Origin: a virus
Taxonomy: Duplodnaviria > Caudoviricetes
Reading direction: 5' to 3' (one strand)
Length of the DNA: 56,375 nt
Virus record (IMG/VR): IMGVR_UViG_3300045922_001059
Coordinates: 1 to 56,375 of that record
The stretch's first letter is position 1. Each line of letters begins with the position of its first letter. Below the pieces are notes generated by a model. That model did no database searches and was not told the origin of the DNA. It saw only the letters and a list, made by a program, of their open reading frames with translations. Below, piece after piece: positions 1-56,375 of this stretch. A program made the position numbers and the translations under genes.

Positions 1-58
1 CCAGCCTGCATAAGCGGGCCAGGTGCAAGCCCCTAGCTTTAGCTATGGGGTAGTTGAC
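1..58. mobile_element. Terminal (right-end-type) hairpin of an IS200/IS605-superfamily element (TnpB/IscB type) that extends left out of the window
   Basis: AAGCCCCTAGCT-TT-AGCTATGGGG hairpin followed by TAGTTGAC, resembling ends of TnpB/IscB elements. It joins the 3' end of the holin-like ORF. Confidence 0.65.
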
Positions 59-228
59 TTTGCCCCGACCGATTCCGACGACCGCCAGTTGTCTCGGGCC
101 GCAAGACCCACCCCGCCCATTCCGATCGCGATCATCAGATCTGCCACTTCAGGAAACAGCCCGAAGGATTTCAATACCCCACCCAAAGCACCAATGATGC
201 CAAATATTGATGTCACTTTACTGTTCAT
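43..228 (-). CDS. Holin-like small membrane protein; last codons supplied by the IS end
   Basis: 61 aa, two hydrophobic segments, charged tail (ARDNWRSSESVGAK), located after the tail genes. Confidence 0.55.
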   Translation of the reverse strand: MNSKVTSIFGIIGALGGVLKSFGLFPEVADLMIAIGMGGVGLAARDNWRSSESVGAKSTTP

Positions 229-251
229 CGATAAAGCCTTTCGTGTTCAGC

Positions 252-3200
252 TTATTGCCACACCGCCTGCGCGGCCACACCCGTCACGGCGACGAACGAC
301 CCGTTCGGGTCGAGCAGCGCCGTGCAGTCGCTATTGCCCAAGGCAAACCGATACTGCTTGCCCACGATGTTCCCGCTGGTCCTGAGCGGGAAGACCAGCT
401 GCGTGTACTGATCCTGCCCCAGGTCCAGGGCGACCGTCGCGTTCTTCACGCGCACCTGCCCGGCCACGAAGGTCCCGGTAATGCCGGTCAGCCGGTTGGT
501 CGTGGCCTCCCCGTCCGCGACGCCGATTACGGCGCCCGCGGGGAAGTAGAAGGCGTCCGCCGTGTCCTCGTCCACGCGCGTGAAGGCCTGCTGGTCCTCG
601 CTCATACACAGCGCCACGTTGGTCAGCGGCGGGTCGGCCGCGGTGACCTTGAGCGGGAGCCGCAGGCGCAGGCCGCCGTTGGGCCGCACGGTCAGCGTCG
701 TATCCGTGATCGGCGTGGCGCCGGCCTCGGTCCCGTGAAACCGCTCGATGCGGCCCGCGGGCTGTGACCACACGGGCTGCGTGGATGCAGGCAAGGTGCG
801 GACAGTGAAGTTCTCGCTACACACCTCCGGGCTCGCGCCGCCGCCGTCCGGGTCGCTGCACACCCGGAAGTGGTACAGCGTGTCCGCGGTCAGGCCGGAG
901 AGCGCGACGCTGTGGCTGGTGTTGTCCGCGCTCGTGTCCCCGGGGGTGCGATTCGCGTAGGGCGCCCCGTCCGTGTCCCAGTCCACGTTGCCGGTGCCGT
1001 TGACGCTGGTGGTCCAGGCGATTGTGACAGATGTGCTGGCGACGGCCGTCACCGCCGGTGTGCTCAGCGTGATGGCCGGGCTGCCGCCGAGGTCGATACT
1101 GGCACTCTCCAGCCGCAGCTCGATCAGGTTGCTGGTCGAGCCGTCATGTTTCACAGGCGAGAGCATCATGAGCGTGTCCCTCGCCGCGTCCGCGTCGTCG
1201 TCGTCGGAGTACTCGAGGTCGAACCCGAGCGAGGCGCCGGCGGTCAGGGCGACGTTGCCAAAACACGCCCGGGGGATCTTGAGCTCTACATCGAACGAGG
1301 CGTTATTCGTGGTTACGTTGGTTTGCAGCCCGGCGCACGCGCCGTTCTGCGCGCCGCTCGTGCCGTCCTGGACCACGTACACGCGCACGTCGTCCGCGCC
1401 CCACGGGCCGGTGCTGTCTTTGTTGCCGTCCACGTAGACGGCGATCGAATCGTCCCGCCACCACTGTGACCCGGAATCCCGCTTCGTCGTATCGTCCGTG
1501 GCCTGAAAGCGGAGCCACAGGTTGTCCGCGTCACGCAACACCTGCAGCGTGCCGCGCATGTCGCTGTTGCCGGTCCACTTGTCGGACCCGGACTTGATAC
1601 TGCCCGCCGCGCTCGACACGTCCCGCGTGGGCACGTTCGCCCACTCCGCGCGGCTCGTATCGACGGCAGGCGTCCCGTTGGTGTAGGCAAAGGCTTGCAC
1701 GGCGGGGATCTGTTCGCTCCCGCCGGCCACGTTATTGGTACAGGCGGCCGCGCCGAACGTCCGGGCCTCGCCGAACATGGCCTCGCCGATGCGCGCGCCG
1801 TTCTTCACGCAGCCGTAGGCGCTGCACGCCAGCGTCACTGCCTGCGCGGCCGTCACCGCCGTCTGCAGCGTGTGGTAGACCTGCGAGGTGCCGTTGATCG
1901 ACACCCCGGTGACCGTGGCGGCGCCGCCCCCGACGGTCACGGGCAGGCTCGCGTTCGTGGCGCTGGTGAGCGGCGCGCCGTAGTTGGTGTTCCAGGTGGA
2001 GACCAGGGTCGTGGCGTTGACGCTCCCCACCTCGCAGGCGACCAGGGTGGGCGGGTCGCGCTCCGCCCCGCGATCGACCCCGGCGCCAGTGTACGTTAAC
2101 GCCGGGCCGGCGGCGATGCCCGCGTCGATCGCCGCGCTCCCGTTCTGCACCCCGAAGCGCTTCGCGGCCGCGTCGATGAAGCTGGCGGTGGCGTTGGCAC
2201 TATTGGTCTCGCCGCTGGCCGTCACCCACTCGGCGTAGGTCTTGTTGGCGGTGAGCCCGGTGCACTGCTGCCCGCCGCTCCCGTCGCTGTCAGGCGAGAT
2301 GTAGAAGAGGTTCCCGCTGCCCTCGTACTGGTTGTGGGAGAAGGTGTAGTTGCTGAGCGCGCTGCGGAAGTTGCCGTTCTTGGTGATGCCGATGGCCACC
2401 CCGTTGCCGACGAACACATTGTTCCGCACGGTGTTGCTCTGCGACTCGCGCACACACACCCCGGCGGCGTTGTTGTAGAAGGTGTTGTTGTACGCGACGT
2501 TGTGCTTGGGGTAGCGGTCCTGGGTGGAGCCGAAGCGCAAGGCCTCGGCGTTGGCATTGCTCTCGACGATGTTCTCGTAGATCTGGTAGCCGTCGCACCC
2601 GGCTTCGATGTAGAGCATCACGCCGCTCTGCGTGTAGCCGTAGAGGTGGTTGCGGCGGATGACGTTGCGACTGTTCGCGTTCTGGCTGCCCGTATCACAC
2701 TTGATGACCCCGAGCCCCAGGGTCCCTACGGAGGCCGCGTTCGCGCCCGTCGCCCAGTTCTCCTCGACGATGTTCCACAGCGCATCGTCGCCGAATTTAA
2801 TCGAGTGGTCGATGCAGTTGGTCCCGCTCCCTTGCAAACTACACTTACTGTTGGTGATCTTGTTGCGCCGGACCCGCACGGCGGTGGACTGATCGATCCA
2901 CACCGAGCGGCCGTAGTTCCCTGCGAACTCGTTCCCCTCGATCAGGTGGCTGGTGACCTCGGGGCCGGGGTCGGTGGCCGGGCCGACGGCCTGCAGCCAG
3001 ATCGTGGCGGCGGGGCCGATATTGCCCCCGGCGTTGTCGTTGCCGTTGTTCTCGAACTTGTTGTTGACGAACTCCCACCCCAGGATCGGGGTCGTCGCCC
3101 GGTCAGCGTCCGCGTTACGCACGCGGATGACGTAGCGCATCTTGGCGTTGCGGATGTGCAGCCCCTCGATCCGCACATAACTCTTGTCGGTCGCCGAGAG

Positions 3201-3575
3201 CCAGGCGGTGTTACAGGCGCTCTCTGTGCCCGTGCACCCGGGCAGGGTCGGATCGATGATGGCCTGGCGGGCGTTCTCGGCCTTGATCGTCACGAGGGCG
3301 GTGGCAGACGTGCCGCCGACCGGGAGGGTGATCGGGTTCTCACTATATGTGCCGTCGCCCACGATCACCGTGTGGGCGCCGCCGGTGGTGAGGCACTGCT
3401 CGACGGCGTTCTTGAGCGTCCGCTTGCGGTCCGCGGCGGTCGCGCTCTGCGCCGTGGCGCACGAGTTGCTGTCGCTGCCCAATGTGCCGACATAGTATGT
3501 CGCTCCCCAGGCGGGGACGGTCCGAGCGAGGAGGAGCAGGAGGAGAATACCGTGCCACCATATCCGCATCTGCAT
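252..3575 (-). CDS. Signal-peptide protein: right-handed beta-helix (pectin-lyase-like) + CBM9/DOMON-like sugar-binding + FN3-like domain; possible depolymerase or adhesin
   Basis: Start reassigned to ATG 3575 (AG-rich RBS). Hydrophobic leader ...VPAWG/ATYYV; parallel-beta repeats (YNNTFYNN, VRNNVFVGN, SAAIDAG); CBM9-like DD...DDSIAVYVD...VELKIP; FN3-like HSVALSGLTADTLYHFRV. Confidence 0.75.
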   Translation of the reverse strand: MQMRIWWHGILLLLLLARTVPAWGATYYVGTLGSDSNSCATAQSATAADRKRTLKNAVEQCLTTGGAHTVIVGDGTYSENPITLPVGGTSATALVTIKAENARQAIIDPTLPGCTGTESACNTAWLSATDKSYVRIEGLHIRNAKMRYVIRVRNADADRATTPILGWEFVNNKFENNGNDNAGGNIGPAATIWLQAVGPATDPGPEVTSHLIEGNEFAGNYGRSVWIDQSTAVRVRRNKITNSKCSLQGSGTNCIDHSIKFGDDALWNIVEENWATGANAASVGTLGLGVIKCDTGSQNANSRNVIRRNHLYGYTQSGVMLYIEAGCDGYQIYENIVESNANAEALRFGSTQDRYPKHNVAYNNTFYNNAAGVCVRESQSNTVRNNVFVGNGVAIGITKNGNFRSALSNYTFSHNQYEGSGNLFYISPDSDGSGGQQCTGLTANKTYAEWVTASGETNSANATASFIDAAAKRFGVQNGSAAIDAGIAAGPALTYTGAGVDRGAERDPPTLVACEVGSVNATTLVSTWNTNYGAPLTSATNASLPVTVGGGAATVTGVSINGTSQVYHTLQTAVTAAQAVTLACSAYGCVKNGARIGEAMFGEARTFGAAACTNNVAGGSEQIPAVQAFAYTNGTPAVDTSRAEWANVPTRDVSSAAGSIKSGSDKWTGNSDMRGTLQVLRDADNLWLRFQATDDTTKRDSGSQWWRDDSIAVYVDGNKDSTGPWGADDVRVYVVQDGTSGAQNGACAGLQTNVTTNNASFDVELKIPRACFGNVALTAGASLGFDLEYSDDDDADAARDTLMMLSPVKHDGSTSNLIELRLESASIDLGGSPAITLSTPAVTAVASTSVTIAWTTSVNGTGNVDWDTDGAPYANRTPGDTSADNTSHSVALSGLTADTLYHFRVCSDPDGGGASPEVCSENFTVRTLPASTQPVWSQPAGRIERFHGTEAGATPITDTTLTVRPNGGLRLRLPLKVTAADPPLTNVALCMSEDQQAFTRVDEDTADAFYFPAGAVIGVADGEATTNRLTGITGTFVAGQVRVKNATVALDLGQDQYTQLVFPLRTSGNIVGKQYRFALGNSDCTALLDPNGSFVAVTGVAAQAVWQ

Positions 3576-3588
3576 CGTTCCCTCTCCC

Positions 3589-6141
3589 CTATTGCCCGCT
3601 CGGGCATTCGCCGGAATATGACGCGACGCAGGGGATGCGTCGCATGTTGTTAAATACCAGGTCCTTGATATTCCCGCTGAAGTCATAACTGCCCCACGAC
3701 CACGATTTCCCGGTATCCGACTCCAGCAGCAACTGACCGCAGCCGAGACAGGAGTTATACGAGAAGATGAACCCGTACTTTTGCATGGCCCGCAGGATAA
3801 TTTTCGTGTGCCTACCGACAGCGAGTGCGTTGACATCAATGTTCGGGTCAAGCATGAGGCGCTCGCCGAGGTAGCCGGCGGCCGGGCGGTCAGAGATCCC
3901 GGCGCGATACGCATTGCACGGCACGAACCCCCAGTGGTCCGGCTTACGCTCGCCCCAATAAGCGAACGCGATGGCGTGCTTGATCTCGCCCGCGTCCAAT
4001 TCCTCCTTTCGCACCGTCCCGTGAATGCGGGCAGAGGCCGTGCACGCCCACACCGCCCCGCCGAAAATATTGTCGTATGGGTTTAGGTGTCCGCGCCCGG
4101 TGAGCGGCCATTTACGCGCACCGCTGGCGCTCCACGTCGTGGCATCCGTCTTCTTTGCCGCGTACAGCTCCCAAACATACCCGTCCCCTTCGTTGACGAC
4201 AGACACCCAGCCGTCCGTACCGCCTGGCGGGACGCACTCCGCCGGCATCCGGCCCTGGTGCCAGCCTTGCTCCTGCGCCCCTGTCTTAATCCCGGAAACC
4301 GTAATAATCGGGTCGGACGGGGTGGCGGTGCAGAGCCGGTTGCCGTATTGCGTACGGCTGAACGTCAGTGACGAGGTGTTGTTCTTGATGTCGTTGACGA
4401 ACGCCGCCGAGTTCGGGTGTGGGTTGGCGAACGCCGCCACGAGCCCCGCCTGGTCCGTCGCAATGAGCTTGTACCAGGTGCTGGGCTGAACGAAATAGGG
4501 GCCAACCCCGTCCGTGCTGGCTGCGGCGGTGGTGAAGGTGATCTCACTGCTTGTGCCGGTGTTCCCCGCCGCGTCGGTCACGTCTACGACCGCGAAATAC
4601 TGCGTCGCCGCGGCCAAGGCGGAGAGCAGGATCAAGCATGTCCCGTTGTTGCTCGAGGTCGTCCCGGACGCATTCGGGTAGCTTCCCGTACTGGTCCCGT
4701 ACCGCACCCGGCACACCCCCTCCTCATTGGTGTTAGCCGTGACGGTCGCCGCGTTTGTGCCAACGTTACTCGCCGCCGGGCTCGTCACGGTCGGGGCCGT
4801 GGTATCCGGCGTCGTCAGTGTGCCGAGGGAGGTGGGTGAGTACTCACACAGCCCCCAGGTGGAAATATCGTTGAATTGTCCGAGGTTGGCCGAGTACGAA
4901 ATCCTTTGGAGGACGCTCGCCCCGGTGCCGGCGTCGCGGTCGCGGAGCATAAAGTTACAGAGCCCGAACCGCTGCGCGGACCCGTCGAACCCGAGATCAC
5001 AGGCCCCCTCGATCGTGTACGTGTTACCGCTCACCCCCCGCGTGAGTGTGCAGTTCCCGTTGTACGTATTGTTTGCACTCCCGTTCGGGTAGTTGCGGTC
5101 CAGGTAATTCGGGGTCACATTCGCACTCACCGCGAGTTTATACGTGGTCGCGGTAAAGGTCTGTGTCTGGTCGCTCTTCCAGTGGAACTCCGGCCCGTCG
5201 TCGTTGAAGATGGCACTCGAATCGTTACTCGACGCCGCGGCCTGCAAGTCGGCGTCCGTCCACTTCGCGCAAAAGTGCAGCCGGTCCGTTGCCGCGTTTT
5301 CCCACACAAACTGAAACGAGACGTCGCTGGTCGTGGTATTGTCCACGCCACGAAACTGGACCACGTTCGCCCCACCCCCCCCCCAGACTCCTTCTGTGCA
5401 CGCGCCGTTGTGCGTAATGGCATTCGTTCCCTTTTCGAGGATCGTGTAGTCCGGGGTCGGGGTGCCGCCCGCGGCAGACGGGAGCACAGGCACTGTAGTC
5501 GGTGAGGTACTGACATAAATGGCGTCCAGCGTTACCACGGACGACGACGGGGCGACGTACAAACAGGCCTCGCCGTTCAGTGTAAACGTCGCCTGGCTGG
5601 TGCCATGCCCCCCGGTCAGGAAGTTAAGGTCACGGCCGACCGGTCCCACCCACCCATATGTGCTTTCGGAGGTAAAGAGCATGGCCGCGGTGCTGTTACT
5701 CGGGACGGAGGGAATGGGAATAGTGTCGACCCACACTGTGTTGGTCACCGGACTCGCCACCGCGGCCGCCGTCTTCGCGTGTATAAACACGTAGTACGCA
5801 CCATTCGTGAAATTTCCACAGACCCAGACCTGCCCGGCTCCACCGACCTTCCCCTGGGACAAACGAACCGCGTTCCCGCCAGACGCCACGCCGTCTGCAA
5901 CAATCTCTATCGTTGCAGTCCGCCCCCCGCTTTCAAATTCCGCGGCATACCCTCCGGTTACCGAGGCGAAGGCTGCGGAGGTAGGGGATTCGTCAACCCT
6001 CTCGTCCCCGTCATTGTCGCGCCCGTCAGCGCACGTCGCGTGACCCGCGAGGGGACACTCAGGGGCAAAAGACGGCCTGGCGGCCTGTGCCGGTACGGTC
6101 AGCAGAAGAAGAAGTGCGATCTGCAGTACAAGCTGTGTCAT
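3589..6141 (-). CDS. Signal-peptide protein with CBM9-like and FN3-like domains and an uncharacterised C-terminal domain
   Basis: Start at ATG 6141; leader MTQLVLQIALLLLLTVPAQA; NDDGPEF...YTIEG sugar-binding-like segment; DTTAPTV...DAAGN FN3-like module. Confidence 0.65.
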   Translation of the reverse strand: MTQLVLQIALLLLLTVPAQAARPSFAPECPLAGHATCADGRDNDGDERVDESPTSAAFASVTGGYAAEFESGGRTATIEIVADGVASGGNAVRLSQGKVGGAGQVWVCGNFTNGAYYVFIHAKTAAAVASPVTNTVWVDTIPIPSVPSNSTAAMLFTSESTYGWVGPVGRDLNFLTGGHGTSQATFTLNGEACLYVAPSSSVVTLDAIYVSTSPTTVPVLPSAAGGTPTPDYTILEKGTNAITHNGACTEGVWGGGGANVVQFRGVDNTTTSDVSFQFVWENAATDRLHFCAKWTDADLQAAASSNDSSAIFNDDGPEFHWKSDQTQTFTATTYKLAVSANVTPNYLDRNYPNGSANNTYNGNCTLTRGVSGNTYTIEGACDLGFDGSAQRFGLCNFMLRDRDAGTGASVLQRISYSANLGQFNDISTWGLCEYSPTSLGTLTTPDTTAPTVTSPAASNVGTNAATVTANTNEEGVCRVRYGTSTGSYPNASGTTSSNNGTCLILLSALAAATQYFAVVDVTDAAGNTGTSSEITFTTAAASTDGVGPYFVQPSTWYKLIATDQAGLVAAFANPHPNSAAFVNDIKNNTSSLTFSRTQYGNRLCTATPSDPIITVSGIKTGAQEQGWHQGRMPAECVPPGGTDGWVSVVNEGDGYVWELYAAKKTDATTWSASGARKWPLTGRGHLNPYDNIFGGAVWACTASARIHGTVRKEELDAGEIKHAIAFAYWGERKPDHWGFVPCNAYRAGISDRPAAGYLGERLMLDPNIDVNALAVGRHTKIILRAMQKYGFIFSYNSCLGCGQLLLESDTGKSWSWGSYDFSGNIKDLVFNNMRRIPCVASYSGECPSGQ

Positions 6142-6151
6142 CCCATGTCCC

Positions 6152-8458
6152 TTACTCACTTAAAGTGGCGAACGCCGAGTAGACATTGAAGTCCGCGCTC
6201 GCACTCGCGGTCTCCATTTGCAGCGTCACCTCAAATGTCCGGTTCACGGTACTGTCAACCGCGAGGCTGCAGGCACTCGACCCAAAGCTCGACTGGCTAT
6301 ACCACCCTCCCATCCGTTGCGCGTTCGTCGCGCCCTTCGCCGTCAGCCAGACGTTGACGCGAAGTGCCCTGCGGGATGTTGATGTGCCGACTGACGGGGA
6401 GGCAATCGTGCACGACGAGCCCCCATATTTTGCACGCACCGTGTAGGTGACACCCGCCCCTGTGTTGTTGAGCTGGTCGCCATCCACCTCCACGCGCAGT
6501 TGACGGTCCGTGCCGAGGTCATTGCCATTGACCGTAAAACTGAAAACGGTTGTCTCCACAGTGCTATTCGACACCGAGGTGGTGCCGACGTTGCGCGCGT
6601 AGACGGGTTGTCGCGGAGTCGCCCATTTGACCCCCGCTGACTGCGCCGAGTCAGCAGTCAACACCTGCCCGTTTGTGCCCACGGCAACCCGGGCCGCGGC
6701 ATCGGCGCCGGTACCAGCAGCGATGTCACCTTTAGCGTCCCAGATCACGTCGGACGCCACGGCCCCGCCCCTCGCCTTGTAAATGACAAGGTCTTGATGG
6801 CCGGCACGGAGGGTCGCCGGGGCCACGGTTACGATGGTCGCGTCGTTTGACGCCTTCCGCACAGTGATCGACCCGGTTGTGGCGGCACTCTTCTTGACCG
6901 CAAGAATATTCCCCCAGTTTGTCCTGGCAGTCGAGACGGCCGTGGTCCCGTTCAGGGTAACCGTCTCGATAGAGAGGTCAGAGCTGTCCCCCCCACTGGT
7001 TGTCCCGTAAATAGTCACATTTTGTGTGGTATCTCCGGTAGCACTAGAGAGTACCTCCACACCATCGTTCGACGGCTGTGTAGAGAATGTGCCGGTCCCG
7101 GCAAAGACCTCAACCTCGCGCCCAAGTGCGCTGGCACGCGCGAAACGAACGGCATCTGCGCGTCCGGCGAACGTGGCAGTCTCTCCGTCATTCACCTCGA
7201 CGTATGCATCGCCGAGGTCAGCGAACGCCCGCGGGTTGCCGCCTGCGCCATCCGAGCAAAAATACTTCTCTTCGTTGGCAGTGTCCGTAAACGTCTGCCT
7301 GTCGTCCTCACAGGTGCCGGCGCCGGGCGGGATGCCTTGCGCAGTCGTCAGGGCCGCGGGGACAGTGGACATGGCAAACGTACCGTCCGGCGTCAGGCGG
7401 GAATATCCGTTCGGGCCGTTTGCTCCTATCCCCCCAAATATTCCGTCCTCATTGATCGTGAGCAGGTCGCTGCCCGCGCTATTCTTGACCCGCAGCACCC
7501 GCCCCGCGCCCAACTTCCAGGTCTGGTCACACGGCGTGACCCCGTTGAGGCACTCCACGACGAAGCCGGTGGTAGAGTCGAGGTACCACCGCACCTGCAT
7601 CATCCCGTCCTTGAGGACCAGCGGGTTGGCCTCGTTGGCGTTCTCGACGGTACGGTCCACGTTGGTGACGGCCGTGAGGCCGGGGGTGGGGACGGTCGGG
7701 TTGTGGAGCGGCACAGCCTCCCCGGCCCGGCAGACGCAGGCGAGCGGCGGGGCGCCGGCGGCCAGGTCCTGACAGTTCGTCGTCTCTTCGACCACGAACG
7801 CGACATCATCCCCGAGCGCGCCACAATCTGGCAGGGCGGCCGTCGTATAGCGCGTCAGTTTCGGGGCGATCGCGCCGTTCGCGTCGCGTTGCAGAACCGT
7901 ATTGGGGGTATTCGCGGTGGTCCCGACCGGGGTGCGGCCCCGCTCGTTCCACTGGCTGCCGTCATACGTCAGCATCAGCGTCCCGCCCGCCGGCATCACG
8001 AACGGCGTGGACTGGAGCGCGAGCACCCCGGCGCTTGTGCTGAAGGTCGCGGTGTTGCCGCCGACGTTGTGGATCGTTGTCGTGCGCCCCGACGCTATGC
8101 CGGTTTCGTCCATGGTCACGGTACAGCCGTCGGGGTCCGCGGTCTGGAGATGGACGTTCGCGGCGCCGGGGAGGATCGTCACCGTGCCGGGGTTGGCGTC
8201 CCCGGAGTCGCCGCAGATGACCAGTTGCGGGGTGGCGCTCACCGTCCAGGTGAGGTCCGTGACGGCGCCCGGCACGGCGCAGTTAATCGCTGTCGCCCCC
8301 GGGGTACATGTCACCCCGGCCCCCTCCATGTTCAGAATGGGGCGGGGCGGGAGGGCCACGCCGTCTTGCGCCACCCGCGGCGGCGGCGGGATGAGCTGCG
8401 CGGACGCCACCCCGGCCCACGCGAGTAGCCAGCACAGGAGGCCAATACTCCACCGCAT
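6152..8458 (-). CDS. Tail-fibre-like protein with N-terminal signal peptide
   Basis: Start at ATG 8458. AKGDIAAGTGADAAARVAVGTNGQVLTADS...GVKW and ANTPNTVLQRDANG motifs are typical of phage fibres; leader MRWSIGLLCWLLAWAGVASA. Confidence 0.65.
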   Translation of the reverse strand: MRWSIGLLCWLLAWAGVASAQLIPPPPRVAQDGVALPPRPILNMEGAGVTCTPGATAINCAVPGAVTDLTWTVSATPQLVICGDSGDANPGTVTILPGAANVHLQTADPDGCTVTMDETGIASGRTTTIHNVGGNTATFSTSAGVLALQSTPFVMPAGGTLMLTYDGSQWNERGRTPVGTTANTPNTVLQRDANGAIAPKLTRYTTAALPDCGALGDDVAFVVEETTNCQDLAAGAPPLACVCRAGEAVPLHNPTVPTPGLTAVTNVDRTVENANEANPLVLKDGMMQVRWYLDSTTGFVVECLNGVTPCDQTWKLGAGRVLRVKNSAGSDLLTINEDGIFGGIGANGPNGYSRLTPDGTFAMSTVPAALTTAQGIPPGAGTCEDDRQTFTDTANEEKYFCSDGAGGNPRAFADLGDAYVEVNDGETATFAGRADAVRFARASALGREVEVFAGTGTFSTQPSNDGVEVLSSATGDTTQNVTIYGTTSGGDSSDLSIETVTLNGTTAVSTARTNWGNILAVKKSAATTGSITVRKASNDATIVTVAPATLRAGHQDLVIYKARGGAVASDVIWDAKGDIAAGTGADAAARVAVGTNGQVLTADSAQSAGVKWATPRQPVYARNVGTTSVSNSTVETTVFSFTVNGNDLGTDRQLRVEVDGDQLNNTGAGVTYTVRAKYGGSSCTIASPSVGTSTSRRALRVNVWLTAKGATNAQRMGGWYSQSSFGSSACSLAVDSTVNRTFEVTLQMETASASADFNVYSAFATLSE

Positions 8459-8465
8459 GCCGCCC

Positions 8466-8855
8466 TCACTTCGTCGAGACATCGACGTCCACGGCCGAGG
8501 TCTGGCTGTCCAGGAGCGCGCAGAGGCTCCCGGCCCACCCCTCGTGGTTGACCGAGTGCACGTAGGTCCCGCCCTGGAGCACCTGCACGCAACCGTTTGG
8601 CGAGGTGACCCCGGGGCAGGTGCCGGCCTGGTGGTTGACCTCCGCGGGGTTCGCCTCGCAGACCCATATGGGCACGGCTGCCGCGAACGGCACCTGCACG
8701 CGGGCCGAGTAGCGAATGGCTTGGGCGATCAGCGTCCCCTGGCTGGCGGAGGTGACGGCCACCCGCGACCGGACGACCCCGACAGTCGTTTGGGCAAAGG
8801 CGGGCTGGACGCTCAGGGCGAGCAGGGCCACGAGGGCGACATTACGAAACCACAC
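8466..8855 (-). CDS. Small exported protein (signal peptide, beta-rich, Cys)
   Basis: Leader MWFRNVALVALLALSVQPAFA; tightly packed in the operon. Confidence 0.6.
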   Translation of the reverse strand: MWFRNVALVALLALSVQPAFAQTTVGVVRSRVAVTSASQGTLIAQAIRYSARVQVPFAAAVPIWVCEANPAEVNHQAGTCPGVTSPNGCVQVLQGGTYVHSVNHEGWAGSLCALLDSQTSAVDVDVSTK

Positions 8856-8915
8856 GCACCGTACCCGCGTCCCTCGTGGAGGATCTGGTGTAGGGATATT
8901 GTAGCCGACGCCCCC

Positions 8916-9473
8916 CTAGCGATCAACCGCACCGGGGCGCCCCTTTATCATCGCCGCCCGCTGTGCCCCCGCACGCCGCCGCGGCGCGTCCGGGCGGGCC
9001 ATGGCGGCCTTCTCCTTCAGGCGGTCCCCGCAGTGGCAGTCGTCCTCCGCGACGCACCGGCAGGCGTGCGCGTCAACCGACCCCGCGAACGCGCGCAGGC
9101 ACTCGAATTCTCCCGCGACCAGTACCCACCCCGCCATGTTCGCGTCCAGCGGGAGGTCCTCCTCGCGGACGCACTGCGCGCGCCCCAGCGTAAACAGGGC
9201 CTCCTCCAGCCCCCGCACGGCCGCGGCCCGGTGCTCCGGGGAGGAGAAGGCGGCCTCGTTGAGCGCCCACACCCCGGTCCCCGGCACGAGGCGGACCACG
9301 CACGTCCCCCCGCGGCCGTGCGGGTGGCGCGTGTGGTCGCAGGGCGCCCCCTCGGCGCACATGTCGCAGTCGATGTCACAGCACGGCGCCGGGCAGTTCG
9401 CCGCCGTCTTCTTCCACACCCGCCCCGGAAAACTCCAGCACTCCGGGCTGCCGTGTTCCCATATGTGCAGCAT
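8916..9473 (-). CDS. Cys/His-rich hypothetical protein (paralog of 9720..10118)
   Basis: CPAPCCDIDCDMC...PCDH...GGTCVVR motif shared with 9720..10118. Confidence 0.6.
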   Translation of the reverse strand: MLHIWEHGSPECWSFPGRVWKKTAANCPAPCCDIDCDMCAEGAPCDHTRHPHGRGGTCVVRLVPGTGVWALNEAAFSSPEHRAAAVRGLEEALFTLGRAQCVREEDLPLDANMAGWVLVAGEFECLRAFAGSVDAHACRCVAEDDCHCGDRLKEKAAMARPDAPRRRAGAQRAAMIKGRPGAVDR

Positions 9474-9535
9474 CTCTACACCTCCCTGTGGCTCTGCGCC
9501 GGCGGCCTACGGAGAGGGCGGCCGCAGGTCCCGCG

Positions 9536-9736
9536 TCATTGCGTTTGTAGGCGAGCAGCAGCTTCTGGATTGCGTGCATTGACATATCTGTAGGCCTGCA
9601 GGTTCCGGATTTGCGGTTGCATCACAGGCCCTAGCACTGGGTAATTCTGCACATACTGGGCCTGCGAAGGGTATAAAAACGGATTATTTGAGTATCCCGC
9701 AAAACCATAGCTTCGCGGGTCATTCGGGTTTGGCAT
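9536..9736 (-). CDS. Hypothetical protein
   Basis: 66 aa ORF with GAGGAG RBS, overlapping the upstream ORF end. Confidence 0.45.
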   Translation of the reverse strand: MPNPNDPRSYGFAGYSNNPFLYPSQAQYVQNYPVLGPVMQPQIRNLQAYRYVNARNPEAAARLQTQ

Positions 9737-10118
9737 GCTGTACTCCTCTTAGTAATTGCAGCCGTTGTGTTCCCGCCTTTCGCGGCTGGCCGGGCTGCGC
9801 GGCCCTCCAGGCGGCTATAGTTCCTTCATTAACAGCACATACATGAGGGGCCGGACTGTCGGGGCATGGACAGGCCGTGTACGCAACCACACGTGGGAAA
9901 TGCTGCACCCTTTCCCACAGGCCCAACCCATCGACCGACTCGCCCACATTTCTTGACACACACATCCCGCCTTCCCCGTCCCGGTGATGCGGACATGGCC
10001 GGTCTGGCGGACAGGTGCAGGCGATGTCACACGCCGAGCAGGGGCAGGCGTGAGGCTCCCGGATGGCGTGAGAATTGCTGAAATAATATAGGCGGTGGCC
10101 GTCAAACACGGTCAGCAT
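9720..10118 (-). CDS. Cys/His-rich hypothetical protein (paralog of 8916..9473)
   Basis: CPCSACDIACTC...PCPH...GGMCVSR; start overlaps upstream stop. Confidence 0.6.
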   Translation of the reverse strand: MLTVFDGHRLYYFSNSHAIREPHACPCSACDIACTCPPDRPCPHHRDGEGGMCVSRNVGESVDGLGLWERVQHFPRVVAYTACPCPDSPAPHVCAVNEGTIAAWRAAQPGQPRKAGTQRLQLLRGVQHAKPE

Positions 10119-10456
10119 TAGTCTGCCTCATTTCGGTAATGCACCCCAACTGTCACGCCGTTGAAGATTCGCCACGTGCTGCCGTTCCGGAATGTCTGCT
10201 CTTCCAAATAGGGCAGCACTTGCCCGTGTAACCAGGCGGGGCAAAAATCCTGGCCCGCGGGCGTGAGGAAATGTGTGTAATCCGCCCCCAGTCGCGCCCC
10301 CTCTGCCTCGATTGCCGCCGTGTTCTCTGCGGTGGGGCATTCGGGCAGGACGGTGATACCGACAATCCTCGAACCCCACACGCGCTTGGCAGGCACGTGA
10401 GCCAGGGAGAGGCCGGGTAGCACAAGCAGCAAAACAGTTAACAGCAAGTTATACAC
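10118..10456 (-). CDS. Small protein with signal peptide
   Basis: Leader MYNLLLTVLLLVLPGLSLA; coupled to neighbours. Confidence 0.55.
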   Translation of the reverse strand: MYNLLLTVLLLVLPGLSLAHVPAKRVWGSRIVGITVLPECPTAENTAAIEAEGARLGADYTHFLTPAGQDFCPAWLHGQVLPYLEEQTFRNGSTWRIFNGVTVGVHYRNEAD

Positions 10457-10814
10457 GGCTCCGCCCCTCCCGAAGTCTGCTAATTCGCTCCTGAACCGGG
10501 TGGGGCCGCCGAATTGTCTGTCCAGGCCCCAACTCCACCTCTTCCTGAATTTCGACCTGCCCTGCCGCGGTTTCCACTACGCGCAGCCTGGCATAGTCGC
10601 GGTGCACCATATTCATCAACTCCGCGTTTGCGCTTGTGAGATCAACGACACGGACGGCATCAAGCGGTATGGTTGTCTTAGCTGTTCCAGCGACTGGGTC
10701 GTAGACAAGCCAGGGCTGCAAATCCACTTCGGGCTGCTCTGGGTCTTCAAATGACCAGATGAGATGCACCTTCCCAGTCGAGTCTGCCAATAAGCCTTTA
10801 CGCGGTACTCTCAT
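10449..10814 (-). CDS. Hypothetical tail-associated protein
   Basis: 121 aa ORF directly after the tail-tip gene. Confidence 0.55.
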   Translation of the reverse strand: MRVPRKGLLADSTGKVHLIWSFEDPEQPEVDLQPWLVYDPVAGTAKTTIPLDAVRVVDLTSANAELMNMVHRDYARLRVVETAAGQVEIQEEVELGPGQTIRRPHPVQERISRLREGRSRV

Positions 10815-10824
10815 ACGTAGTCCC

Positions 10825-13800
10825 TCACCACAACGAAACTGTTACCGTGCCTGACTGGTTCACCGTCCCATAGTTGTAACAACGGACCCAAATATTGCTT
10901 GACGTGTCTCCGTCACCACCAGTGAATAATATGGTAGTCGATGTCGTGTGGTTTGCCACCGTCCATAACGGAATGCGGCCCACGCTGTGTGAAATGATGA
11001 GCGTTACCGATGCGCCTGCATTCACGGTGCCGTGGTTGCCTGTCAACTGTCCTACTTGCTGCCTTTTCGACGATGTAACTTGGTCGTTCCCAACCCCGCC
11101 GGTCTGCACCTGATAACTCGCTGGCACGTTCTGCCATACCCCGCCGGTGACAGGGTTGGTGTACTCCACGCCATTCACGGTACGCCGGAAGGCTTGAATT
11201 CCGTAGCTCACCACGGCCCCCTGTGGCAGGCTCCACAAAAATGTGAAAGCCCGCACCGACGCGGAGACTTCCACGAACTGCTCATTCGGCGTGGCCGTGT
11301 TCGCCTTCTGGTATCGGATAATGAAGCCGTCTGCGGGAAGGGTGCCCTGGGTATAACTCCAAATGAGCTTGTGCTCTCGGGCGCCTGTCTCGGTGACAAT
11401 GTTGCTGATCCCGATGGCTGAAATGTTGTTGGTCGGCGGCCCCGGATCCAAGGACTGCACATAGAGGCTTGCTGCCACGTTCTGCCAGGCCGCCGTGGTC
11501 GTTTTGGTCCCCCCTTCTACCCCACTGGTCGTGTAGCGGAATGGTTGAATCGCGTAGCTGACCACGCTCCCGGCGGGCAGACTCCAGTTAAACGTATATG
11601 CCCGCGCCTCCACGTTCAGTCGCACCTGCTGCTCATCCGGGTTGCTTGTGTTCGTCGCCTTGTAGAACAGTATGAACCCGTCCGCCAGCCGGTTCTCCCC
11701 CTCCATGGCAGGCTGATCGTAACTCCAGGTAAGCTTATGCTGCCGTTCCCCGCTAGCTGACGTAGTGTGTGTGATAGCCAGGTTGTATGGGTTGTTCGTC
11801 GGCGGGCCGGGGATGCGTGTCGGCTGCCAGCCCGTCCCGCTCACTGCGACGAGGGTTCCGCTTTGGATCTGTGCCGTCAGCTCTACCTTCGCAGTCGTGT
11901 CGCCCGGCACCTTCCCCGCGTATGCTTCAATGCCGTTCCCCTCCCCAATGCCGCGCTTGCCAATGCAGGCATACGCAGACCTGAATTGAAAAGAGGAGGA
12001 CTTGAGCAGGGTCGCGCTTCCCCCCATATCCTTCAGACACCCCAGTACGCCCCACAGGCCAGTGTCCGGATTGTTATTATTCGCGAACACGCTGTCCCCG
12101 CCCCCCTGGGTTCCCAGCGCATTCCAGCCCGTCAGCCCGTCCGCGAAACTTCCGTTGCTGACCAAATTCGTGCCGCTCTCCGCCGTGCTGCCCGCGACCA
12201 GGAAGATGTCTGTGACATGTGCGGTGAAATTCGGAGTGGCGTCCCCAAAAAATCTGACATTCACACTCGTGGTGCCACTGGGTAAGGTGAATGTCTCCGA
12301 GAATCGGACAAACTGCGTATTCGTTGCGGTTAAAACGATCCCAGACGTGTCGATCCCGCTCCCCTGCACGTCCAGGTTGAGCTGCCCCGCCGTGCGCGTG
12401 CGAAAGTAGATTCTGCCGCTCAGCGTATATGTGGCGCCGCCGGTCAGACCCGAGACCGTCTGCTGCCTACCGAATGTGTTTCCACTTGCACACACAAGGG
12501 TCATGTATGTCTCATTTGCCAACCTGCGCGTCTGCGGCTCATGCGCGCCCAAGGCAACCAGGACATTGGAGGCGCTGCGGCGGTTGTATTCCAGTCGGAA
12601 GTTAATGACCTCGGCGACTTTATCATACACGTCAAACACGTCGCTGAAGACCTTCTGTCCGGCGCTGTTAATCTCAATCAGGTGCCAAGAGCGCGGAAAC
12701 CCCGAATTGTAGACCTCCACGGTATCTACGAAGACACGGGCGTAGTTCCCGGCAGACTGTCCGGCAGCCTGGGCTTTGATCGTGTGCTGCTCGAGGCCGA
12801 AGATATCCCCTACATAGTTTGGCTTCCCGGCGCTGACCCCGCGCCAGTCCGGGGAGGTGGTGGGGCTCTGGATCGCGCCGATCTCCAGGTGGTTGTCTGT
12901 GCGGCGGAAGGCAGACACGCCGAAGCTGACCTGCTTGTCGCTGGGAAAGCCCTTCAGGGTCAAACGCACGAGAGAGGTCCCGCTGTTTTGCGCCCCGACC
13001 TCGAAATGCGGGTCCGTCAGCGCAGGCTCCCCGTCCCCGTCTTTGACAAAGACAAAGAACCCGTCCGCCTTCCGCGTGCCCTGGATATACTGCCACTCCA
13101 GGGTGTAGCTGACCGAGCCGTCTGTGTTGACCTCGTCGTCCCGGTCCGTGGGGGTCGGGGCGTTGCTTGGCCCCCCGGTGGTACGATAGTTCACTGTGCC
13201 GTCAAACGCGGTCTTGCCGTCGGCGGCGTTGAGGACCACCGTGGAGGCGGGCACCCCGGCGATGGGGTTGGTGTAGTTCCCCACCCCGGCCTCCTGGTGC
13301 CAGTCCGGGCTGACCGTCGGGGACTGGATCGCCCCGACGGCGAAGCCGCCGGTCCTGGGTTTGCGCGCCGCCGCCAGCCCGAAGCGGTAGTTAGCGTTCG
13401 GGTTCACGCCGTGGAACGTGTACGTCGTCGCGCTCAGGCTGAGGTGAACCCCCTTGTCGACCGCGGTCGGCGCGCTCTGCGTCGTGGCCCCGCTCCGCCA
13501 GAACAGGATCAGCAGGTCCGCCGGGCGCGCCCCCTGCACGTACGGGTCCCAGGTCAGCTCAATATCGAAGCTGCCGTCCGGGTTCGCCTCCGCGCTCATG
13601 GTGCTCGGGACCGGGTTGGCGGAGGGCAGGTCCGTGTCCGCGGGGACGCTGACGGTCAGGATCAGCGCGGCCACGCCGATCTGGAACCCCACGGCGTTAA
13701 AGCCGTTGACCGCGTAACACTCCAGGTCGTACACCAGGCCCGGGTCGACGAAGAGGTCCACGGTCACGTTCGTCTGCCCGGGCGTGACGGTCACCCGGCG

Positions 13801-16623
13801 CTCGCTACGGATCGCCTGCTGCCCCGCGCGGATGGCGCGAAACACGAGCTCGGTCACGTTGACCGCCGGCGCGTCGGCGTGCACCCGGATCCGCGACTCG
13901 ACCACGCCGTTGCTGTTGATCGACGTGAGCGGGATGTCGTTCGTAAAGTTTGCCGGGGTGGCCGGGAAGGTGAAGCTGTAGTCGGTGATCGTGTCAAAGC
14001 CGCGCGGGACCGTGATGGCGCTGGGGGTGTACGTAAACACCCCGGCGTCCCAGGCGCGGAGGAACAGCCCGATCCGCAGCCCCTGTACCTCGAGGCCGGC
14101 CACCATGAACGACCGCTGCGTGTAGCGGTATTTGGGGATCGTGACGGAGACGACCTGTCGCAGCTGCAACACCTGCGCGCGGCTCAGCGCCACGGCGACC
14201 AGGGGGTCGGCCAGGCGCCGGGCTACCTTGAACCGGTAGTCCGCCTCGCGGTCAACAGTCGCGGCGTCCGCCAGGAAGGGGTTGGCCTCCCGCACTTCCT
14301 CCCCGCGCGTTCCCTCGGTGCGCTCGGCCGTGAGCAGGTATGATCCGCCGCCGGAGAACCCGGGGTCGAACGCCCCCTTGAGCTCGAGGAGTTTGACCCG
14401 GCTCTCCAGCGGGACCGGCGCCCGCTCGAGCCCGCCCGGGTCCAGGTTCTCGAGCACCCCGTCCCCCGCCCCCAGCGCGATCGGGGCGTTCGGGTGCGCG
14501 GCGGCGCTGTCCACAATCTCTGTGTAGGCGCCGGCCGCGCCGCGGGTGAGGTGCGCCCCGCGTACAAGGAGCAACGGGAGGAGGTCGGCTAGCGCGACCT
14601 GGCGGTCCAGCCCGCCGCCGCATTTATACGAGACGGCCGCGTAGTCCGCCGCCGCCGCCGCGAAGCCCGCCGCGTCCACCGCCTTGCCCAGCCCGTGAGT
14701 GGCGTCCGAGAGGAGCCACTCGGTGACGGTCGCAAAATTTTCGTCAAAGTCCGTCGTGACCAGGTCCGCCTGGATACGCATCAGGCGGCCAGAGCCGTCC
14801 CGCTGGTCCACCGGGAACCGGACAAAGCGGGACAGTAGGTCCACCACCGCATATTCGGATGCCGGCACCACCCGGCCGTCGCGGTAGACGGTCCGCACCG
14901 TGGTGGTCTTGCCGGGCCGGGGCGGCTTGATCGGCCCGTAGTAGTAGTGGCGGGTGAACGTGTAGGTCGCCGTGTTCCCGGCGTCAGCTTGGAGGTGGAG
15001 CGCGGTCGTGAGGGAGAGGTGGCTGTCGGTGATGATGTGCTTGCGGATCACCCCGTCGCCGTCGCCGATGAAGGCGTTATGGAGGTAGCCGGTGTAGGAC
15101 CCCGCGGCGTTGGCCTCGCAGGCCACCAGGTACTCGGTCACCGTCGCCCCCACCCAGGCGGCGGGCAGCGGGATTTTGCGCCGGTACCACCCCTTCTGCA
15201 TCCGCGCGGACAGGTCGGTGTTGGGATGCGCTGACAGCCCGTTCTGGTCGACCTGCCCCGAACCGCGCAGCGTGGCGCCGGTGGACAGCCCCAGGTCGAG
15301 CGCGATCAGCGGCGCGCCGGCCGGCCACCAGACGTCGTAGTACAGGTGGTCGCCGGTCTGCACCTGATAGTTGGTGATGCTCGACAGGTCGTCGTAGCGG
15401 AAGTTGTTCGCTAAGGTCGCGGGGAAGGTGTAATCGCACTTGAGGAGCGCCTTCAGGCAGAGCGCCAGGTCGACCTTACGCCAGACCCCGAACGGGACGA
15501 GTTCGGAGAGTTCGGCCGTCCCGGACGTCGAGAGGTCGGCGCTGGGGTAGCGGTCCAGCACCCGCACCCGCGGGACCAGGGTCTGAAAAAGCTGCTCTTC
15601 CTGGCTCCGGACGGTGAGGGTGCCGCTGTCCGAGCGCAGGTCGACCTGGGCGACCACCCCGAAGAGGGTGGCAACGTCTGTGCCGGCCGCCACGTTGCGG
15701 ACCCGCACCCGGGCCGGCCAGCCGGTGAAGTCCTCGATCGCCAAGATCTCCGCGAGGGTGGGGATCGGACTGCTCGCCCGTTCGATGAGGGAGCAGGAGA
15801 CCGTGGCCTCTTCGTCCCCCGGGACCCCGGTGCCGACTTCTGGCAGAAACTGGCGGAGGTGGACCGGCTCGGTGATGCGCGGGGTGTACTCCGGCAGTGT
15901 CTCGTGAAAGGCGGAGCTGAAACGGTAGAGCGGGCGGCTGTAGGACACCCAGGTGCCGTTCGTGATTGTGCCCGCCTGGGCGCTGTTCGCGGTATTGCCC
16001 GCGACGGTGCCCTGCCCCTCGTTGAATTTCCAGTAGGCCGCCAGCCCGCCGGTGGTCCCCAGGAGCTCCTGGCGGAAATCGGCGCGGATTTGGTCCTGGG
16101 TGCGAACAAAGGTGAAGACGCGGACATCGTCGATCTCGCCGACCCACGCGAGCGTCCCGTCGGCGCGCGCGCCGACCCGCAGCGGCGCCGTCGACACCAT
16201 CGTGGCGGAGAGTGAGTCGTAGAGCGTCGTCATGGTCTCGCGCCGGCCGTCGACGTAGAGCACAATGCCGGCCGGGGTGGAGGAGCCGTCGTAGGTCGCC
16301 TCGACGTAGTGCCAGAGGCCGTCGGCGACGTTGGTCGACCCGATGACGCTCAGGTGGTTCGTCGTATTGGCATTGATGAGATTGAGCCCGACGACGTTAG
16401 TGGAGTACACGAACAGCTCGTAGCCGCGGAACGCGGCCGCGGGATCGAGCTTGGACACGACCGCCCGGCTGGCGCCGGCATCGGTCTTGCGGATCCAGGC
16501 GCCGATCGAGAATGGGCTGGTCCGCTCGAACGCGTGGACGTTCCCGCAGTCGACGTACCCGGTCCCCGCGAATGCCAGGCAGGGGCTGTAGAGGTCCAGG
16601 AGACTGACGAGGGGGTCGGCCAC
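10825..16623 (-). CDS. Tail tip / host-specificity protein: N-terminal LamG (ConA-like), central tail-tip region, four FN3-like repeats, ILEI-like domain with a CBM insert
   Basis: 1932 aa. LamG motifs (FSIGAWI, DGLWHYVEATYDG, LYVDG, GEIDDVRVF, LAAYWKFNEG); repeated P-[ST]-N...L.W.Y.Q...ADG units; position after tape measure and distal tail gene. Confidence 0.75.
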   Translation of the reverse strand: MADPLVSLLDLYSPCLAFAGTGYVDCGNVHAFERTSPFSIGAWIRKTDAGASRAVVSKLDPAAAFRGYELFVYSTNVVGLNLINANTTNHLSVIGSTNVADGLWHYVEATYDGSSTPAGIVLYVDGRRETMTTLYDSLSATMVSTAPLRVGARADGTLAWVGEIDDVRVFTFVRTQDQIRADFRQELLGTTGGLAAYWKFNEGQGTVAGNTANSAQAGTITNGTWVSYSRPLYRFSSAFHETLPEYTPRITEPVHLRQFLPEVGTGVPGDEEATVSCSLIERASSPIPTLAEILAIEDFTGWPARVRVRNVAAGTDVATLFGVVAQVDLRSDSGTLTVRSQEEQLFQTLVPRVRVLDRYPSADLSTSGTAELSELVPFGVWRKVDLALCLKALLKCDYTFPATLANNFRYDDLSSITNYQVQTGDHLYYDVWWPAGAPLIALDLGLSTGATLRGSGQVDQNGLSAHPNTDLSARMQKGWYRRKIPLPAAWVGATVTEYLVACEANAAGSYTGYLHNAFIGDGDGVIRKHIITDSHLSLTTALHLQADAGNTATYTFTRHYYYGPIKPPRPGKTTTVRTVYRDGRVVPASEYAVVDLLSRFVRFPVDQRDGSGRLMRIQADLVTTDFDENFATVTEWLLSDATHGLGKAVDAAGFAAAAADYAAVSYKCGGGLDRQVALADLLPLLLVRGAHLTRGAAGAYTEIVDSAAAHPNAPIALGAGDGVLENLDPGGLERAPVPLESRVKLLELKGAFDPGFSGGGSYLLTAERTEGTRGEEVREANPFLADAATVDREADYRFKVARRLADPLVAVALSRAQVLQLRQVVSVTIPKYRYTQRSFMVAGLEVQGLRIGLFLRAWDAGVFTYTPSAITVPRGFDTITDYSFTFPATPANFTNDIPLTSINSNGVVESRIRVHADAPAVNVTELVFRAIRAGQQAIRSERRVTVTPGQTNVTVDLFVDPGLVYDLECYAVNGFNAVGFQIGVAALILTVSVPADTDLPSANPVPSTMSAEANPDGSFDIELTWDPYVQGARPADLLILFWRSGATTQSAPTAVDKGVHLSLSATTYTFHGVNPNANYRFGLAAARKPRTGGFAVGAIQSPTVSPDWHQEAGVGNYTNPIAGVPASTVVLNAADGKTAFDGTVNYRTTGGPSNAPTPTDRDDEVNTDGSVSYTLEWQYIQGTRKADGFFVFVKDGDGEPALTDPHFEVGAQNSGTSLVRLTLKGFPSDKQVSFGVSAFRRTDNHLEIGAIQSPTTSPDWRGVSAGKPNYVGDIFGLEQHTIKAQAAGQSAGNYARVFVDTVEVYNSGFPRSWHLIEINSAGQKVFSDVFDVYDKVAEVINFRLEYNRRSASNVLVALGAHEPQTRRLANETYMTLVCASGNTFGRQQTVSGLTGGATYTLSGRIYFRTRTAGQLNLDVQGSGIDTSGIVLTATNTQFVRFSETFTLPSGTTSVNVRFFGDATPNFTAHVTDIFLVAGSTAESGTNLVSNGSFADGLTGWNALGTQGGGDSVFANNNNPDTGLWGVLGCLKDMGGSATLLKSSSFQFRSAYACIGKRGIGEGNGIEAYAGKVPGDTTAKVELTAQIQSGTLVAVSGTGWQPTRIPGPPTNNPYNLAITHTTSASGERQHKLTWSYDQPAMEGENRLADGFILFYKATNTSNPDEQQVRLNVEARAYTFNWSLPAGSVVSYAIQPFRYTTSGVEGGTKTTTAAWQNVAASLYVQSLDPGPPTNNISAIGISNIVTETGAREHKLIWSYTQGTLPADGFIIRYQKANTATPNEQFVEVSASVRAFTFLWSLPQGAVVSYGIQAFRRTVNGVEYTNPVTGGVWQNVPASYQVQTGGVGNDQVTSSKRQQVGQLTGNHGTVNAGASVTLIISHSVGRIPLWTVANHTTSTTILFTGGDGDTSSNIWVRCYNYGTVNQSGTVTVSLW

Positions 16624-17438
16624 TACCCCACCTCCTCAAACACCAGCGGCATGGCTGCCCCGACCCCCCCCTGCATCGCCCACCGGACTTCCCCCAACCG
16701 CCGCATCACGTACGCCTCCTGCGGGCGGTGCAAATTCGGACACACGATCACCGGCTGTGCCGGGCTTGTGCTCAGCGCGAGCATGGCCCCCTCTTCGTTC
16801 TCGGTCGCGTCCTTGGCGTAGTTGAGAAAGAACTCCCAGGGCAGGTCGAGCCGCACCTGCCGCGCCCCCAGCTGCGCGACCTCCCGCCGCCCCGGCCACG
16901 CCTGCTCCTCGACCGGGTCGATCAGGGTCTGTTCCAGCGGCCGGCGGGCGGTGAGTTCGACGGCGGCGACCGCGAACAGCGCCGATTCAACGGCGTAGTA
17001 TGTGCCGCCACCGTCCGTCGCCTGGTTGGCCCCGATCAGCAGCCGCACATAGCGGTGCCCGGGCGCGGTCCGGCCGGTGTTGAAAAAGAAGAGCCCGTGC
17101 CGGCGCTCCACGACCGTGTTTGTGGCGACGGTGATGGGGAGGGAGATCGCCGGCGTCCCCCAGGAATCCGTGGCGTTGGCCTGGAGGGTGGCCGACGGGA
17201 AGTTCGCGCCGCGCACAAACAGGGCGACGTACCCGGGCGGGGACGCCCCCAGGTCAAACCGCAGCCACTGGTCAGCGGTCTTCGTCGTCGAGCGCCAGGG
17301 CAACCGCGGGTTCTCCCAGTCCAGGACGTTCCCCGCGAGAAAGCCGCTGGCCTCGGTGGACGCGGTGACGGTCACCCCGGTGGTCAGTGCCCGTGCGTGG
17401 AAAAACAGCCCCAGAAGCCCAGAGGACGTCAGTGCCAT
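16623..17438 (-). CDS. Distal-tail-position protein with discoidin/F5-8-like galactose-binding fold
   Basis: TASTEASGF...WRS...QWLRFDLG...RYVRL; lies between tape measure and tail tip. Confidence 0.6.
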   Translation of the reverse strand: MALTSSGLLGLFFHARALTTGVTVTASTEASGFLAGNVLDWENPRLPWRSTTKTADQWLRFDLGASPPGYVALFVRGANFPSATLQANATDSWGTPAISLPITVATNTVVERRHGLFFFNTGRTAPGHRYVRLLIGANQATDGGGTYYAVESALFAVAAVELTARRPLEQTLIDPVEEQAWPGRREVAQLGARQVRLDLPWEFFLNYAKDATENEEGAMLALSTSPAQPVIVCPNLHRPQEAYVMRRLGEVRWAMQGGVGAAMPLVFEEVG

Positions 17439-17444
17439 GACCCT

Positions 17445-20400
17445 CTAACTCAGTGTGTGTTCAACAACCCCGCGCACGACGCGCCGGGCGCGCCCGCGCG
17501 TGAGCGACTGCACCATCCGGTCTTCCGCCAGGTCCGCGATCCGCCGCGCGAGCTGCTCCGCGTCGACCGGCGCGCCGGGCGGCACATGCACATCAATGTC
17601 GTTCGTTACCATGACCGGCCCGGCCGCCCCCGCGGCCCCCGTCCCCCCCGGCACCTGCGCCGCGGCTAGGAGAGCGGCGACCTGCTGTTCCAGGGCGGCC
17701 AGATTATGCTGGCGCCCGACCGGCGCCGTTAACGGGGGCCGCGCGCGCCACTCCGCGGCCGCCGCCGACAGGTCGCTCAGCGGCTGCACATGGACCCACT
17801 CCGGCGCAACTTCGCCCACGCGCAAGAGCTGCCCCGGCGGCCCCACAATCCCCGAGAACCCGTGTTGGGCCGGCGTCGCGGTGGCCAGCGCGTCGCGAAT
17901 TTGCTTGAGGTAGACCGCCACCTCGTCCCTGGTAATCCCGAGGAGGTCGGCAAATTTTTTCTCGACGTCGTCGTAGTGATCCAGCAGCCGCTGGCGGTCC
18001 TGCTCCAGCTGCTGTTTCTGTTCTTCCAGCAGGGCGATCTGGCGGACGGCGATCGCGTCCTGGATCTCGGCCAGGACGGTGAGCTGTTTCTCCAGCTCCC
18101 CCGCCAGCGCGTCGCGGACGGCCTTGAGTTCCTCGTCCGCCAGCCGCTGCAGGTACTGGACCTGCTCCTGGGTCTGCCGGTTTAGGGCCTCCAGGTCCCC
18201 GGTCAACCCGGTACTGATGGCTTCCAGCTCCGCCTCGAGCCGTGCGCTGATCGCCTCCAGCGTCCGGGACAGTTCCTCCTGAACCCGCTCGATGGCCTCC
18301 TGCTCGGCCTTGATCTCGTCCTCGATGCGCTGCAGGTCAGCCTCGATCTGCTGCCCGACGGCCAGGATCTCCTGTTCGACGGTCTCGGCCCGTGCCCCCT
18401 CGGCCAGCGCCTGGTCGCGGAGCTGCTCGAGCTCCCGCAGGATGTCGGCGAACAGGTCCGCGAAGTCGGCCGAGGGCCGCTGGAAGGGCGAGACCTGCAG
18501 CATCTGCTGCAAGACCGCCTGGAGCTCGCCCAGCACCTGTACCCGGTCGAGCCCGGTGACCGTGGCGGCCCGTTGCCGTAAGGCCTCCGCCTGGCGCTGG
18601 AAGTAGGCCAGCTGTTCGGGCGGGGAGAGTGGCGCCGCCGGGGAGGCCAGGAGCGCCTGGATCTGCTGCTGTAAGGAATCGCCCAGCTGCTGGAACGCCT
18701 GCGCGATCTGGAGTTCTTTCTGCAGGGCCTCGAGGCGTGTCCGGGCCGCCTCCTGGGCCTGGCGCGCCTCCTCCTGCAGGGCCTCGATGCGGGCCTGATG
18801 CGCCTCGATCTGCGCCTCCGCCTGTTGCCGTGCGGCCTCCGCCTCGGCCTCCGCCTGCTGCCGCGCGGTCTCGGCCGCCGCCTCGGCTGCCTCCCGCAGG
18901 GCCGCGGCCGCCGCCTCCGCGCGCGTGGTCACCTCGGTGATGAGTTGATTGTAGTGCGCGGTGATCCGCTGCGTCTCCGCCTCGAGCTGGGTGTTGAATT
19001 GCGCGATGAGATTCTGCCCGAGCTGGTCAATGGAGGCGGAGAGCGACTGGAGCTGCTCGAGGTCGAGGTCCCCCAGGATCCCGGCCCGGGTGCCGATATG
19101 CCCCCCGGTGGTCCCCAGGAGGTAGTCCCGCAGCGGGGTCACGTCGGTGGTCGTGAGGGGCTGGGACACGCCCGGCACCGCCCGCAGCCCGAGCGCAATG
19201 TCCGCGACCGAGAGCCCCCCGGAGGGGCCGGGGATGACCGGCGGCGGGACGAACGTGAACGGGATGGTGGTCGTGGGCAGGAGCCCGGAGACGTCCTGCC
19301 CCAGGATGTGCCCGATGGTCGGCAGGAGCACCCGCTCCCGCTCCTGGCGCAGCAGGTCGAGAGAGCCTTGCGGGGTCAGCCCGCGCGCGGAGGCGATCGC
19401 CTGGGTAAAGGTAAATGCCTGGCGTAGGCGCTCGATCTCGAGGTTACGGATGTCGCGGTCGACCTGCTTGATCGCCTCGTCGAGCGCCTTGAGCTGCTGG
19501 TCGAGCTGGTCAAGCACGCCGACGAGCGAGAGCGCCTTGGCCGAGGTCTCGTCGATGGCCACCCCCAGCTTGACAAACTCTCGCACCACTGCCTGCTCGC
19601 TGATCTGGAAGTCCTCGAGCGAGAGCGCGGCCAGCCCCTGCGCCTGTCGCAGCTCGTTGAGCTTGAGGATGGCCTCCTCGATGGGGATGGCGCCCGCCTT
19701 GATGGACTCGGCCAGCCGCATCACCTCGTCGGTATAAAAGCCCGTCTCCTCCGCCGTCCGCTCGAATTCCTCGGCCAGGAGCTTGTTGGCCACGGCCGCC
19801 GTGTCCACGCGGTCGGAAAACCCGGTGAGGACGTCGAACGCGCCCTTGAGGACTTTGTTGAGGGTGACAATGTCCTCCTGCCCTTCCCGGACCTCCTCCA
19901 AGTATTCCTTCAGCGAGAGGCGGTTCTCCTCGTCCTTGAACCCGCCCTCCAGGGCCGTGTTGATGTCGGTCAGCGCCTTGTGCAGGTCAAACCCCATGGC
20001 GTGGGCCAGCTCGAGCACCTTCTGTTGGGCCTGTTCGATGGAGAGCCCGGCCTCCTCGAAGGCGGATTGCGCCAGGTTGGCGAACCGCTTGATGGTGCCG
20101 ATGCCGCCTTCGGGGGCCTGCAACGCGTAGGTCGTGCCGAGCGCCTCGAGCCCGCCGCGCACATCGGCGTAATTGACCTTCGCCCGCGGCAAGAACTCCC
20201 CGATGTTGGTGAGCGGGACGTTGATGCCAAGGGCGGGCTGGAGAAAGTCCTCGAGCCCCTGGCGCTCCAGGGCGATGCGGCCGGGCCGGTTGAGGCCGAA
20301 CAGGTCCCCGCCGAAGAGCGAAGCGAGGATCGCCGCGCCGGCCACGAACGGCTGCTGCGGGCCCGGGATGAGGGAGGCGGCGCCCAGCCCGCCGCTGAAG

Positions 20401-23400
20401 ACCCGCGCCAGCGTCGGCCCCTTGCCGAAGAAGGCGGTGCTGAGCCCCAGGATGCCCGCGCTCGTCCCGAACCCGCTGCCGCCGAACAGGCCGGACCCCT
20501 GTTGGAAAAATCCCGGTTGGAAAGATCCCGCCGGCAGCGGGCCGACAAACCCCTCCGGCAGCGGGCCGACAAACCACGCCGGCGGCGTCCCGAACAATCC
20601 GCCTTTCATGAACGACGGAAGCAGCGCGCCGGTGATCATCCCCGGCAGCCCCAGCGCCTCTCCGCCCAGGAATGCCCCCAGGAGTGACCCGGTCGGCCCC
20701 TTGAGCAGGGTCGAGAGGAGGGAGTTGATGCCGCCGCTGAGCCCGCTCCCCAGGGACGAGAGGGCGCCGGTGACGTCGCCGCTCAGGAATTGTTGGAGCA
20801 CCCCGCCGGCCTGTCCCAGGCCGGCCATCACCGCCTGCGGAATGGTGGTGAGCCAGTTCTTCTGCCACAGGGTGTCGAACTGGAGCTTCTGTGCCACCAT
20901 CTGCGCGAACATGTTGGCGAAGGTCTGCAGCACCGAGGCCTTCATCCCCTCGAAGACCTCTGCCATGCGGCGCGTCCCCAGCACCACCGCCTCAAACCCG
21001 CCGTTGACCGCCTGCGTCAGGAGGTTCCCCAGGTTGAGGGGGACCTGGTTGAGCCGCTCGATGGCCCGGCCCACCTGCTGCGCCTGGGCCGCCGCCCCCG
21101 CCAGCGCGATGCCCGCCCGCTCGTATTCCTGGTTGAGCTTCTGCATCTCGGCGGTGGCCAGGGCGATCTCCTGGCGTTTGGCCTGGACCGCCTCGCTCGC
21201 CTCTTTCTCCGCCCCGGCGCGGGCTTCGAGGAGGCGGAGCTCCTCGCGGAGCCGCTCCAGGTCCGCCTCCCGGTTGGCGATGGTGGTGGCGAGGGCGTCA
21301 CGCTGCAGGCGGAGCTTTCTCTGCTCGATCTCGAGCAGCTGGCGCTGGATGGTCAGGATCTGCCGGCGGATCGGGATCGTGTCTTCCTCGGCCTGGATCA
21401 AGGCGAGCTGGGCCTGCAGGCGCTCCTGCTCGAGGGCGAGCGCCCCCTGCTCGACAACGGCCCGCTCCTGCGCCAGCTGTAGCGTGCGGGCCAGCTCGGC
21501 GCGCCGGCGCGCGACGGCGGCCAGTTCGGCCTGGATGTCTTTGGCCAGCGCGGCCTGCTGCGCGGCGAGCGTGCGCCCGAACGCCGCCTGGGTCTGGAGT
21601 TCGGCGGTGATCTTGGCCTGCGCCAGGCGGATCTCCTCGAGCAGGTCCCGCTGCTCCTCCATGGTGGTCTGGCCCGCGGCGATCGCCTGCTCGATGGCCG
21701 CCCGCTGTTCGTCCAGCCGCTGGGCCTCCGCCCGGAGCCGGCGGTCCTGGAGCGCCCGGGCGCGTTCGGCCAGCTCCAGTTCCTCCTGCGCCAGTTCTTT
21801 TTGCCGCTGCCGGGCCGTGACCTCGTCCTGGATCTGGGCGGTCTGGGCCTTACGGGTCTCGAGCTCCTGCCGGCTGGCGGCCAGGAGCTGCTCCTGCGTC
21901 TGCAGCTGGGCCTGGAGGCGGGCGTGGCGCTGGTCGATGAGGGCCAGCTCGTCCTGCAGGCTGTTCTCGACCGCCCGCGCCTGCGCCGCGATCCGCTCCT
22001 GCAGCGCGGCGTTGGTGCGCAGGGCCTCCTGCGCCGCCGCCTCCTGCGCCCGGTACTGGTCGATCTGCCGGGCCAGGGCGCGCTCTTCCTGCTTGAGGAG
22101 GTCCAGGTCCTCTTTGCGGATACTCAGGCTGGCGGCGAGCGCGTCCCGCCGCGCCTCGGCCGCTTTGGTAATCGCCTCCTCCTCCGCCGCGATCTGCTTG
22201 ACGCGCTGTTCGACCGCCTGCTCCGCATAGACGCGCTCGCGGACCCGCTCGAACTTGGTCGCCCGCAACCGCTCCGCCTCGGCCGCTGCCTCCCGGTATG
22301 CCACCTGCTGGCGTTCGATCTCCTGCGTGACGCGGGAGACGGCTGCCAGTTCCGCCTCGGCACGCTGGCGGGCGGCCGCCGTGGCGGCTGTGTGCGCGGC
22401 CAGCCGGCGCTGTTCGCTCTCGAGCTGTCGGCGTTGGAGGTCGGCCTCCTCCTTGGCCAGCCGGGCCTGCTCGCGCATGATCGCCTGCCGCTCCCGCTCG
22501 GCGAGCTCCAGGTTGCGGAGGTTCGCCAGCGCGGCCTCCCGCGCGGCGAGCTGCTCCCGTTCCGTCTGCAACCGCTGGCGCGCGACCAGGAGGACGTCCT
22601 GTTCTCTCTGGTACTGCCGCTCGACCTCCGTCGCCGTGTCCGCGTGCTCCTGATTGATGTCCTTGAGGGTGGTCAGGTGCGCGCTGAGCGCCTGCCCGAT
22701 CTTGCCCAGCCGGGCGAAGACCTCCCCCAGTTCCGCGGCCTGCTCCCGGGTGATTTCCGGGGTCTTCTTCAGCTGGTCGAGGAACTGCTCGACGACCTTG
22801 CGTTGCCGCTCCAGGTCCTCCGCCCCGGCGATCTGGATCGCAAACCGCTCCGTCCCCGCGACGTCCAGCAGCCGGCCCCGCTCGATGAGGAACTGCTTGA
22901 TCTGCAGGGTCGCGCCCCGGAACGCCTGCTCGAGCCCCTCCCCGAGCTCGCGGTTGAGCTTCTTGAGGCGCTCGAACACGGTCTCGGTCCGCTGCGCCTC
23001 CGCGCTGACGTCGGCGAACGCCGCCCGCGCCGCCAGCAGCCCGCCCACCAGCGTCGCCCCGGCTACCACGGCGATCCCCGCCGCCGTCCCCGGCCCGAGT
23101 GAGGCGATGACTATCCTGAGAATGGTGGTCAGGCGCGTCAGACCGGGGACGAGCGACCCGAGAAACGTCCCCAGGTCCTTGAGCGCGGCGATCACTGAGA
23201 CCGTGACGAGCTTGCGCAGCAGGTCGAGCACCTGCACCAGGCCGGAGGCGGCCTTGGTGGTCAGGTCCATGTCGGCAGCCAGCTTCTTAAAGGTCTGGGT
23301 CTGGGTGACGAGCTGGACGGTAGCAAAGACGCCGCCGATCTGCGCCAGCCCCCCGGCCAGCGACAGGGTAAAGCTGGCGGCCTGCGCGCCGATGCTGAGG

Positions 23401-24164
23401 TATTTGGTGATGGTGCCGAGGAAGGTGGCGAACCCCTGGTTGGTAGGGACGATGGCCGCGGTCAGCGCCACCAGGGCCTCGCGCAGCGGCATCACCGCGC
23501 GCTCTTGCCCCTCCCGGAAGGCGCTGGCGAACTCCCGGACGCGGATCTGCAGCGTCTGCATCGCCTCGGTCTGGCGTTCGACGACCGAGGTGAGGCCGGA
23601 CAGGTCCGGCGAGAGCCGCTCGGCGACCGACTGCGCCAGGTTGGCGAGCGCCGGCAGGAGGATTGACCCGATCACCGAGCCGACCAGGTGCATGCCCTTG
23701 CCGAACCGCTCGACCTTCTTCTGCGCCCCCTCCGCCGCCGTGCCCAGCGCCGCGGTCGGCGCGGCGGCCGCCTCGACGCCCTGGGTGTAGGCGGTGAGGC
23801 CCTGTAGCGCGTCCTTGCCAAAGGCCACGGCCGCCGCGGCCAGGGCGGCCAGGTGCGTCTTGAGGTCCGCCAGCACCGGCGTCAGGCGCGCCAGGCCCGG
23901 GGACGCGGCGGCGACTTTTCCTAACTCCTCGGCGAACTTGCGGGCCGCGTCCCCGCCAGCGGTGAACAGCGCGGTCAGCCCGCCGGCCCCGGCGAAGACG
24001 CCGACCGCCGCCTTGCTCGCCTTCTGGAGCGCCGTCAGGCCCTCGGAGAGCAGCTTCGTCTGCCCGGCCACCTCCTTGATGGCCTTGAGGGCGTCCTTGA
24101 GGCCCTTCAGCGCCTCGCCCAGGTCGAGCGTGAATTTTTGGGTGACTGGATCAAGCTGGGGCAC
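17445..24164 (-). CDS. Tape measure protein
   Basis: 2239 aa, long Ala/Glu/Gln/Arg coiled coils, hydrophobic Gly-rich stretches, follows the tail chaperone. Confidence 0.85.
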   Translation of the reverse strand: MPQLDPVTQKFTLDLGEALKGLKDALKAIKEVAGQTKLLSEGLTALQKASKAAVGVFAGAGGLTALFTAGGDAARKFAEELGKVAAASPGLARLTPVLADLKTHLAALAAAAVAFGKDALQGLTAYTQGVEAAAAPTAALGTAAEGAQKKVERFGKGMHLVGSVIGSILLPALANLAQSVAERLSPDLSGLTSVVERQTEAMQTLQIRVREFASAFREGQERAVMPLREALVALTAAIVPTNQGFATFLGTITKYLSIGAQAASFTLSLAGGLAQIGGVFATVQLVTQTQTFKKLAADMDLTTKAASGLVQVLDLLRKLVTVSVIAALKDLGTFLGSLVPGLTRLTTILRIVIASLGPGTAAGIAVVAGATLVGGLLAARAAFADVSAEAQRTETVFERLKKLNRELGEGLEQAFRGATLQIKQFLIERGRLLDVAGTERFAIQIAGAEDLERQRKVVEQFLDQLKKTPEITREQAAELGEVFARLGKIGQALSAHLTTLKDINQEHADTATEVERQYQREQDVLLVARQRLQTEREQLAAREAALANLRNLELAERERQAIMREQARLAKEEADLQRRQLESEQRRLAAHTAATAAARQRAEAELAAVSRVTQEIERQQVAYREAAAEAERLRATKFERVRERVYAEQAVEQRVKQIAAEEEAITKAAEARRDALAASLSIRKEDLDLLKQEERALARQIDQYRAQEAAAQEALRTNAALQERIAAQARAVENSLQDELALIDQRHARLQAQLQTQEQLLAASRQELETRKAQTAQIQDEVTARQRQKELAQEELELAERARALQDRRLRAEAQRLDEQRAAIEQAIAAGQTTMEEQRDLLEEIRLAQAKITAELQTQAAFGRTLAAQQAALAKDIQAELAAVARRRAELARTLQLAQERAVVEQGALALEQERLQAQLALIQAEEDTIPIRRQILTIQRQLLEIEQRKLRLQRDALATTIANREADLERLREELRLLEARAGAEKEASEAVQAKRQEIALATAEMQKLNQEYERAGIALAGAAAQAQQVGRAIERLNQVPLNLGNLLTQAVNGGFEAVVLGTRRMAEVFEGMKASVLQTFANMFAQMVAQKLQFDTLWQKNWLTTIPQAVMAGLGQAGGVLQQFLSGDVTGALSSLGSGLSGGINSLLSTLLKGPTGSLLGAFLGGEALGLPGMITGALLPSFMKGGLFGTPPAWFVGPLPEGFVGPLPAGSFQPGFFQQGSGLFGGSGFGTSAGILGLSTAFFGKGPTLARVFSGGLGAASLIPGPQQPFVAGAAILASLFGGDLFGLNRPGRIALERQGLEDFLQPALGINVPLTNIGEFLPRAKVNYADVRGGLEALGTTYALQAPEGGIGTIKRFANLAQSAFEEAGLSIEQAQQKVLELAHAMGFDLHKALTDINTALEGGFKDEENRLSLKEYLEEVREGQEDIVTLNKVLKGAFDVLTGFSDRVDTAAVANKLLAEEFERTAEETGFYTDEVMRLAESIKAGAIPIEEAILKLNELRQAQGLAALSLEDFQISEQAVVREFVKLGVAIDETSAKALSLVGVLDQLDQQLKALDEAIKQVDRDIRNLEIERLRQAFTFTQAIASARGLTPQGSLDLLRQERERVLLPTIGHILGQDVSGLLPTTTIPFTFVPPPVIPGPSGGLSVADIALGLRAVPGVSQPLTTTDVTPLRDYLLGTTGGHIGTRAGILGDLDLEQLQSLSASIDQLGQNLIAQFNTQLEAETQRITAHYNQLITEVTTRAEAAAAALREAAEAAAETARQQAEAEAEAARQQAEAQIEAHQARIEALQEEARQAQEAARTRLEALQKELQIAQAFQQLGDSLQQQIQALLASPAAPLSPPEQLAYFQRQAEALRQRAATVTGLDRVQVLGELQAVLQQMLQVSPFQRPSADFADLFADILRELEQLRDQALAEGARAETVEQEILAVGQQIEADLQRIEDEIKAEQEAIERVQEELSRTLEAISARLEAELEAISTGLTGDLEALNRQTQEQVQYLQRLADEELKAVRDALAGELEKQLTVLAEIQDAIAVRQIALLEEQKQQLEQDRQRLLDHYDDVEKKFADLLGITRDEVAVYLKQIRDALATATPAQHGFSGIVGPPGQLLRVGEVAPEWVHVQPLSDLSAAAAEWRARPPLTAPVGRQHNLAALEQQVAALLAAAQVPGGTGAAGAAGPVMVTNDIDVHVPPGAPVDAEQLARRIADLAEDRMVQSLTRGRARRVVRGVVEHTLS
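20531..20574. repeat. Two 20-bp direct repeats (24-bp period) in the tape measure gene, encoding FVGPLP twice
   Basis: ccggcagcgggccgacaaac twice. Confidence 0.8.
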
Positions 24165-24190
24165 GGCCCCGACCCGTCGCGCTCATGGCG

Positions 24191-24553
24191 CTAAAGGACC
24201 CCGGTGGCGTTGAGATATTCCAGGTACTCCGGACCGGTCATCTGGCTCACCCGCTTCGGCGGCGTATGCCGGCGCCGCTCCGCCCCCCCCACCCGCCCGC
24301 CGACATGGCCCGGCGTGGCCCGTGGGGGCGGGGTGTCGTGCAACAACGCGGACGCCGCGGCCAGGACACGCAGCTGCCCCTCCGTGTGCCGGCTGATCAG
24401 TTCATCGAAGCTAATTCCCCATTCGCTGCAGAAGGACGCGTAGACGGCGGACTCTGGGAGACCTCCTGCATCCGCCCCTCGATGGTCCGGTCCAGCGAGC
24501 GGACGGTGTACTCGACGATCCGCAAGATGCCGCGCAACCCGACGAGCAAAAAA
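24191..24553 (-). CDS. Predicted -1 frameshift extension of the tail assembly chaperone (lambda gpGT-like T part)
   Basis: Slippery heptamer T TTT TTG at 24547-24553. The -1 frame is open to TAG at 24191-24193 and reads ...ESAVYASFCSEWGISFDELISRHTEGQLRVL...EYLEYLNATGVL. Confidence 0.65.
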   Translation of the reverse strand, partial: FFARRVARHLADRRVHRPLAGPDHRGADAGGLPESAVYASFCSEWGISFDELISRHTEGQLRVLAAASALLHDTPPPRATPGHVGGRVGGAERRRHTPPKRVSQMTGPEYLEYLNATGVL

Positions 24554-24948
24554 TCATTCTGCTGCTGCACGTCCATCTGGCGCCGCACGAAGGCGTGGGC
24601 GTCGTCGAACGAGAAGCTGGTCTCCACCACCTCACGGGTACAGCCGGAGAGGCCGTAGAACGAGAGGAGGTGCAGGACGATGTTCACAAAAAGGTCGGCG
24701 ATGTCGTCCAGCTGCTTGAGCACCGTCGCGCCTTCGGCCGCCTGCGCCGCCTCGATGCGCTGGACGTACCCGGCCAGGATCTTGGCGTGCTTGATGGGCA
24801 GCGGGCGGAGCTGGATGGTGTGCGCCGTGCGCACGTCCGGGCGGTCCGGGTCGTGACAGATCGAGACGGTGATCTGCCCGGCGGGGTGCGCCTCGGGAAA
24901 CATGACCTGGTCGGTCGCGGCCTGCAATTCGTGGTCGGTCATAAGCAC
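24397..24948 (-). CDS. Tail assembly chaperone (gpG-like)
   Basis: Position between tail tube and tape measure; overlapping open -1 frame. Confidence 0.7.
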   Translation of the reverse strand: MLMTDHELQAATDQVMFPEAHPAGQITVSICHDPDRPDVRTAHTIQLRPLPIKHAKILAGYVQRIEAAQAAEGATVLKQLDDIADLFVNIVLHLLSFYGLSGCTREVVETSFSFDDAHAFVRRQMDVQQQNDFLLVGLRGILRIVEYTVRSLDRTIEGRMQEVSQSPPSTRPSAANGELASMN

Positions 24949-24995
24949 GATCCGCCGCTCGGTGGCGGTCAGTCGCTGGGATGTTCTGTCTCAGG

Positions 24996-25880
24996 TTACT
25001 GCCCGGGGCTGGTCGGCGGGAACCAGAAACGCTCGGCGACGATGAGCTCGCTGCCGCTGCTCACGTACGGCGTGGACACGGCGTAGCCGAAGAGGTCGAG
25101 CAGGACCGGGACCCGGATGTCTTGCCCGGCGCGCAGCGCTTCCACGAACTGCCCGCGCGGGGTCGCCTTGCGGAACTGGTGGATGATCTGCCCGCCGTTG
25201 AGCATGTCCGCCACGCCCAGCACGTGGAAGAAGGGCAGCTGGCTGCTGCCCATCGCGTAGCGGTCGTGCGCCACGGCGTAGAACGCGTGGGACTGCACGG
25301 GCAGCGTCGGGAACCCGTCCGGCAGCCGCAGGTAGACGTCAAAGAGCGTATTGCCAGTCACCGCCGCGATGGAGGCCACGAAGGCCTCGTTGAGCGTGGT
25401 GGTGATGGCGGTCGAGGTGTCGGTCACCACCAGGTTCCCGGGCGTGATCGCCGCCGTCATCGCCACGGAGTTCACGACGACATGGTCCCGGCCGTACACG
25501 GAGTGCACGTACGCCCAGCCGCCGGAGGGCGTGTTGGCGACGTGGTACATGCGGATGCCGCCCATGGAGAAGAAGGCGCGGGAGTTGCGGTTGGAGAGCA
25601 TCACCGCCTGGAACTCCCCGGCCACCCCCAGCACCGCCTGGTACTGCAGGATGGCGGGCACGCCGGTGGCGAGCCGGTAGTAGTCCTTTTGGACCGACAG
25701 CTGCGGCGAATCTTCCTGGATCGCGCCGAGGTGGATGAATCCGGTGGGCGGGGTCGAAATGTCGATCTTCCCCGGCGTCCAGGCTGTGCCCTCCGGGGCG
25801 ACGAGGAGGTGTTCGAGCGCGAGGGAGACCTCGTCAACGGTGATCTCGTTGACGTAACTCTTCGTAGACGGGATAGCCAT
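24996..25880 (-). CDS. Major tail (tube) protein
   Basis: 294 aa beta-rich; LLVAPEGT...GFIHLGAI N-terminal pattern; synteny. Confidence 0.65.
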   Translation of the reverse strand: MAIPSTKSYVNEITVDEVSLALEHLLVAPEGTAWTPGKIDISTPPTGFIHLGAIQEDSPQLSVQKDYYRLATGVPAILQYQAVLGVAGEFQAVMLSNRNSRAFFSMGGIRMYHVANTPSGGWAYVHSVYGRDHVVVNSVAMTAAITPGNLVVTDTSTAITTTLNEAFVASIAAVTGNTLFDVYLRLPDGFPTLPVQSHAFYAVAHDRYAMGSSQLPFFHVLGVADMLNGGQIIHQFRKATPRGQFVEALRAGQDIRVPVLLDLFGYAVSTPYVSSGSELIVAERFWFPPTSPGQ

Positions 25881-25952
25881 TACGGCGCTCTCGTCTCTCG
25901 GCGGAGATCATGAGAAGGCTGTTACGGTTCTAGCATACTCCCCCGGCGGGCG

Positions 25953-26357
25953 CTACGCGACCCGCGTGAGGCCGGTGTAGGTGAAGTTGAGGCTCTGGAC
26001 GAACAAGTTGTTGCTGTCCCGGTACGGCTGCCCGGGCAGGTGGTCGGCGGTCAGGCGCCCCTGCAGCCCCGGCAGGGGCGGGGTCGCCCCGGCCAGCGCC
26101 CGCCAGACGGCGTCGGCGCGGGCGATCACCGAGTTGACGTGCGTCCCGCGGACGATGACCTGCACGCGCGCCAGCGAGAGCGGGGTCGCGGGGCTGTCCG
26201 GCCCGCCCGGGCCGTAGACCCCGATCGCGGCGGCCGGGGAGGACGGCAGCACCCACTGGAACAGGTCCACCCCGCGCTGCCCGAGGGCGGCGGCGTGGAG
26301 GTGCCCCACGAGCGCGTCGACCAGGACGCTGGGCAGGATTTTGTGGGCGGCGGCCAC
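25953..26357 (-). CDS. Tail terminator / minor capsid-type connector
   Basis: Start reassigned to GTG 26357; IGVYG...RVQVIVRG...DSNN..SLNF pattern; upstream of tail tube. Confidence 0.6.
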   Translation of the reverse strand: MAAAHKILPSVLVDALVGHLHAAALGQRGVDLFQWVLPSSPAAAIGVYGPGGPDSPATPLSLARVQVIVRGTHVNSVIARADAVWRALAGATPPLPGLQGRLTADHLPGQPYRDSNNLFVQSLNFTYTGLTRVA

Positions 26358-26359
26358 GG

Positions 26360-29299
26360 TCAGGTCAGCCCCTGCTGCGTGCGCAGCGCAGTCACGATCT
26401 GTTCCCCCTGCCAGCCCAGGAACTGCAGCAGCTCCTGGGGCGACGCGAACCAGCGCGACTCCGGCTCGACCCGCCCGCTGAACCCGCCGATGCCGAACCC
26501 CAGCGCGGTCTGGACCTCGAAGGGGAGCCCCCACTCCGGCCGCACGGGGATCCCCTGCCGCCCCAGCCAGCGGAGCGCGTACTGGTAATACTTGAACGCG
26601 TAGCGGTGGTATTTGTTCGCCGGGGCGGCGTAGTGCTCGAAGTAGAGCAGCACCGCGTTGCGGAGGTGTTCGACCACCGGGTTGGTGACCCGCCCCCCGG
26701 CCTCCTCCAGCAGGATCTGCGCCAGGTTGATGTAGTCGCGCAGCACCAGCAGCGGCCCGAGCGCCCGCTCAGGGTGCCGCAGCCGGTCCTTGCGCAGCAG
26801 CGGCAGGTTGCGCTCGAAGCACTTGCGCCGCGTCTGCTCGGACGTCAGGTAGCCGAAGTGCGCGATGTGCACGTCGGGGAGCAGCAGGGAGGGCTGGACC
26901 TCGGTGTTGATCCCGTCCTCAACCTGCTCGTGTACCACGCCGGTGAACTGGTACCCGCGGTGGTTACGAAAGAGCCGCTGCGGCCGGTCGGCCTCGATGG
27001 GGTCCGGCGCGAGCAGCTGCAGGTGGTGCTGCTGGATGACGTAGGCGTTGTAGAACGACGCGGCGGTGGCGTACTTGCGCAGGTTGCGGTAGCCGACCAG
27101 CTGCTCGTCGAGGTCCTGCCAGTAGACCCACTCCGCCCGCGTCTCGCTGATGGACTGGTTGCGCCAGGCGCCGAAGTTCCCCAGCCCGTCCCCGTCCGGG
27201 TCCGGGTTCAGGCGCCGCACGTACACGCGCGGCCAGTACAGCCCCTCGTACTCCCGCGCGAACGCCGCCGTGCGGTCGGTGGACCCGCAGTCCCACAGCC
27301 AGATCTCGTCCACCACGCCGATGAGGGACTTGATCGTGCGGTGGACGTCGTTCTCCTCGTTCTTGGCGATGAGGCACGCGGCAATCGCCTCGTACGGGAC
27401 GGTCGTCAGGTGCTTCCGCCGGTAGTCCACGCGGCCCGTCTTCCGGCCGGGGCGGTGCTCGTAGACGACGAACCACCACCCCAGCAGGTCCCCCCAGGTG
27501 CTCAGCGAGGCCGGCGCGTAGTGGACCTGCTTGCCGTGCTTCTGGCCGAAGACCTCCTCGAGGTCGCGCAGCTCGAAGTGGTGGACGTGGTAGCGCTCCA
27601 GCTGCCCCGCGGGCACGTGGTAGCTGCCCGCCTCCCAGGGCCCGGAGGGCACGGTGAACACGACCGTGCCGCCCGGCCGGCAGTGCGCCTCGCAGGCGTC
27701 CACCAGGGTCCAGTAGTCGATGGTGTGCTCGAGGACCTCGGCGGCGATGACGACATCAAAGACCCGGCCCTCGGGCACCGCCCCCAGGTCGGCGCACAGA
27801 AATTCCAGCCGGTGGTCGAGCCCCTCCCGCCGCGCCTTGTCCGTCGCGTAGGCGATCAGCTGGGGCGAGAAGTCTACCCCCAGGGCGTAGCTGACGTCGG
27901 GCCGCTCCCGCAGCAGGTGCCCGAGCAGCGCCCCGGACCCGCAGCCGAGGTCGAGTACCGTGAGCGCCTGCCCGTCGCGCGGCGGCGGGAGGAGGTCCAG
28001 GAGCCGGCGGAAGCGGACGTTGAGGACGGCCCACTCGGTGTCCGGCACCGAGTGGTCGAAGTAGGCGTCCGGGCGGGCGTGGTGCGCCGTCAGGTGCGCG
28101 GCGATCTCCTCGTGCAGGTCCGCGTCCCCCCGCTCGAGGGCCAGCAGGTCGGCCGCGACCAGGTCGGAGTTGAACAGCAACCGCGCGCAGATCTGGCGCC
28201 CCATGGCCGCCCGCCGCTCCTCGAACAGCTGCCAGGCCCGCGCTTCCCACTCGGCGGCCACCTGCGCCCACTGGTAGCGGCGCTCGACCCACTCCCGCCC
28301 CTGCTTCTGGAGCCGGCGCGCGGTCAGCGGGTCCGTCAGCACCTGCAGGGTGCGCTGCACAAAGCGCTCGACGTAGGCGTCGTCCAGCGGCGGACCCGGG
28401 ACTTTCTCGTACGGGACGGTCTCGCGCAGCGCGAAGTTGTCGGTGGTGACGACCGGGACGCCCAGCGCCATCGCCTCCAGCGCGACCAGGCAGGAGATCT
28501 CCGGGAACGCCGTCGGGTAGGTCACCGCCGCGCAGGAGGAGAGCAGGCGGTAGTAGTCGGCCTTCGTGAGCGCCCCGTAGTCCGTCACGGCGCCGGGCGC
28601 CTGCTTGATCAGCCGGCTACAGTACGCGTAGAAGTCCTGCAGCTGCTGCGGGAAGGCCCAGCCCTCCATGTTGTAGCCGCAGATGGCCAGCTCGAGGTCC
28701 GGGTCCTGGCGCAGCAGCGCCGGCCAGACCCGCGTCAGTAACACGTCCAGCCCCCGCTCGGGGCGCGAGGCGTACAGCAGCCGCTTGGGGTGCTTCGTCC
28801 CCGTGCCATAGCGCCGCAGCAGCGCCAGGTCCACCCCGTTGCGCGAGGTCCACAGCAGCGGCGCGATCTCGGGGATCTCGGCGAGGTACGCCTGGCGGTG
28901 GAAGTCGGAGAGCGGCATCACCTGGGTCGTCTGGAACAGCGCGGCCGCCAGCTGGTGCGCGTGCGTCGGCATGTCGTGCAGCCACAGCCAGTTCATTTTC
29001 GTGCGCAGGGGGAGCGCGAGCACCGGGTAGAAGCGGCTGGCGATGAAGAGGTCCCACTCCTGGGCGCGGGCCTGCTGGGGGAACTCGCGGTAGTCGTCCC
29101 ACCGGACGCCGTCGACCACGCCTGGCTCGGAACACTTACAGAAGACCGTCACCCGGTGGCCGCGCCGGGCCAGCGCGTAGGCCATATGCCAGAGGGCGGA
29201 CTCGGAGCCGCCGATCGACTGCCGGTCGATCGGGCCGCCGGAGACCGTCAATCCCTCCGTGTAGAACGCAATCCATAGAGACGATGCACCGTCATTCAT
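26360..29299 (-). CDS. Tri-domain GT4 (GT-B) glycosyltransferase / class I SAM methyltransferase / GT2 (GT-A) glycosyltransferase fusion
   Basis: GGSE, YASRPERGL, EISCLVALEAMALGVPVV (GT4); VLDLGCGSG, EVLEH (MTase); CLIAKNEE, DCGSTDRT, DLDE, GVVHEQ, HFGY (GT2). Confidence 0.9.
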   Translation of the reverse strand: MNDGASSLWIAFYTEGLTVSGGPIDRQSIGGSESALWHMAYALARRGHRVTVFCKCSEPGVVDGVRWDDYREFPQQARAQEWDLFIASRFYPVLALPLRTKMNWLWLHDMPTHAHQLAAALFQTTQVMPLSDFHRQAYLAEIPEIAPLLWTSRNGVDLALLRRYGTGTKHPKRLLYASRPERGLDVLLTRVWPALLRQDPDLELAICGYNMEGWAFPQQLQDFYAYCSRLIKQAPGAVTDYGALTKADYYRLLSSCAAVTYPTAFPEISCLVALEAMALGVPVVTTDNFALRETVPYEKVPGPPLDDAYVERFVQRTLQVLTDPLTARRLQKQGREWVERRYQWAQVAAEWEARAWQLFEERRAAMGRQICARLLFNSDLVAADLLALERGDADLHEEIAAHLTAHHARPDAYFDHSVPDTEWAVLNVRFRRLLDLLPPPRDGQALTVLDLGCGSGALLGHLLRERPDVSYALGVDFSPQLIAYATDKARREGLDHRLEFLCADLGAVPEGRVFDVVIAAEVLEHTIDYWTLVDACEAHCRPGGTVVFTVPSGPWEAGSYHVPAGQLERYHVHHFELRDLEEVFGQKHGKQVHYAPASLSTWGDLLGWWFVVYEHRPGRKTGRVDYRRKHLTTVPYEAIAACLIAKNEENDVHRTIKSLIGVVDEIWLWDCGSTDRTAAFAREYEGLYWPRVYVRRLNPDPDGDGLGNFGAWRNQSISETRAEWVYWQDLDEQLVGYRNLRKYATAASFYNAYVIQQHHLQLLAPDPIEADRPQRLFRNHRGYQFTGVVHEQVEDGINTEVQPSLLLPDVHIAHFGYLTSEQTRRKCFERNLPLLRKDRLRHPERALGPLLVLRDYINLAQILLEEAGGRVTNPVVEHLRNAVLLYFEHYAAPANKYHRYAFKYYQYALRWLGRQGIPVRPEWGLPFEVQTALGFGIGGFSGRVEPESRWFASPQELLQFLGWQGEQIVTALRTQQGLT

Positions 29300-29436
29300 C
29301 GATGATCTCGCCGCCCCTCGAGGGGGTCGATACTGACTCAGCACAGACGACTATCTCTCGAACCGCCTATCCGTGGGGCCTCAGAACGGGCCAGTCCGGC
29401 GCCGCGCTGCCTCCCTGAGGATCGCGCCCGCCATCG

Positions 29437-29886
29437 TCATCCGGCGCCGCCGAGCCGGACCGGGGCCGCGGGCACACGCGCCGCTACTTTCCGGATCATG
29501 ACACGTCCGGGTTCTGTCAGGACGGCTGCGGCCAGCGGCAGCCCGGTCGGATTCGCCATGGTCGCGGAAAATGCCCCCATCGCCCTGCCAATGGCACGGG
29601 CCGGTCGATAGAAGGGCAAAGATTCAACACCGGCCCGATACGTACCCTCGACATCGTACCGGAACCGCTGTGCCGTATCCTTCGCCAGTCGCCAGGTGCG
29701 CCGCCGGCTGCCATACGGGCCATACTGGCCCAGGCCCCGGAGGATCTCTTTGCGTAGACCACCCGGGAGACCCTTGACATACCGCCGTCTCGTGCGGAGT
29801 TCCTGGAGTGCTAACCGCCGGACAGGCGCCACCAGCTTCAGCGCCCTTCGCAACGCGACCCCTAATCGTGCCACCCTCACAGCCAT
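29437..29886 (-). CDS. Arg-rich basic hypothetical protein
   Basis: 149 aa, very Arg-rich with a C-terminal hydrophobic stretch. Confidence 0.5.
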   Translation of the reverse strand: MAVRVARLGVALRRALKLVAPVRRLALQELRTRRRYVKGLPGGLRKEILRGLGQYGPYGSRRRTWRLAKDTAQRFRYDVEGTYRAGVESLPFYRPARAIGRAMGAFSATMANPTGLPLAAAVLTEPGRVMIRKVAARVPAAPVRLGGAG

Positions 29887-29914
29887 CTGCGGCGCTCGCG
29901 GCGCCGATTCATCC

Positions 29915-30319
29915 TCATCTCCCCGCCCGCGGGGCGAAGAGGTCTCCCAGGACCCGCTGCCCCAGGGTGGTCAGGCGGGCGCGGTGGTGGTCGGTCACGC
30001 GGGTCAGGTATTTCGGCCCCCGCCCGCCTTCCGGGGTGCCCTCGGAGACGCGCCCGTCGGGGTCTTCGTGCACCGCCCAGGCGTACGGCGCCGTCGGCCC
30101 GCCCACGACCAGCGTCCCGCTCACCTGCGTCGCGTCCGGGGCCGGGGCCCGGTCGATCTCGACGCGGACCGAGTCGCGCAGTGTCCCGGTCCGCACCGGC
30201 ACGTTTTCGCGTACCCGCTCCGCGAGAAACTCGAGTTCTTGCTTGAGTGTGCGGGCCGCGCGGGGCGGCAGACCCTGTGCGGCGGCCTCCAGCCGCGCGA
30301 CCCACGCGTCAACCGTCAT
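29915..30319 (-). CDS. HK97 gp10-like neck/tail-completion protein
   Basis: VPVRTGTLRDS...APYAWAVHE...PKYL motif. Confidence 0.8.
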   Translation of the reverse strand: MTVDAWVARLEAAAQGLPPRAARTLKQELEFLAERVRENVPVRTGTLRDSVRVEIDRAPAPDATQVSGTLVVGGPTAPYAWAVHEDPDGRVSEGTPEGGRGPKYLTRVTDHHRARLTTLGQRVLGDLFAPRAGR

Positions 30320-30657
30320 GGCCGACCAGGCGTGCGCCCGCTAGGCCAGCGCGCGAAGCCCGCGGCCAATCGCTCCGGCCCCGCGGAGCCCGGTGAAGAA
30401 CCGGCCGGCACTGTGAGACGCGCCACGGCACGCCGGAACGGGCCGGTCCGTTTCAACAGCCACCGGATCGCCCGCGCCCGGCGCGTGACGCGCGCCATTC
30501 CCCTCTCCCCGGTCTGCCGGGCCAGGAAGGCGCGCCCGCGTGCCGTGCCGAGCAGGGCCGCGCCCCCTGCCCCACCCAGCCCCAGGACGATCAGTGCCCG
30601 CCGCACCCGCCCGCGCCGGCGGGTGATATACTTGCCGCTGTTGTAGCTTCGATACAT
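30316..30657 (-). CDS. Arg-rich protein with Gly-rich hydrophobic segment
   Basis: GGAGG RBS before ATG 30657; ALIVLGLGGAGGAALLG; stop overlaps next start. Confidence 0.55.
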   Translation of the reverse strand: MYRSYNSGKYITRRRGRVRRALIVLGLGGAGGAALLGTARGRAFLARQTGERGMARVTRRARAIRWLLKRTGPFRRAVARLTVPAGSSPGSAGPERLAAGFARWPSGRTPGRP

Positions 30658-30669
30658 CTTCACCTCCGT

Positions 30670-30966
30670 CTAAATCATTTCTAGCATGAGGCGCTGCCCG
30701 AACCGCGTCCGGAACAGCCGCTCGAGCCCCCTGCGCCCCAGGCGCGTGGTCTTCGCCTTCCCCATCCAGTCGGCCAGGGTCGAGCGCGTCGCGTCCCACA
30801 GGCGGGCGCGGAGGGGGAGCCGGGGCACGCGGGCACGCCGGGCGCGGGCGCGGAGGACGGCCGCGGTGGCCGCCCCCCCACCCAGGCCCCCCGGTAGCAC
30901 TGCCGCCACACGGCGGCGGTCCCGCCGCGCCCGGACCGGCCTCCCCGTCACCCGTCGCGCTGTCAT
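30670..30966 (-). CDS. Arg-rich protein with Gly-rich hydrophobic segment
   Basis: Start at ATG 30966 overlapping upstream TGA; VAAVLPGGLGGGAATAAVL. Confidence 0.5.
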   Translation of the reverse strand: MTARRVTGRPVRARRDRRRVAAVLPGGLGGGAATAAVLRARARRARVPRLPLRARLWDATRSTLADWMGKAKTTRLGRRGLERLFRTRFGQRLMLEMI

Positions 30967-31418
30967 CAGTAGTAGCCCCCTTCCTGCGGCCGGCGGGTCG
31001 CGTAATAGAGCCCGCCCGCGCCCGCGAGCGCCCCTGTGCCGACCAGCAGGCGGGACGGCGTCACGATCCGCCAGAGCCGGGATGAGCGGCGACTCCCGCG
31101 GGCGCGGGCGGTGCGCCCGCGGGCGATGTCCAGGCTGTATATCGGCAGCCTGCCCCGTTTCGAGACGGGCAGCAGGGGCCGGCCCAGCCGGCGGCGGCTG
31201 CGCTGGATGCGCTTGAGGGCGCTCAGGCCCCACGGCGACCGGATCCGCCCGGTCTGTTTCAGTTCCCGGAGCAGCCCGAAGGCCGCCCGCTCGGTGCGGG
31301 CCACCCGCCGGCCGGCCCGCCACAGCCTGAAGCCGGTGAGCGGCCGGGCCCGCCGCACCCGAGTGAAGGCGGGCGCCACCCGCCCCGCAATCCGTCGTAT
31401 CGCCGCTGCTAGCGCCAT
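30966..31418 (-). CDS. Arg-rich protein with C-terminal hydrophobic segment
   Basis: 150 aa; LLVGTGALAGAGGLYYA. Confidence 0.55.
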   Translation of the reverse strand: MALAAAIRRIAGRVAPAFTRVRRARPLTGFRLWRAGRRVARTERAAFGLLRELKQTGRIRSPWGLSALKRIQRSRRRLGRPLLPVSKRGRLPIYSLDIARGRTARARGSRRSSRLWRIVTPSRLLVGTGALAGAGGLYYATRRPQEGGYY

Positions 31419-31428
31419 ACCGTGTCCC

Positions 31429-31809
31429 TCACTGCACCACGCAGAAGGCCGTCCGCAGGAGCTGCCCGTAGCGTGGCGTGTTACTGTCGTCGATGTGCAC
31501 GATGACGGCCCCCGCCAGGAGCACCGTCCCGTCCAGGTCGCGCCCCTGCTCGAGCCGGTCTCCGAGGCCGAGCGGCTCGCGGCCGGGGAAAAACACCTGC
31601 CAGCTGACCTGCACCTCTGTGCCCTGCGGCGTCACGATCCGCCGCGGCGCCCCGTCGATAAAGCACGGGACGTTCTCCCGCGGCGCCCCGTAGGCCATCT
31701 GGCCAAACTCGTTCTGGCCCGTCGCGGGGAGGACGGTCACCCGGTGGGTGAGCGTCTCCCGCACCATCCGCTGCCACTGGGCGTCGACCGGGTGGCGTGA
31801 GAGCGGCAT
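31429..31809 (-). CDS. Head closure (stopper) protein
   Basis: NEFGQ..YG...PCFI...G.EV pattern; synteny after adaptor. Confidence 0.7.
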   Translation of the reverse strand: MPLSRHPVDAQWQRMVRETLTHRVTVLPATGQNEFGQMAYGAPRENVPCFIDGAPRRIVTPQGTEVQVSWQVFFPGREPLGLGDRLEQGRDLDGTVLLAGAVIVHIDDSNTPRYGQLLRTAFCVVQ

Positions 31810-31817
31810 CCGGCCCC

Positions 31818-32393
31818 CTACGACAGCTGCGAGAGCCCGCCCGCGTCCCCGCGGACGATGCGGGTCGCCCCCTTGTAGTACCGCAGCAGGTCCCAGGCCT
31901 CCGGGCAGAGGACCTGGTCGGGCTCGCCGTACCCGAACGACTCGCTAAATTTCACGCCCCGCCCGACCGAGCGGATGCCGCGGAACTGGTCTTCCCGGTG
32001 CGCGTGGCGGCCCGCCTGGCGCAGGAGGAAGAGGGCCTGCTCGCAGCACGCCTGCTCCACCCGCAGCCGCTGGCGGCGCAGGTACTCATCCTGCTCCGCG
32101 AACGAGAAAAACGTCGCGTCCGGCACGGCGCGCGTCACCACATTGTAGGAGAACTGGAACCCTGGGGGGACCCGGGGGAACTCGCGCAGCTGGTTGTAAA
32201 AGAAGCGCTGGCCGTGCCAGCGCCGGGCGTCGATGTTGAGGGCGGCGCGCGTAAGCGCCGCCTCCCGCTGCGCCGTCGTCGCCTGGTCCCACTCGTCGAA
32301 GAAGACGTGCGCGGCGCGGATGTACGAGTCGGCCCGGACCTCGGTGATGTACGTCACCGCGTCGCGGCCGCCCCAGGTGTCATCCAGCGCCAT
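31818..32393 (-). CDS. Head-tail adaptor (DnaT-like family)
   Basis: TYITEVRADSY...W...REAALTRAALNID...Q.REFPR...ACCEQAL. Confidence 0.75.
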   Translation of the reverse strand: MALDDTWGGRDAVTYITEVRADSYIRAAHVFFDEWDQATTAQREAALTRAALNIDARRWHGQRFFYNQLREFPRVPPGFQFSYNVVTRAVPDATFFSFAEQDEYLRRQRLRVEQACCEQALFLLRQAGRHAHREDQFRGIRSVGRGVKFSESFGYGEPDQVLCPEAWDLLRYYKGATRIVRGDAGGLSQLS

Positions 32394-32601
32394 GGCCCGC
32401 CCGGCACGCGTCGATCAGCGCGATCGCCTGGTCGATCTCTTCCTTCCACCGCCGCAAGGCGTAGGGCTGCACAAGGCAGCCGCTCTGCCCGATGTCTACC
32501 GCCACCGCGTAGAGGAGGGCGCGCGCCGCGCCGAGCTGGGCGTCGCCCGCCTCCCTGTCCGGACGGCCTTCCTCGCGCGGGGCCGCCGCGACCTTCGCCA
32601 T
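32380..32601 (-). CDS. Hypothetical protein
   Basis: 73 aa ORF filling the gap after the capsid gene. Confidence 0.4.
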   Translation of the reverse strand: MAKVAAAPREEGRPDREAGDAQLGAARALLYAVAVDIGQSGCLVQPYALRRWKEEIDQAIALIDACRAGHGAG

Positions 32602-32624
32602 GCCATGCCCTTTCCGGCCCTACG

Positions 32625-33857
32625 TTACGGCGCCTGGAGCAGCCGCTGCCCGGACGCCGGCGCCAGGCTCGCGAAGCTCACCTGCGCCATCCCGGCCTCG
32701 TTCTTGTGGACGAGGGTGTACTCGCCCACGACCATCCCCTTCTCGGCGTCGCCCGTCTTGGCCACCGGCTCGTAGTGGAAGCTGCGCCCCGCGACCGGCG
32801 GCACCGCCAGGCGCCCCGTGGCCAGGATGAGCGCCGCGTGCGGCGGCATCCAGCGGCTCAGCAGCACCCGGTAGAGCCCGTACGTGTTCTCATAAGAGGT
32901 CAGGTTGTTACTGAAGATGGTCTCCTGGTTGGCGACGCGGATCCGCTGGTTGTTCAGCTGGTCAAAGCGCCGCTTCACCTCGACCCCGCAGATGATCAGG
33001 TTGAGATCCGTCCCGCCCTGCACCCACGCCGCCCGCACGGCCTCGTCGATCCGCGCCTCGAAGAACTGCAGCGTGGTGGTGCCGAAGTCCGTGCCGATGC
33101 TGGACACGCTGACCACGTTGGTGGCGATGGCCTGCATGAGCCCGCGCATGGTCCGCACGTTGGCCGGCGAGCCGATCGAGTTGCCGGACAGCCGGCTGAG
33201 GATGACCGCCTTCTCCAGGTCCCGCAGCGCCTCCGCCAGCCGGCGCTGGATCTGGTGGTCCATCTCGTTCTCTATGCCGCCGTGCTGGTTGACCGCCAGC
33301 ATGGTGCCGGAGACGATGACGTCCTTCTTGAAGATGTGCGTGAAGTTGCCGATGCGCGGCCGGGGCCGCGAGATGTCCGTCACCACGTCGGCGCCGTCCA
33401 CCGCCGCGTCGCTGACCACGGTGATGAACTCGCCCGCGCCGAAACTGTTGGCGCTCGTCCCGGCGAAGGCGCGGATCACCACGATGGTCGGGTCATCCAC
33501 CGACTTGATCTGCATGTACTCGCCGCCGGCCGCCTCGGGCGCGCGCAGGAGCTGCCCCCGCTGCAGGAACGCGGCCAGGCCGCCCTTGATGACCAGGGCG
33601 GTGTCCGCGGTGGTCGAGGCCACCGCGACGGAGTTGATGATCGCGTTGGGGGCGAGCTCTTCCTCCTGCCACTCGTGAAACACGTTGCGGGCAGGGAACA
33701 GCGCGTCCCCGATAATGTTGAGGAGCGGGGTCTCGCGCGGGGAGATCAGCGAGACCAGGTCATGGACGTCCTCCTTAATCCCGGAGAAGACCCCGGGGTC
33801 ATGGACGGCACGTCCGGTAAAGAGCCCCCCACCTAATTGGGTGTTTTCCAGTGGCAT
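32625..33857 (-). CDS. Major capsid protein (SU10/DUF5309-like, HK97 fold)
   Basis: EDVHDLVSLISPRETP, HEWQEEEL, NFTHIFKK, RDLEKA, RTMRGL, KTGDAEKGMVVGEYTL. Confidence 0.85.
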   Translation of the reverse strand: MPLENTQLGGGLFTGRAVHDPGVFSGIKEDVHDLVSLISPRETPLLNIIGDALFPARNVFHEWQEEELAPNAIINSVAVASTTADTALVIKGGLAAFLQRGQLLRAPEAAGGEYMQIKSVDDPTIVVIRAFAGTSANSFGAGEFITVVSDAAVDGADVVTDISRPRPRIGNFTHIFKKDVIVSGTMLAVNQHGGIENEMDHQIQRRLAEALRDLEKAVILSRLSGNSIGSPANVRTMRGLMQAIATNVVSVSSIGTDFGTTTLQFFEARIDEAVRAAWVQGGTDLNLIICGVEVKRRFDQLNNQRIRVANQETIFSNNLTSYENTYGLYRVLLSRWMPPHAALILATGRLAVPPVAGRSFHYEPVAKTGDAEKGMVVGEYTLVHKNEAGMAQVSFASLAPASGQRLLQAP

Positions 33858-33898
33858 CCCACATCATTCCGCCTCTCGCGCCCGTCACGGCAGGAGGT

Positions 33899-34807
33899 CT
33901 ATGCTGCCTTAGTCTGCTTCTCGAGTTCTTGGACGCGGCGCTTGGCCCGCATGTACGCGGCCGTCGCCGCCTGGTCGTAGGGCCGCGCGCGGGCGTCCTC
34001 GTAGGCCTTCTCCATCGCCTCGCGGGCGACCTTGAGGGCCTCCTGGGGCGTCTCCTCACGACCCCCCGCCGCGCCGGACCCGCCCCCCGCGGCCGCCGGC
34101 CGGCGGAGCCAGTCCGGGCAGAGTTCGACCACCTTGGGGTTGAGCCGCGTGCCGACCCGAATGTCGATCAGTTTGCCGTCCGGGAGCCGGAGCCGGTGCT
34201 GCTGCAGCTTCTCGTCCCAGACGAGGTCTTCCTGGAAGTAGCGCCGCACCCCCTCGGCGTCGATCGCGTCGAGGTCGGCGGCCAGCGCCGCCAGGAGCGA
34301 CCGCTTGTCCGCCTCCCGCCGCGCCTCGGCGTTGGCGCGACTCTCCTCCTCGGCCCGCTTGCGCAGCTGCTGCTCCTCCTCGCGCGCCTTCTTCAGCTGG
34401 TCGAGCTCCTGCAGGAGCACCTGCTGGGTCTGCCGGGCCTTGAAATCCCGCTCGACCAGCGACTGCCACAGCCGCCGGTCGCTCTCCGTGCGCACCCAGG
34501 CCGGGGGCTGCATCTCTTTGCGCAGCTCGTCCAGGGAGTTCGCCGGGGGCGGCGGCTCGTCATCGGCGGTCAGCTGTTGGAGGAACTCTTCGTAGCCGGA
34601 GAGCTTTTTCTTGGACTCGGCGAGCTCTGTGCGAACCGTCTCGAGCTCTTTCGTCCAGGTGTCTTGCGCCTGGGTGAGCAGGTCCTTCGCGATCCCCCGC
34701 GCGATCTCCTGCGCGAGCGCGCGCACCTGCTCTTCAGACGGAGCCGGCGAGGGGGTTGGCGTCGGGGGCGGGGAGGACTGGGAAGGCCCCGCGGGTGCTT
34801 GTGCCAT
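33899..34807 (-). CDS. Capsid scaffolding protein
   Basis: Pro-rich start, coiled coil, GGGSG linker; between portal and capsid. Confidence 0.7.
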   Translation of the reverse strand: MAQAPAGPSQSSPPPTPTPSPAPSEEQVRALAQEIARGIAKDLLTQAQDTWTKELETVRTELAESKKKLSGYEEFLQQLTADDEPPPPANSLDELRKEMQPPAWVRTESDRRLWQSLVERDFKARQTQQVLLQELDQLKKAREEEQQLRKRAEEESRANAEARREADKRSLLAALAADLDAIDAEGVRRYFQEDLVWDEKLQQHRLRLPDGKLIDIRVGTRLNPKVVELCPDWLRRPAAAGGGSGAAGGREETPQEALKVAREAMEKAYEDARARPYDQAATAAYMRAKRRVQELEKQTKAA

Positions 34808-34880
34808 CAGTCGTCATCGCCGTCTCTCGCGGAGATCTGGTCCTGCCGCCGTTGTAGCATAGCCGCAGCCCGCCTCACAA

Positions 34881-36596
34881 CTAGGCCGCGTCCGTGTCGG
34901 GGGTGACCGCCTGCTCAGCGGGTTCCTCCTGGGGGGCCGCCGCGGTCTCGTCCTGCTGGGGCGGGGCCGTCTGTTGCTGCACCATGGCGCCGTAGGCCCC
35001 GATTGGCCCCGGCGCGCCGGGCTGGCGTACGTCCTGGGTCAGGGGGTCGAAGAAGATCGGGCCGCTGAAGGTCTTGATGATTTCGGGGATGAAGTCGATC
35101 TCCTGGTCGACCCGCTCGAGCACTTCCTTCTCGGTGTTCCGCAGGATGCGCTTGGCCGCGCGCTTCTCGAGGGTGCGGCGGAAGGTCGGCGAGCGGATCG
35201 CGTCCCCCCCGGTCGTGATCATCTGCAGCTCCTCGAGGAAACTCTGCACCGAAAAGTCGTCGGGGTAATCGATGGCCCCGCGCCACTCGCTGCGCAGCCA
35301 CTTATGCCAGAGCCGGTGGGCCGCGCTCTCGGCATTCTCGAGCTCGTCCGCCCGCTCGGCCAGGACCGCGTTGGTCTCGTTAAACTCGAACGCCAGCGCC
35401 ACCCCGCTGGGCGCCGCGCGCGGCTCGAGCCCCAGCCCGCCGCCGAGCTTGGCCAGGCGGTAGATCTCCTCCCGCAACCGCTGGGTCCGGTCCTCCATGA
35501 AGGCGGTCGGCGCCGTCGAGGGGGAGAGGAAGTACGGCGGCCGGTCCCCGCTGTACTCGAGGACGTTGTTGGTCCCGATGATAATCTCTTCCGCGTCCTG
35601 CGGCTGGCGGCCGATCACCAGGATATTGAGGACCTGCTGGTACACCGCCTCGTCGATCATGGAGTCCATGTTGAGGATCCCCACGTTGAGCTTGGCGATG
35701 TCGGCGATGAGGGACTGGCCGAGGAAGGGGTAGCGCGCCGACCGCCGGTTATACACCGGCACAACCGGCACCTCCCCCAGCCCGTGGACCCCCTGGTCGA
35801 CCAGGAGCACAGTATCCCCGCGCACCTCGTGGATGGCCCACTCGGTCCGGGTCCACGTGCGGTAGCGCGCCCGGTGGGGGCGGCGGCCCAGGCGCCGGTG
35901 GCTGGCGGGGTACGCCAGCAGCGGGTCCTCGTCGATCGCGTACCGGGTGTCGCGGTCTTTCACCAGGTAGGGGTCGGCCGCGTCCGGCAGCGGCTCGCGG
36001 AAGCGGATCCACAGCAGCCGCTCGTCCTCGTCGAGCGCCCAGTTTGGCACCTCCGTCGGGAAGTACGTGACGAAGTAGGGCCGCAGCCCGCGCTGCTTGC
36101 GCTCCGCCTCGTGGCGCGGGGGCTGGCGGACCGTCGGCATGTCCACGGCGATGAAGACGTGACCGAAGATGAGCGCGTAGCGGGCGACCTGGACCATGTA
36201 GCGGTCGATCGTGTTCTGTCGCCGGTCGACGTTCTTCTGAAACTCGACCCACTCCCCCTCGATGCCGCCCGTCGGCACAGCGGCCGGCGCCCCCGGCACC
36301 GGGGTGCGGCTGATGTGCTTGGAGAAGATGTAGTGCAGGTAGAGGTCGATGACGGGCGCGCAGAAATTCCGGTACACGATGCGCTTGGCCCGCATCGCGT
36401 GCGACTCCGCCGACTCCCGGGCGTGGCGGTGAATGTACCGCTCCAGGTTCTCCCCCTCGTAGAGGTCGAGATACATGACCCAGGCGCTGAGGAACTTGTC
36501 GTACAGCGGGTGCGTGCGCGTCAGGGCACGGGCGGAGAGGGCACGCGTGCCCTGGGCGGTCGGGAATGTCTGGTCAGGGACGCTATGCAGGGCCAC
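34881..36596 (-). CDS. Portal protein
   Basis: HPLY...LYEG...RES...R...YRNF; FGHVFIAVD; HGLGEVPVV; SGVALAFEF; YPDDF. Confidence 0.85.
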   Translation of the reverse strand: MALHSVPDQTFPTAQGTRALSARALTRTHPLYDKFLSAWVMYLDLYEGENLERYIHRHARESAESHAMRAKRIVYRNFCAPVIDLYLHYIFSKHISRTPVPGAPAAVPTGGIEGEWVEFQKNVDRRQNTIDRYMVQVARYALIFGHVFIAVDMPTVRQPPRHEAERKQRGLRPYFVTYFPTEVPNWALDEDERLLWIRFREPLPDAADPYLVKDRDTRYAIDEDPLLAYPASHRRLGRRPHRARYRTWTRTEWAIHEVRGDTVLLVDQGVHGLGEVPVVPVYNRRSARYPFLGQSLIADIAKLNVGILNMDSMIDEAVYQQVLNILVIGRQPQDAEEIIIGTNNVLEYSGDRPPYFLSPSTAPTAFMEDRTQRLREEIYRLAKLGGGLGLEPRAAPSGVALAFEFNETNAVLAERADELENAESAAHRLWHKWLRSEWRGAIDYPDDFSVQSFLEELQMITTGGDAIRSPTFRRTLEKRAAKRILRNTEKEVLERVDQEIDFIPEIIKTFSGPIFFDPLTQDVRQPGAPGPIGAYGAMVQQQTAPPQQDETAAAPQEEPAEQAVTPDTDAA

Positions 36597-36635
36597 CCGG
36601 GTTCACAGTGACCCTCGGCCGGGTTCGTCCTGTCT

Positions 36636-36917
36636 TCAAAAGAGCCTCCGCCGCCGTCGCGCCAGGCCCCCGCGCGGCGCGTACCCCTGGCGGTAAATCG
36701 TCTCGAGGTCCCGGAGCTGGGCCCGGCGGTAATAGAGGACGCTGCGCTGCTGGGCGCGGGAGAGCTTGGCGAACTGCAATCGATTGCTGCGCAGGACCTG
36801 CTGCTTGCGCTCGCGGCGGCGCAGGTACCACCGGACCAGCGGCGCCTTGACGGCAAGGACGCCGCCGAGCGCCGCCGCAGCCCCGAGCCCCTGCAGGGTC
36901 TTCTTCACGCCGGCCAC
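36636..36917 (-). CDS. Arg-rich protein with N-terminal hydrophobic segment
   Basis: 93 aa; GGAGG RBS; GLGAAAALGGVLAV followed by basic tract. Confidence 0.55.
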   Translation of the reverse strand: MAGVKKTLQGLGAAAALGGVLAVKAPLVRWYLRRRERKQQVLRSNRLQFAKLSRAQQRSVLYYRRAQLRDLETIYRQGYAPRGGLARRRRRLF

Positions 36918-36951
36918 GGCGCCCTCCGTTCGCGGCGGCTTCGGGGGTCCA

Positions 36952-38523
36952 TCAAAACACCCCCCGAAGCCGCCGCATCTTGTACCGCCCCGTCCCGACG
37001 GTCTCCCACGAAAAGGTCGTGTAGCGGAGCACGTCCGCCGCGTGGTCGTCCTTCTTCACGATGACATCCTTCATCGGCTGGCCGTCCTTGCCGATCCGGT
37101 GGACGTAGAGCTGGCCCAGCTCCTTCCGCATCCGCTCGCAGCGGGCAAAGAACCGCAACCCGGGCAACCCGTCCGGGCGGCGCATCAGTAACCGCTTAAC
37201 ATGGTTGACCCCCTCGTACAAGGCGTTGTTCGCCGGGGTGGCGAAGATCAGGTGTTCCTCCAGGTCGCGGATCGCCTGCCGCCCCGCCGGGTCCGCGAAC
37301 ACGCAGGTGCGCGACGACCACCCCAACGGGTCGCGCGCCTTGATGTTCTTGGCGTGCTCGGACAGGGGCAGGTCGTGGTCGGCGGAGTACCAGTACTCCT
37401 CGTACTGGTACCAGATCGTCGTGCGCGGGTCGCGCATGAAGTAGCCGGCGTAGAAGTTGGACCCGAAGTCGATCCCCACCGCGCGGGGCCACTGCTCCGC
37501 CCGCGCCCGCGCCAGCAGCGCCTGCGCCTCCTCCGTCCCGACCACGTAGGGGGGCTCGTCCTTGAAAAACTTCCCGTAGACCAGGGACCCGGCGTGCGGG
37601 CGCCGGTTCTCCCACTGCGTCTCGAAGGTCTCCGCGTCCAGGTTGCTGACCTTCTTGATGAAGTCGTCGATCGTGAAGAACCCCCCGGGCGGCAGGTCGT
37701 GCGCCCGCCCGCCGCACAGCGGCTCCTCGATGCCGTCGCGGTTGATCCGGCTGTAGACCGGGCAGTCCCCGTAGACCGGGTCCCCGCGGCACTGGCGCGT
37801 ACAGGGCTGGAGCACCTCCCAGATGCACCACGCCTTCACCACGACCCCCCGCTGCTCGGCCTCGTCCAGGATCTTCTGCATCGTCCCGGTGAAGAATTTG
37901 CGGGTCGAGGTCAGGCAGTCGCCGGCCTTCCACTTGCCGTCCCGCGAGGAGACGCTCATCTGGAGCCCCTCCTGCAGGACCTGGGGGTGCATCAGCTCGA
38001 TCTCGTCGATGCGGACCTTCGTCGGGTGGGGGCTGTTGAGCCCGTGGTAGGAGCCGGTGACGATGCTGATGCTCGAGCCGTTGAGGAACTCCGTGCGCGA
38101 CATCAGCGAGCGGGTGACCAGGCCCGCGATGAGCGGGCTGCCGAAGACCATCTGCGAGACGTACTCGTACCCCTTCTCCGCCTGCTTCTTGATCGCGCCG
38201 GCGCTCACGATCTCGACGCCGGGCTTAAAGAGCGCCTCCAGCACGTTCAGGATCGCGGTCCCCAGCGTCTTGCCGCCAGAGCGGCTCGCGAACCCCAGGA
38301 CGGTGCGGTGGCGCTCGAAGAACTGGTCGGCGATGAAGCTGAACGGGGAGACGTGGTGCGGGCAGATCGCGTGCTTGGGGATGTCGTACCCCAGGTAGAC
38401 GCGGATAAAGAAGTCGAGCTCCTCGTCCGTCCGCAGGCCGCGCTCGAGCAGGACAAAAAAGACCTGCTCCTTGACGCGGTCCAGGAGCGGGGCGTCCGGA
38501 CTACCGACGGTCGCGAGCGCCAC
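36952..38523 (-). CDS. terL: Terminase large subunit
   Basis: Walker A SRSGGKT, Walker B VRIDE, nuclease GIDFG and DDHAADVLRY; adjacent to portal. Confidence 0.9.
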   Translation of the reverse strand: MALATVGSPDAPLLDRVKEQVFFVLLERGLRTDEELDFFIRVYLGYDIPKHAICPHHVSPFSFIADQFFERHRTVLGFASRSGGKTLGTAILNVLEALFKPGVEIVSAGAIKKQAEKGYEYVSQMVFGSPLIAGLVTRSLMSRTEFLNGSSISIVTGSYHGLNSPHPTKVRIDEIELMHPQVLQEGLQMSVSSRDGKWKAGDCLTSTRKFFTGTMQKILDEAEQRGVVVKAWCIWEVLQPCTRQCRGDPVYGDCPVYSRINRDGIEEPLCGGRAHDLPPGGFFTIDDFIKKVSNLDAETFETQWENRRPHAGSLVYGKFFKDEPPYVVGTEEAQALLARARAEQWPRAVGIDFGSNFYAGYFMRDPRTTIWYQYEEYWYSADHDLPLSEHAKNIKARDPLGWSSRTCVFADPAGRQAIRDLEEHLIFATPANNALYEGVNHVKRLLMRRPDGLPGLRFFARCERMRKELGQLYVHRIGKDGQPMKDVIVKKDDHAADVLRYTTFSWETVGTGRYKMRRLRGVF

Positions 38524-38941
38524 CGGCCGGGGGGGCGGGGCACTCGTGGGTGCCAGGGGGGCAGGTGCCGGGCGGCTGCGTCAGGGCCCGCTCGAGCCCG
38601 GGGAACAGCGCGCACAGCGCCCGGGCCGCGTCTTCGGTGAGGACGAAACAGCGCGCGCGGAGCCGCTCCTGGCCGTCCGCAGCCAGGAGGAGGGAGCGCT
38701 CACACTGGACGAACGGCGCGAGCGCCCGCCCGAGGCCCGCGAGGAGGACTTCACGCGGGTCCTCCTGGACATCCAGGGACACCCGCAGCGGGCGCGGCGC
38801 GCACAGGACCTGCTCCTGGCAGCGCAACCCCCGCCACAAAATGGCCCAGACCTCGGCCAGGGCCGCCTGCGCGGCCGCCGCCTGTTGTTGGTAATGCAGG
38901 GCGAGCTCTGCGGGGGGAATGGCCTGGTCGGTGTCACTCAT
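38501..38941 (-). CDS. Hypothetical protein
   Basis: Start reassigned to ATG 38941 (AAGGAG-like RBS, overlaps upstream stop). Confidence 0.5.
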   Translation of the reverse strand: MSDTDQAIPPAELALHYQQQAAAAQAALAEVWAILWRGLRCQEQVLCAPRPLRVSLDVQEDPREVLLAGLGRALAPFVQCERSLLLAADGQERLRARCFVLTEDAARALCALFPGLERALTQPPGTCPPGTHECPAPPAGGARDRR

Positions 38942-40239
38942 CGCGGGGTATTCTTTTTGAGGCGTTCGAGTTCGGCGAACCGGGCGCGGATCTTGGCCAC
39001 GACATGCCCGGGCAGGCCGCGCGTGGCCGCGAACTGCTTCAGTTCGGCCTCGGTCATGGTCGGGATCCGGGCCGCCAGCTCCTGCTGGCGGCGGAGGTTG
39101 CGCGCCATCACGGCGGACGGGGTCAGGCGCGGCGGGGCCGAGCGCACGACCCGCACTGACGGGTACGTCGGGCGGGGGCGCGTCAGGTCCAGGCCCGGGC
39201 GCGGGGGCGCGCCGCCGCGGCGGCGGATGACCCCGCCGCGCACACGCACCATCTCGGTCGCCCCGTAGCGGCCGACCCGCCCTTTCCGCACCTGCCGCCA
39301 CATGGTCTCGATACTCTGTTCGGCCTGGAGCCGGTCCTGGACCTTCTGCTGCCACGACGGCCCGGCGGCGCGCTGGCCGCGGGCAATGATGTCGCCGAGG
39401 ACATCCCGCTCGGCCACCGGCCGCAGCGCGCTGCGCCGCGCCGGGCCCGTTACCGGCAGCCCGAGGCGGCCGAACAGGCCACGCGCCCACTGCTGGACCC
39501 GCGCGTCGATCCGGTCGATCCACCCGGGCCCGGTCCACGTCTGCGCCAGGCGGGCCTGCAGGCTTTGCATGTCCCGGGCGATCCGGGCGTGATCCGCCGC
39601 GGTCGTTGCCGCGATGCGGGCCGACTTGAGGGCCGCCTCCTGGCGGAGGATCTCCTCCGGGATATTCGCGACCCCCGTGACCCGGCCCGCCAGGCGCTCG
39701 ATCTGCCCGGCGGCGGCCGTCCGCAGCCCCTGCGCGACGTTCCCCACGGCCTGCCCGGCCCGCCGGCCGACCAGCCCGCGCCCGAAGCGCACGGCCGAGA
39801 CCAGCCCGCGGACGGTCTGCGCCCGCAGCCACTGGGCCGCCCGATGGCCCGCGCGGGTGCGGAGCGACAGGTAGCCCGCCGGGAGCGCGACCGCGGCCGT
39901 CCCGAGCCCGAGCAGCGCCAGCTGCGCGAGCGCCCGGCGCCGGGCCTCCGCCTCCCGGCGGACGACCTGCGCCTGTGGGCGCACCCCGCCCTTCCCGACG
40001 CCGGCGGTGTAGCCGGCCGCCTGCAAGAGCGCGCTCGCCTCCCGCTGGCGCTGCGCCACTTCGGGGGGCCGCCCGACGCGCACCTTGCCCGTGCTCCGGC
40101 GGTTCGCCAGCCGGGTCAGCCACTCCCGGCCCCAGGTGAAGGGGTTGCGGCGCGCCCAGAACGTCGCCGCCCGCGGCGCCGGCCCCTCGCTGAGCTTCGC
40201 CATCACCGCTTTGCGCTGGTCGTCGCTGGTAAATTTCAT
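38938..40239 (-). CDS. QRKAVMAKL-leader protein; Arg-rich with hydrophobic helix
   Basis: MKFTSDDQRKAVMAKL; LALLGLGTAAVALPAGYL. Confidence 0.75.
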   Translation of the reverse strand: MKFTSDDQRKAVMAKLSEGPAPRAATFWARRNPFTWGREWLTRLANRRSTGKVRVGRPPEVAQRQREASALLQAAGYTAGVGKGGVRPQAQVVRREAEARRRALAQLALLGLGTAAVALPAGYLSLRTRAGHRAAQWLRAQTVRGLVSAVRFGRGLVGRRAGQAVGNVAQGLRTAAAGQIERLAGRVTGVANIPEEILRQEAALKSARIAATTAADHARIARDMQSLQARLAQTWTGPGWIDRIDARVQQWARGLFGRLGLPVTGPARRSALRPVAERDVLGDIIARGQRAAGPSWQQKVQDRLQAEQSIETMWRQVRKGRVGRYGATEMVRVRGGVIRRRGGAPPRPGLDLTRPRPTYPSVRVVRSAPPRLTPSAVMARNLRRQQELAARIPTMTEAELKQFAATRGLPGHVVAKIRARFAELERLKKNTPR

Positions 40240-40808
40240 GCGCGTGCCTTCTGTTGCCCCGCCAGGAGCGCCGCGAGGTCCCGTTCAATCTCCCGCGCGC
40301 TGGCCGGGCGATACCCCAGGCGGTCGTACAGATCAACATCCGCCTGGCCAGCCCGCCAGGCGTCGATAAACCGCCGCGACAGGACCGACGACCACCCGCG
40401 CCCCTCCCGCTTCATGCGTCGCCACGCGGCCACGATCGGCCAGGTTCGCAACCGGTACCGGCGCGCGTCAGGCGGAATGGGCATGTCCGCGCGGTGCGCC
40501 CGCAGCGGGACATGGCGGCCACCCGGCGTATATTTCCGCTCGAACCCGACCACCACCACCGGCCGATCGCCCTGGCGCCGCAGCCACTGCCGGTACCGCC
40601 GCCGGGTGGCCAGGGACCATTCCGGCTCTTTCTGGCTGAAGTCGTCGAGGTCCTTAAAGCGGACCGCGGGGAACTGCCGCTGCAGCCGCCGCATGAGCGT
40701 GGTCTTCCCCGCCCCGGAAGGGCCGGCGATATGCACCAGGACCCTCCCCGGCCGGCGCGACAGCTTCGCCATCACCGCCTTGCGCTGGTCGTCCGACGTA
40801 AAGCGCAT
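40236..40808 (-). CDS. QRKAVMAKL-leader P-loop (kinase-like) protein
   Basis: MRFTSDDQRKAVMAKL; IAGPSGAGKTT; DLDD. Confidence 0.75.
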   Translation of the reverse strand: MRFTSDDQRKAVMAKLSRRPGRVLVHIAGPSGAGKTTLMRRLQRQFPAVRFKDLDDFSQKEPEWSLATRRRYRQWLRRQGDRPVVVVGFERKYTPGGRHVPLRAHRADMPIPPDARRYRLRTWPIVAAWRRMKREGRGWSSVLSRRFIDAWRAGQADVDLYDRLGYRPASAREIERDLAALLAGQQKARA

Positions 40809-40836
40809 CCCCTCCCCCACCGCGACGGCCCGGCCG

Positions 40837-41007
40837 TCAACGCTTCAGCTGCTTGACGCGCTCGATGAAGGCCTTGAGCGCCTCCACCTGGTTAGCCAAC
40901 TCGTCCAACCCCAGCGGGATGGGGGACCGGTCGTTCGTCACCCGGGCCGCGGTTTTGGACAGCGCGATCACCTTGTTCGTCAACGTCTGCCTGTCACGCG
41001 CACGCAT
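40837..41007 (-). CDS. Small helical hypothetical protein
   Basis: 56 aa from ATG 41007 with GAGGA RBS. Confidence 0.45.
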   Translation of the reverse strand: MRARDRQTLTNKVIALSKTAARVTNDRSPIPLGLDELANQVEALKAFIERVKQLKR

Positions 41008-41656
41008 ACGCCTGTTCCTCCAGCGGGTGTTCGGTTCGCAGCACCTCAAGGACGAGATGGCAGGGGCCGGCCCCTTGCCGCGGGTCGGTCTGGGCGATCT
41101 CCCGCACGATCTGCCACCCGCTGCCGGTAAACCACCCGCGGACCTCCGCCGCGGTGAAGTCGTGCAGGTGGAAGGGGTTGCGCCCGGTAGTGGGCACGAT
41201 CGGGACCGAGAAGTAGATCACCCGCCGGGCGCAGGCCTTGAGCTGGGTGACAAACCGCCACGGGCGCTCCAGGTGCTCGGCCGTCGCGAACGACACCGCC
41301 ACGTCGCAGCGGGGGAGCCGCACCGCGTCGAGGTTGCCCTCGAGGTAGACCGTCCGGACCGTCCCGTACCGCCGCTCGGCCTCCTCAAGCACCGCCGGGT
41401 CGTTGTCGATGCCGACGACCATATGGCAGTACCTGCTCAGCAGCGCGCTCCCGTACCCGCACCCACAGGCGGCGTCGAGCACGACGTCGTCCCACCGCAG
41501 CCGCTCACAGGCGAAACGGTACCGCTCCACATGCAGGCGCAGGTCCGGGTCGCCCGGCGACATCCGGAACGGGGAGATCCGCTCCGCCTGCCGACCCCAG
41601 GCACGCAGGAGTCGGCGGGCGCGGTCGGGCAGCGGCCGCGTCATCGCCCGGGTCAT
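40994..41656 (-). CDS. Class I SAM-dependent methyltransferase
   Basis: HVERYRFA, VLDAACGCGYG, GID, EHL, NPFH. Confidence 0.85.
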   Translation of the reverse strand: MTRAMTRPLPDRARRLLRAWGRQAERISPFRMSPGDPDLRLHVERYRFACERLRWDDVVLDAACGCGYGSALLSRYCHMVVGIDNDPAVLEEAERRYGTVRTVYLEGNLDAVRLPRCDVAVSFATAEHLERPWRFVTQLKACARRVIYFSVPIVPTTGRNPFHLHDFTAAEVRGWFTGSGWQIVREIAQTDPRQGAGPCHLVLEVLRTEHPLEEQAYACA

Positions 41657-41868
41657 GTCGACGCCCCGCGCGGGGCAGGCTCAAACGCCCCGGTCCAGTT
41701 CCGCCGCCGCGCCTTCTCGATAAACGTCCGCACGGTCTCCCCGACCAGTTCCGTGGCCGAGATCCGCATCCCGTCCTTGTGAAAATACGGCGGGTCGGCG
41801 TTGACGACCGGCGTGAACCCCCGGGCGATCAGGTAGTCTTGAATGCTCTCGTAATGCGTCGTCGGCAT
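41653..41868 (-). CDS. Hypothetical protein
   Basis: 71 aa, AAGGGGG RBS, stop overlaps next start. Confidence 0.5.
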   Translation of the reverse strand: MPTTHYESIQDYLIARGFTPVVNADPPYFHKDGMRISATELVGETVRTFIEKARRRNWTGAFEPAPRGAST

Positions 41869-41886
41869 CAGTCCCCCTTGACATCG

Positions 41887-42525
41887 CTACTGGCGCGCGG
41901 CCTGCCGGAGGCGCTTGCGCGCCGCCTGCTCCAGCTGGCTGACGCGCCCCGGACTCAGTCGCAATTTCTTTGCCACCTGCCGCACGGTCCACGGCTCCGG
42001 CCGCAGGTGGCCGTTCGCCCAGTACCGGAGCCGCATCACCCGCGCCTGCTGCGCAGGGAGGGCCAGGACCCGTTTGCGGAGGTGGGCGACGGACGCCCGC
42101 AGGTGGGCGGCGTCGATGCCGCCCGTCTGGCCCTCCCGCGCCGCCGTGTCCAGCGACACGACCGTCTGCTTGTGGGCCTTCGTCAGCCGCTTCTCCGGCA
42201 CGCGGACCGTGAACCCCTGCCCGAGCGCCCGCTGGATGTGCGCCCGGATCCAGGGGGTCGCGTAGGTCGAGAACCGCCCGCGCTTCGGGTTGTACTTGTC
42301 CGCCGCGCGGATCAGCCCGACCGTCCCTTCCTGCACGAGGGCGTCGTAGTCCACCCCCGCCTTGCGGAACCGTCGGGCCACCTTGTGCACCAGGCCCTGG
42401 TTCGCCATGACCAGGGCGTTGCGGGCGGCCAGTTTGCCCTCCCCGCGCAGCTTCGCCATGACCGCCTTGCGTTGTGCGTCGCTGCGGAAGCGGCCCCGGC
42501 GCGTGGTCGGAGTGCGGCGGGTCAC
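41887..42525 (-). CDS. Sigma-70-family factor (regions 2 and 4) carrying the QRKAVMAKL leader
   Basis: NQGLVHKVARRF, LVQEGTVGLIRAADKY, RFSTYATPWIR; HTH WTVRQVAKKLRLSPGRVSQLE; likely GTG start 42525 overlapping upstream TGA. Confidence 0.85.
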   Translation of the reverse strand: MTRRTPTTRRGRFRSDAQRKAVMAKLRGEGKLAARNALVMANQGLVHKVARRFRKAGVDYDALVQEGTVGLIRAADKYNPKRGRFSTYATPWIRAHIQRALGQGFTVRVPEKRLTKAHKQTVVSLDTAAREGQTGGIDAAHLRASVAHLRKRVLALPAQQARVMRLRYWANGHLRPEPWTVRQVAKKLRLSPGRVSQLEQAARKRLRQAARQ

Positions 42526-42788
42526 TGCGGCCCCCGTGGGGAGTGCCTCAGGAGGGCCACGGCGTCGGCGACCGCGCCTTTCAGCGCGAAACACTGCCGG
42601 ACGATGTCGTCAAACCGCTCACGTGCCACCCGCATCTCCCGGCTCTCGCCGTTGAGGTGCGCCGGGTCCGCGCACGCCGCGCGGATCTCGACGTACTGCC
42701 GGTCCAGCTCCGCCAGCAGGGCCCCGAGGAGCGCGGGGAGCTGTTCGGAGACCCCCTCCGGGGGCGGTTGCATCTCTACGCACATCAT
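42522..42788 (-). CDS. Hypothetical helical protein
   Basis: Start reassigned to ATG 42788 (GGAGGG RBS). Confidence 0.5.
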   Translation of the reverse strand: MMCVEMQPPPEGVSEQLPALLGALLAELDRQYVEIRAACADPAHLNGESREMRVARERFDDIVRQCFALKGAVADAVALLRHSPRGPQ

Positions 42789-43525
42789 TATTCCCCTCCG
42801 CGCATCTGCCGGTGCATCAGGGAGACCTTGCGAGGCCGCACGGGCGCGCCGGTATGGCGCGCGAGGAGCCAGCGGCGCGCCCGCCGGTTCCACCGCAGGA
42901 CCTCCTGCTCCAGGCGCGCGAGCGGCCGATCGACGGCCTGCAGGACCGCCGGCGCGACCCGGCGCTGGAGCCGGCCGATCTGCTTCCCGACCCGCACCTT
43001 CGCCAGCCGGGCGAGGTCGTCGATCTGCTGCAAGGTCTCCCCCTGGCGGCCAAACAGCCGCCAGAGACTGAACCGCTCCGCCGCGTTCGCGAGCCGGCGG
43101 GCTGCCCCGCGCCTGACCGCCACCGAGAGCTTGGCCAGCGGCGGGACCCCGTGGATCTTCCTGGTGGAGCCGAACAGCTTGGGCCCGACCCATGGGACCG
43201 ACGCCCAAAACGCTTCGCGATCCTGCGGCGGGCGGCTGTAGACCCACGCCCAGATCGACCGCGGCTGCCCGCCGATCTTCGCCGTATACCCGACCAGCCC
43301 GCTCGGGCGCAGGAGCGTCGCGAGCCCGGCCCGCTTGGAGCGCGCCAGGGCTAACACGCCGAGGCTGCCCAGGGCGGCGGCCCCGGCCAGGAGCCGCGCC
43401 CGGTTCCGGCGGGCGCGGGACCCGGGGCCGCGCAGCGGGAGGTACCACCGCCGGCGCGGGTCCCGCGCCCGGGCGAAAAACGCCCGGCGCTGCGCGTCCG
43501 TGGCGAACCGAGTGGACCCGGTCAC
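42788..43525 (-). CDS. Arg-rich protein with divergent leader (RFATDAQRRAFFAR)
   Basis: Leader variant; LLAGAAALGSLGVLALA. Confidence 0.65.
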   Translation of the reverse strand: MTGSTRFATDAQRRAFFARARDPRRRWYLPLRGPGSRARRNRARLLAGAAALGSLGVLALARSKRAGLATLLRPSGLVGYTAKIGGQPRSIWAWVYSRPPQDREAFWASVPWVGPKLFGSTRKIHGVPPLAKLSVAVRRGAARRLANAAERFSLWRLFGRQGETLQQIDDLARLAKVRVGKQIGRLQRRVAPAVLQAVDRPLARLEQEVLRWNRRARRWLLARHTGAPVRPRKVSLMHRQMRGGE

Positions 43526-43782
43526 TCTGCGTCCTCCGCCGTCAGGCGGCCCAGCAGGCGGATGAGGCGATCAATGGTAAAACGCCCCAGTTTGGCCCGG
43601 CGGATGCGTGAGAGGTCACTGGCCCAGAGCCCTGTCTGCCGGGCCACCTCTCGCAGCGACCCGCCGCGGCGGGCGAGGGCCGCGCAGATGCGTGCAGCCA
43701 ACAGGCTCTTCCACTGCTCGACCTCGGCATCTGGCACCCGCAGATCGCGAAAGACGTTCCCGCTCCCTCGGATCAGCCGCAT
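43522..43782 (-). CDS. XRE/HTH_37 (HigA2-like) DNA-binding protein
   Basis: GSGNVFRDL...DLSRI...RFTIDRLIRLL. Confidence 0.8.
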   Translation of the reverse strand: MRLIRGSGNVFRDLRVPDAEVEQWKSLLAARICAALARRGGSLREVARQTGLWASDLSRIRRAKLGRFTIDRLIRLLGRLTAEDAE

Positions 43783-43783
43783 G

Positions 43784-44602
43784 TTACCCCCCGGACTGCC
43801 ACACCAGATCGAGGCCGGTAATAGGCGTCTGCAGCGTGATCTGTTTGAACCGAATACGGTTGGCCGTCGTCGGCTCGATCCCCGCCCTGCGGAGCAGGTC
43901 GTCGATCTCCTCGTTGGAGGCGGTCATGTAACTCTTGCCGGTCCGTAAAGTCTCCTGGATGGCCCGGTTCACCGCCTCCTTCCACTTCAAGGCCTGCGCC
44001 TCCCGGCGCAGCCGGCGGTGTTCCCGCACCAGTTGCTCCAGGCGGGCCTTGTACGCCTCGCGCCGCGCGAGGTGCGCCTCGTACCCCGGCGTCCCCCCGC
44101 TGCCGCGGGTGCGGGTGCTCTCGTACTTCGGCAGCCCGAGCAGCCGCTCCTGCATTCCCCGCGCCTTCTCGGCCAGGCGCACCGTCAGGCCTGCCTGGGC
44201 CTGGCCGAGCCGCTTGGCGGCCAGGTGTTCTATCCGGGCTACTCGCTTGTCCATCTCGCTTGCCAGGGCCCCCTCGGCCCACGAAAACGGGTAGTCAATA
44301 GCGCCGGCGACGATGTCCTCCACCGGGACCTGGCGGGCCTTCTCGAGCGCCCAGTCCGCGGTCCCCCGCCCCAGCGCCTCGGCCTTCTCGACCGCCTGCC
44401 GCGCCTTCTCGACCGCCTGGCCGCCATAGCTCGCGGCCGTCGCCAGCCCGCCGGCCGCGACCGCCAGGGCCTTCTTCGCCAGCGGCGTCCCGCGCATGCG
44501 GTAGGCCAGGACGCCGGCCGTGCCCGCGATCGCCGCGCCCAGGGCGGCCCGCTTCAGTTTCGCCATCACCGCCTTTCGCTGTTCTTCAGACTGCCAACGC
44601 AT
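43784..44602 (-). CDS. QRKAVMAKL-leader protein with Ala/Gly hydrophobic helices and coiled coil
   Basis: MRWQSEEQRKAVMAKL. Confidence 0.75.
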   Translation of the reverse strand: MRWQSEEQRKAVMAKLKRAALGAAIAGTAGVLAYRMRGTPLAKKALAVAAGGLATAASYGGQAVEKARQAVEKAEALGRGTADWALEKARQVPVEDIVAGAIDYPFSWAEGALASEMDKRVARIEHLAAKRLGQAQAGLTVRLAEKARGMQERLLGLPKYESTRTRGSGGTPGYEAHLARREAYKARLEQLVREHRRLRREAQALKWKEAVNRAIQETLRTGKSYMTASNEEIDDLLRRAGIEPTTANRIRFKQITLQTPITGLDLVWQSGG

Positions 44603-44605
44603 TTC

Positions 44606-45499
44606 TCACCCCCTGTGTTCCTGTTCCCGCGCCCGGCGCCGGGCGCGGAGGTGCAGCAGCAGGGCGGCCGTGGGCACCGCGGCCAGCTGCAACGGGACCT
44701 TGACCCGCGTGATACGCCAGTCCAGGCGCGGGTAGATGTACCGCCACCGGTACCGCTCCCGTAACTTGTGCGCGAGCTTCGCCACGGCGGCTGCCCGGGC
44801 CGGGCCGACCAGGAACTGCCGCCGGTACGGCTTGATGACCTTGCCGCGGCCCACGATCCGCGCGGCCGCCTGCAGAATCCGCGCCTCCTTGCGCGCCGCC
44901 AGCGTGCGCGTCATCCAGGGCTGGAGTTTTTCCGTCAGCCCGATCCCGATCCCCATGAGACCGCCCCCAATCGCCAGGCGGCGGGCCTGCCGGATGTCTG
45001 GATCGTCCTTCCGTTTTTTGTTCAGCAATTTGCGGGCGGCCAGAAACCCCGTGGTGGCGAGCACCGAGAGCGGCAGAGTGTGGCCGGCAAAGAAGCGCGC
45101 GTGGGTCTTCCAGGTCTGCGGCTCGCCGAAGAGCGGGCGCGTCGCGCCCCCGACGGTATGCAGAATCGCCCGCTCGGTAAAAAACGTGCCCGCCCCCAAC
45201 CCGGCAATGCCCCCGAGCGCCTTCCAGTTCATCTTTTTGCGTTTCTCACGGACCCGCGGCGAGAGCAGCCAGGGGACAGAATAGGTCGTGAGCGGCACGG
45301 CATAGAGCCAGGCTCGCGTCGGCGGGACGTGCGAGACGCTCGGGTGCATCACCGTCGCCAGCGACCCCGCGACCGGGAGCCCACCGACTGTAGCCCGCGC
45401 CGCGGGGCTGAGCTGGCGCCAGCGCCGCCAGAGCGCGCGTCGCCCCGCCTGTAACTTCGCCATCACCGCCTTACGCTGCCGCTCCGACGTAAAGCGCAT
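44606..45499 (-). CDS. QRKAVMAKL-leader multi-pass membrane-like protein (paralog of 45499..46227)
   Basis: ATG 45499 MRFTSERQRKAVMAKL; several hydrophobic segments. Confidence 0.75.
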   Translation of the reverse strand: MRFTSERQRKAVMAKLQAGRRALWRRWRQLSPAARATVGGLPVAGSLATVMHPSVSHVPPTRAWLYAVPLTTYSVPWLLSPRVREKRKKMNWKALGGIAGLGAGTFFTERAILHTVGGATRPLFGEPQTWKTHARFFAGHTLPLSVLATTGFLAARKLLNKKRKDDPDIRQARRLAIGGGLMGIGIGLTEKLQPWMTRTLAARKEARILQAAARIVGRGKVIKPYRRQFLVGPARAAAVAKLAHKLRERYRWRYIYPRLDWRITRVKVPLQLAAVPTAALLLHLRARRRAREQEHRG

Positions 45500-46227
45500 T
45501 ACCGACCTCCCTTCCGGCGGGCGCGATAGCGGCGGTAGGTGAGGACTGCGGCGGCGGCCGGGATTGCGCCGATCTGCGCGGCCTTGATGGCCCCCTTCAG
45601 CCACGGCCGCGCGGGCAGGAAGTGCTCGGCCGTGAGCAGCCCCAGATTCGTCCCGAACCCCACGAGCGCCAGGGTCCGCGCGCGCCGGGCAGCCTCGCCC
45701 TTGTCACGTTTCATCAAGTGGTACCCGGCCCCGATGCCGGAGGCCGCCAGCACCCCCAGCGGCACCCCGTGCGTCAACAGCCAGGCGATCCGGCGCTTGT
45801 GGAGCCGGCCCCACGCGCCCAGGTGCCGCTCCGGGACGAAGGTCGGCACGGAGTGTAACAGCGCCCGCTCCCCGAAGAACGTCCCTACCCCCGCCGCGGC
45901 GAGCCCGGCGAGCGTTTTCCCTTCCCGCTTGATCGTGCGCGCCAGGGACTCCCCCCGCCGCCGCGCAAGCGCGTAGGCCGACGCCGGGGCCAGCGCGTAG
46001 GCGCCCATGTGCGGACCGTACTGCCGCAGGAGCATGGACCGGGGCGCGTGAATCACGGCCGGCCGCGTCGCCGCCACCAGCGCGCCGCCCACCGTCGCTG
46101 CCTTCACCCAGCCAGGCGCCTCACGGACCCGCCGCTGGGCCGCCCGGACGGAACGCCGGAGCGACTGCCGCCCCGCCTGCAGCCTCGCCATGACGGCTTT
46201 GCGTTGTCGCTCTGACCGAAAGACCAC
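45499..46227 (-). CDS. QRKAVMARL-leader multi-pass membrane-like protein
   Basis: MVFRSERQRKAVMARL; GVGTFFGERALLHSV matches GAGTFFTERAILHTV of the neighbour. Confidence 0.75.
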   Translation of the reverse strand: MVFRSERQRKAVMARLQAGRQSLRRSVRAAQRRVREAPGWVKAATVGGALVAATRPAVIHAPRSMLLRQYGPHMGAYALAPASAYALARRRGESLARTIKREGKTLAGLAAAGVGTFFGERALLHSVPTFVPERHLGAWGRLHKRRIAWLLTHGVPLGVLAASGIGAGYHLMKRDKGEAARRARTLALVGFGTNLGLLTAEHFLPARPWLKGAIKAAQIGAIPAAAAVLTYRRYRARRKGGR

Positions 46228-46833
46228 CTACCTGACACGCATCAGGGCTCGGGGCCCCCGTCGGACAATCCACTGGCTCACCGCCCGCCGGCCAGCGCGA
46301 TAGACCTTAGACACACCGCGAGAGACGGACCGCGGAAGGACAAAAGGCCGTGGCCGCGCGAGAAGGGCGACCGCGCGATGGGCCGGCATCGTCGCGATCA
46401 GTATGCCTCCCGCCAGCGCTCCAGCCTTTGGGGCGGAGAGCTCCCGTGACCCCTGCCGTTTGCGGAGGCGGGCGACTCCTTCCCCTAACAGGGCCCCCGC
46501 CCCGAGCCCTGCCCCCCAGACCGTCGCGAGCCGGCCCATCACGCGGGCAATGAGCGCGTTGTTGCGCGTGCGGACCCACTTTCTCGGTTGCCTCACTTCC
46601 TGCATTTCGATCACCGGGGGGACCCACGGCCGATTCTTCAGCGTCCGGATCACCCAGGGGACAAACTGCCGCGGCAGAGACCGATACCGGATCCGCTCAA
46701 GTGCCGCACGGGTCCTGAGCACCCGCCCGGCGCCGAACCCGACCGCCCCGAGCCCTCCCACCAGCGCCGCGACCTTCAGCTGGTGCCGCAGGCGCTGCCG
46801 CGCAGATTGCTGCCGTCTCGGTGTAGACATCAT
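46228..46833 (-). CDS. Arg-rich protein with Gly-rich hydrophobic segments
   Basis: VAALVGGLGAVGFGAG; WGAGLGAGALLG. Confidence 0.6.
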   Translation of the reverse strand: MMSTPRRQQSARQRLRHQLKVAALVGGLGAVGFGAGRVLRTRAALERIRYRSLPRQFVPWVIRTLKNRPWVPPVIEMQEVRQPRKWVRTRNNALIARVMGRLATVWGAGLGAGALLGEGVARLRKRQGSRELSAPKAGALAGGILIATMPAHRAVALLARPRPFVLPRSVSRGVSKVYRAGRRAVSQWIVRRGPRALMRVR

Positions 46834-46847
46834 CGCTTGCCCCCTCT

Positions 46848-47288
46848 CTACCTGGTGATCACTGTCACTGGACGGACTTCACGTTGTTGCCACGCCAGGT
46901 TTCGTCGTTGGCCGGACTGCCGCGCCAGGGGCATCCCGACGTACCCGATCCCTAACCCCGCCAGGACCCCCCGGATCGTGCGCAGCCGCTGGAGCGCGCG
47001 CCGCCGCGCCCGCGAGAGGCGTAATGCCTTACGGACCGCCCGCGTGTACGTCCCCCGCCGCCGGAGCACGGCCTCGGTCGGCACCAGTCGCCGCAGTTCC
47101 CGGCTGACGGCCGACCATTCCAGGGCCCGCTGGTGCGCCCGCAGGGCGCGGCCGCGCGCGCCGCGGACCGCCAGGGTCATCCCGGCCAGGGCCGCGCCGA
47201 CCCCGAGCGCCCGGCGGAGCGTGGACCATAGCGCCGGCCGGCGGGCCGTCGAGCGGCGGTAGCGCTGGAGTACGCCGGGGGAGTTCAT
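46848..47288 (-). CDS. Arg-rich protein with two hydrophobic segments
   Basis: ATG 47288 overlapping upstream stop. Confidence 0.55.
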   Translation of the reverse strand: MNSPGVLQRYRRSTARRPALWSTLRRALGVGAALAGMTLAVRGARGRALRAHQRALEWSAVSRELRRLVPTEAVLRRRGTYTRAVRKALRLSRARRRALQRLRTIRGVLAGLGIGYVGMPLARQSGQRRNLAWQQREVRPVTVITR

Positions 47289-47716
47289 CGGAGTGACGAG
47301 CCGAGGCCTTTGGCAAGGCTCTTCAAGGCAGGCCTGGCCGCGCGCCACAACACCTGCGCCCGGCGTTTCGGGAAGACGAAGAGCGCGCGCAGGCCACGGC
47401 CCAGTCGCTGCGCCCCGTACTGCTTCCCGCGGGGCGCCAGCATCTGCCGCACGATGTCCTCGTAGTCCTCGATCGTGCCGAAGAACCGCCGCACCCGCGC
47501 CCGGGTCGCGGCACTCCAGTCCGGGAGCTTCTGGAGCGCCTTATATGTGCCGTACAGCACCGCCACGTCACGCACGGCCTGCTGCACCTCCGGGTCGCGG
47601 ACCTGCCCGGCCAGATAGCGCCCCGCCGCCGAGCGCCGGAGCTTGGCGAAGATCGCCCGCCACTGCGCCCGCGTGCGCCGCACCCTGGTCCACCGCCGTG
47701 TTCGTGTCCTATTCAT
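47285..47716 (-). CDS. Arg-rich protein with possible divergent leader (TRAQWRAIFAKL)
   Basis: ATG 47716 overlapping upstream stop. Confidence 0.6.
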   Translation of the reverse strand: MNRTRTRRWTRVRRTRAQWRAIFAKLRRSAAGRYLAGQVRDPEVQQAVRDVAVLYGTYKALQKLPDWSAATRARVRRFFGTIEDYEDIVRQMLAPRGKQYGAQRLGRGLRALFVFPKRRAQVLWRAARPALKSLAKGLGSSLR

Positions 47717-48282
47717 GTCCTGAACCCAAAAAATCGCCACACCCGTTTCCGGATGCCGCCGGGGTGTGACAGGAACCCCGCACGGATCATCCCAGACCCA
47801 ATCCGTTCGACTGCCAGTCCGCCCAGCCCGACCACGACACCAATCTTCCCCGCCGTGAGCCCGCGCGACCCTAAGCGTACCCGGTCACCAAACCGCGCCA
47901 CCATCCGCGCCCGCGCGATGCGTTTGGGGTGCGCCGCGACCCAGGCTGCCGCCCGGCGCGCCGCTCTCCGTCCCCAGTCCGCGACGGCGCCGCCAACCCG
48001 TTCGGCGGCGTACCCGACCGCAGGCACCCGGCGGCCGATGCCCGAGAGCTCGTAGAGTCGCCGGGCGCCCTGGCCGAAATGGTACGGGCTCCGGTACAGG
48101 CCCGCATTCGCAAGGTACCGGGCCCCCTCATGTAGCCCGAGGGCCCCAAGCCCGAGACCGGCAACCCCAACGCCCGCCCGCTTCACCCACTTCCCTGTCG
48201 CGTGCGTCCGGAACCCGTACCGGATCATGCGGTTCGCCGCCCCCCGAGACCGTGACTGCCGCCGTGCCCGCGTCTTGTTCAT
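47713..48282 (-). CDS. Arg-rich protein with Gly-zipper segments
   Basis: GGAGG RBS before ATG 48282; GVGVAGLGLGALG. Confidence 0.6.
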   Translation of the reverse strand: MNKTRARRQSRSRGAANRMIRYGFRTHATGKWVKRAGVGVAGLGLGALGLHEGARYLANAGLYRSPYHFGQGARRLYELSGIGRRVPAVGYAAERVGGAVADWGRRAARRAAAWVAAHPKRIARARMVARFGDRVRLGSRGLTAGKIGVVVGLGGLAVERIGSGMIRAGFLSHPGGIRKRVWRFFGFRT

Positions 48283-48451
48283 CGCCTCCCCCCGCACAGG
48301 GGCTCATGACTCCTGCTCCGGGCACTTCACCCGCACCGGCTCCCGCCAGCGCCGCGCGATCTGGTGCTGGCGGACAACCTCCTCCAGGACCTGATCCTCG
48401 CTACACTCCTCCGGAAACCACTTCAGCCACGGGACCGCGTCATAGCGCACT

Positions 48452-48649
48452 TCACCGTGTGACATCTGTTCCTCCTAGACGCCGAAATGTCATCGCGTAC
48501 TCGCCGACCTTCTCGCGAATACACGACTCGCACATCCATCTCCATGTGTACGACCCCCCGCCAGGGCGGGTCCCCTCCCGCAACACCTGCAGCACAGCAG
48601 GCCGCCCGCACACCCTCCACCGCCCTTTCACCCACCGCTCGCACGTCAT
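48452..48649 (-). CDS. Small zinc-finger-like protein
   Basis: C...CGRPA...CESC. Confidence 0.5.
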   Translation of the reverse strand: MTCERWVKGRWRVCGRPAVLQVLREGTRPGGGSYTWRWMCESCIREKVGEYAMTFRRLGGTDVTR

Positions 48650-48930
48650 GTCCGCCGCACCCGGCGCACCGCCCGCTCGACCATCCGCTTGAGCCGCTTG
48701 ACGCGCGCCACCAGCGTCCGGGACCGGCGTCGGCGGCGCAGTTCTCGCGCGCGTAACGCCGGGCTCACGGACGCCAAAAGACTCCCCGGGCCGCCACGGG
48801 ACTTGCGCAGGTTCTCGAAAAACTGCACCTGCCGCTCCCGCCGCAGGATGGCCGCCCGACTCCGCGTGCGCCCCAACACCCGGCCGGACGACGCGCGTAA
48901 CACATACTCACGCCCTTCCCGTTCGATCAT
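48646..48930 (-). CDS. Small basic phage protein
   Basis: MIEREG.EYVL...GRVLG...RRERQVQFF; ATGA overlaps on both sides. Confidence 0.6.
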   Translation of the reverse strand: MIEREGREYVLRASSGRVLGRTRSRAAILRRERQVQFFENLRKSRGGPGSLLASVSPALRARELRRRRRSRTLVARVKRLKRMVERAVRRVRRT

Positions 48931-49808
48931 CGCCGTCTCCGCTCCGGCCGGCGCCAGGCGCGGGCCGCGTCACGCCACTGCTTGAGCGTGACTCCCCCGA
49001 GGCCGCCGAGATACGTGGCATAGGCCGCACCCAGCAGGCCGGCCGCCGGCACAAGCTTTACCGCCGGCATGCCGGCGTGCCGCAGGATCCGCAGGCCGCG
49101 GCCCGACGCCAACGCTTCCTCCGCCAGCACAGGCGCCGCCAGCACAGTCGGGAGCGCCGCGCCCGCGACCATCAGGCCCCGCCGGAGACCCGTCCGCTCC
49201 TGCCGCCGCCCGAGGCGCTGCAGCCCCTCGGACGCCAGGAGGCCGGCCGGGATAACACCCGCCATCGTCTCATAGGGGACGGCGATGAGCCGGCGGCGCA
49301 GCGCCTCAAATCGCCCAGGGCCGGCCGCGGTCGCGTGGCCGAGTTCGTGCGCGAAGAGCGCGGGGCTCGCCCGCTCGGGCACCACCACCAACGACCGCCG
49401 CATCTGCGGCCAGACGCGCCGGCCCCGCGGCCAGACACGGCGCAGCGCGCGGCCGACCAGCGCCCCCAGGGTATGGGCATTGGTCAGCGGGACCCGCGCG
49501 ACCCCCCCGCCCCGCGCCAGGAGCAGGTTCGCGGTCTCGTACTGCGTCCGCCGGACCCCGCGGTAGAGGCGCCCGGCGGTGCGGTGCATGTGGGCCAGGG
49601 TCTCGGGCCGGATCCGGGGGCCGAGCGTGACCCGCCCCAGGACCGTCGCCAGGCCCGCGAGGCCCGCCAGGCCGAGCGCGCGCTGGGCCCGCTCCGCCTT
49701 CGACAGCCCCGGGCGGAACGGCGAGAGTCGTCCCCAGAGCCCTGCCGCGCGGCGCCGGAGCGACGCCATCACCGCCTTGCGCTGCCGCTCGGACCGAAAC
49801 TGCGCCAT
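48927..49808 (-). CDS. QRKAVMASL-leader membrane zinc-metallopeptidase-like protein
   Basis: MAQFRSERQRKAVMASL; AHELGHA plus distal EEALAS; hydrophobic helices. Confidence 0.7.
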   Translation of the reverse strand: MAQFRSERQRKAVMASLRRRAAGLWGRLSPFRPGLSKAERAQRALGLAGLAGLATVLGRVTLGPRIRPETLAHMHRTAGRLYRGVRRTQYETANLLLARGGGVARVPLTNAHTLGALVGRALRRVWPRGRRVWPQMRRSLVVVPERASPALFAHELGHATAAGPGRFEALRRRLIAVPYETMAGVIPAGLLASEGLQRLGRRQERTGLRRGLMVAGAALPTVLAAPVLAEEALASGRGLRILRHAGMPAVKLVPAAGLLGAAYATYLGGLGGVTLKQWRDAARAWRRPERRRR

Positions 49809-50434
49809 CAGGCCTCCACGGTGAGGTCATAAAAGAAGGCCGGCCCGTCCTCCGTGTGCCACTTCGCCATCCCCTCGCAGGCCCAGTTGCGGGTGTTCGT
49901 CCGGTAGTCCGGCCGCTCCCCCTCGGCGTAGGGCCGGGTGATGAAACTCGGCTCGTACCACAGGATCCGGTTGTTCGGCTGGAGGGCGAAGTTGCCGTTA
50001 TCAAGCCGGATCAGCACCCCGGTCTTATGGCCCCCTTCCCCCGCGTCCTCCGCGTAGGCGCTCTTCGCCCAGTCGAATGTCATCAGGTACTCGCCGGCAT
50101 ACCAGCGCCGGTCCTTCAAGATCGTCCGGCAGCGCAGGCCACGCAGGTACGCGAACTCGTGTACCGCGATGTCGTAACTGAAACAGTCCCAGAGCTCGAG
50201 CACGTCGAGCGGCTGCGCCGGGGCGTCCGGCTTCCAGCATAGGGCGTGGAGCGGGATGCGGTCGACCTGCGCGCCGCGGTCCGTCATGACGTGGAACGTC
50301 AAGGCCCGCGACTGCAGACTGGTAACCCCAAACACTGCGACCGGGGTCACCTCCCCGTGGTGCGCCTCCCCGTTGTACAGGAACTCGCTCCGCAGGAAGC
50401 AGTACCAGTGCGGGACCGAAGCAAGGAGAAACAT
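49808..50434 (-). CDS. Phage hypothetical protein (globular, aromatic-rich)
   Basis: 208 aa of normal composition; LDNGNFALQPNNR; coupled to next gene. Confidence 0.7.
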   Translation of the reverse strand: MFLLASVPHWYCFLRSEFLYNGEAHHGEVTPVAVFGVTSLQSRALTFHVMTDRGAQVDRIPLHALCWKPDAPAQPLDVLELWDCFSYDIAVHEFAYLRGLRCRTILKDRRWYAGEYLMTFDWAKSAYAEDAGEGGHKTGVLIRLDNGNFALQPNNRILWYEPSFITRPYAEGERPDYRTNTRNWACEGMAKWHTEDGPAFFYDLTVEA

Positions 50435-50441
50435 CGCCCCC

Positions 50442-50669
50442 TCACGACCGCCGCCACGACCGCCGCCGCGCGACCGCCTGCGCCCACCGCGGTGAGACGC
50501 CTGACCGAATACCCTGGTTGGTGGTGAACAGGGTCTGGCGGCGTTGCGTGATCGTCGGCCTCACCGCCGCCCACCCCTGACTCCTGATGTCCGACACGAA
50601 CTGCCGCACCGCAGCCCGGCGGTTGGCGCGGATCTGCCCGCGCGCCGCCCGAAACGCTGCCCAGTCCAT
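50442..50669 (-). CDS. Small basic protein (tandem paralog)
   Basis: ARGQIRANR...RPTI...TNQGIR..VSP.WA shared with 50727..51017. Confidence 0.6.
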   Translation of the reverse strand: MDWAAFRAARGQIRANRRAAVRQFVSDIRSQGWAAVRPTITQRRQTLFTTNQGIRSGVSPRWAQAVARRRSWRRS

Positions 50670-50726
50670 CCTGCTCTCCTCTGATGCGCTCGCGGCGCAC
50701 GCTGACGGGAAGAAGCTCCCGCCCGA

Positions 50727-51017
50727 TCACCCGTACCGGGACCGCACGGTTTGCCGCGCCCCCCTGGCCCACTGTGGCGACACGGATCTCCGGATCCCCT
50801 GGTTCGTCTGGAACGTGCTGATCCGCGCTTGATTGATCGTCGGCCGCAGATTACTAAAACCGCTTGTCTGGAGCGCGGTCCTGGTCTGCTCCCGGGCAAT
50901 GGCCCGGTTCGCCTGGATCTGCCCGCGGGCTACCCGGACCTGCCCGGCGGTGGTCCTGACTCTCGAGACTCTCGGCCCCATATGCCTCGTCCCTGTCGCG
51001 CTCGCGGCGCGGGTCAC
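50727..51017 (-). CDS. Small basic protein (tandem paralog; alternative start ATG 50981)
   Basis: ARGQIQANR...RPTI...TNQGIR..VSP.WA. Confidence 0.6.
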   Translation of the reverse strand: MTRAASATGTRHMGPRVSRVRTTAGQVRVARGQIQANRAIAREQTRTALQTSGFSNLRPTINQARISTFQTNQGIRRSVSPQWARGARQTVRSRYG

Positions 51018-51039
51018 TCCTTGTTGTACCTAGTTGTAC

Positions 51040-51243
51040 CTAAGACGCCCGGCGCCGTCCAGCGGCCGACAGGCGCGCGAATCGCGTCGCCCCGAACTTC
51101 TTCCGCCCAATCCAGGCCGCCAGCGCCCCCGGATTGCGCGCCCCTTTCGCCGCTAACGCCCGCCTCAGCGCCGTAAACCGCTTCCCGGACCCCACCGGCG
51201 GCTTCTTCCGCCCGCGCCGGCGGACTGCCCCTCGCCTGGTCAT
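51040..51243 (-). CDS. Small basic phage protein
   Basis: GSGKRF..L...L..KG.RNP.ALAAWIGRKKFG motif. Confidence 0.6.
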   Translation of the reverse strand: MTRRGAVRRRGRKKPPVGSGKRFTALRRALAAKGARNPGALAAWIGRKKFGATRFARLSAAGRRRAS

Positions 51244-51347
51244 CGCCCCAACATCCTCTTTCAGCTCCTCGAGACGGACGGGAGTCTTCATCATCCGCTT
51301 GCTCCAGTTAGCACCGGTCTCAATTTTCTCGGGGTTGTAGCTAGCAT

Positions 51348-51893
51348 TCAGTTAGCACCCTCCCGGATAGGGATGACATAGGTACGGCCATGACGGCGGA
51401 CGGTCCGGAAGACGACACCGGCATCGCGGGCGACCCGGGCGACGGGGGAGGCGGGGGCGATGAGGGCGGCGGCCGGGGGACGCCCGACCAGCGGGGAGCC
51501 GACGGACTGGGCGCGGCGGGCCAGGCGGCGGATCTGAGCCTGGAGAGCGGCGCGCTGGTCCGGGGGCAGTGCCGCGAGGGCGGCGCGCTGACGGGCAAGG
51601 TGGTTCGCGAGCAGGGCCTGCTGGCGCGCGGTGCTCCGGCGCACCATGCGCCGGCGTTCTGCCGGGCTAGCGGCGAGATAGCGGGCGCGGTACTGCAAGA
51701 GGCCCTGGAGGGTAGCCAGGGCGTGCACCGTCTCCCGGTCAACTGTGCGGGTGGTCCCGTCGGTAAACTGGAGCACGCGGCGGGCGCCGCGGTCGCGGTA
51801 CACGCCGGCGATGGTCTTGCCGCGGTAGGGCGTCCCCGCGAGGAGCGCGGACGCGGACGAGCGCTGGAGCAGACGGCGACGGGTCGTCGGCAT
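51348..51893 (-). CDS. Arg-rich hypothetical protein
   Basis: Start reassigned to ATG 51893; ends VVFRTVRRHGRTYVIPIR. Confidence 0.55.
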   Translation of the reverse strand: MPTTRRRLLQRSSASALLAGTPYRGKTIAGVYRDRGARRVLQFTDGTTRTVDRETVHALATLQGLLQYRARYLAASPAERRRMVRRSTARQQALLANHLARQRAALAALPPDQRAALQAQIRRLARRAQSVGSPLVGRPPAAALIAPASPVARVARDAGVVFRTVRRHGRTYVIPIREGAN

Positions 51894-51898
51894 GGTCG

Positions 51899-52102
51899 CT
51901 ACCGGCGGCGGAGGCCGCGGGGCTGGAACACCCCTGTGCTGGTCAGCGGCGCCGGGGCCTCTTTCTGCGTCTTCAGCACCGGCGTGGCGCGTTTTGTCAC
52001 CGGCCGGCGCCCCTTCGGCGGGTGCGGGGCAGGAGTCGGCGCGCCCCCACGCCCGTAGAGATACGCCGGGTAGGAGACCCCCTGGATCCCGCCGACCGGC
52101 AT
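51899..52102 (-). CDS. Small Pro/basic hypothetical protein
   Basis: ATG 52102; first ORF after the terminator-like hairpin. Confidence 0.4.
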   Translation of the reverse strand: MPVGGIQGVSYPAYLYGRGGAPTPAPHPPKGRRPVTKRATPVLKTQKEAPAPLTSTGVFQPRGLRRR

Positions 52103-52194
52103 GACCGTCGGTCGGACCTGAGGAGGACGGCGGACAGCAGCGCTCCGGCGCGGTCCCACCGGTTACCCCCCGGCCCGCGGCGGCCTTTGGGCAC

Positions 52195-52251
52195 AAAAAA
52201 AAGCCACAGGCCTCCGCCGGCACCACGGACGGTGCTCGGGGAGGCCTGTGG
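52195..52251 (-). terminator. Long hairpin followed by T8 (intrinsic terminator or attenuator)
   Basis: CCACAGGCCTCC / GGAGGCCTGTGG 12-bp stem with an inner stem, then TTTTTTTT on the minus strand. Confidence 0.75.
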
Positions 52252-52274
52252 GGTACACCTGGGTCATCGCGCCC

Positions 52275-52700
52275 TCACGGCGCCACGGACTGCACGGACA
52301 CGAACAGGTCCGGCAGTCCGACCGGCGCGAGCTTGACAGCATGGACGTGGGCCCCGGACTGGAAGCGGTACGGCTGGTCGGCCGCGATGGTCTCTACGGT
52401 CGCGACCGGGCCGGCGCCGGCGGGGCCGTAGTGGGACACCTGGCGGCAGCGAAAACACTTAATCTCCCACCAGGTGCCCTCGCCGGGGTATCCCACCTGC
52501 AGCTTGCGATTACAGAGGCGGTCGCCGCGCCAGTGCGGGCAGCGGTATTCATATACGACGTAAGGGGCGTTGTCCGGCCGGCCATAATGATAGACCATCG
52601 CGCAGCGGTTGCACTTGGTCTCCCACCATGACCCTGGCCCCATAAACCCCACCCCGTGCTTCGCCCCGCAGACGGGGCACCGCAGCTCATACGCCACCAC
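52275..52700 (-). CDS. Tandem Com-like zinc-ribbon regulator
   Basis: Two units: YELRCPVC...WWETKCNRC..HYG and YEYRCP..CNRKL...WWEIKCFRC..HYG. Confidence 0.65.
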   Translation of the reverse strand: MVAYELRCPVCGAKHGVGFMGPGSWWETKCNRCAMVYHYGRPDNAPYVVYEYRCPHWRGDRLCNRKLQVGYPGEGTWWEIKCFRCRQVSHYGPAGAGPVATVETIAADQPYRFQSGAHVHAVKLAPVGLPDLFVSVQSVAP

Positions 52701-52720
52701 GGCCGGCGATCATACGCACC

Positions 52721-52963
52721 TCACTGAGTGTCGGTTGTTCGGATCGTGTGCAGCAGAGTATACAGCGCTTGTTGCACCCGATCCAGGGCGGCGAGCGCCA
52801 GTTGGTGCTGGCGGACGGCGTCCTGGCAGCGGGCGATCAGCGTGAGCACGTCCCCCTCGGTCGGCGGGGTCGCGTACGACACGCCGGCTGCACTCGAGTG
52901 CAGCTGCTGGAGGAGGACCTGGAGTTCCGTGTAGACGCGGGCGAGGGTCGCGTTGGGGTTCAT
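52721..52963 (-). CDS. Hypothetical helical protein
   Basis: 80 aa; ATGA overlap. Confidence 0.5.
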   Translation of the reverse strand: MNPNATLARVYTELQVLLQQLHSSAAGVSYATPPTEGDVLTLIARCQDAVRQHQLALAALDRVQQALYTLLHTIRTTDTQ

Positions 52964-53247
52964 GGCCGCCCCCCGGGGTGGGAGAGAATTCGCCGGAGTG
53001 TGAGGGCTGCCCGTTCGTCGGGGGAGAGTAACGCCTGGGAGATCCGCTGCCAGCGGTCCGGGTGTTGGCGCACGTACGCGGCCTCCGTGAGGGTCTGGCA
53101 GGCGAGCAGCATGTGCATACAGTCACGCAGCAGGGCCTCGTCCAACGGGCCCGTCTGGGCTCGCGCCGGACCCCCGACCTCGGTCAGGAGCGCTTCCGTG
53201 AGCGCGAAGAGGCGATCGAGTCGCCGGCCCAGCGCGGCCGTGGCCAT
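52960..53247 (-). CDS. Hypothetical protein
   Basis: 95 aa; packed operon. Confidence 0.5.
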   Translation of the reverse strand: MATAALGRRLDRLFALTEALLTEVGGPARAQTGPLDEALLRDCMHMLLACQTLTEAAYVRQHPDRWQRISQALLSPDERAALTLRRILSHPGGRP

Positions 53248-53252
53248 CGGGG

Positions 53253-53525
53253 TTATTGCAGCCCGCTCTGCGGCGACTGGAGCCGGTCATGGAGCGCGAG
53301 GACCATCTCTTCCAGCTCCTTGACCTTCGGTTCGAGTTCTTTCTCTGCCGCCCGGATGAGGGCGATGCCGGCTTGGGTGAAGGCGTTGGCTTCAGTGGGG
53401 GAGATTTTCTTGTCCTTCAGCGCCAGGATCACCCAGCGCAGAAAGCGCTTGACGTCCCCCACGGTCTCCAGCTTCCTCCACACCCACACCCCCCGGGGGG
53501 CGCTTTTTTTCTCTTGGTCTGCCAT
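53253..53525 (-). CDS. Small helical phage protein
   Basis: ATG 53525; KLETVGDVKRFL...ISPTEAN...ELEPKVKELEE. Confidence 0.55.
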   Translation of the reverse strand: MADQEKKSAPRGVWVWRKLETVGDVKRFLRWVILALKDKKISPTEANAFTQAGIALIRAAEKELEPKVKELEEMVLALHDRLQSPQSGLQ

Positions 53526-53536
53526 AGGGTTGAGCG

Positions 53537-53596
53537 ACACGGGCAAGGGGGTGCCGGAGGAATCGTACAAGATAACCCTTCGGCATCGGCCCGTGT
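53537..53596 (-). ncRNA. Y-RNA-like RNA, copy 2
   Basis: ACACGGGCCGA...CTTGCCCGTGT terminal stem with bulged C; upper stem TGCCG/CGGCA; loop beginning TTATC; downstream of Ro60. Confidence 0.75.
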
Positions 53597-53644
53597 GCCA
53601 TTACATTTACCACATCGCGGCGCCCGATCAACTGTGGGGGGAGA

Positions 53645-53712
53645 GACGACACGGACAAGGGGGTGCCGGAGGAATCGTACAAGATAACCCTTCGGCATCG
53701 GCCCGTGTCGTC
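53645..53712 (-). ncRNA. Y-RNA-like RNA, copy 1
   Basis: GACGACACGGGCCGA...CTTGTCCGTGTCGTC; same structure; begins a few nt after the Ro60 stop codon. Confidence 0.8.
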
Positions 53713-53715
53713 CCC

Positions 53716-53745
53716 AGTTTACCACAGCGCGAAGTCGGAGATCAA
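53716..53745 (-). promoter_or_regulatory. Predicted sigma-70 promoter for Y-like RNA copy 1, embedded in the Ro60 3' end
   Basis: TTGATC-N18-TAAACT with extended TG; related TTGATC-N16-TAAATG at 53604-53631 before copy 2. Confidence 0.55.
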
Positions 53746-55365
53746 CTGCGGCGAGGCCGTATCGAACCCGACCACGTCAAGCATGCCGGGGTCGGCGGGG
53801 TCGGCGATCGAAAAGGCGTTGGCGACCATGCCGACGACGACGAGCTTGGCCGGGATGCCCGTGGCCTGCCGGTACGCCCGGAGCGCCTGCGCGGGGTGGA
53901 TGGACCCGTACCAGGTCTCGGAGTCGGTGTACACAACAACGGTGTCCACCTTTACCCCGGCCGCGAGGGCCCAACGCATGGGCAGGGCGCAGTCCGTCCC
54001 CCCCATCGGGATCCGGGAGAGGGCGTCGACCACGTCGTCGAGCCGCTGCCGCGGGGAGAGCGACACGGGGACCATCTCGTGAGAAAAGGCAGTGATGGTG
54101 CACTGCCGCTCGACACGGGCCGTCACCATCGCCATCGCGGCACTGGCGACGCGCGGTGTCAACCCCAGCACGCCCGCAACCGATCCTCTCCCCATCGACC
54201 CCGAGACGTCGAGTGCGAGCAGCCAGCGTGTCCCCGTGGGGAAGACATTGCCGAACGAGAGGTAGAACGCCTGATCGAGGGCGTCCACGACGTCAGCCGC
54301 CGGCTCCCAGGAGAGCTGGCCGCGGGCGGCGCGTCCCCGACGGTACGTCACGAGCGCACCTAGCACCGCGATCGGGTGGATCCGCGCCGCCCGCAGGTGC
54401 GTCCCGTCCGCCAGCCGCTCCGCGACCACGCGCGCCGCCGCGCTTCCGGGCACAAGGAGCCCGTTCGCCGTCATGCGCGCCAGGTTACGGAGGAGCGCTG
54501 TCAGCGGCAGTTGGGGCAGCAGCGCCTCCCAGACCTTCGCCTTGCCGAGGAAGCGGGACGGGATCATCTCCCACGACAGCTGGGGCGTCGCGGCAATGTG
54601 GCGCACGACCTCCCTGACAGTCGCGGCCTGCTGCACCGCCTCGAATGCGGCGACCAGCGCGGGCAACTGCTCCCGCGGGACGGCGTCGTAGGCCTGCTCC
54701 GCCCCCGTCTGCCTCTTGACCACCCGCGCCCCCATCTCCCCTCCTGCCGCGACCCACCGGTACAGCGCGTGATGCGCAGGCGTAGACGGGCGCGGGTGCG
54801 CGAGCCGCAGGACATCACGGTGCGACCAGCCGTTTCGCTGGCGGTATTTCACCAGCTGATACGCCAACTGCACGGCCGGCTGTGCCCCATACCACGCCCC
54901 AACCGCCCGCCGGAGCCCCCGGCCCCACCCCCGAAATCCCTGCACATACTCCACAAATGTGAAGAGGTGCGTGCCGGTGCGTGCGACCTGGGGGAGTGCG
55001 GCGAGGGCGGCCTGTTTGGTTTCCGCGGGGCCGAGGCTGGCGGCCATGGCGAGCGCGAACAGGGCTGGGTCATTTTTGGGGGCGCGGGCGGCAGTGCTGA
55101 TCTCGACGACCCGCTGCACGGCCCGCACGCCGTCGGCGACGAGGCAGCGTCGCACCGCTTCGGCGTTCTCGATCGTGAGTGCCTGTTCGGACGCGTAATA
55201 ACTGCCGCCTTCAGTCCCGAGGATCAGGAAGCGGTCGAGCCGGGTCCAGTCGTCCACGGCCCAGGCGTAGCCGCCCTCCGAGTTCGCCACCTGTCCCGTC
55301 CCCGGGATCGGGCGCGACTGCGGGGTGACGCGGGTCTGGAAGTGTTGCGTGTAATGGATACCCAT
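53719..55365 (-). CDS. rsr: Ro60 (TROVE + vWA) RNA-binding protein
   Basis: Start at ATG 55365. NSEGGY, RLDRFLILGTEGGSYY, RTGTHLF, RGWGRGLRR, KYRQRNGWSHRD, LDVSGSM, GGTDC, YTDSETW, DVVGFD. Confidence 0.95.
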   Translation of the reverse strand: MGIHYTQHFQTRVTPQSRPIPGTGQVANSEGGYAWAVDDWTRLDRFLILGTEGGSYYASEQALTIENAEAVRRCLVADGVRAVQRVVEISTAARAPKNDPALFALAMAASLGPAETKQAALAALPQVARTGTHLFTFVEYVQGFRGWGRGLRRAVGAWYGAQPAVQLAYQLVKYRQRNGWSHRDVLRLAHPRPSTPAHHALYRWVAAGGEMGARVVKRQTGAEQAYDAVPREQLPALVAAFEAVQQAATVREVVRHIAATPQLSWEMIPSRFLGKAKVWEALLPQLPLTALLRNLARMTANGLLVPGSAAARVVAERLADGTHLRAARIHPIAVLGALVTYRRGRAARGQLSWEPAADVVDALDQAFYLSFGNVFPTGTRWLLALDVSGSMGRGSVAGVLGLTPRVASAAMAMVTARVERQCTITAFSHEMVPVSLSPRQRLDDVVDALSRIPMGGTDCALPMRWALAAGVKVDTVVVYTDSETWYGSIHPAQALRAYRQATGIPAKLVVVGMVANAFSIADPADPGMLDVVGFDTASPQLISDFALW

Positions 55366-55385
55366 AGAACCCCCTGAATGGGCAA

Positions 55386-55832
55386 TTTGCCGTTTTTTCT
55401 CATCACAAAGGCACTGCCCTTCGTGCCAAGGTTGAGTTTCGCCCCCGGCAGAGCCAAGGCCCGATTCAGTGCACGATGCCCACGAGCGGGAATATACAGC
55501 TTGTCCTTCGTGCCCTTGAGCAAAATCCAATAGTCAAAGCCTCTGGCCTGCTTGGGAAGCTGTACGTCGGCGCTATCAATCAGTTCGGCTTTCAGGTTGC
55601 CAGGCGTATGTCCGGCTTTGGTAATGCGGCGATAGTCGATGTAGGCTCGGCGATAGGCACGCCCGATGAACTCCCCCATACCTTTGGTACTGGGGCATCG
55701 CCCCTGCTCCAGCAACACGGATGTGCAAGCCGTGTGATGACGCTGAAACAGGGACGCCAACAAGGCAAGCGTGTCTGCCTTACAACGAGAGGGAAAGAGC
55801 TTCAGTTTGTAACTGAGGTTCACGGCTTGCAC
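55386..55832 (-). pseudogene. tnpB: Truncated tnpB-like gene (N-terminal part only, no RuvC)
   Basis: SYKLKLFPS..K..L start; FDYWI...KLYIP...RKNGK, then runs out of frame into Ro60; lower GC than flanks. Confidence 0.6.
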
Positions 55833-55838
55833 ACAACC

Positions 55839-55847
55839 AGTATACCA
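55839..55847 (-). promoter_or_regulatory. Extended -10 promoter, probably giving a leaderless tnpB transcript
   Basis: TGGTATACT ending 6 nt before GTG 55832. Confidence 0.5.
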
Positions 55848-56375
55848 GAGCCGTTAGAAAAAGAAAACCCGCCCCAAAAGCGCAGACTTCGTGAGCAGCC
55901 GTCAACGGCTTCAGGACGGCCCCTCAGACTCCGGGCTAGCGGGCTCCAGCGGCCTCCGACGCAATACCGGAGATCCGCTGACCGCCACGCTGCGCCCTGC
56001 GCTTCTCGGGGCCTATGTTCGGGCGTGCGCCCCTCGGCGCTACACGCCCTCAAAGGAGGAGCGCGCATTCCCCACCCGCCTGAAGGCGGGCGTCCCCTGC
56101 GCGCAATTTCTATGGCCCCCTCGAACAGGAGCACCAGCCTCCCGAAGCTGCAGAGGCGCGCACACCACGACCGGGAATGTAGCGCCATCCAATCCCCCAT
56201 ATTACAACCTTCACGGGTCACCCCCCTGTGAACAGCAGCGCATCACGACACTCAGCGGCCTCTCATGGGCCCTCCCCATGAGCCCGGCAAATTCGCCTGC
56301 GCAAATATCCTTTCGCGGGTCCACCCCACGAACACAGAAAGCTCCAGAATATTCCGGAGCCCTCCGGAATTCTCC

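Follow-up and report, generated by a model that had tools for sequence, protein, structure and literature searches.

The window analysed here, a contig of 56,375 bp that constitutes the whole assembly, carries on its minus strand nine open reading frames (ORFs), spanning 38.9-49.8 kb, that share a short peptide at or near the N-terminus, hereafter called the tag. Its consensus, hydrophobic-x-[ST]-[DE]-x-Q-R-[KR]-A-[VMI]-[MF]-A-[KR]-[LM], comprises ~14 residues, among which the Q and two Ala are invariant, and its [ST]xx[QE] portion looks capping-box-like. The ORFs of the array are listed below; bit scores refer to a tag profile made from 64 motif instances.

38938..40239, minus strand: tagged ORF of 433 aa, MKFTSDDQRKAVMAKL; tag codons 40192-40233, 27.1 bits
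40236..40808, minus strand: tagged P-loop ORF of 190 aa, MRFTSDDQRKAVMAKL followed by Walker A GPSGAGKTT; tag codons 40761-40802, 28.2 bits
41887..42594, minus strand: tagged sigma-70-family factor, likely start GTG 42525, 212 aa; tag codons 42448-42489, 33.2 bits
42788..43525, minus strand: ORF of 245 aa with a divergent tag, MTGSTRFATDAQRRAFFARA; tag codons 43466-43507, 20.8 bits
43784..44602, minus strand: tagged ORF of 272 aa, MRWQSEEQRKAVMAKL; tag codons 44555-44596, 24.8 bits
44606..45499, minus strand: tagged ORF of 297 aa, MRFTSERQRKAVMAKL, paralogue of 45499..46227; tag codons 45452-45493, 23.8 bits
45499..46227, minus strand: tagged ORF of 242 aa, (M)VFRSERQRKAVMARL; tag codons 46180-46221, 23.2 bits
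47285..47716, minus strand: ORF of 143 aa with a divergent tag, MNRTRTRRWTRVRRTRAQWRAIFAKL; tag codons 47639-47680, 23.2 bits
48927..49808, minus strand: tagged ORF of 293 aa with HELGH, MAQFRSERQRKAVMASL; tag codons 49758-49799, 24.7 bits
46228-46833, 46848-47348, 47713-48297 and 48646-48930, minus strand: four interleaved, untagged and equally Arg-rich ORFs

A six-frame search with the regular expression [FW]x[ST]xxQ[RW][KR]A[VIF][MF]A returned nine matches, all within 40218-49784 of the minus strand and in three different frames. Seven copies contain exactly QRKAVMA, and two are divergent (QRRAFFA at 43492 and QWRAIFA at 47665); the same search found no further match in the rest of the contig. 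In 200 dinucleotide-preserving shuffles, the mean number of matches was 0.01 and the maximum 1. The profile gave a concordant picture, with 20.8-33.2 bits for the nine copies and 5.9 bits for the next-best match in the six-frame translation. The seven near-identical and two divergent tagged ORFs of the original prediction are thus confirmed. The motif begins 2-6 residues past the start codon in seven of them; in the sigma factor it lies ~12 residues from the start, assuming GTG 42525, and in the ORF starting at 47716 ~13 residues. Purine-rich, Shine-Dalgarno-like runs precede most of the tagged starts, as read off the DNA alignment. This alignment is conserved only over the coding motif, the regions upstream being unrelated. 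The Ser of the tag is encoded by AGC, TCG, TCT, TCA and TCC, and Q, R, K, A and V likewise use several synonymous codons. As had been proposed, the tag is therefore conserved as a peptide and not as a DNA repeat. The GC3 of the tagged ORFs is 0.86-0.94, compared with 0.94-0.96 for terL, portal and major capsid protein (MCP) genes.

The bodies behind the tag have little in common. Pairwise comparison of 13 array proteins (78 pairs) yielded a single related pair, 45499/46227, with 33% identity over 192 aa (E 3e-12), which confirms the earlier claim of unrelated bodies save one paralogue pair. Common ancestry of the bodies does not account for the shared leader; the tag is portable. Regarding the identities assigned previously, that of the sigma factor is solid (Sigma70_r2 E 1.1e-17, r4 E 5.1e-10, phrog_351 E 4e-40; pI 12.0), while the P-loop and HExxH assignments rest on motifs and sub-threshold matches. 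The GPSGAGKTT of the 190-aa ORF is visible, and all its AAA/P-loop Pfam matches are below threshold; the HELGH ORF matches Zn_peptidase_2 at E 0.0068, under the cut-off. In a low-confidence single-sequence AF2 model of the P-loop ORF (pLDDT 48.6), the tag is predicted as a helix (residues 6-17) directly ahead of the first strand. The only family match of the 433-aa ORF (pI 12.0, net charge +53) is a weak C-terminal SAP-like one (E 0.018), and protein-family scans gave no match for the 272-aa ORF (pI 10.3). The 245-aa ORF has a single hydrophobic stretch at residues 44-61 and a pI of 12, and the 143-aa ORF has a near-identical 143-aa counterpart on another contig (P0002). The four interleaved ORFs (pI 12, net charge +24 to +38) lack the tag according to the profile, and the three that were scanned (48646-48930 was left out) have no family matches. 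The array proteins are polycations, with pI values of 10.3-12 and net charges of +17 to +53, and their genes are closely coupled, with junctions of -4, -1, 0 and +3.

The array lies directly upstream of the following genes on the same strand, as originally described, with one ORF of ~145 aa between it and terL.

36952-38523, minus strand: terL (phrog_2)
34881-36596, minus strand: portal (phrog_145, E 4.6e-66)
33899-34807, minus strand: scaffold-position gene, 302 aa, assigned by position
32625-33857, minus strand: SU10-type MCP (SU10_MCP, E 1.5e-70)

The portal, scaffold-position protein and MCP are acidic (pI 5.5-5.9; 5.5-8.3 for all four including terL). The polycationic character of the array proteins, which extends even to the sigma factor, would be expected if they lived among packed DNA. 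A profile scan detected no tag in these four proteins, which counts against packaging, and family scans of the window proteins recognised neither a prohead protease nor a cleavage motif. Two further observations speak against a role in the particle. Sigma factor, methyltransferase and HTH genes are typical early or middle regulatory content; moreover, no replication module was seen on the contig, which may be incomplete, so that an early region may simply happen to end just ahead of terL.

The tag is contained in none of the Pfam or NCBIfam models scanned, the sole matching PHROG is of unknown function, and the motif is absent from the literature searched. A profile search of 1.84 billion representatives returned 32 proteins at E<=1e-3, 26 of which are neither the window's own nor near-identical to them. 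Among these 26, the motif stands at residues 3-6 in 13 and at residue 20 in one, and 12 contain 2-5 copies. Scanning metagenomes gave 70 unique motif copies, 62 of them N-terminal, and 33 motif-bearing loci, 16 of them multi-copy. On metagenome contigs, the tag heads arrays of 3-10 unrelated small genes: eight scored copies (~10 with degenerate ones) within 7.9 kb in L190, six in L136 and five each in L138, L151, L184, L180 and L191. Here, too, the bodies are unrelated, with one related pair among the 55 tested. The multi-copy proteins carry the motif 2-5 times within 430-1200 aa, some together with a Mu-type head-protease domain. Most carriers are strongly basic, the exceptions being the acidic L190 array and the acidic DUF2213 fusions described below.

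All carriers with enough context, except L159, have the tag in or beside particle genes, and this position recurs in several virus lineages; L190 consists of the array only, and many contigs are too short to judge. Two contigs (L116 and L117) share the order Portal_Mu, a protein of 1149-1214 aa with 4-5 motifs, Mu-like_Pro with 0-1 motif, an N-tagged protein of 812-815 aa, a 181-aa protein and the major head protein. The N-tagged ~810-aa protein between the protease and capsid genes is an SNase according to Pfam (L116 copy). In L047, Portal_Mu is followed by Mu-like_Pro with two motifs and an N-tagged 710-aa protein, and in G007:C118 the gene immediately after the portal encodes a motif protein. 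Phage Mu itself was searched, and the tag motif was not found. Other proteins headed by the tag are NUDIX-DUF2213 and Acb1 (anti-CBASS)-DUF2213 fusions; relatives of DUF2213 encoded by cultured phages carry the annotation head-maturation protease. In the cultured Shewanella phage vB_Sb_QDWS, the second gene past the portal, which encodes 615 aa, begins with a degenerate tag. The tag is also inserted inside 'tail completion or Neck1' proteins (phrog_5; E 1.5e-10 in L079, 1e-4 in L090 and 3e-3 in L008), with the neck position seen in L101 and L090. A tagged gene also starts downstream of the capsid gene, where the contig ends, in two terL relatives of the window phage: L114, whose terL is 50% identical, and L040, for which relatedness was judged only from gene order and the N-terminal part of terL. 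The carriers L151 and L146 encode a Zot-type ATPase, L146 also a protein-primed DNA polymerase, and 15 of their proteins tested revealed no tailed-phage hallmark. In L159, the one tag stands amid genes for ParB, a methylase and DUF655; the neighbours tested there are replication or partition genes. The motif is thus not a mostly single-copy or internal element without a link to morphogenesis genes, a finding that would have spoken against the original prediction.

Given its recurrence in the particle gene clusters of many viruses, the tag is probably a docking or address tag. Our preferred reading, which we hold tentatively, is that it serves particle-assembly proteins and brings the nine basic proteins of the window to a common partner, so that they end inside the virion with the DNA. 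A portable ~14-residue helix heading nine unrelated, very basic proteins would dock the sigma factor, the P-loop, HExxH, membrane-like and other tagged proteins on one partner in the assembling particle, and the docked proteins would come to lie within the virion, alongside the DNA. On this basis, we infer docking, packaging and ejection of the tagged proteins. The MCP of the window has no detectable similarity to those of the Mu-type carriers (E 0.7), and the portals match different families (phrog_145 in the window versus Portal_Mu). The near-constancy of the motif in carriers whose capsids and portals belong to unrelated families makes a co-evolving receptor on the capsid unlikely and favours a generic partner over a lineage-specific capsid pocket. 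A receptor pocket of the T4 or encapsulin kind is further argued against by the non-tailed-looking carriers with Zot-type ATPase and protein-primed polymerase and by the internal copies; the many internal repeats also indicate that a free N-terminus is not required. Candidates for the generic partner are the packaged DNA, the same motif or an acidic scaffold core. The earlier proposal of an address tag for the head or tail lumen is thus partly supported: the link to particle genes holds in several lineages, and 'docks on one common partner' is its safest wording.

Should DNA itself be the partner, the tag could be a nucleic-acid-binding arm, a short basic-region-like helix that fastens proteins to DNA, with the invariant Q and two Ala on one helix face and R and K flanking. 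The tagged proteins would then be genome-associated, and where they reside in the virion, their affinity for DNA, not a capsid address, would be the cause. DNA is common to unrelated tailed phages and the Zot/protein-primed-polymerase elements, the majority of carriers are strongly basic, and at the position of Mu gp30, annotated as 'minor head protein and DNA pilot', the multi-copy proteins carry 4-5 helices joined by Gly-rich linkers. The insertion in Neck1 would place the tag in the head-to-tail connector, the passage of the DNA on ejection; the exact place of Neck1 within the neck is uncertain. A presumed resemblance to the bZIP basic region (N-x-x-A-A-x-x-[CS]-R) would also fit. We nevertheless consider this reading unlikely: DNA-bound proteins cannot pass the portal motor, so tailed phages would still need a separate loading route, acidic carriers exist (L190 array, DUF2213 fusions), and no DNA-binding family match covered the motif in family scans. 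Still more doubtful is attachment of early or takeover proteins to a conserved hub of the host (chaperone, protease, RNA polymerase or ribosome), with the array as an early region merely abutting the terminase gene. A sigma factor with interleaved HTH and methyltransferase genes, motif conservation across very different viruses and a presumed resemblance to the DnaK-binding sigma-32 peptide QRKLFFNLRKTKQ would all fit. However, carriers occur in bacteria and probably in archaea (L159 has DUF655 and MCM_C, and L070 is titled Euryarchaeota), which have few such hubs in common; the Mu-type, DUF2213 and Neck1 carriers have the motif in morphogenesis proteins rather than early genes, and tandem internal copies in scaffold-position proteins are hard to square with host takeover.

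The Mu-type contigs would also allow the motif to mark module joints or processing sites, at which giant multi-motif polyproteins are cut by the adjacent head protease into helix-first pieces, the window encoding the modules separately. A conserved element (hydrophobic-x-N-A-V-R-V ... L-A-N-[AR]-G), which resembles the A-L-T-N-x-P segment ending the Mu-like protease domain, precedes internal copies and is absent at N-terminal ones; [KR]-G-G runs follow many copies, and a Mu-like_Pro gene adjoins. We regard this as improbable, because no protease was recognised in the window by family scans, the window tags lack both the upstream element and the GG run, the spacing from the Asn element to the helix varies, and the model accounts for the position but not for the conservation of the helix. 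It is compatible with the docking reading, not opposed to it. Least likely in our estimate is that the helices bind one another, perhaps in antiparallel pairs in which the acidic N-terminal half of one meets the basic C-terminal half of the other, so that the tagged proteins co-assemble into one internal body with the multi-motif proteins as hubs. Such pairing would require no conserved receptor and would fit the spread across virus types, the arrays, the invariant small residues and the tandem copies that flexible linkers connect inside proteins, but the window has no multi-motif hub and the helices carry a net positive charge.

Docking on a particle partner has precedents. Like the capsid targeting sequence (CTS) of T4 internal proteins, the tag is a short N-terminal peptide common to otherwise diverse proteins, and the natural tag-SNase protein in Mu-type head modules provides a parallel. 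The two presumably share no sequence likeness. In contrast to the T4 case, no T4-type protease or cleavage motif was found, the tag also occurs internally in tandem, within Neck1 proteins and in elements without recognisable HK97-type head genes, and packaging of the tagged proteins is what we infer. Encapsulin cargo-loading peptides and the coat-binding helix-turn-helix of P22-type scaffolds are short, C-terminal, co-evolving with the shell and docked on the inner face of an HK97-fold shell. The tag resembles them as a short helical or extended docking peptide but stands at the N-terminus or internally and barely varies between carriers with unrelated capsid families. Polyvalent proteins, as described in the main text of Iyer et al. 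(2017; PMC5512222), are diverse enzymes found alongside head, portal and MuF genes, for which packaging and injection are predicted; that main text uses neither 'short motif' nor 'peptide motif'. The likeness lies in diverse enzymes in head-gene context and in the multi-motif proteins at the MuF position after Portal_Mu, although these gave no MuF or other Pfam match. Each polyvalent protein, as presented there, is one chain of several domains, with folded domains such as MuF as its anchor, whereas here separate genes share a 14-residue helix.

The window comprises one linear contig of 56,375 bp, which represents the whole assembly and has a G+C content of ~64–74%. Nearly all long ORFs reside on the minus strand, and the recognized terminase, portal, and capsid genes show that the DNA encodes a phage. 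The major capsid protein (MCP) is of the SU10 type (PF17236, E 1.5e-70). The genes are arranged as follows:

38.9–49.8 kb: a dense block of thirteen ORFs, several of whose junctions measure −4, −1, 0, or +3
From 38.5 kb downwards, minus strand: terL, portal, a 302-aa gene at the scaffold position, and the SU10-type MCP
Below the head genes: very large tail and fibre proteins

A six-frame search with the expression Q[RW][KR]A[VIF][MF]A revealed nine copies in the window, all on the minus strand and spread over all three frames. Each copy forms the N-terminus of one of nine array ORFs, and the window is otherwise devoid of the motif. Chance would produce a mean of 0.01 copies, as determined with 200 dinucleotide-preserving shuffles. 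When scored with a profile of 64 motif instances, the nine tags reached 20.8–33.2 bits; the remaining six-frame translation of the window stayed at or below 5.9 bits. At the DNA level, the likeness is confined to the coding motif, with five different Ser codons and synonymous variation in the codons for Q, R, K, A, and V. A DNA-level repeat, promoter, or recombination cassette was discarded for this reason. Spurious ORFs in GC-rich DNA were dismissed as well, because the GC3 values of the tagged ORFs (0.86–0.94) support the reading frames, every tag reads in frame with its ORF, and the matches to sigma domains are firm. Among 78 pairs of protein bodies in the window, just one is related, namely the ORFs starting at 45499 and 46227 (33% identity over 192 aa). 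Thus, the original prediction that unrelated phage proteins share one N-terminal tag, conserved as a peptide, was borne out. Its domain labels held to different degrees: the sigma factor is solid, and the terms "P-loop" and "HExxH peptidase" are softer, being based on visible motifs plus sub-threshold Pfam hits. A Tat or Sec signal was considered in view of the RK followed by hydrophobic residues in the ORF at 44602; it was rejected, since what comes right after the tag is a P-loop fold in one ORF and a sigma factor in another.

One property of the array adds to the original observation. The nine tagged and the four interleaved untagged ORFs all encode polycations with pI values of 10.3–12.0 and net charges of +17 to +53; the tagged sigma factor has a pI of 12. 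The portal, the scaffold-position protein, and the MCP have pI values of 5.5–5.9, and that of TerL is 8.3. Acidic tagged carriers exist outside the window. Scans for promoters (1 vs. 0.8) and terminators (11 vs. 8) remained at the level of shuffled sequences, and Rfam gave 0 matches anywhere in the window at the gathering threshold. No replication module was seen on the contig, which may therefore be incomplete.

A search of 1.84 billion representative proteins with a 30-column leader profile retrieved 32 proteins at E≤1e-3, six of which were the window's own or near-identical. Half of the other 26 (13) are small or medium-sized and carry the motif at residues 3–6 in the form M-x-F-[KR]-S-D-x-QRKAVMAKL, and one has it at residue 20. 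The remaining twelve, 148–1182 aa in length, contain 2–5 copies in the form L-A-N-[AR]-G-x-M-[ST]-D-x-QR[KR]AMFAK[LM]-G-G-G; three multi-copy proteins (P0003, P0008/P0010, and P0019) have an N-terminal Mu-like_Pro domain. In one subfamily (L136:1791–4562, plus strand, and P0032), another conserved element, [ST]-x-V-x-P-[QE]-I-[IV], lies ~10 residues beyond the tag. A 32-aa leader found no match by tblastn in 50,697 phage records, residues 1–24 gave no usable match in the ESM Atlas, and the leader profile matched no PDB chain (best E 7.1). Nothing covered the motif in Pfam at E≤0.1 in some scans and E≤0.01 in others, or in NCBIfam for the proteins scanned. DUF3008 is a look-alike. The only PHROG over the motif was phrog_16759 ("unknown function"), which matched residues 1–34 of a small protein with the class C variant (E 6e-4). 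None of five motif strings, covering VMA, MFA, and IFA forms, occurred in the article texts searched, and the DUF2213 literature contained nothing relevant as judged from the entries listed. Within the sources covered, there was no precedent for this motif, for its breadth, or for its head-module settings.

Two contigs resemble the window phage. In L114, whose TerL is 50% identical to that of the window, the order is terL, portal, scaffold, MCP, one more gene, and, where the contig ends, a tagged gene beginning with MMRSESQRRAMFAQM. L040, judged to be related from the TerL N-terminus and gene order only, displays the same head order, followed by connector-position genes and MRFTSAAQRKAVMASL at the contig end. 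A metagenome scan yielded 62 loci, 33 of which carry the motif at ≥18 bits. After exclusion of matches below 18 bits and of exact duplicate peptides, 62 of 70 unique copies were unambiguously N-terminal, six ambiguous, and two internal; as the pattern selects the VMA variant, these figures cannot be extended to the MFA variant, whose copies are internal more often. Two to eight copies were present in 16 of the 33 loci, even though many contigs are only 1–2 kb long. The densest array, L190, has eight scored tagged genes in 7.9 kb (~10 with degenerate copies), followed by L136 with six copies and L138, L151, L184, L180, and L191 with five each. As in the window, the bodies within these arrays are unrelated except for one pair among 55 tested. 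Core-only matches such as QRKAVMAKKRR (L186, L187, and L195) were regarded as chance.

Genomic contexts were taken from exact DNA-pattern scans. Mu-type head modules with the motif occurred in an IMG/VR contig (L047) and in metagenome-assembled genomes (MAGs) of the PVC group, with the titles Kiritimatiellia (L116), Verrucomicrobia (L117), and Pirellulaceae (G007:C118). In L116 and L117, Portal_Mu is followed by a 1149–1214-aa protein with four to five motifs, Mu-like_Pro with no or one motif, an 812–815-aa protein with the motif near residue 20, a 181-aa acidic protein, and the major head protein (phrog_1005, E 2e-33). The tagged protein before the 181-aa protein is located in L116 as follows:

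L116:4011–6449, minus strand: tagged ~810-aa protein, encoded between the protease and capsid genes, with a staphylococcal nuclease (SNase) domain by Pfam in the L116 copy

L047 lacks the giant protein; here, Portal_Mu precedes Mu-like_Pro with two motifs and a 710-aa protein that starts with MPFRSDAQRKAVMAKLRGG and gave no SNase match. In the Pirellulaceae locus, the portal is immediately followed by a motif protein. Phage Mu encodes gp30, annotated as "minor head protein and DNA pilot", right after its portal. The motif is absent from Mu and from the Akkermansia phage that comes nearest to the L047 protease. The MAG loci may represent prophages or domesticated particles.

A further variant, MP-x-VSEAQRKAMFAAA-x-GKSTLGIP, heads proteins of 470–700 aa that combine NUDIX or Acb1 (anti-CBASS) with DUF2213 and an acidic tail, an architecture tested with Pfam for three of five such proteins. 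Small proteins of 56–100 aa also start with this variant. In cultured phages, DUF2213 relatives carry the annotation head-maturation protease. One cultured phage, Shewanella phage vB_Sb_QDWS, has a degenerate copy of the tag at the start of a 615-aa gene, two genes after the portal. The Acb1 fusion is located as follows:

L105:2964–4706, plus strand: Acb1 anti-CBASS phosphodiesterase (PF23474, E 1.4e-35) between tag and DUF2213

This fusion is suggestive of a capsid-borne counter-defence enzyme. Moreover, the motif occurs as an internal insertion in three ~150-aa "tail completion or Neck1" proteins matching phrog_5 (L079, E 1.5e-10; L090, 1e-4; L008, 3e-3). The Neck1 proteins of L101 and L090 are encoded between head-completion and tail genes, and the Neck1-type protein of L008 stands at the position of Mu gene G.

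Not all carriers look like tailed phages. L151 and L138, which are the same element, and L146 are A+T-rich, and their arrays are flanked by small hydrophobic proteins on one side and by large secreted adhesin-like proteins on the other. The former look pilin-like or coat-like, and the latter are lectin/FG-GAP proteins. These elements encode a Zot-type ATPase (31.6 bits in Pfam, above the cut-off; phrog_197, E 3e-10), and L146 additionally a protein-primed DNA polymerase. No tailed-phage hallmark was detected among the 15 proteins scanned. L159, which looks archaeal from DUF655 and MCM_C, has one tag among replication and partition genes.

The closest known system by function is the T4 capsid targeting sequence (CTS) (PMC3012670). 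Like the tag in the window, the CTS is a short N-terminal peptide common to otherwise unrelated proteins of one phage, and packaging of an engineered CTS–nuclease fusion has been reported (PMC3012670). CTS-bearing proteins reside in proheads and virions, and the prohead protease cuts off the CTS at a consensus site; in the window, no protease was recognized in the head module and no conserved residue pattern follows the helix. The QRKA motif also occurs internally, in Neck1 proteins, and on non-tailed-looking carriers. The encapsulin cargo peptide is C-terminal and binds a pocket of its own HK97-fold shell, whereas the QRKA tag is N-terminal or internal and its carriers have MCPs without detectable similarity. 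Leaders of eCIS/PVC effectors are N-terminal as well, on proteins encoded next to a contractile injection system and loaded into its tube; the DNA in the window encodes a phage with terminase, portal, and capsid. By genomic setting, the polyvalent or MuF-linked packaged proteins come closest (PMC5512222). These join cargo domains and a MuF or portal domain within a single chain, whereas the window cargo is encoded by separate genes; MuF was not matched in P0011–P0016, P0020, or the 1214-aa protein of L116. On the features tested, the tag belongs neither to the T4 CTS nor to the polyvalent class.

The commonest denominator of the carriers is a particle-assembly gene set. On this basis, we tentatively read the tag as a docking or address peptide of particle-associated proteins, a possibility held with less than even confidence. 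In sequence, it runs from a hydrophobic staple through an [ST]xx[QE] cap to a basic amphipathic helix whose Q and two A are invariant, which is the pattern expected of a short docking helix. For the 190-aa P-loop protein, a single-sequence AF2 model places the tag in a helix (residues 6–17) ahead of the first strand of the P-loop fold; this model is of low confidence (pLDDT 48.6), and the helix call alone was used, and weakly. The docking partner is probably generic. Among the other explanations, a DNA-binding arm ranks first, ahead of a tag for a host hub and of a module joint or processing mark. A self-association helix ranks last; co-folding of two 30-aa leader copies scored 0.02 against a mark of 0.42 in a run without controls and counts neither way. 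Several of these explanations are compatible with one another.

The original prediction went further and proposed an address for capsid loading and ejection. Against a capsid-specific address stands the near-unchanged helix in the window and in L116, although their MCPs share no detectable similarity and their portals match different families. The Zot-type carriers, the single tag among replication and partition genes of L159, and the acidic carriers argue in the same direction, as do the internal tandem copies, which show that a free N-terminus is not needed. Furthermore, neither a prohead protease nor a cleavage motif was found in the window, regulatory genes lie within the array, and the contig is possibly incomplete. 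A bolder, cross-lineage reading, which we consider unlikely, takes the QRKA-helix as an address peptide for cargo inside the virion, an injected sigma factor included. Such an address would be common to tailed phages with unrelated head families and to non-tailed-looking Zot/pPolB elements, whose hosts would be bacteria and probably archaea. In the window phage, ready-made sigma factor, NTPase, metallopeptidase-like, and membrane-active proteins would be loaded into the capsid and co-injected with the DNA.

If the tag does address proteins to the particle, those that a phage carries into the cell could be listed from sequence alone. Counter-defence enzymes (tagged Acb1, NUDIX, and SNase fusions) would appear in such a list together with a sigma factor, the latter being unusual. 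To our knowledge, no injected ready-made sigma factor that redirects host RNA polymerase has been described. Its small size, its portability, and the variety of bodies that it tolerates would further make the tag a candidate handle with which foreign proteins could be loaded into capsids. Irrespective of the mechanism, the motif defines an unannotated family in uncultured viruses, whose hosts are bacteria and probably archaea; it extends over head proteases, Neck1 proteins, gene arrays, and giant proteins at the scaffold position.

Several other features of the window deserve mention. Three very large distal proteins encoded at 252–8482 (minus strand) are probably fibres or depolymerases; the first contains CBM9, beta-helix/NosD, and fibronectin/purple-acid-phosphatase-N domains, and the third has only a sub-threshold match to a depolymerase-like beta-sandwich (E 4e-4). 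Inside the structural module, a single 994-aa protein (26360–29344, minus strand) combines a GT4 glycosyltransferase, a SAM methyltransferase, and a GT2 glycosyltransferase. A 603-aa ORF (53719–55530, minus strand) lies beside a pair of ~60-nt tandem repeats at 53537–53712, together a candidate for Ro60 plus Y-RNA-like genes. Directly upstream of the first tagged gene, a 208-aa acidic protein (49808–50434, minus strand) matches phrog_3704 "ferredoxin" (E 2e-57), and its gene shares a single base with the start of the tagged HExxH gene.
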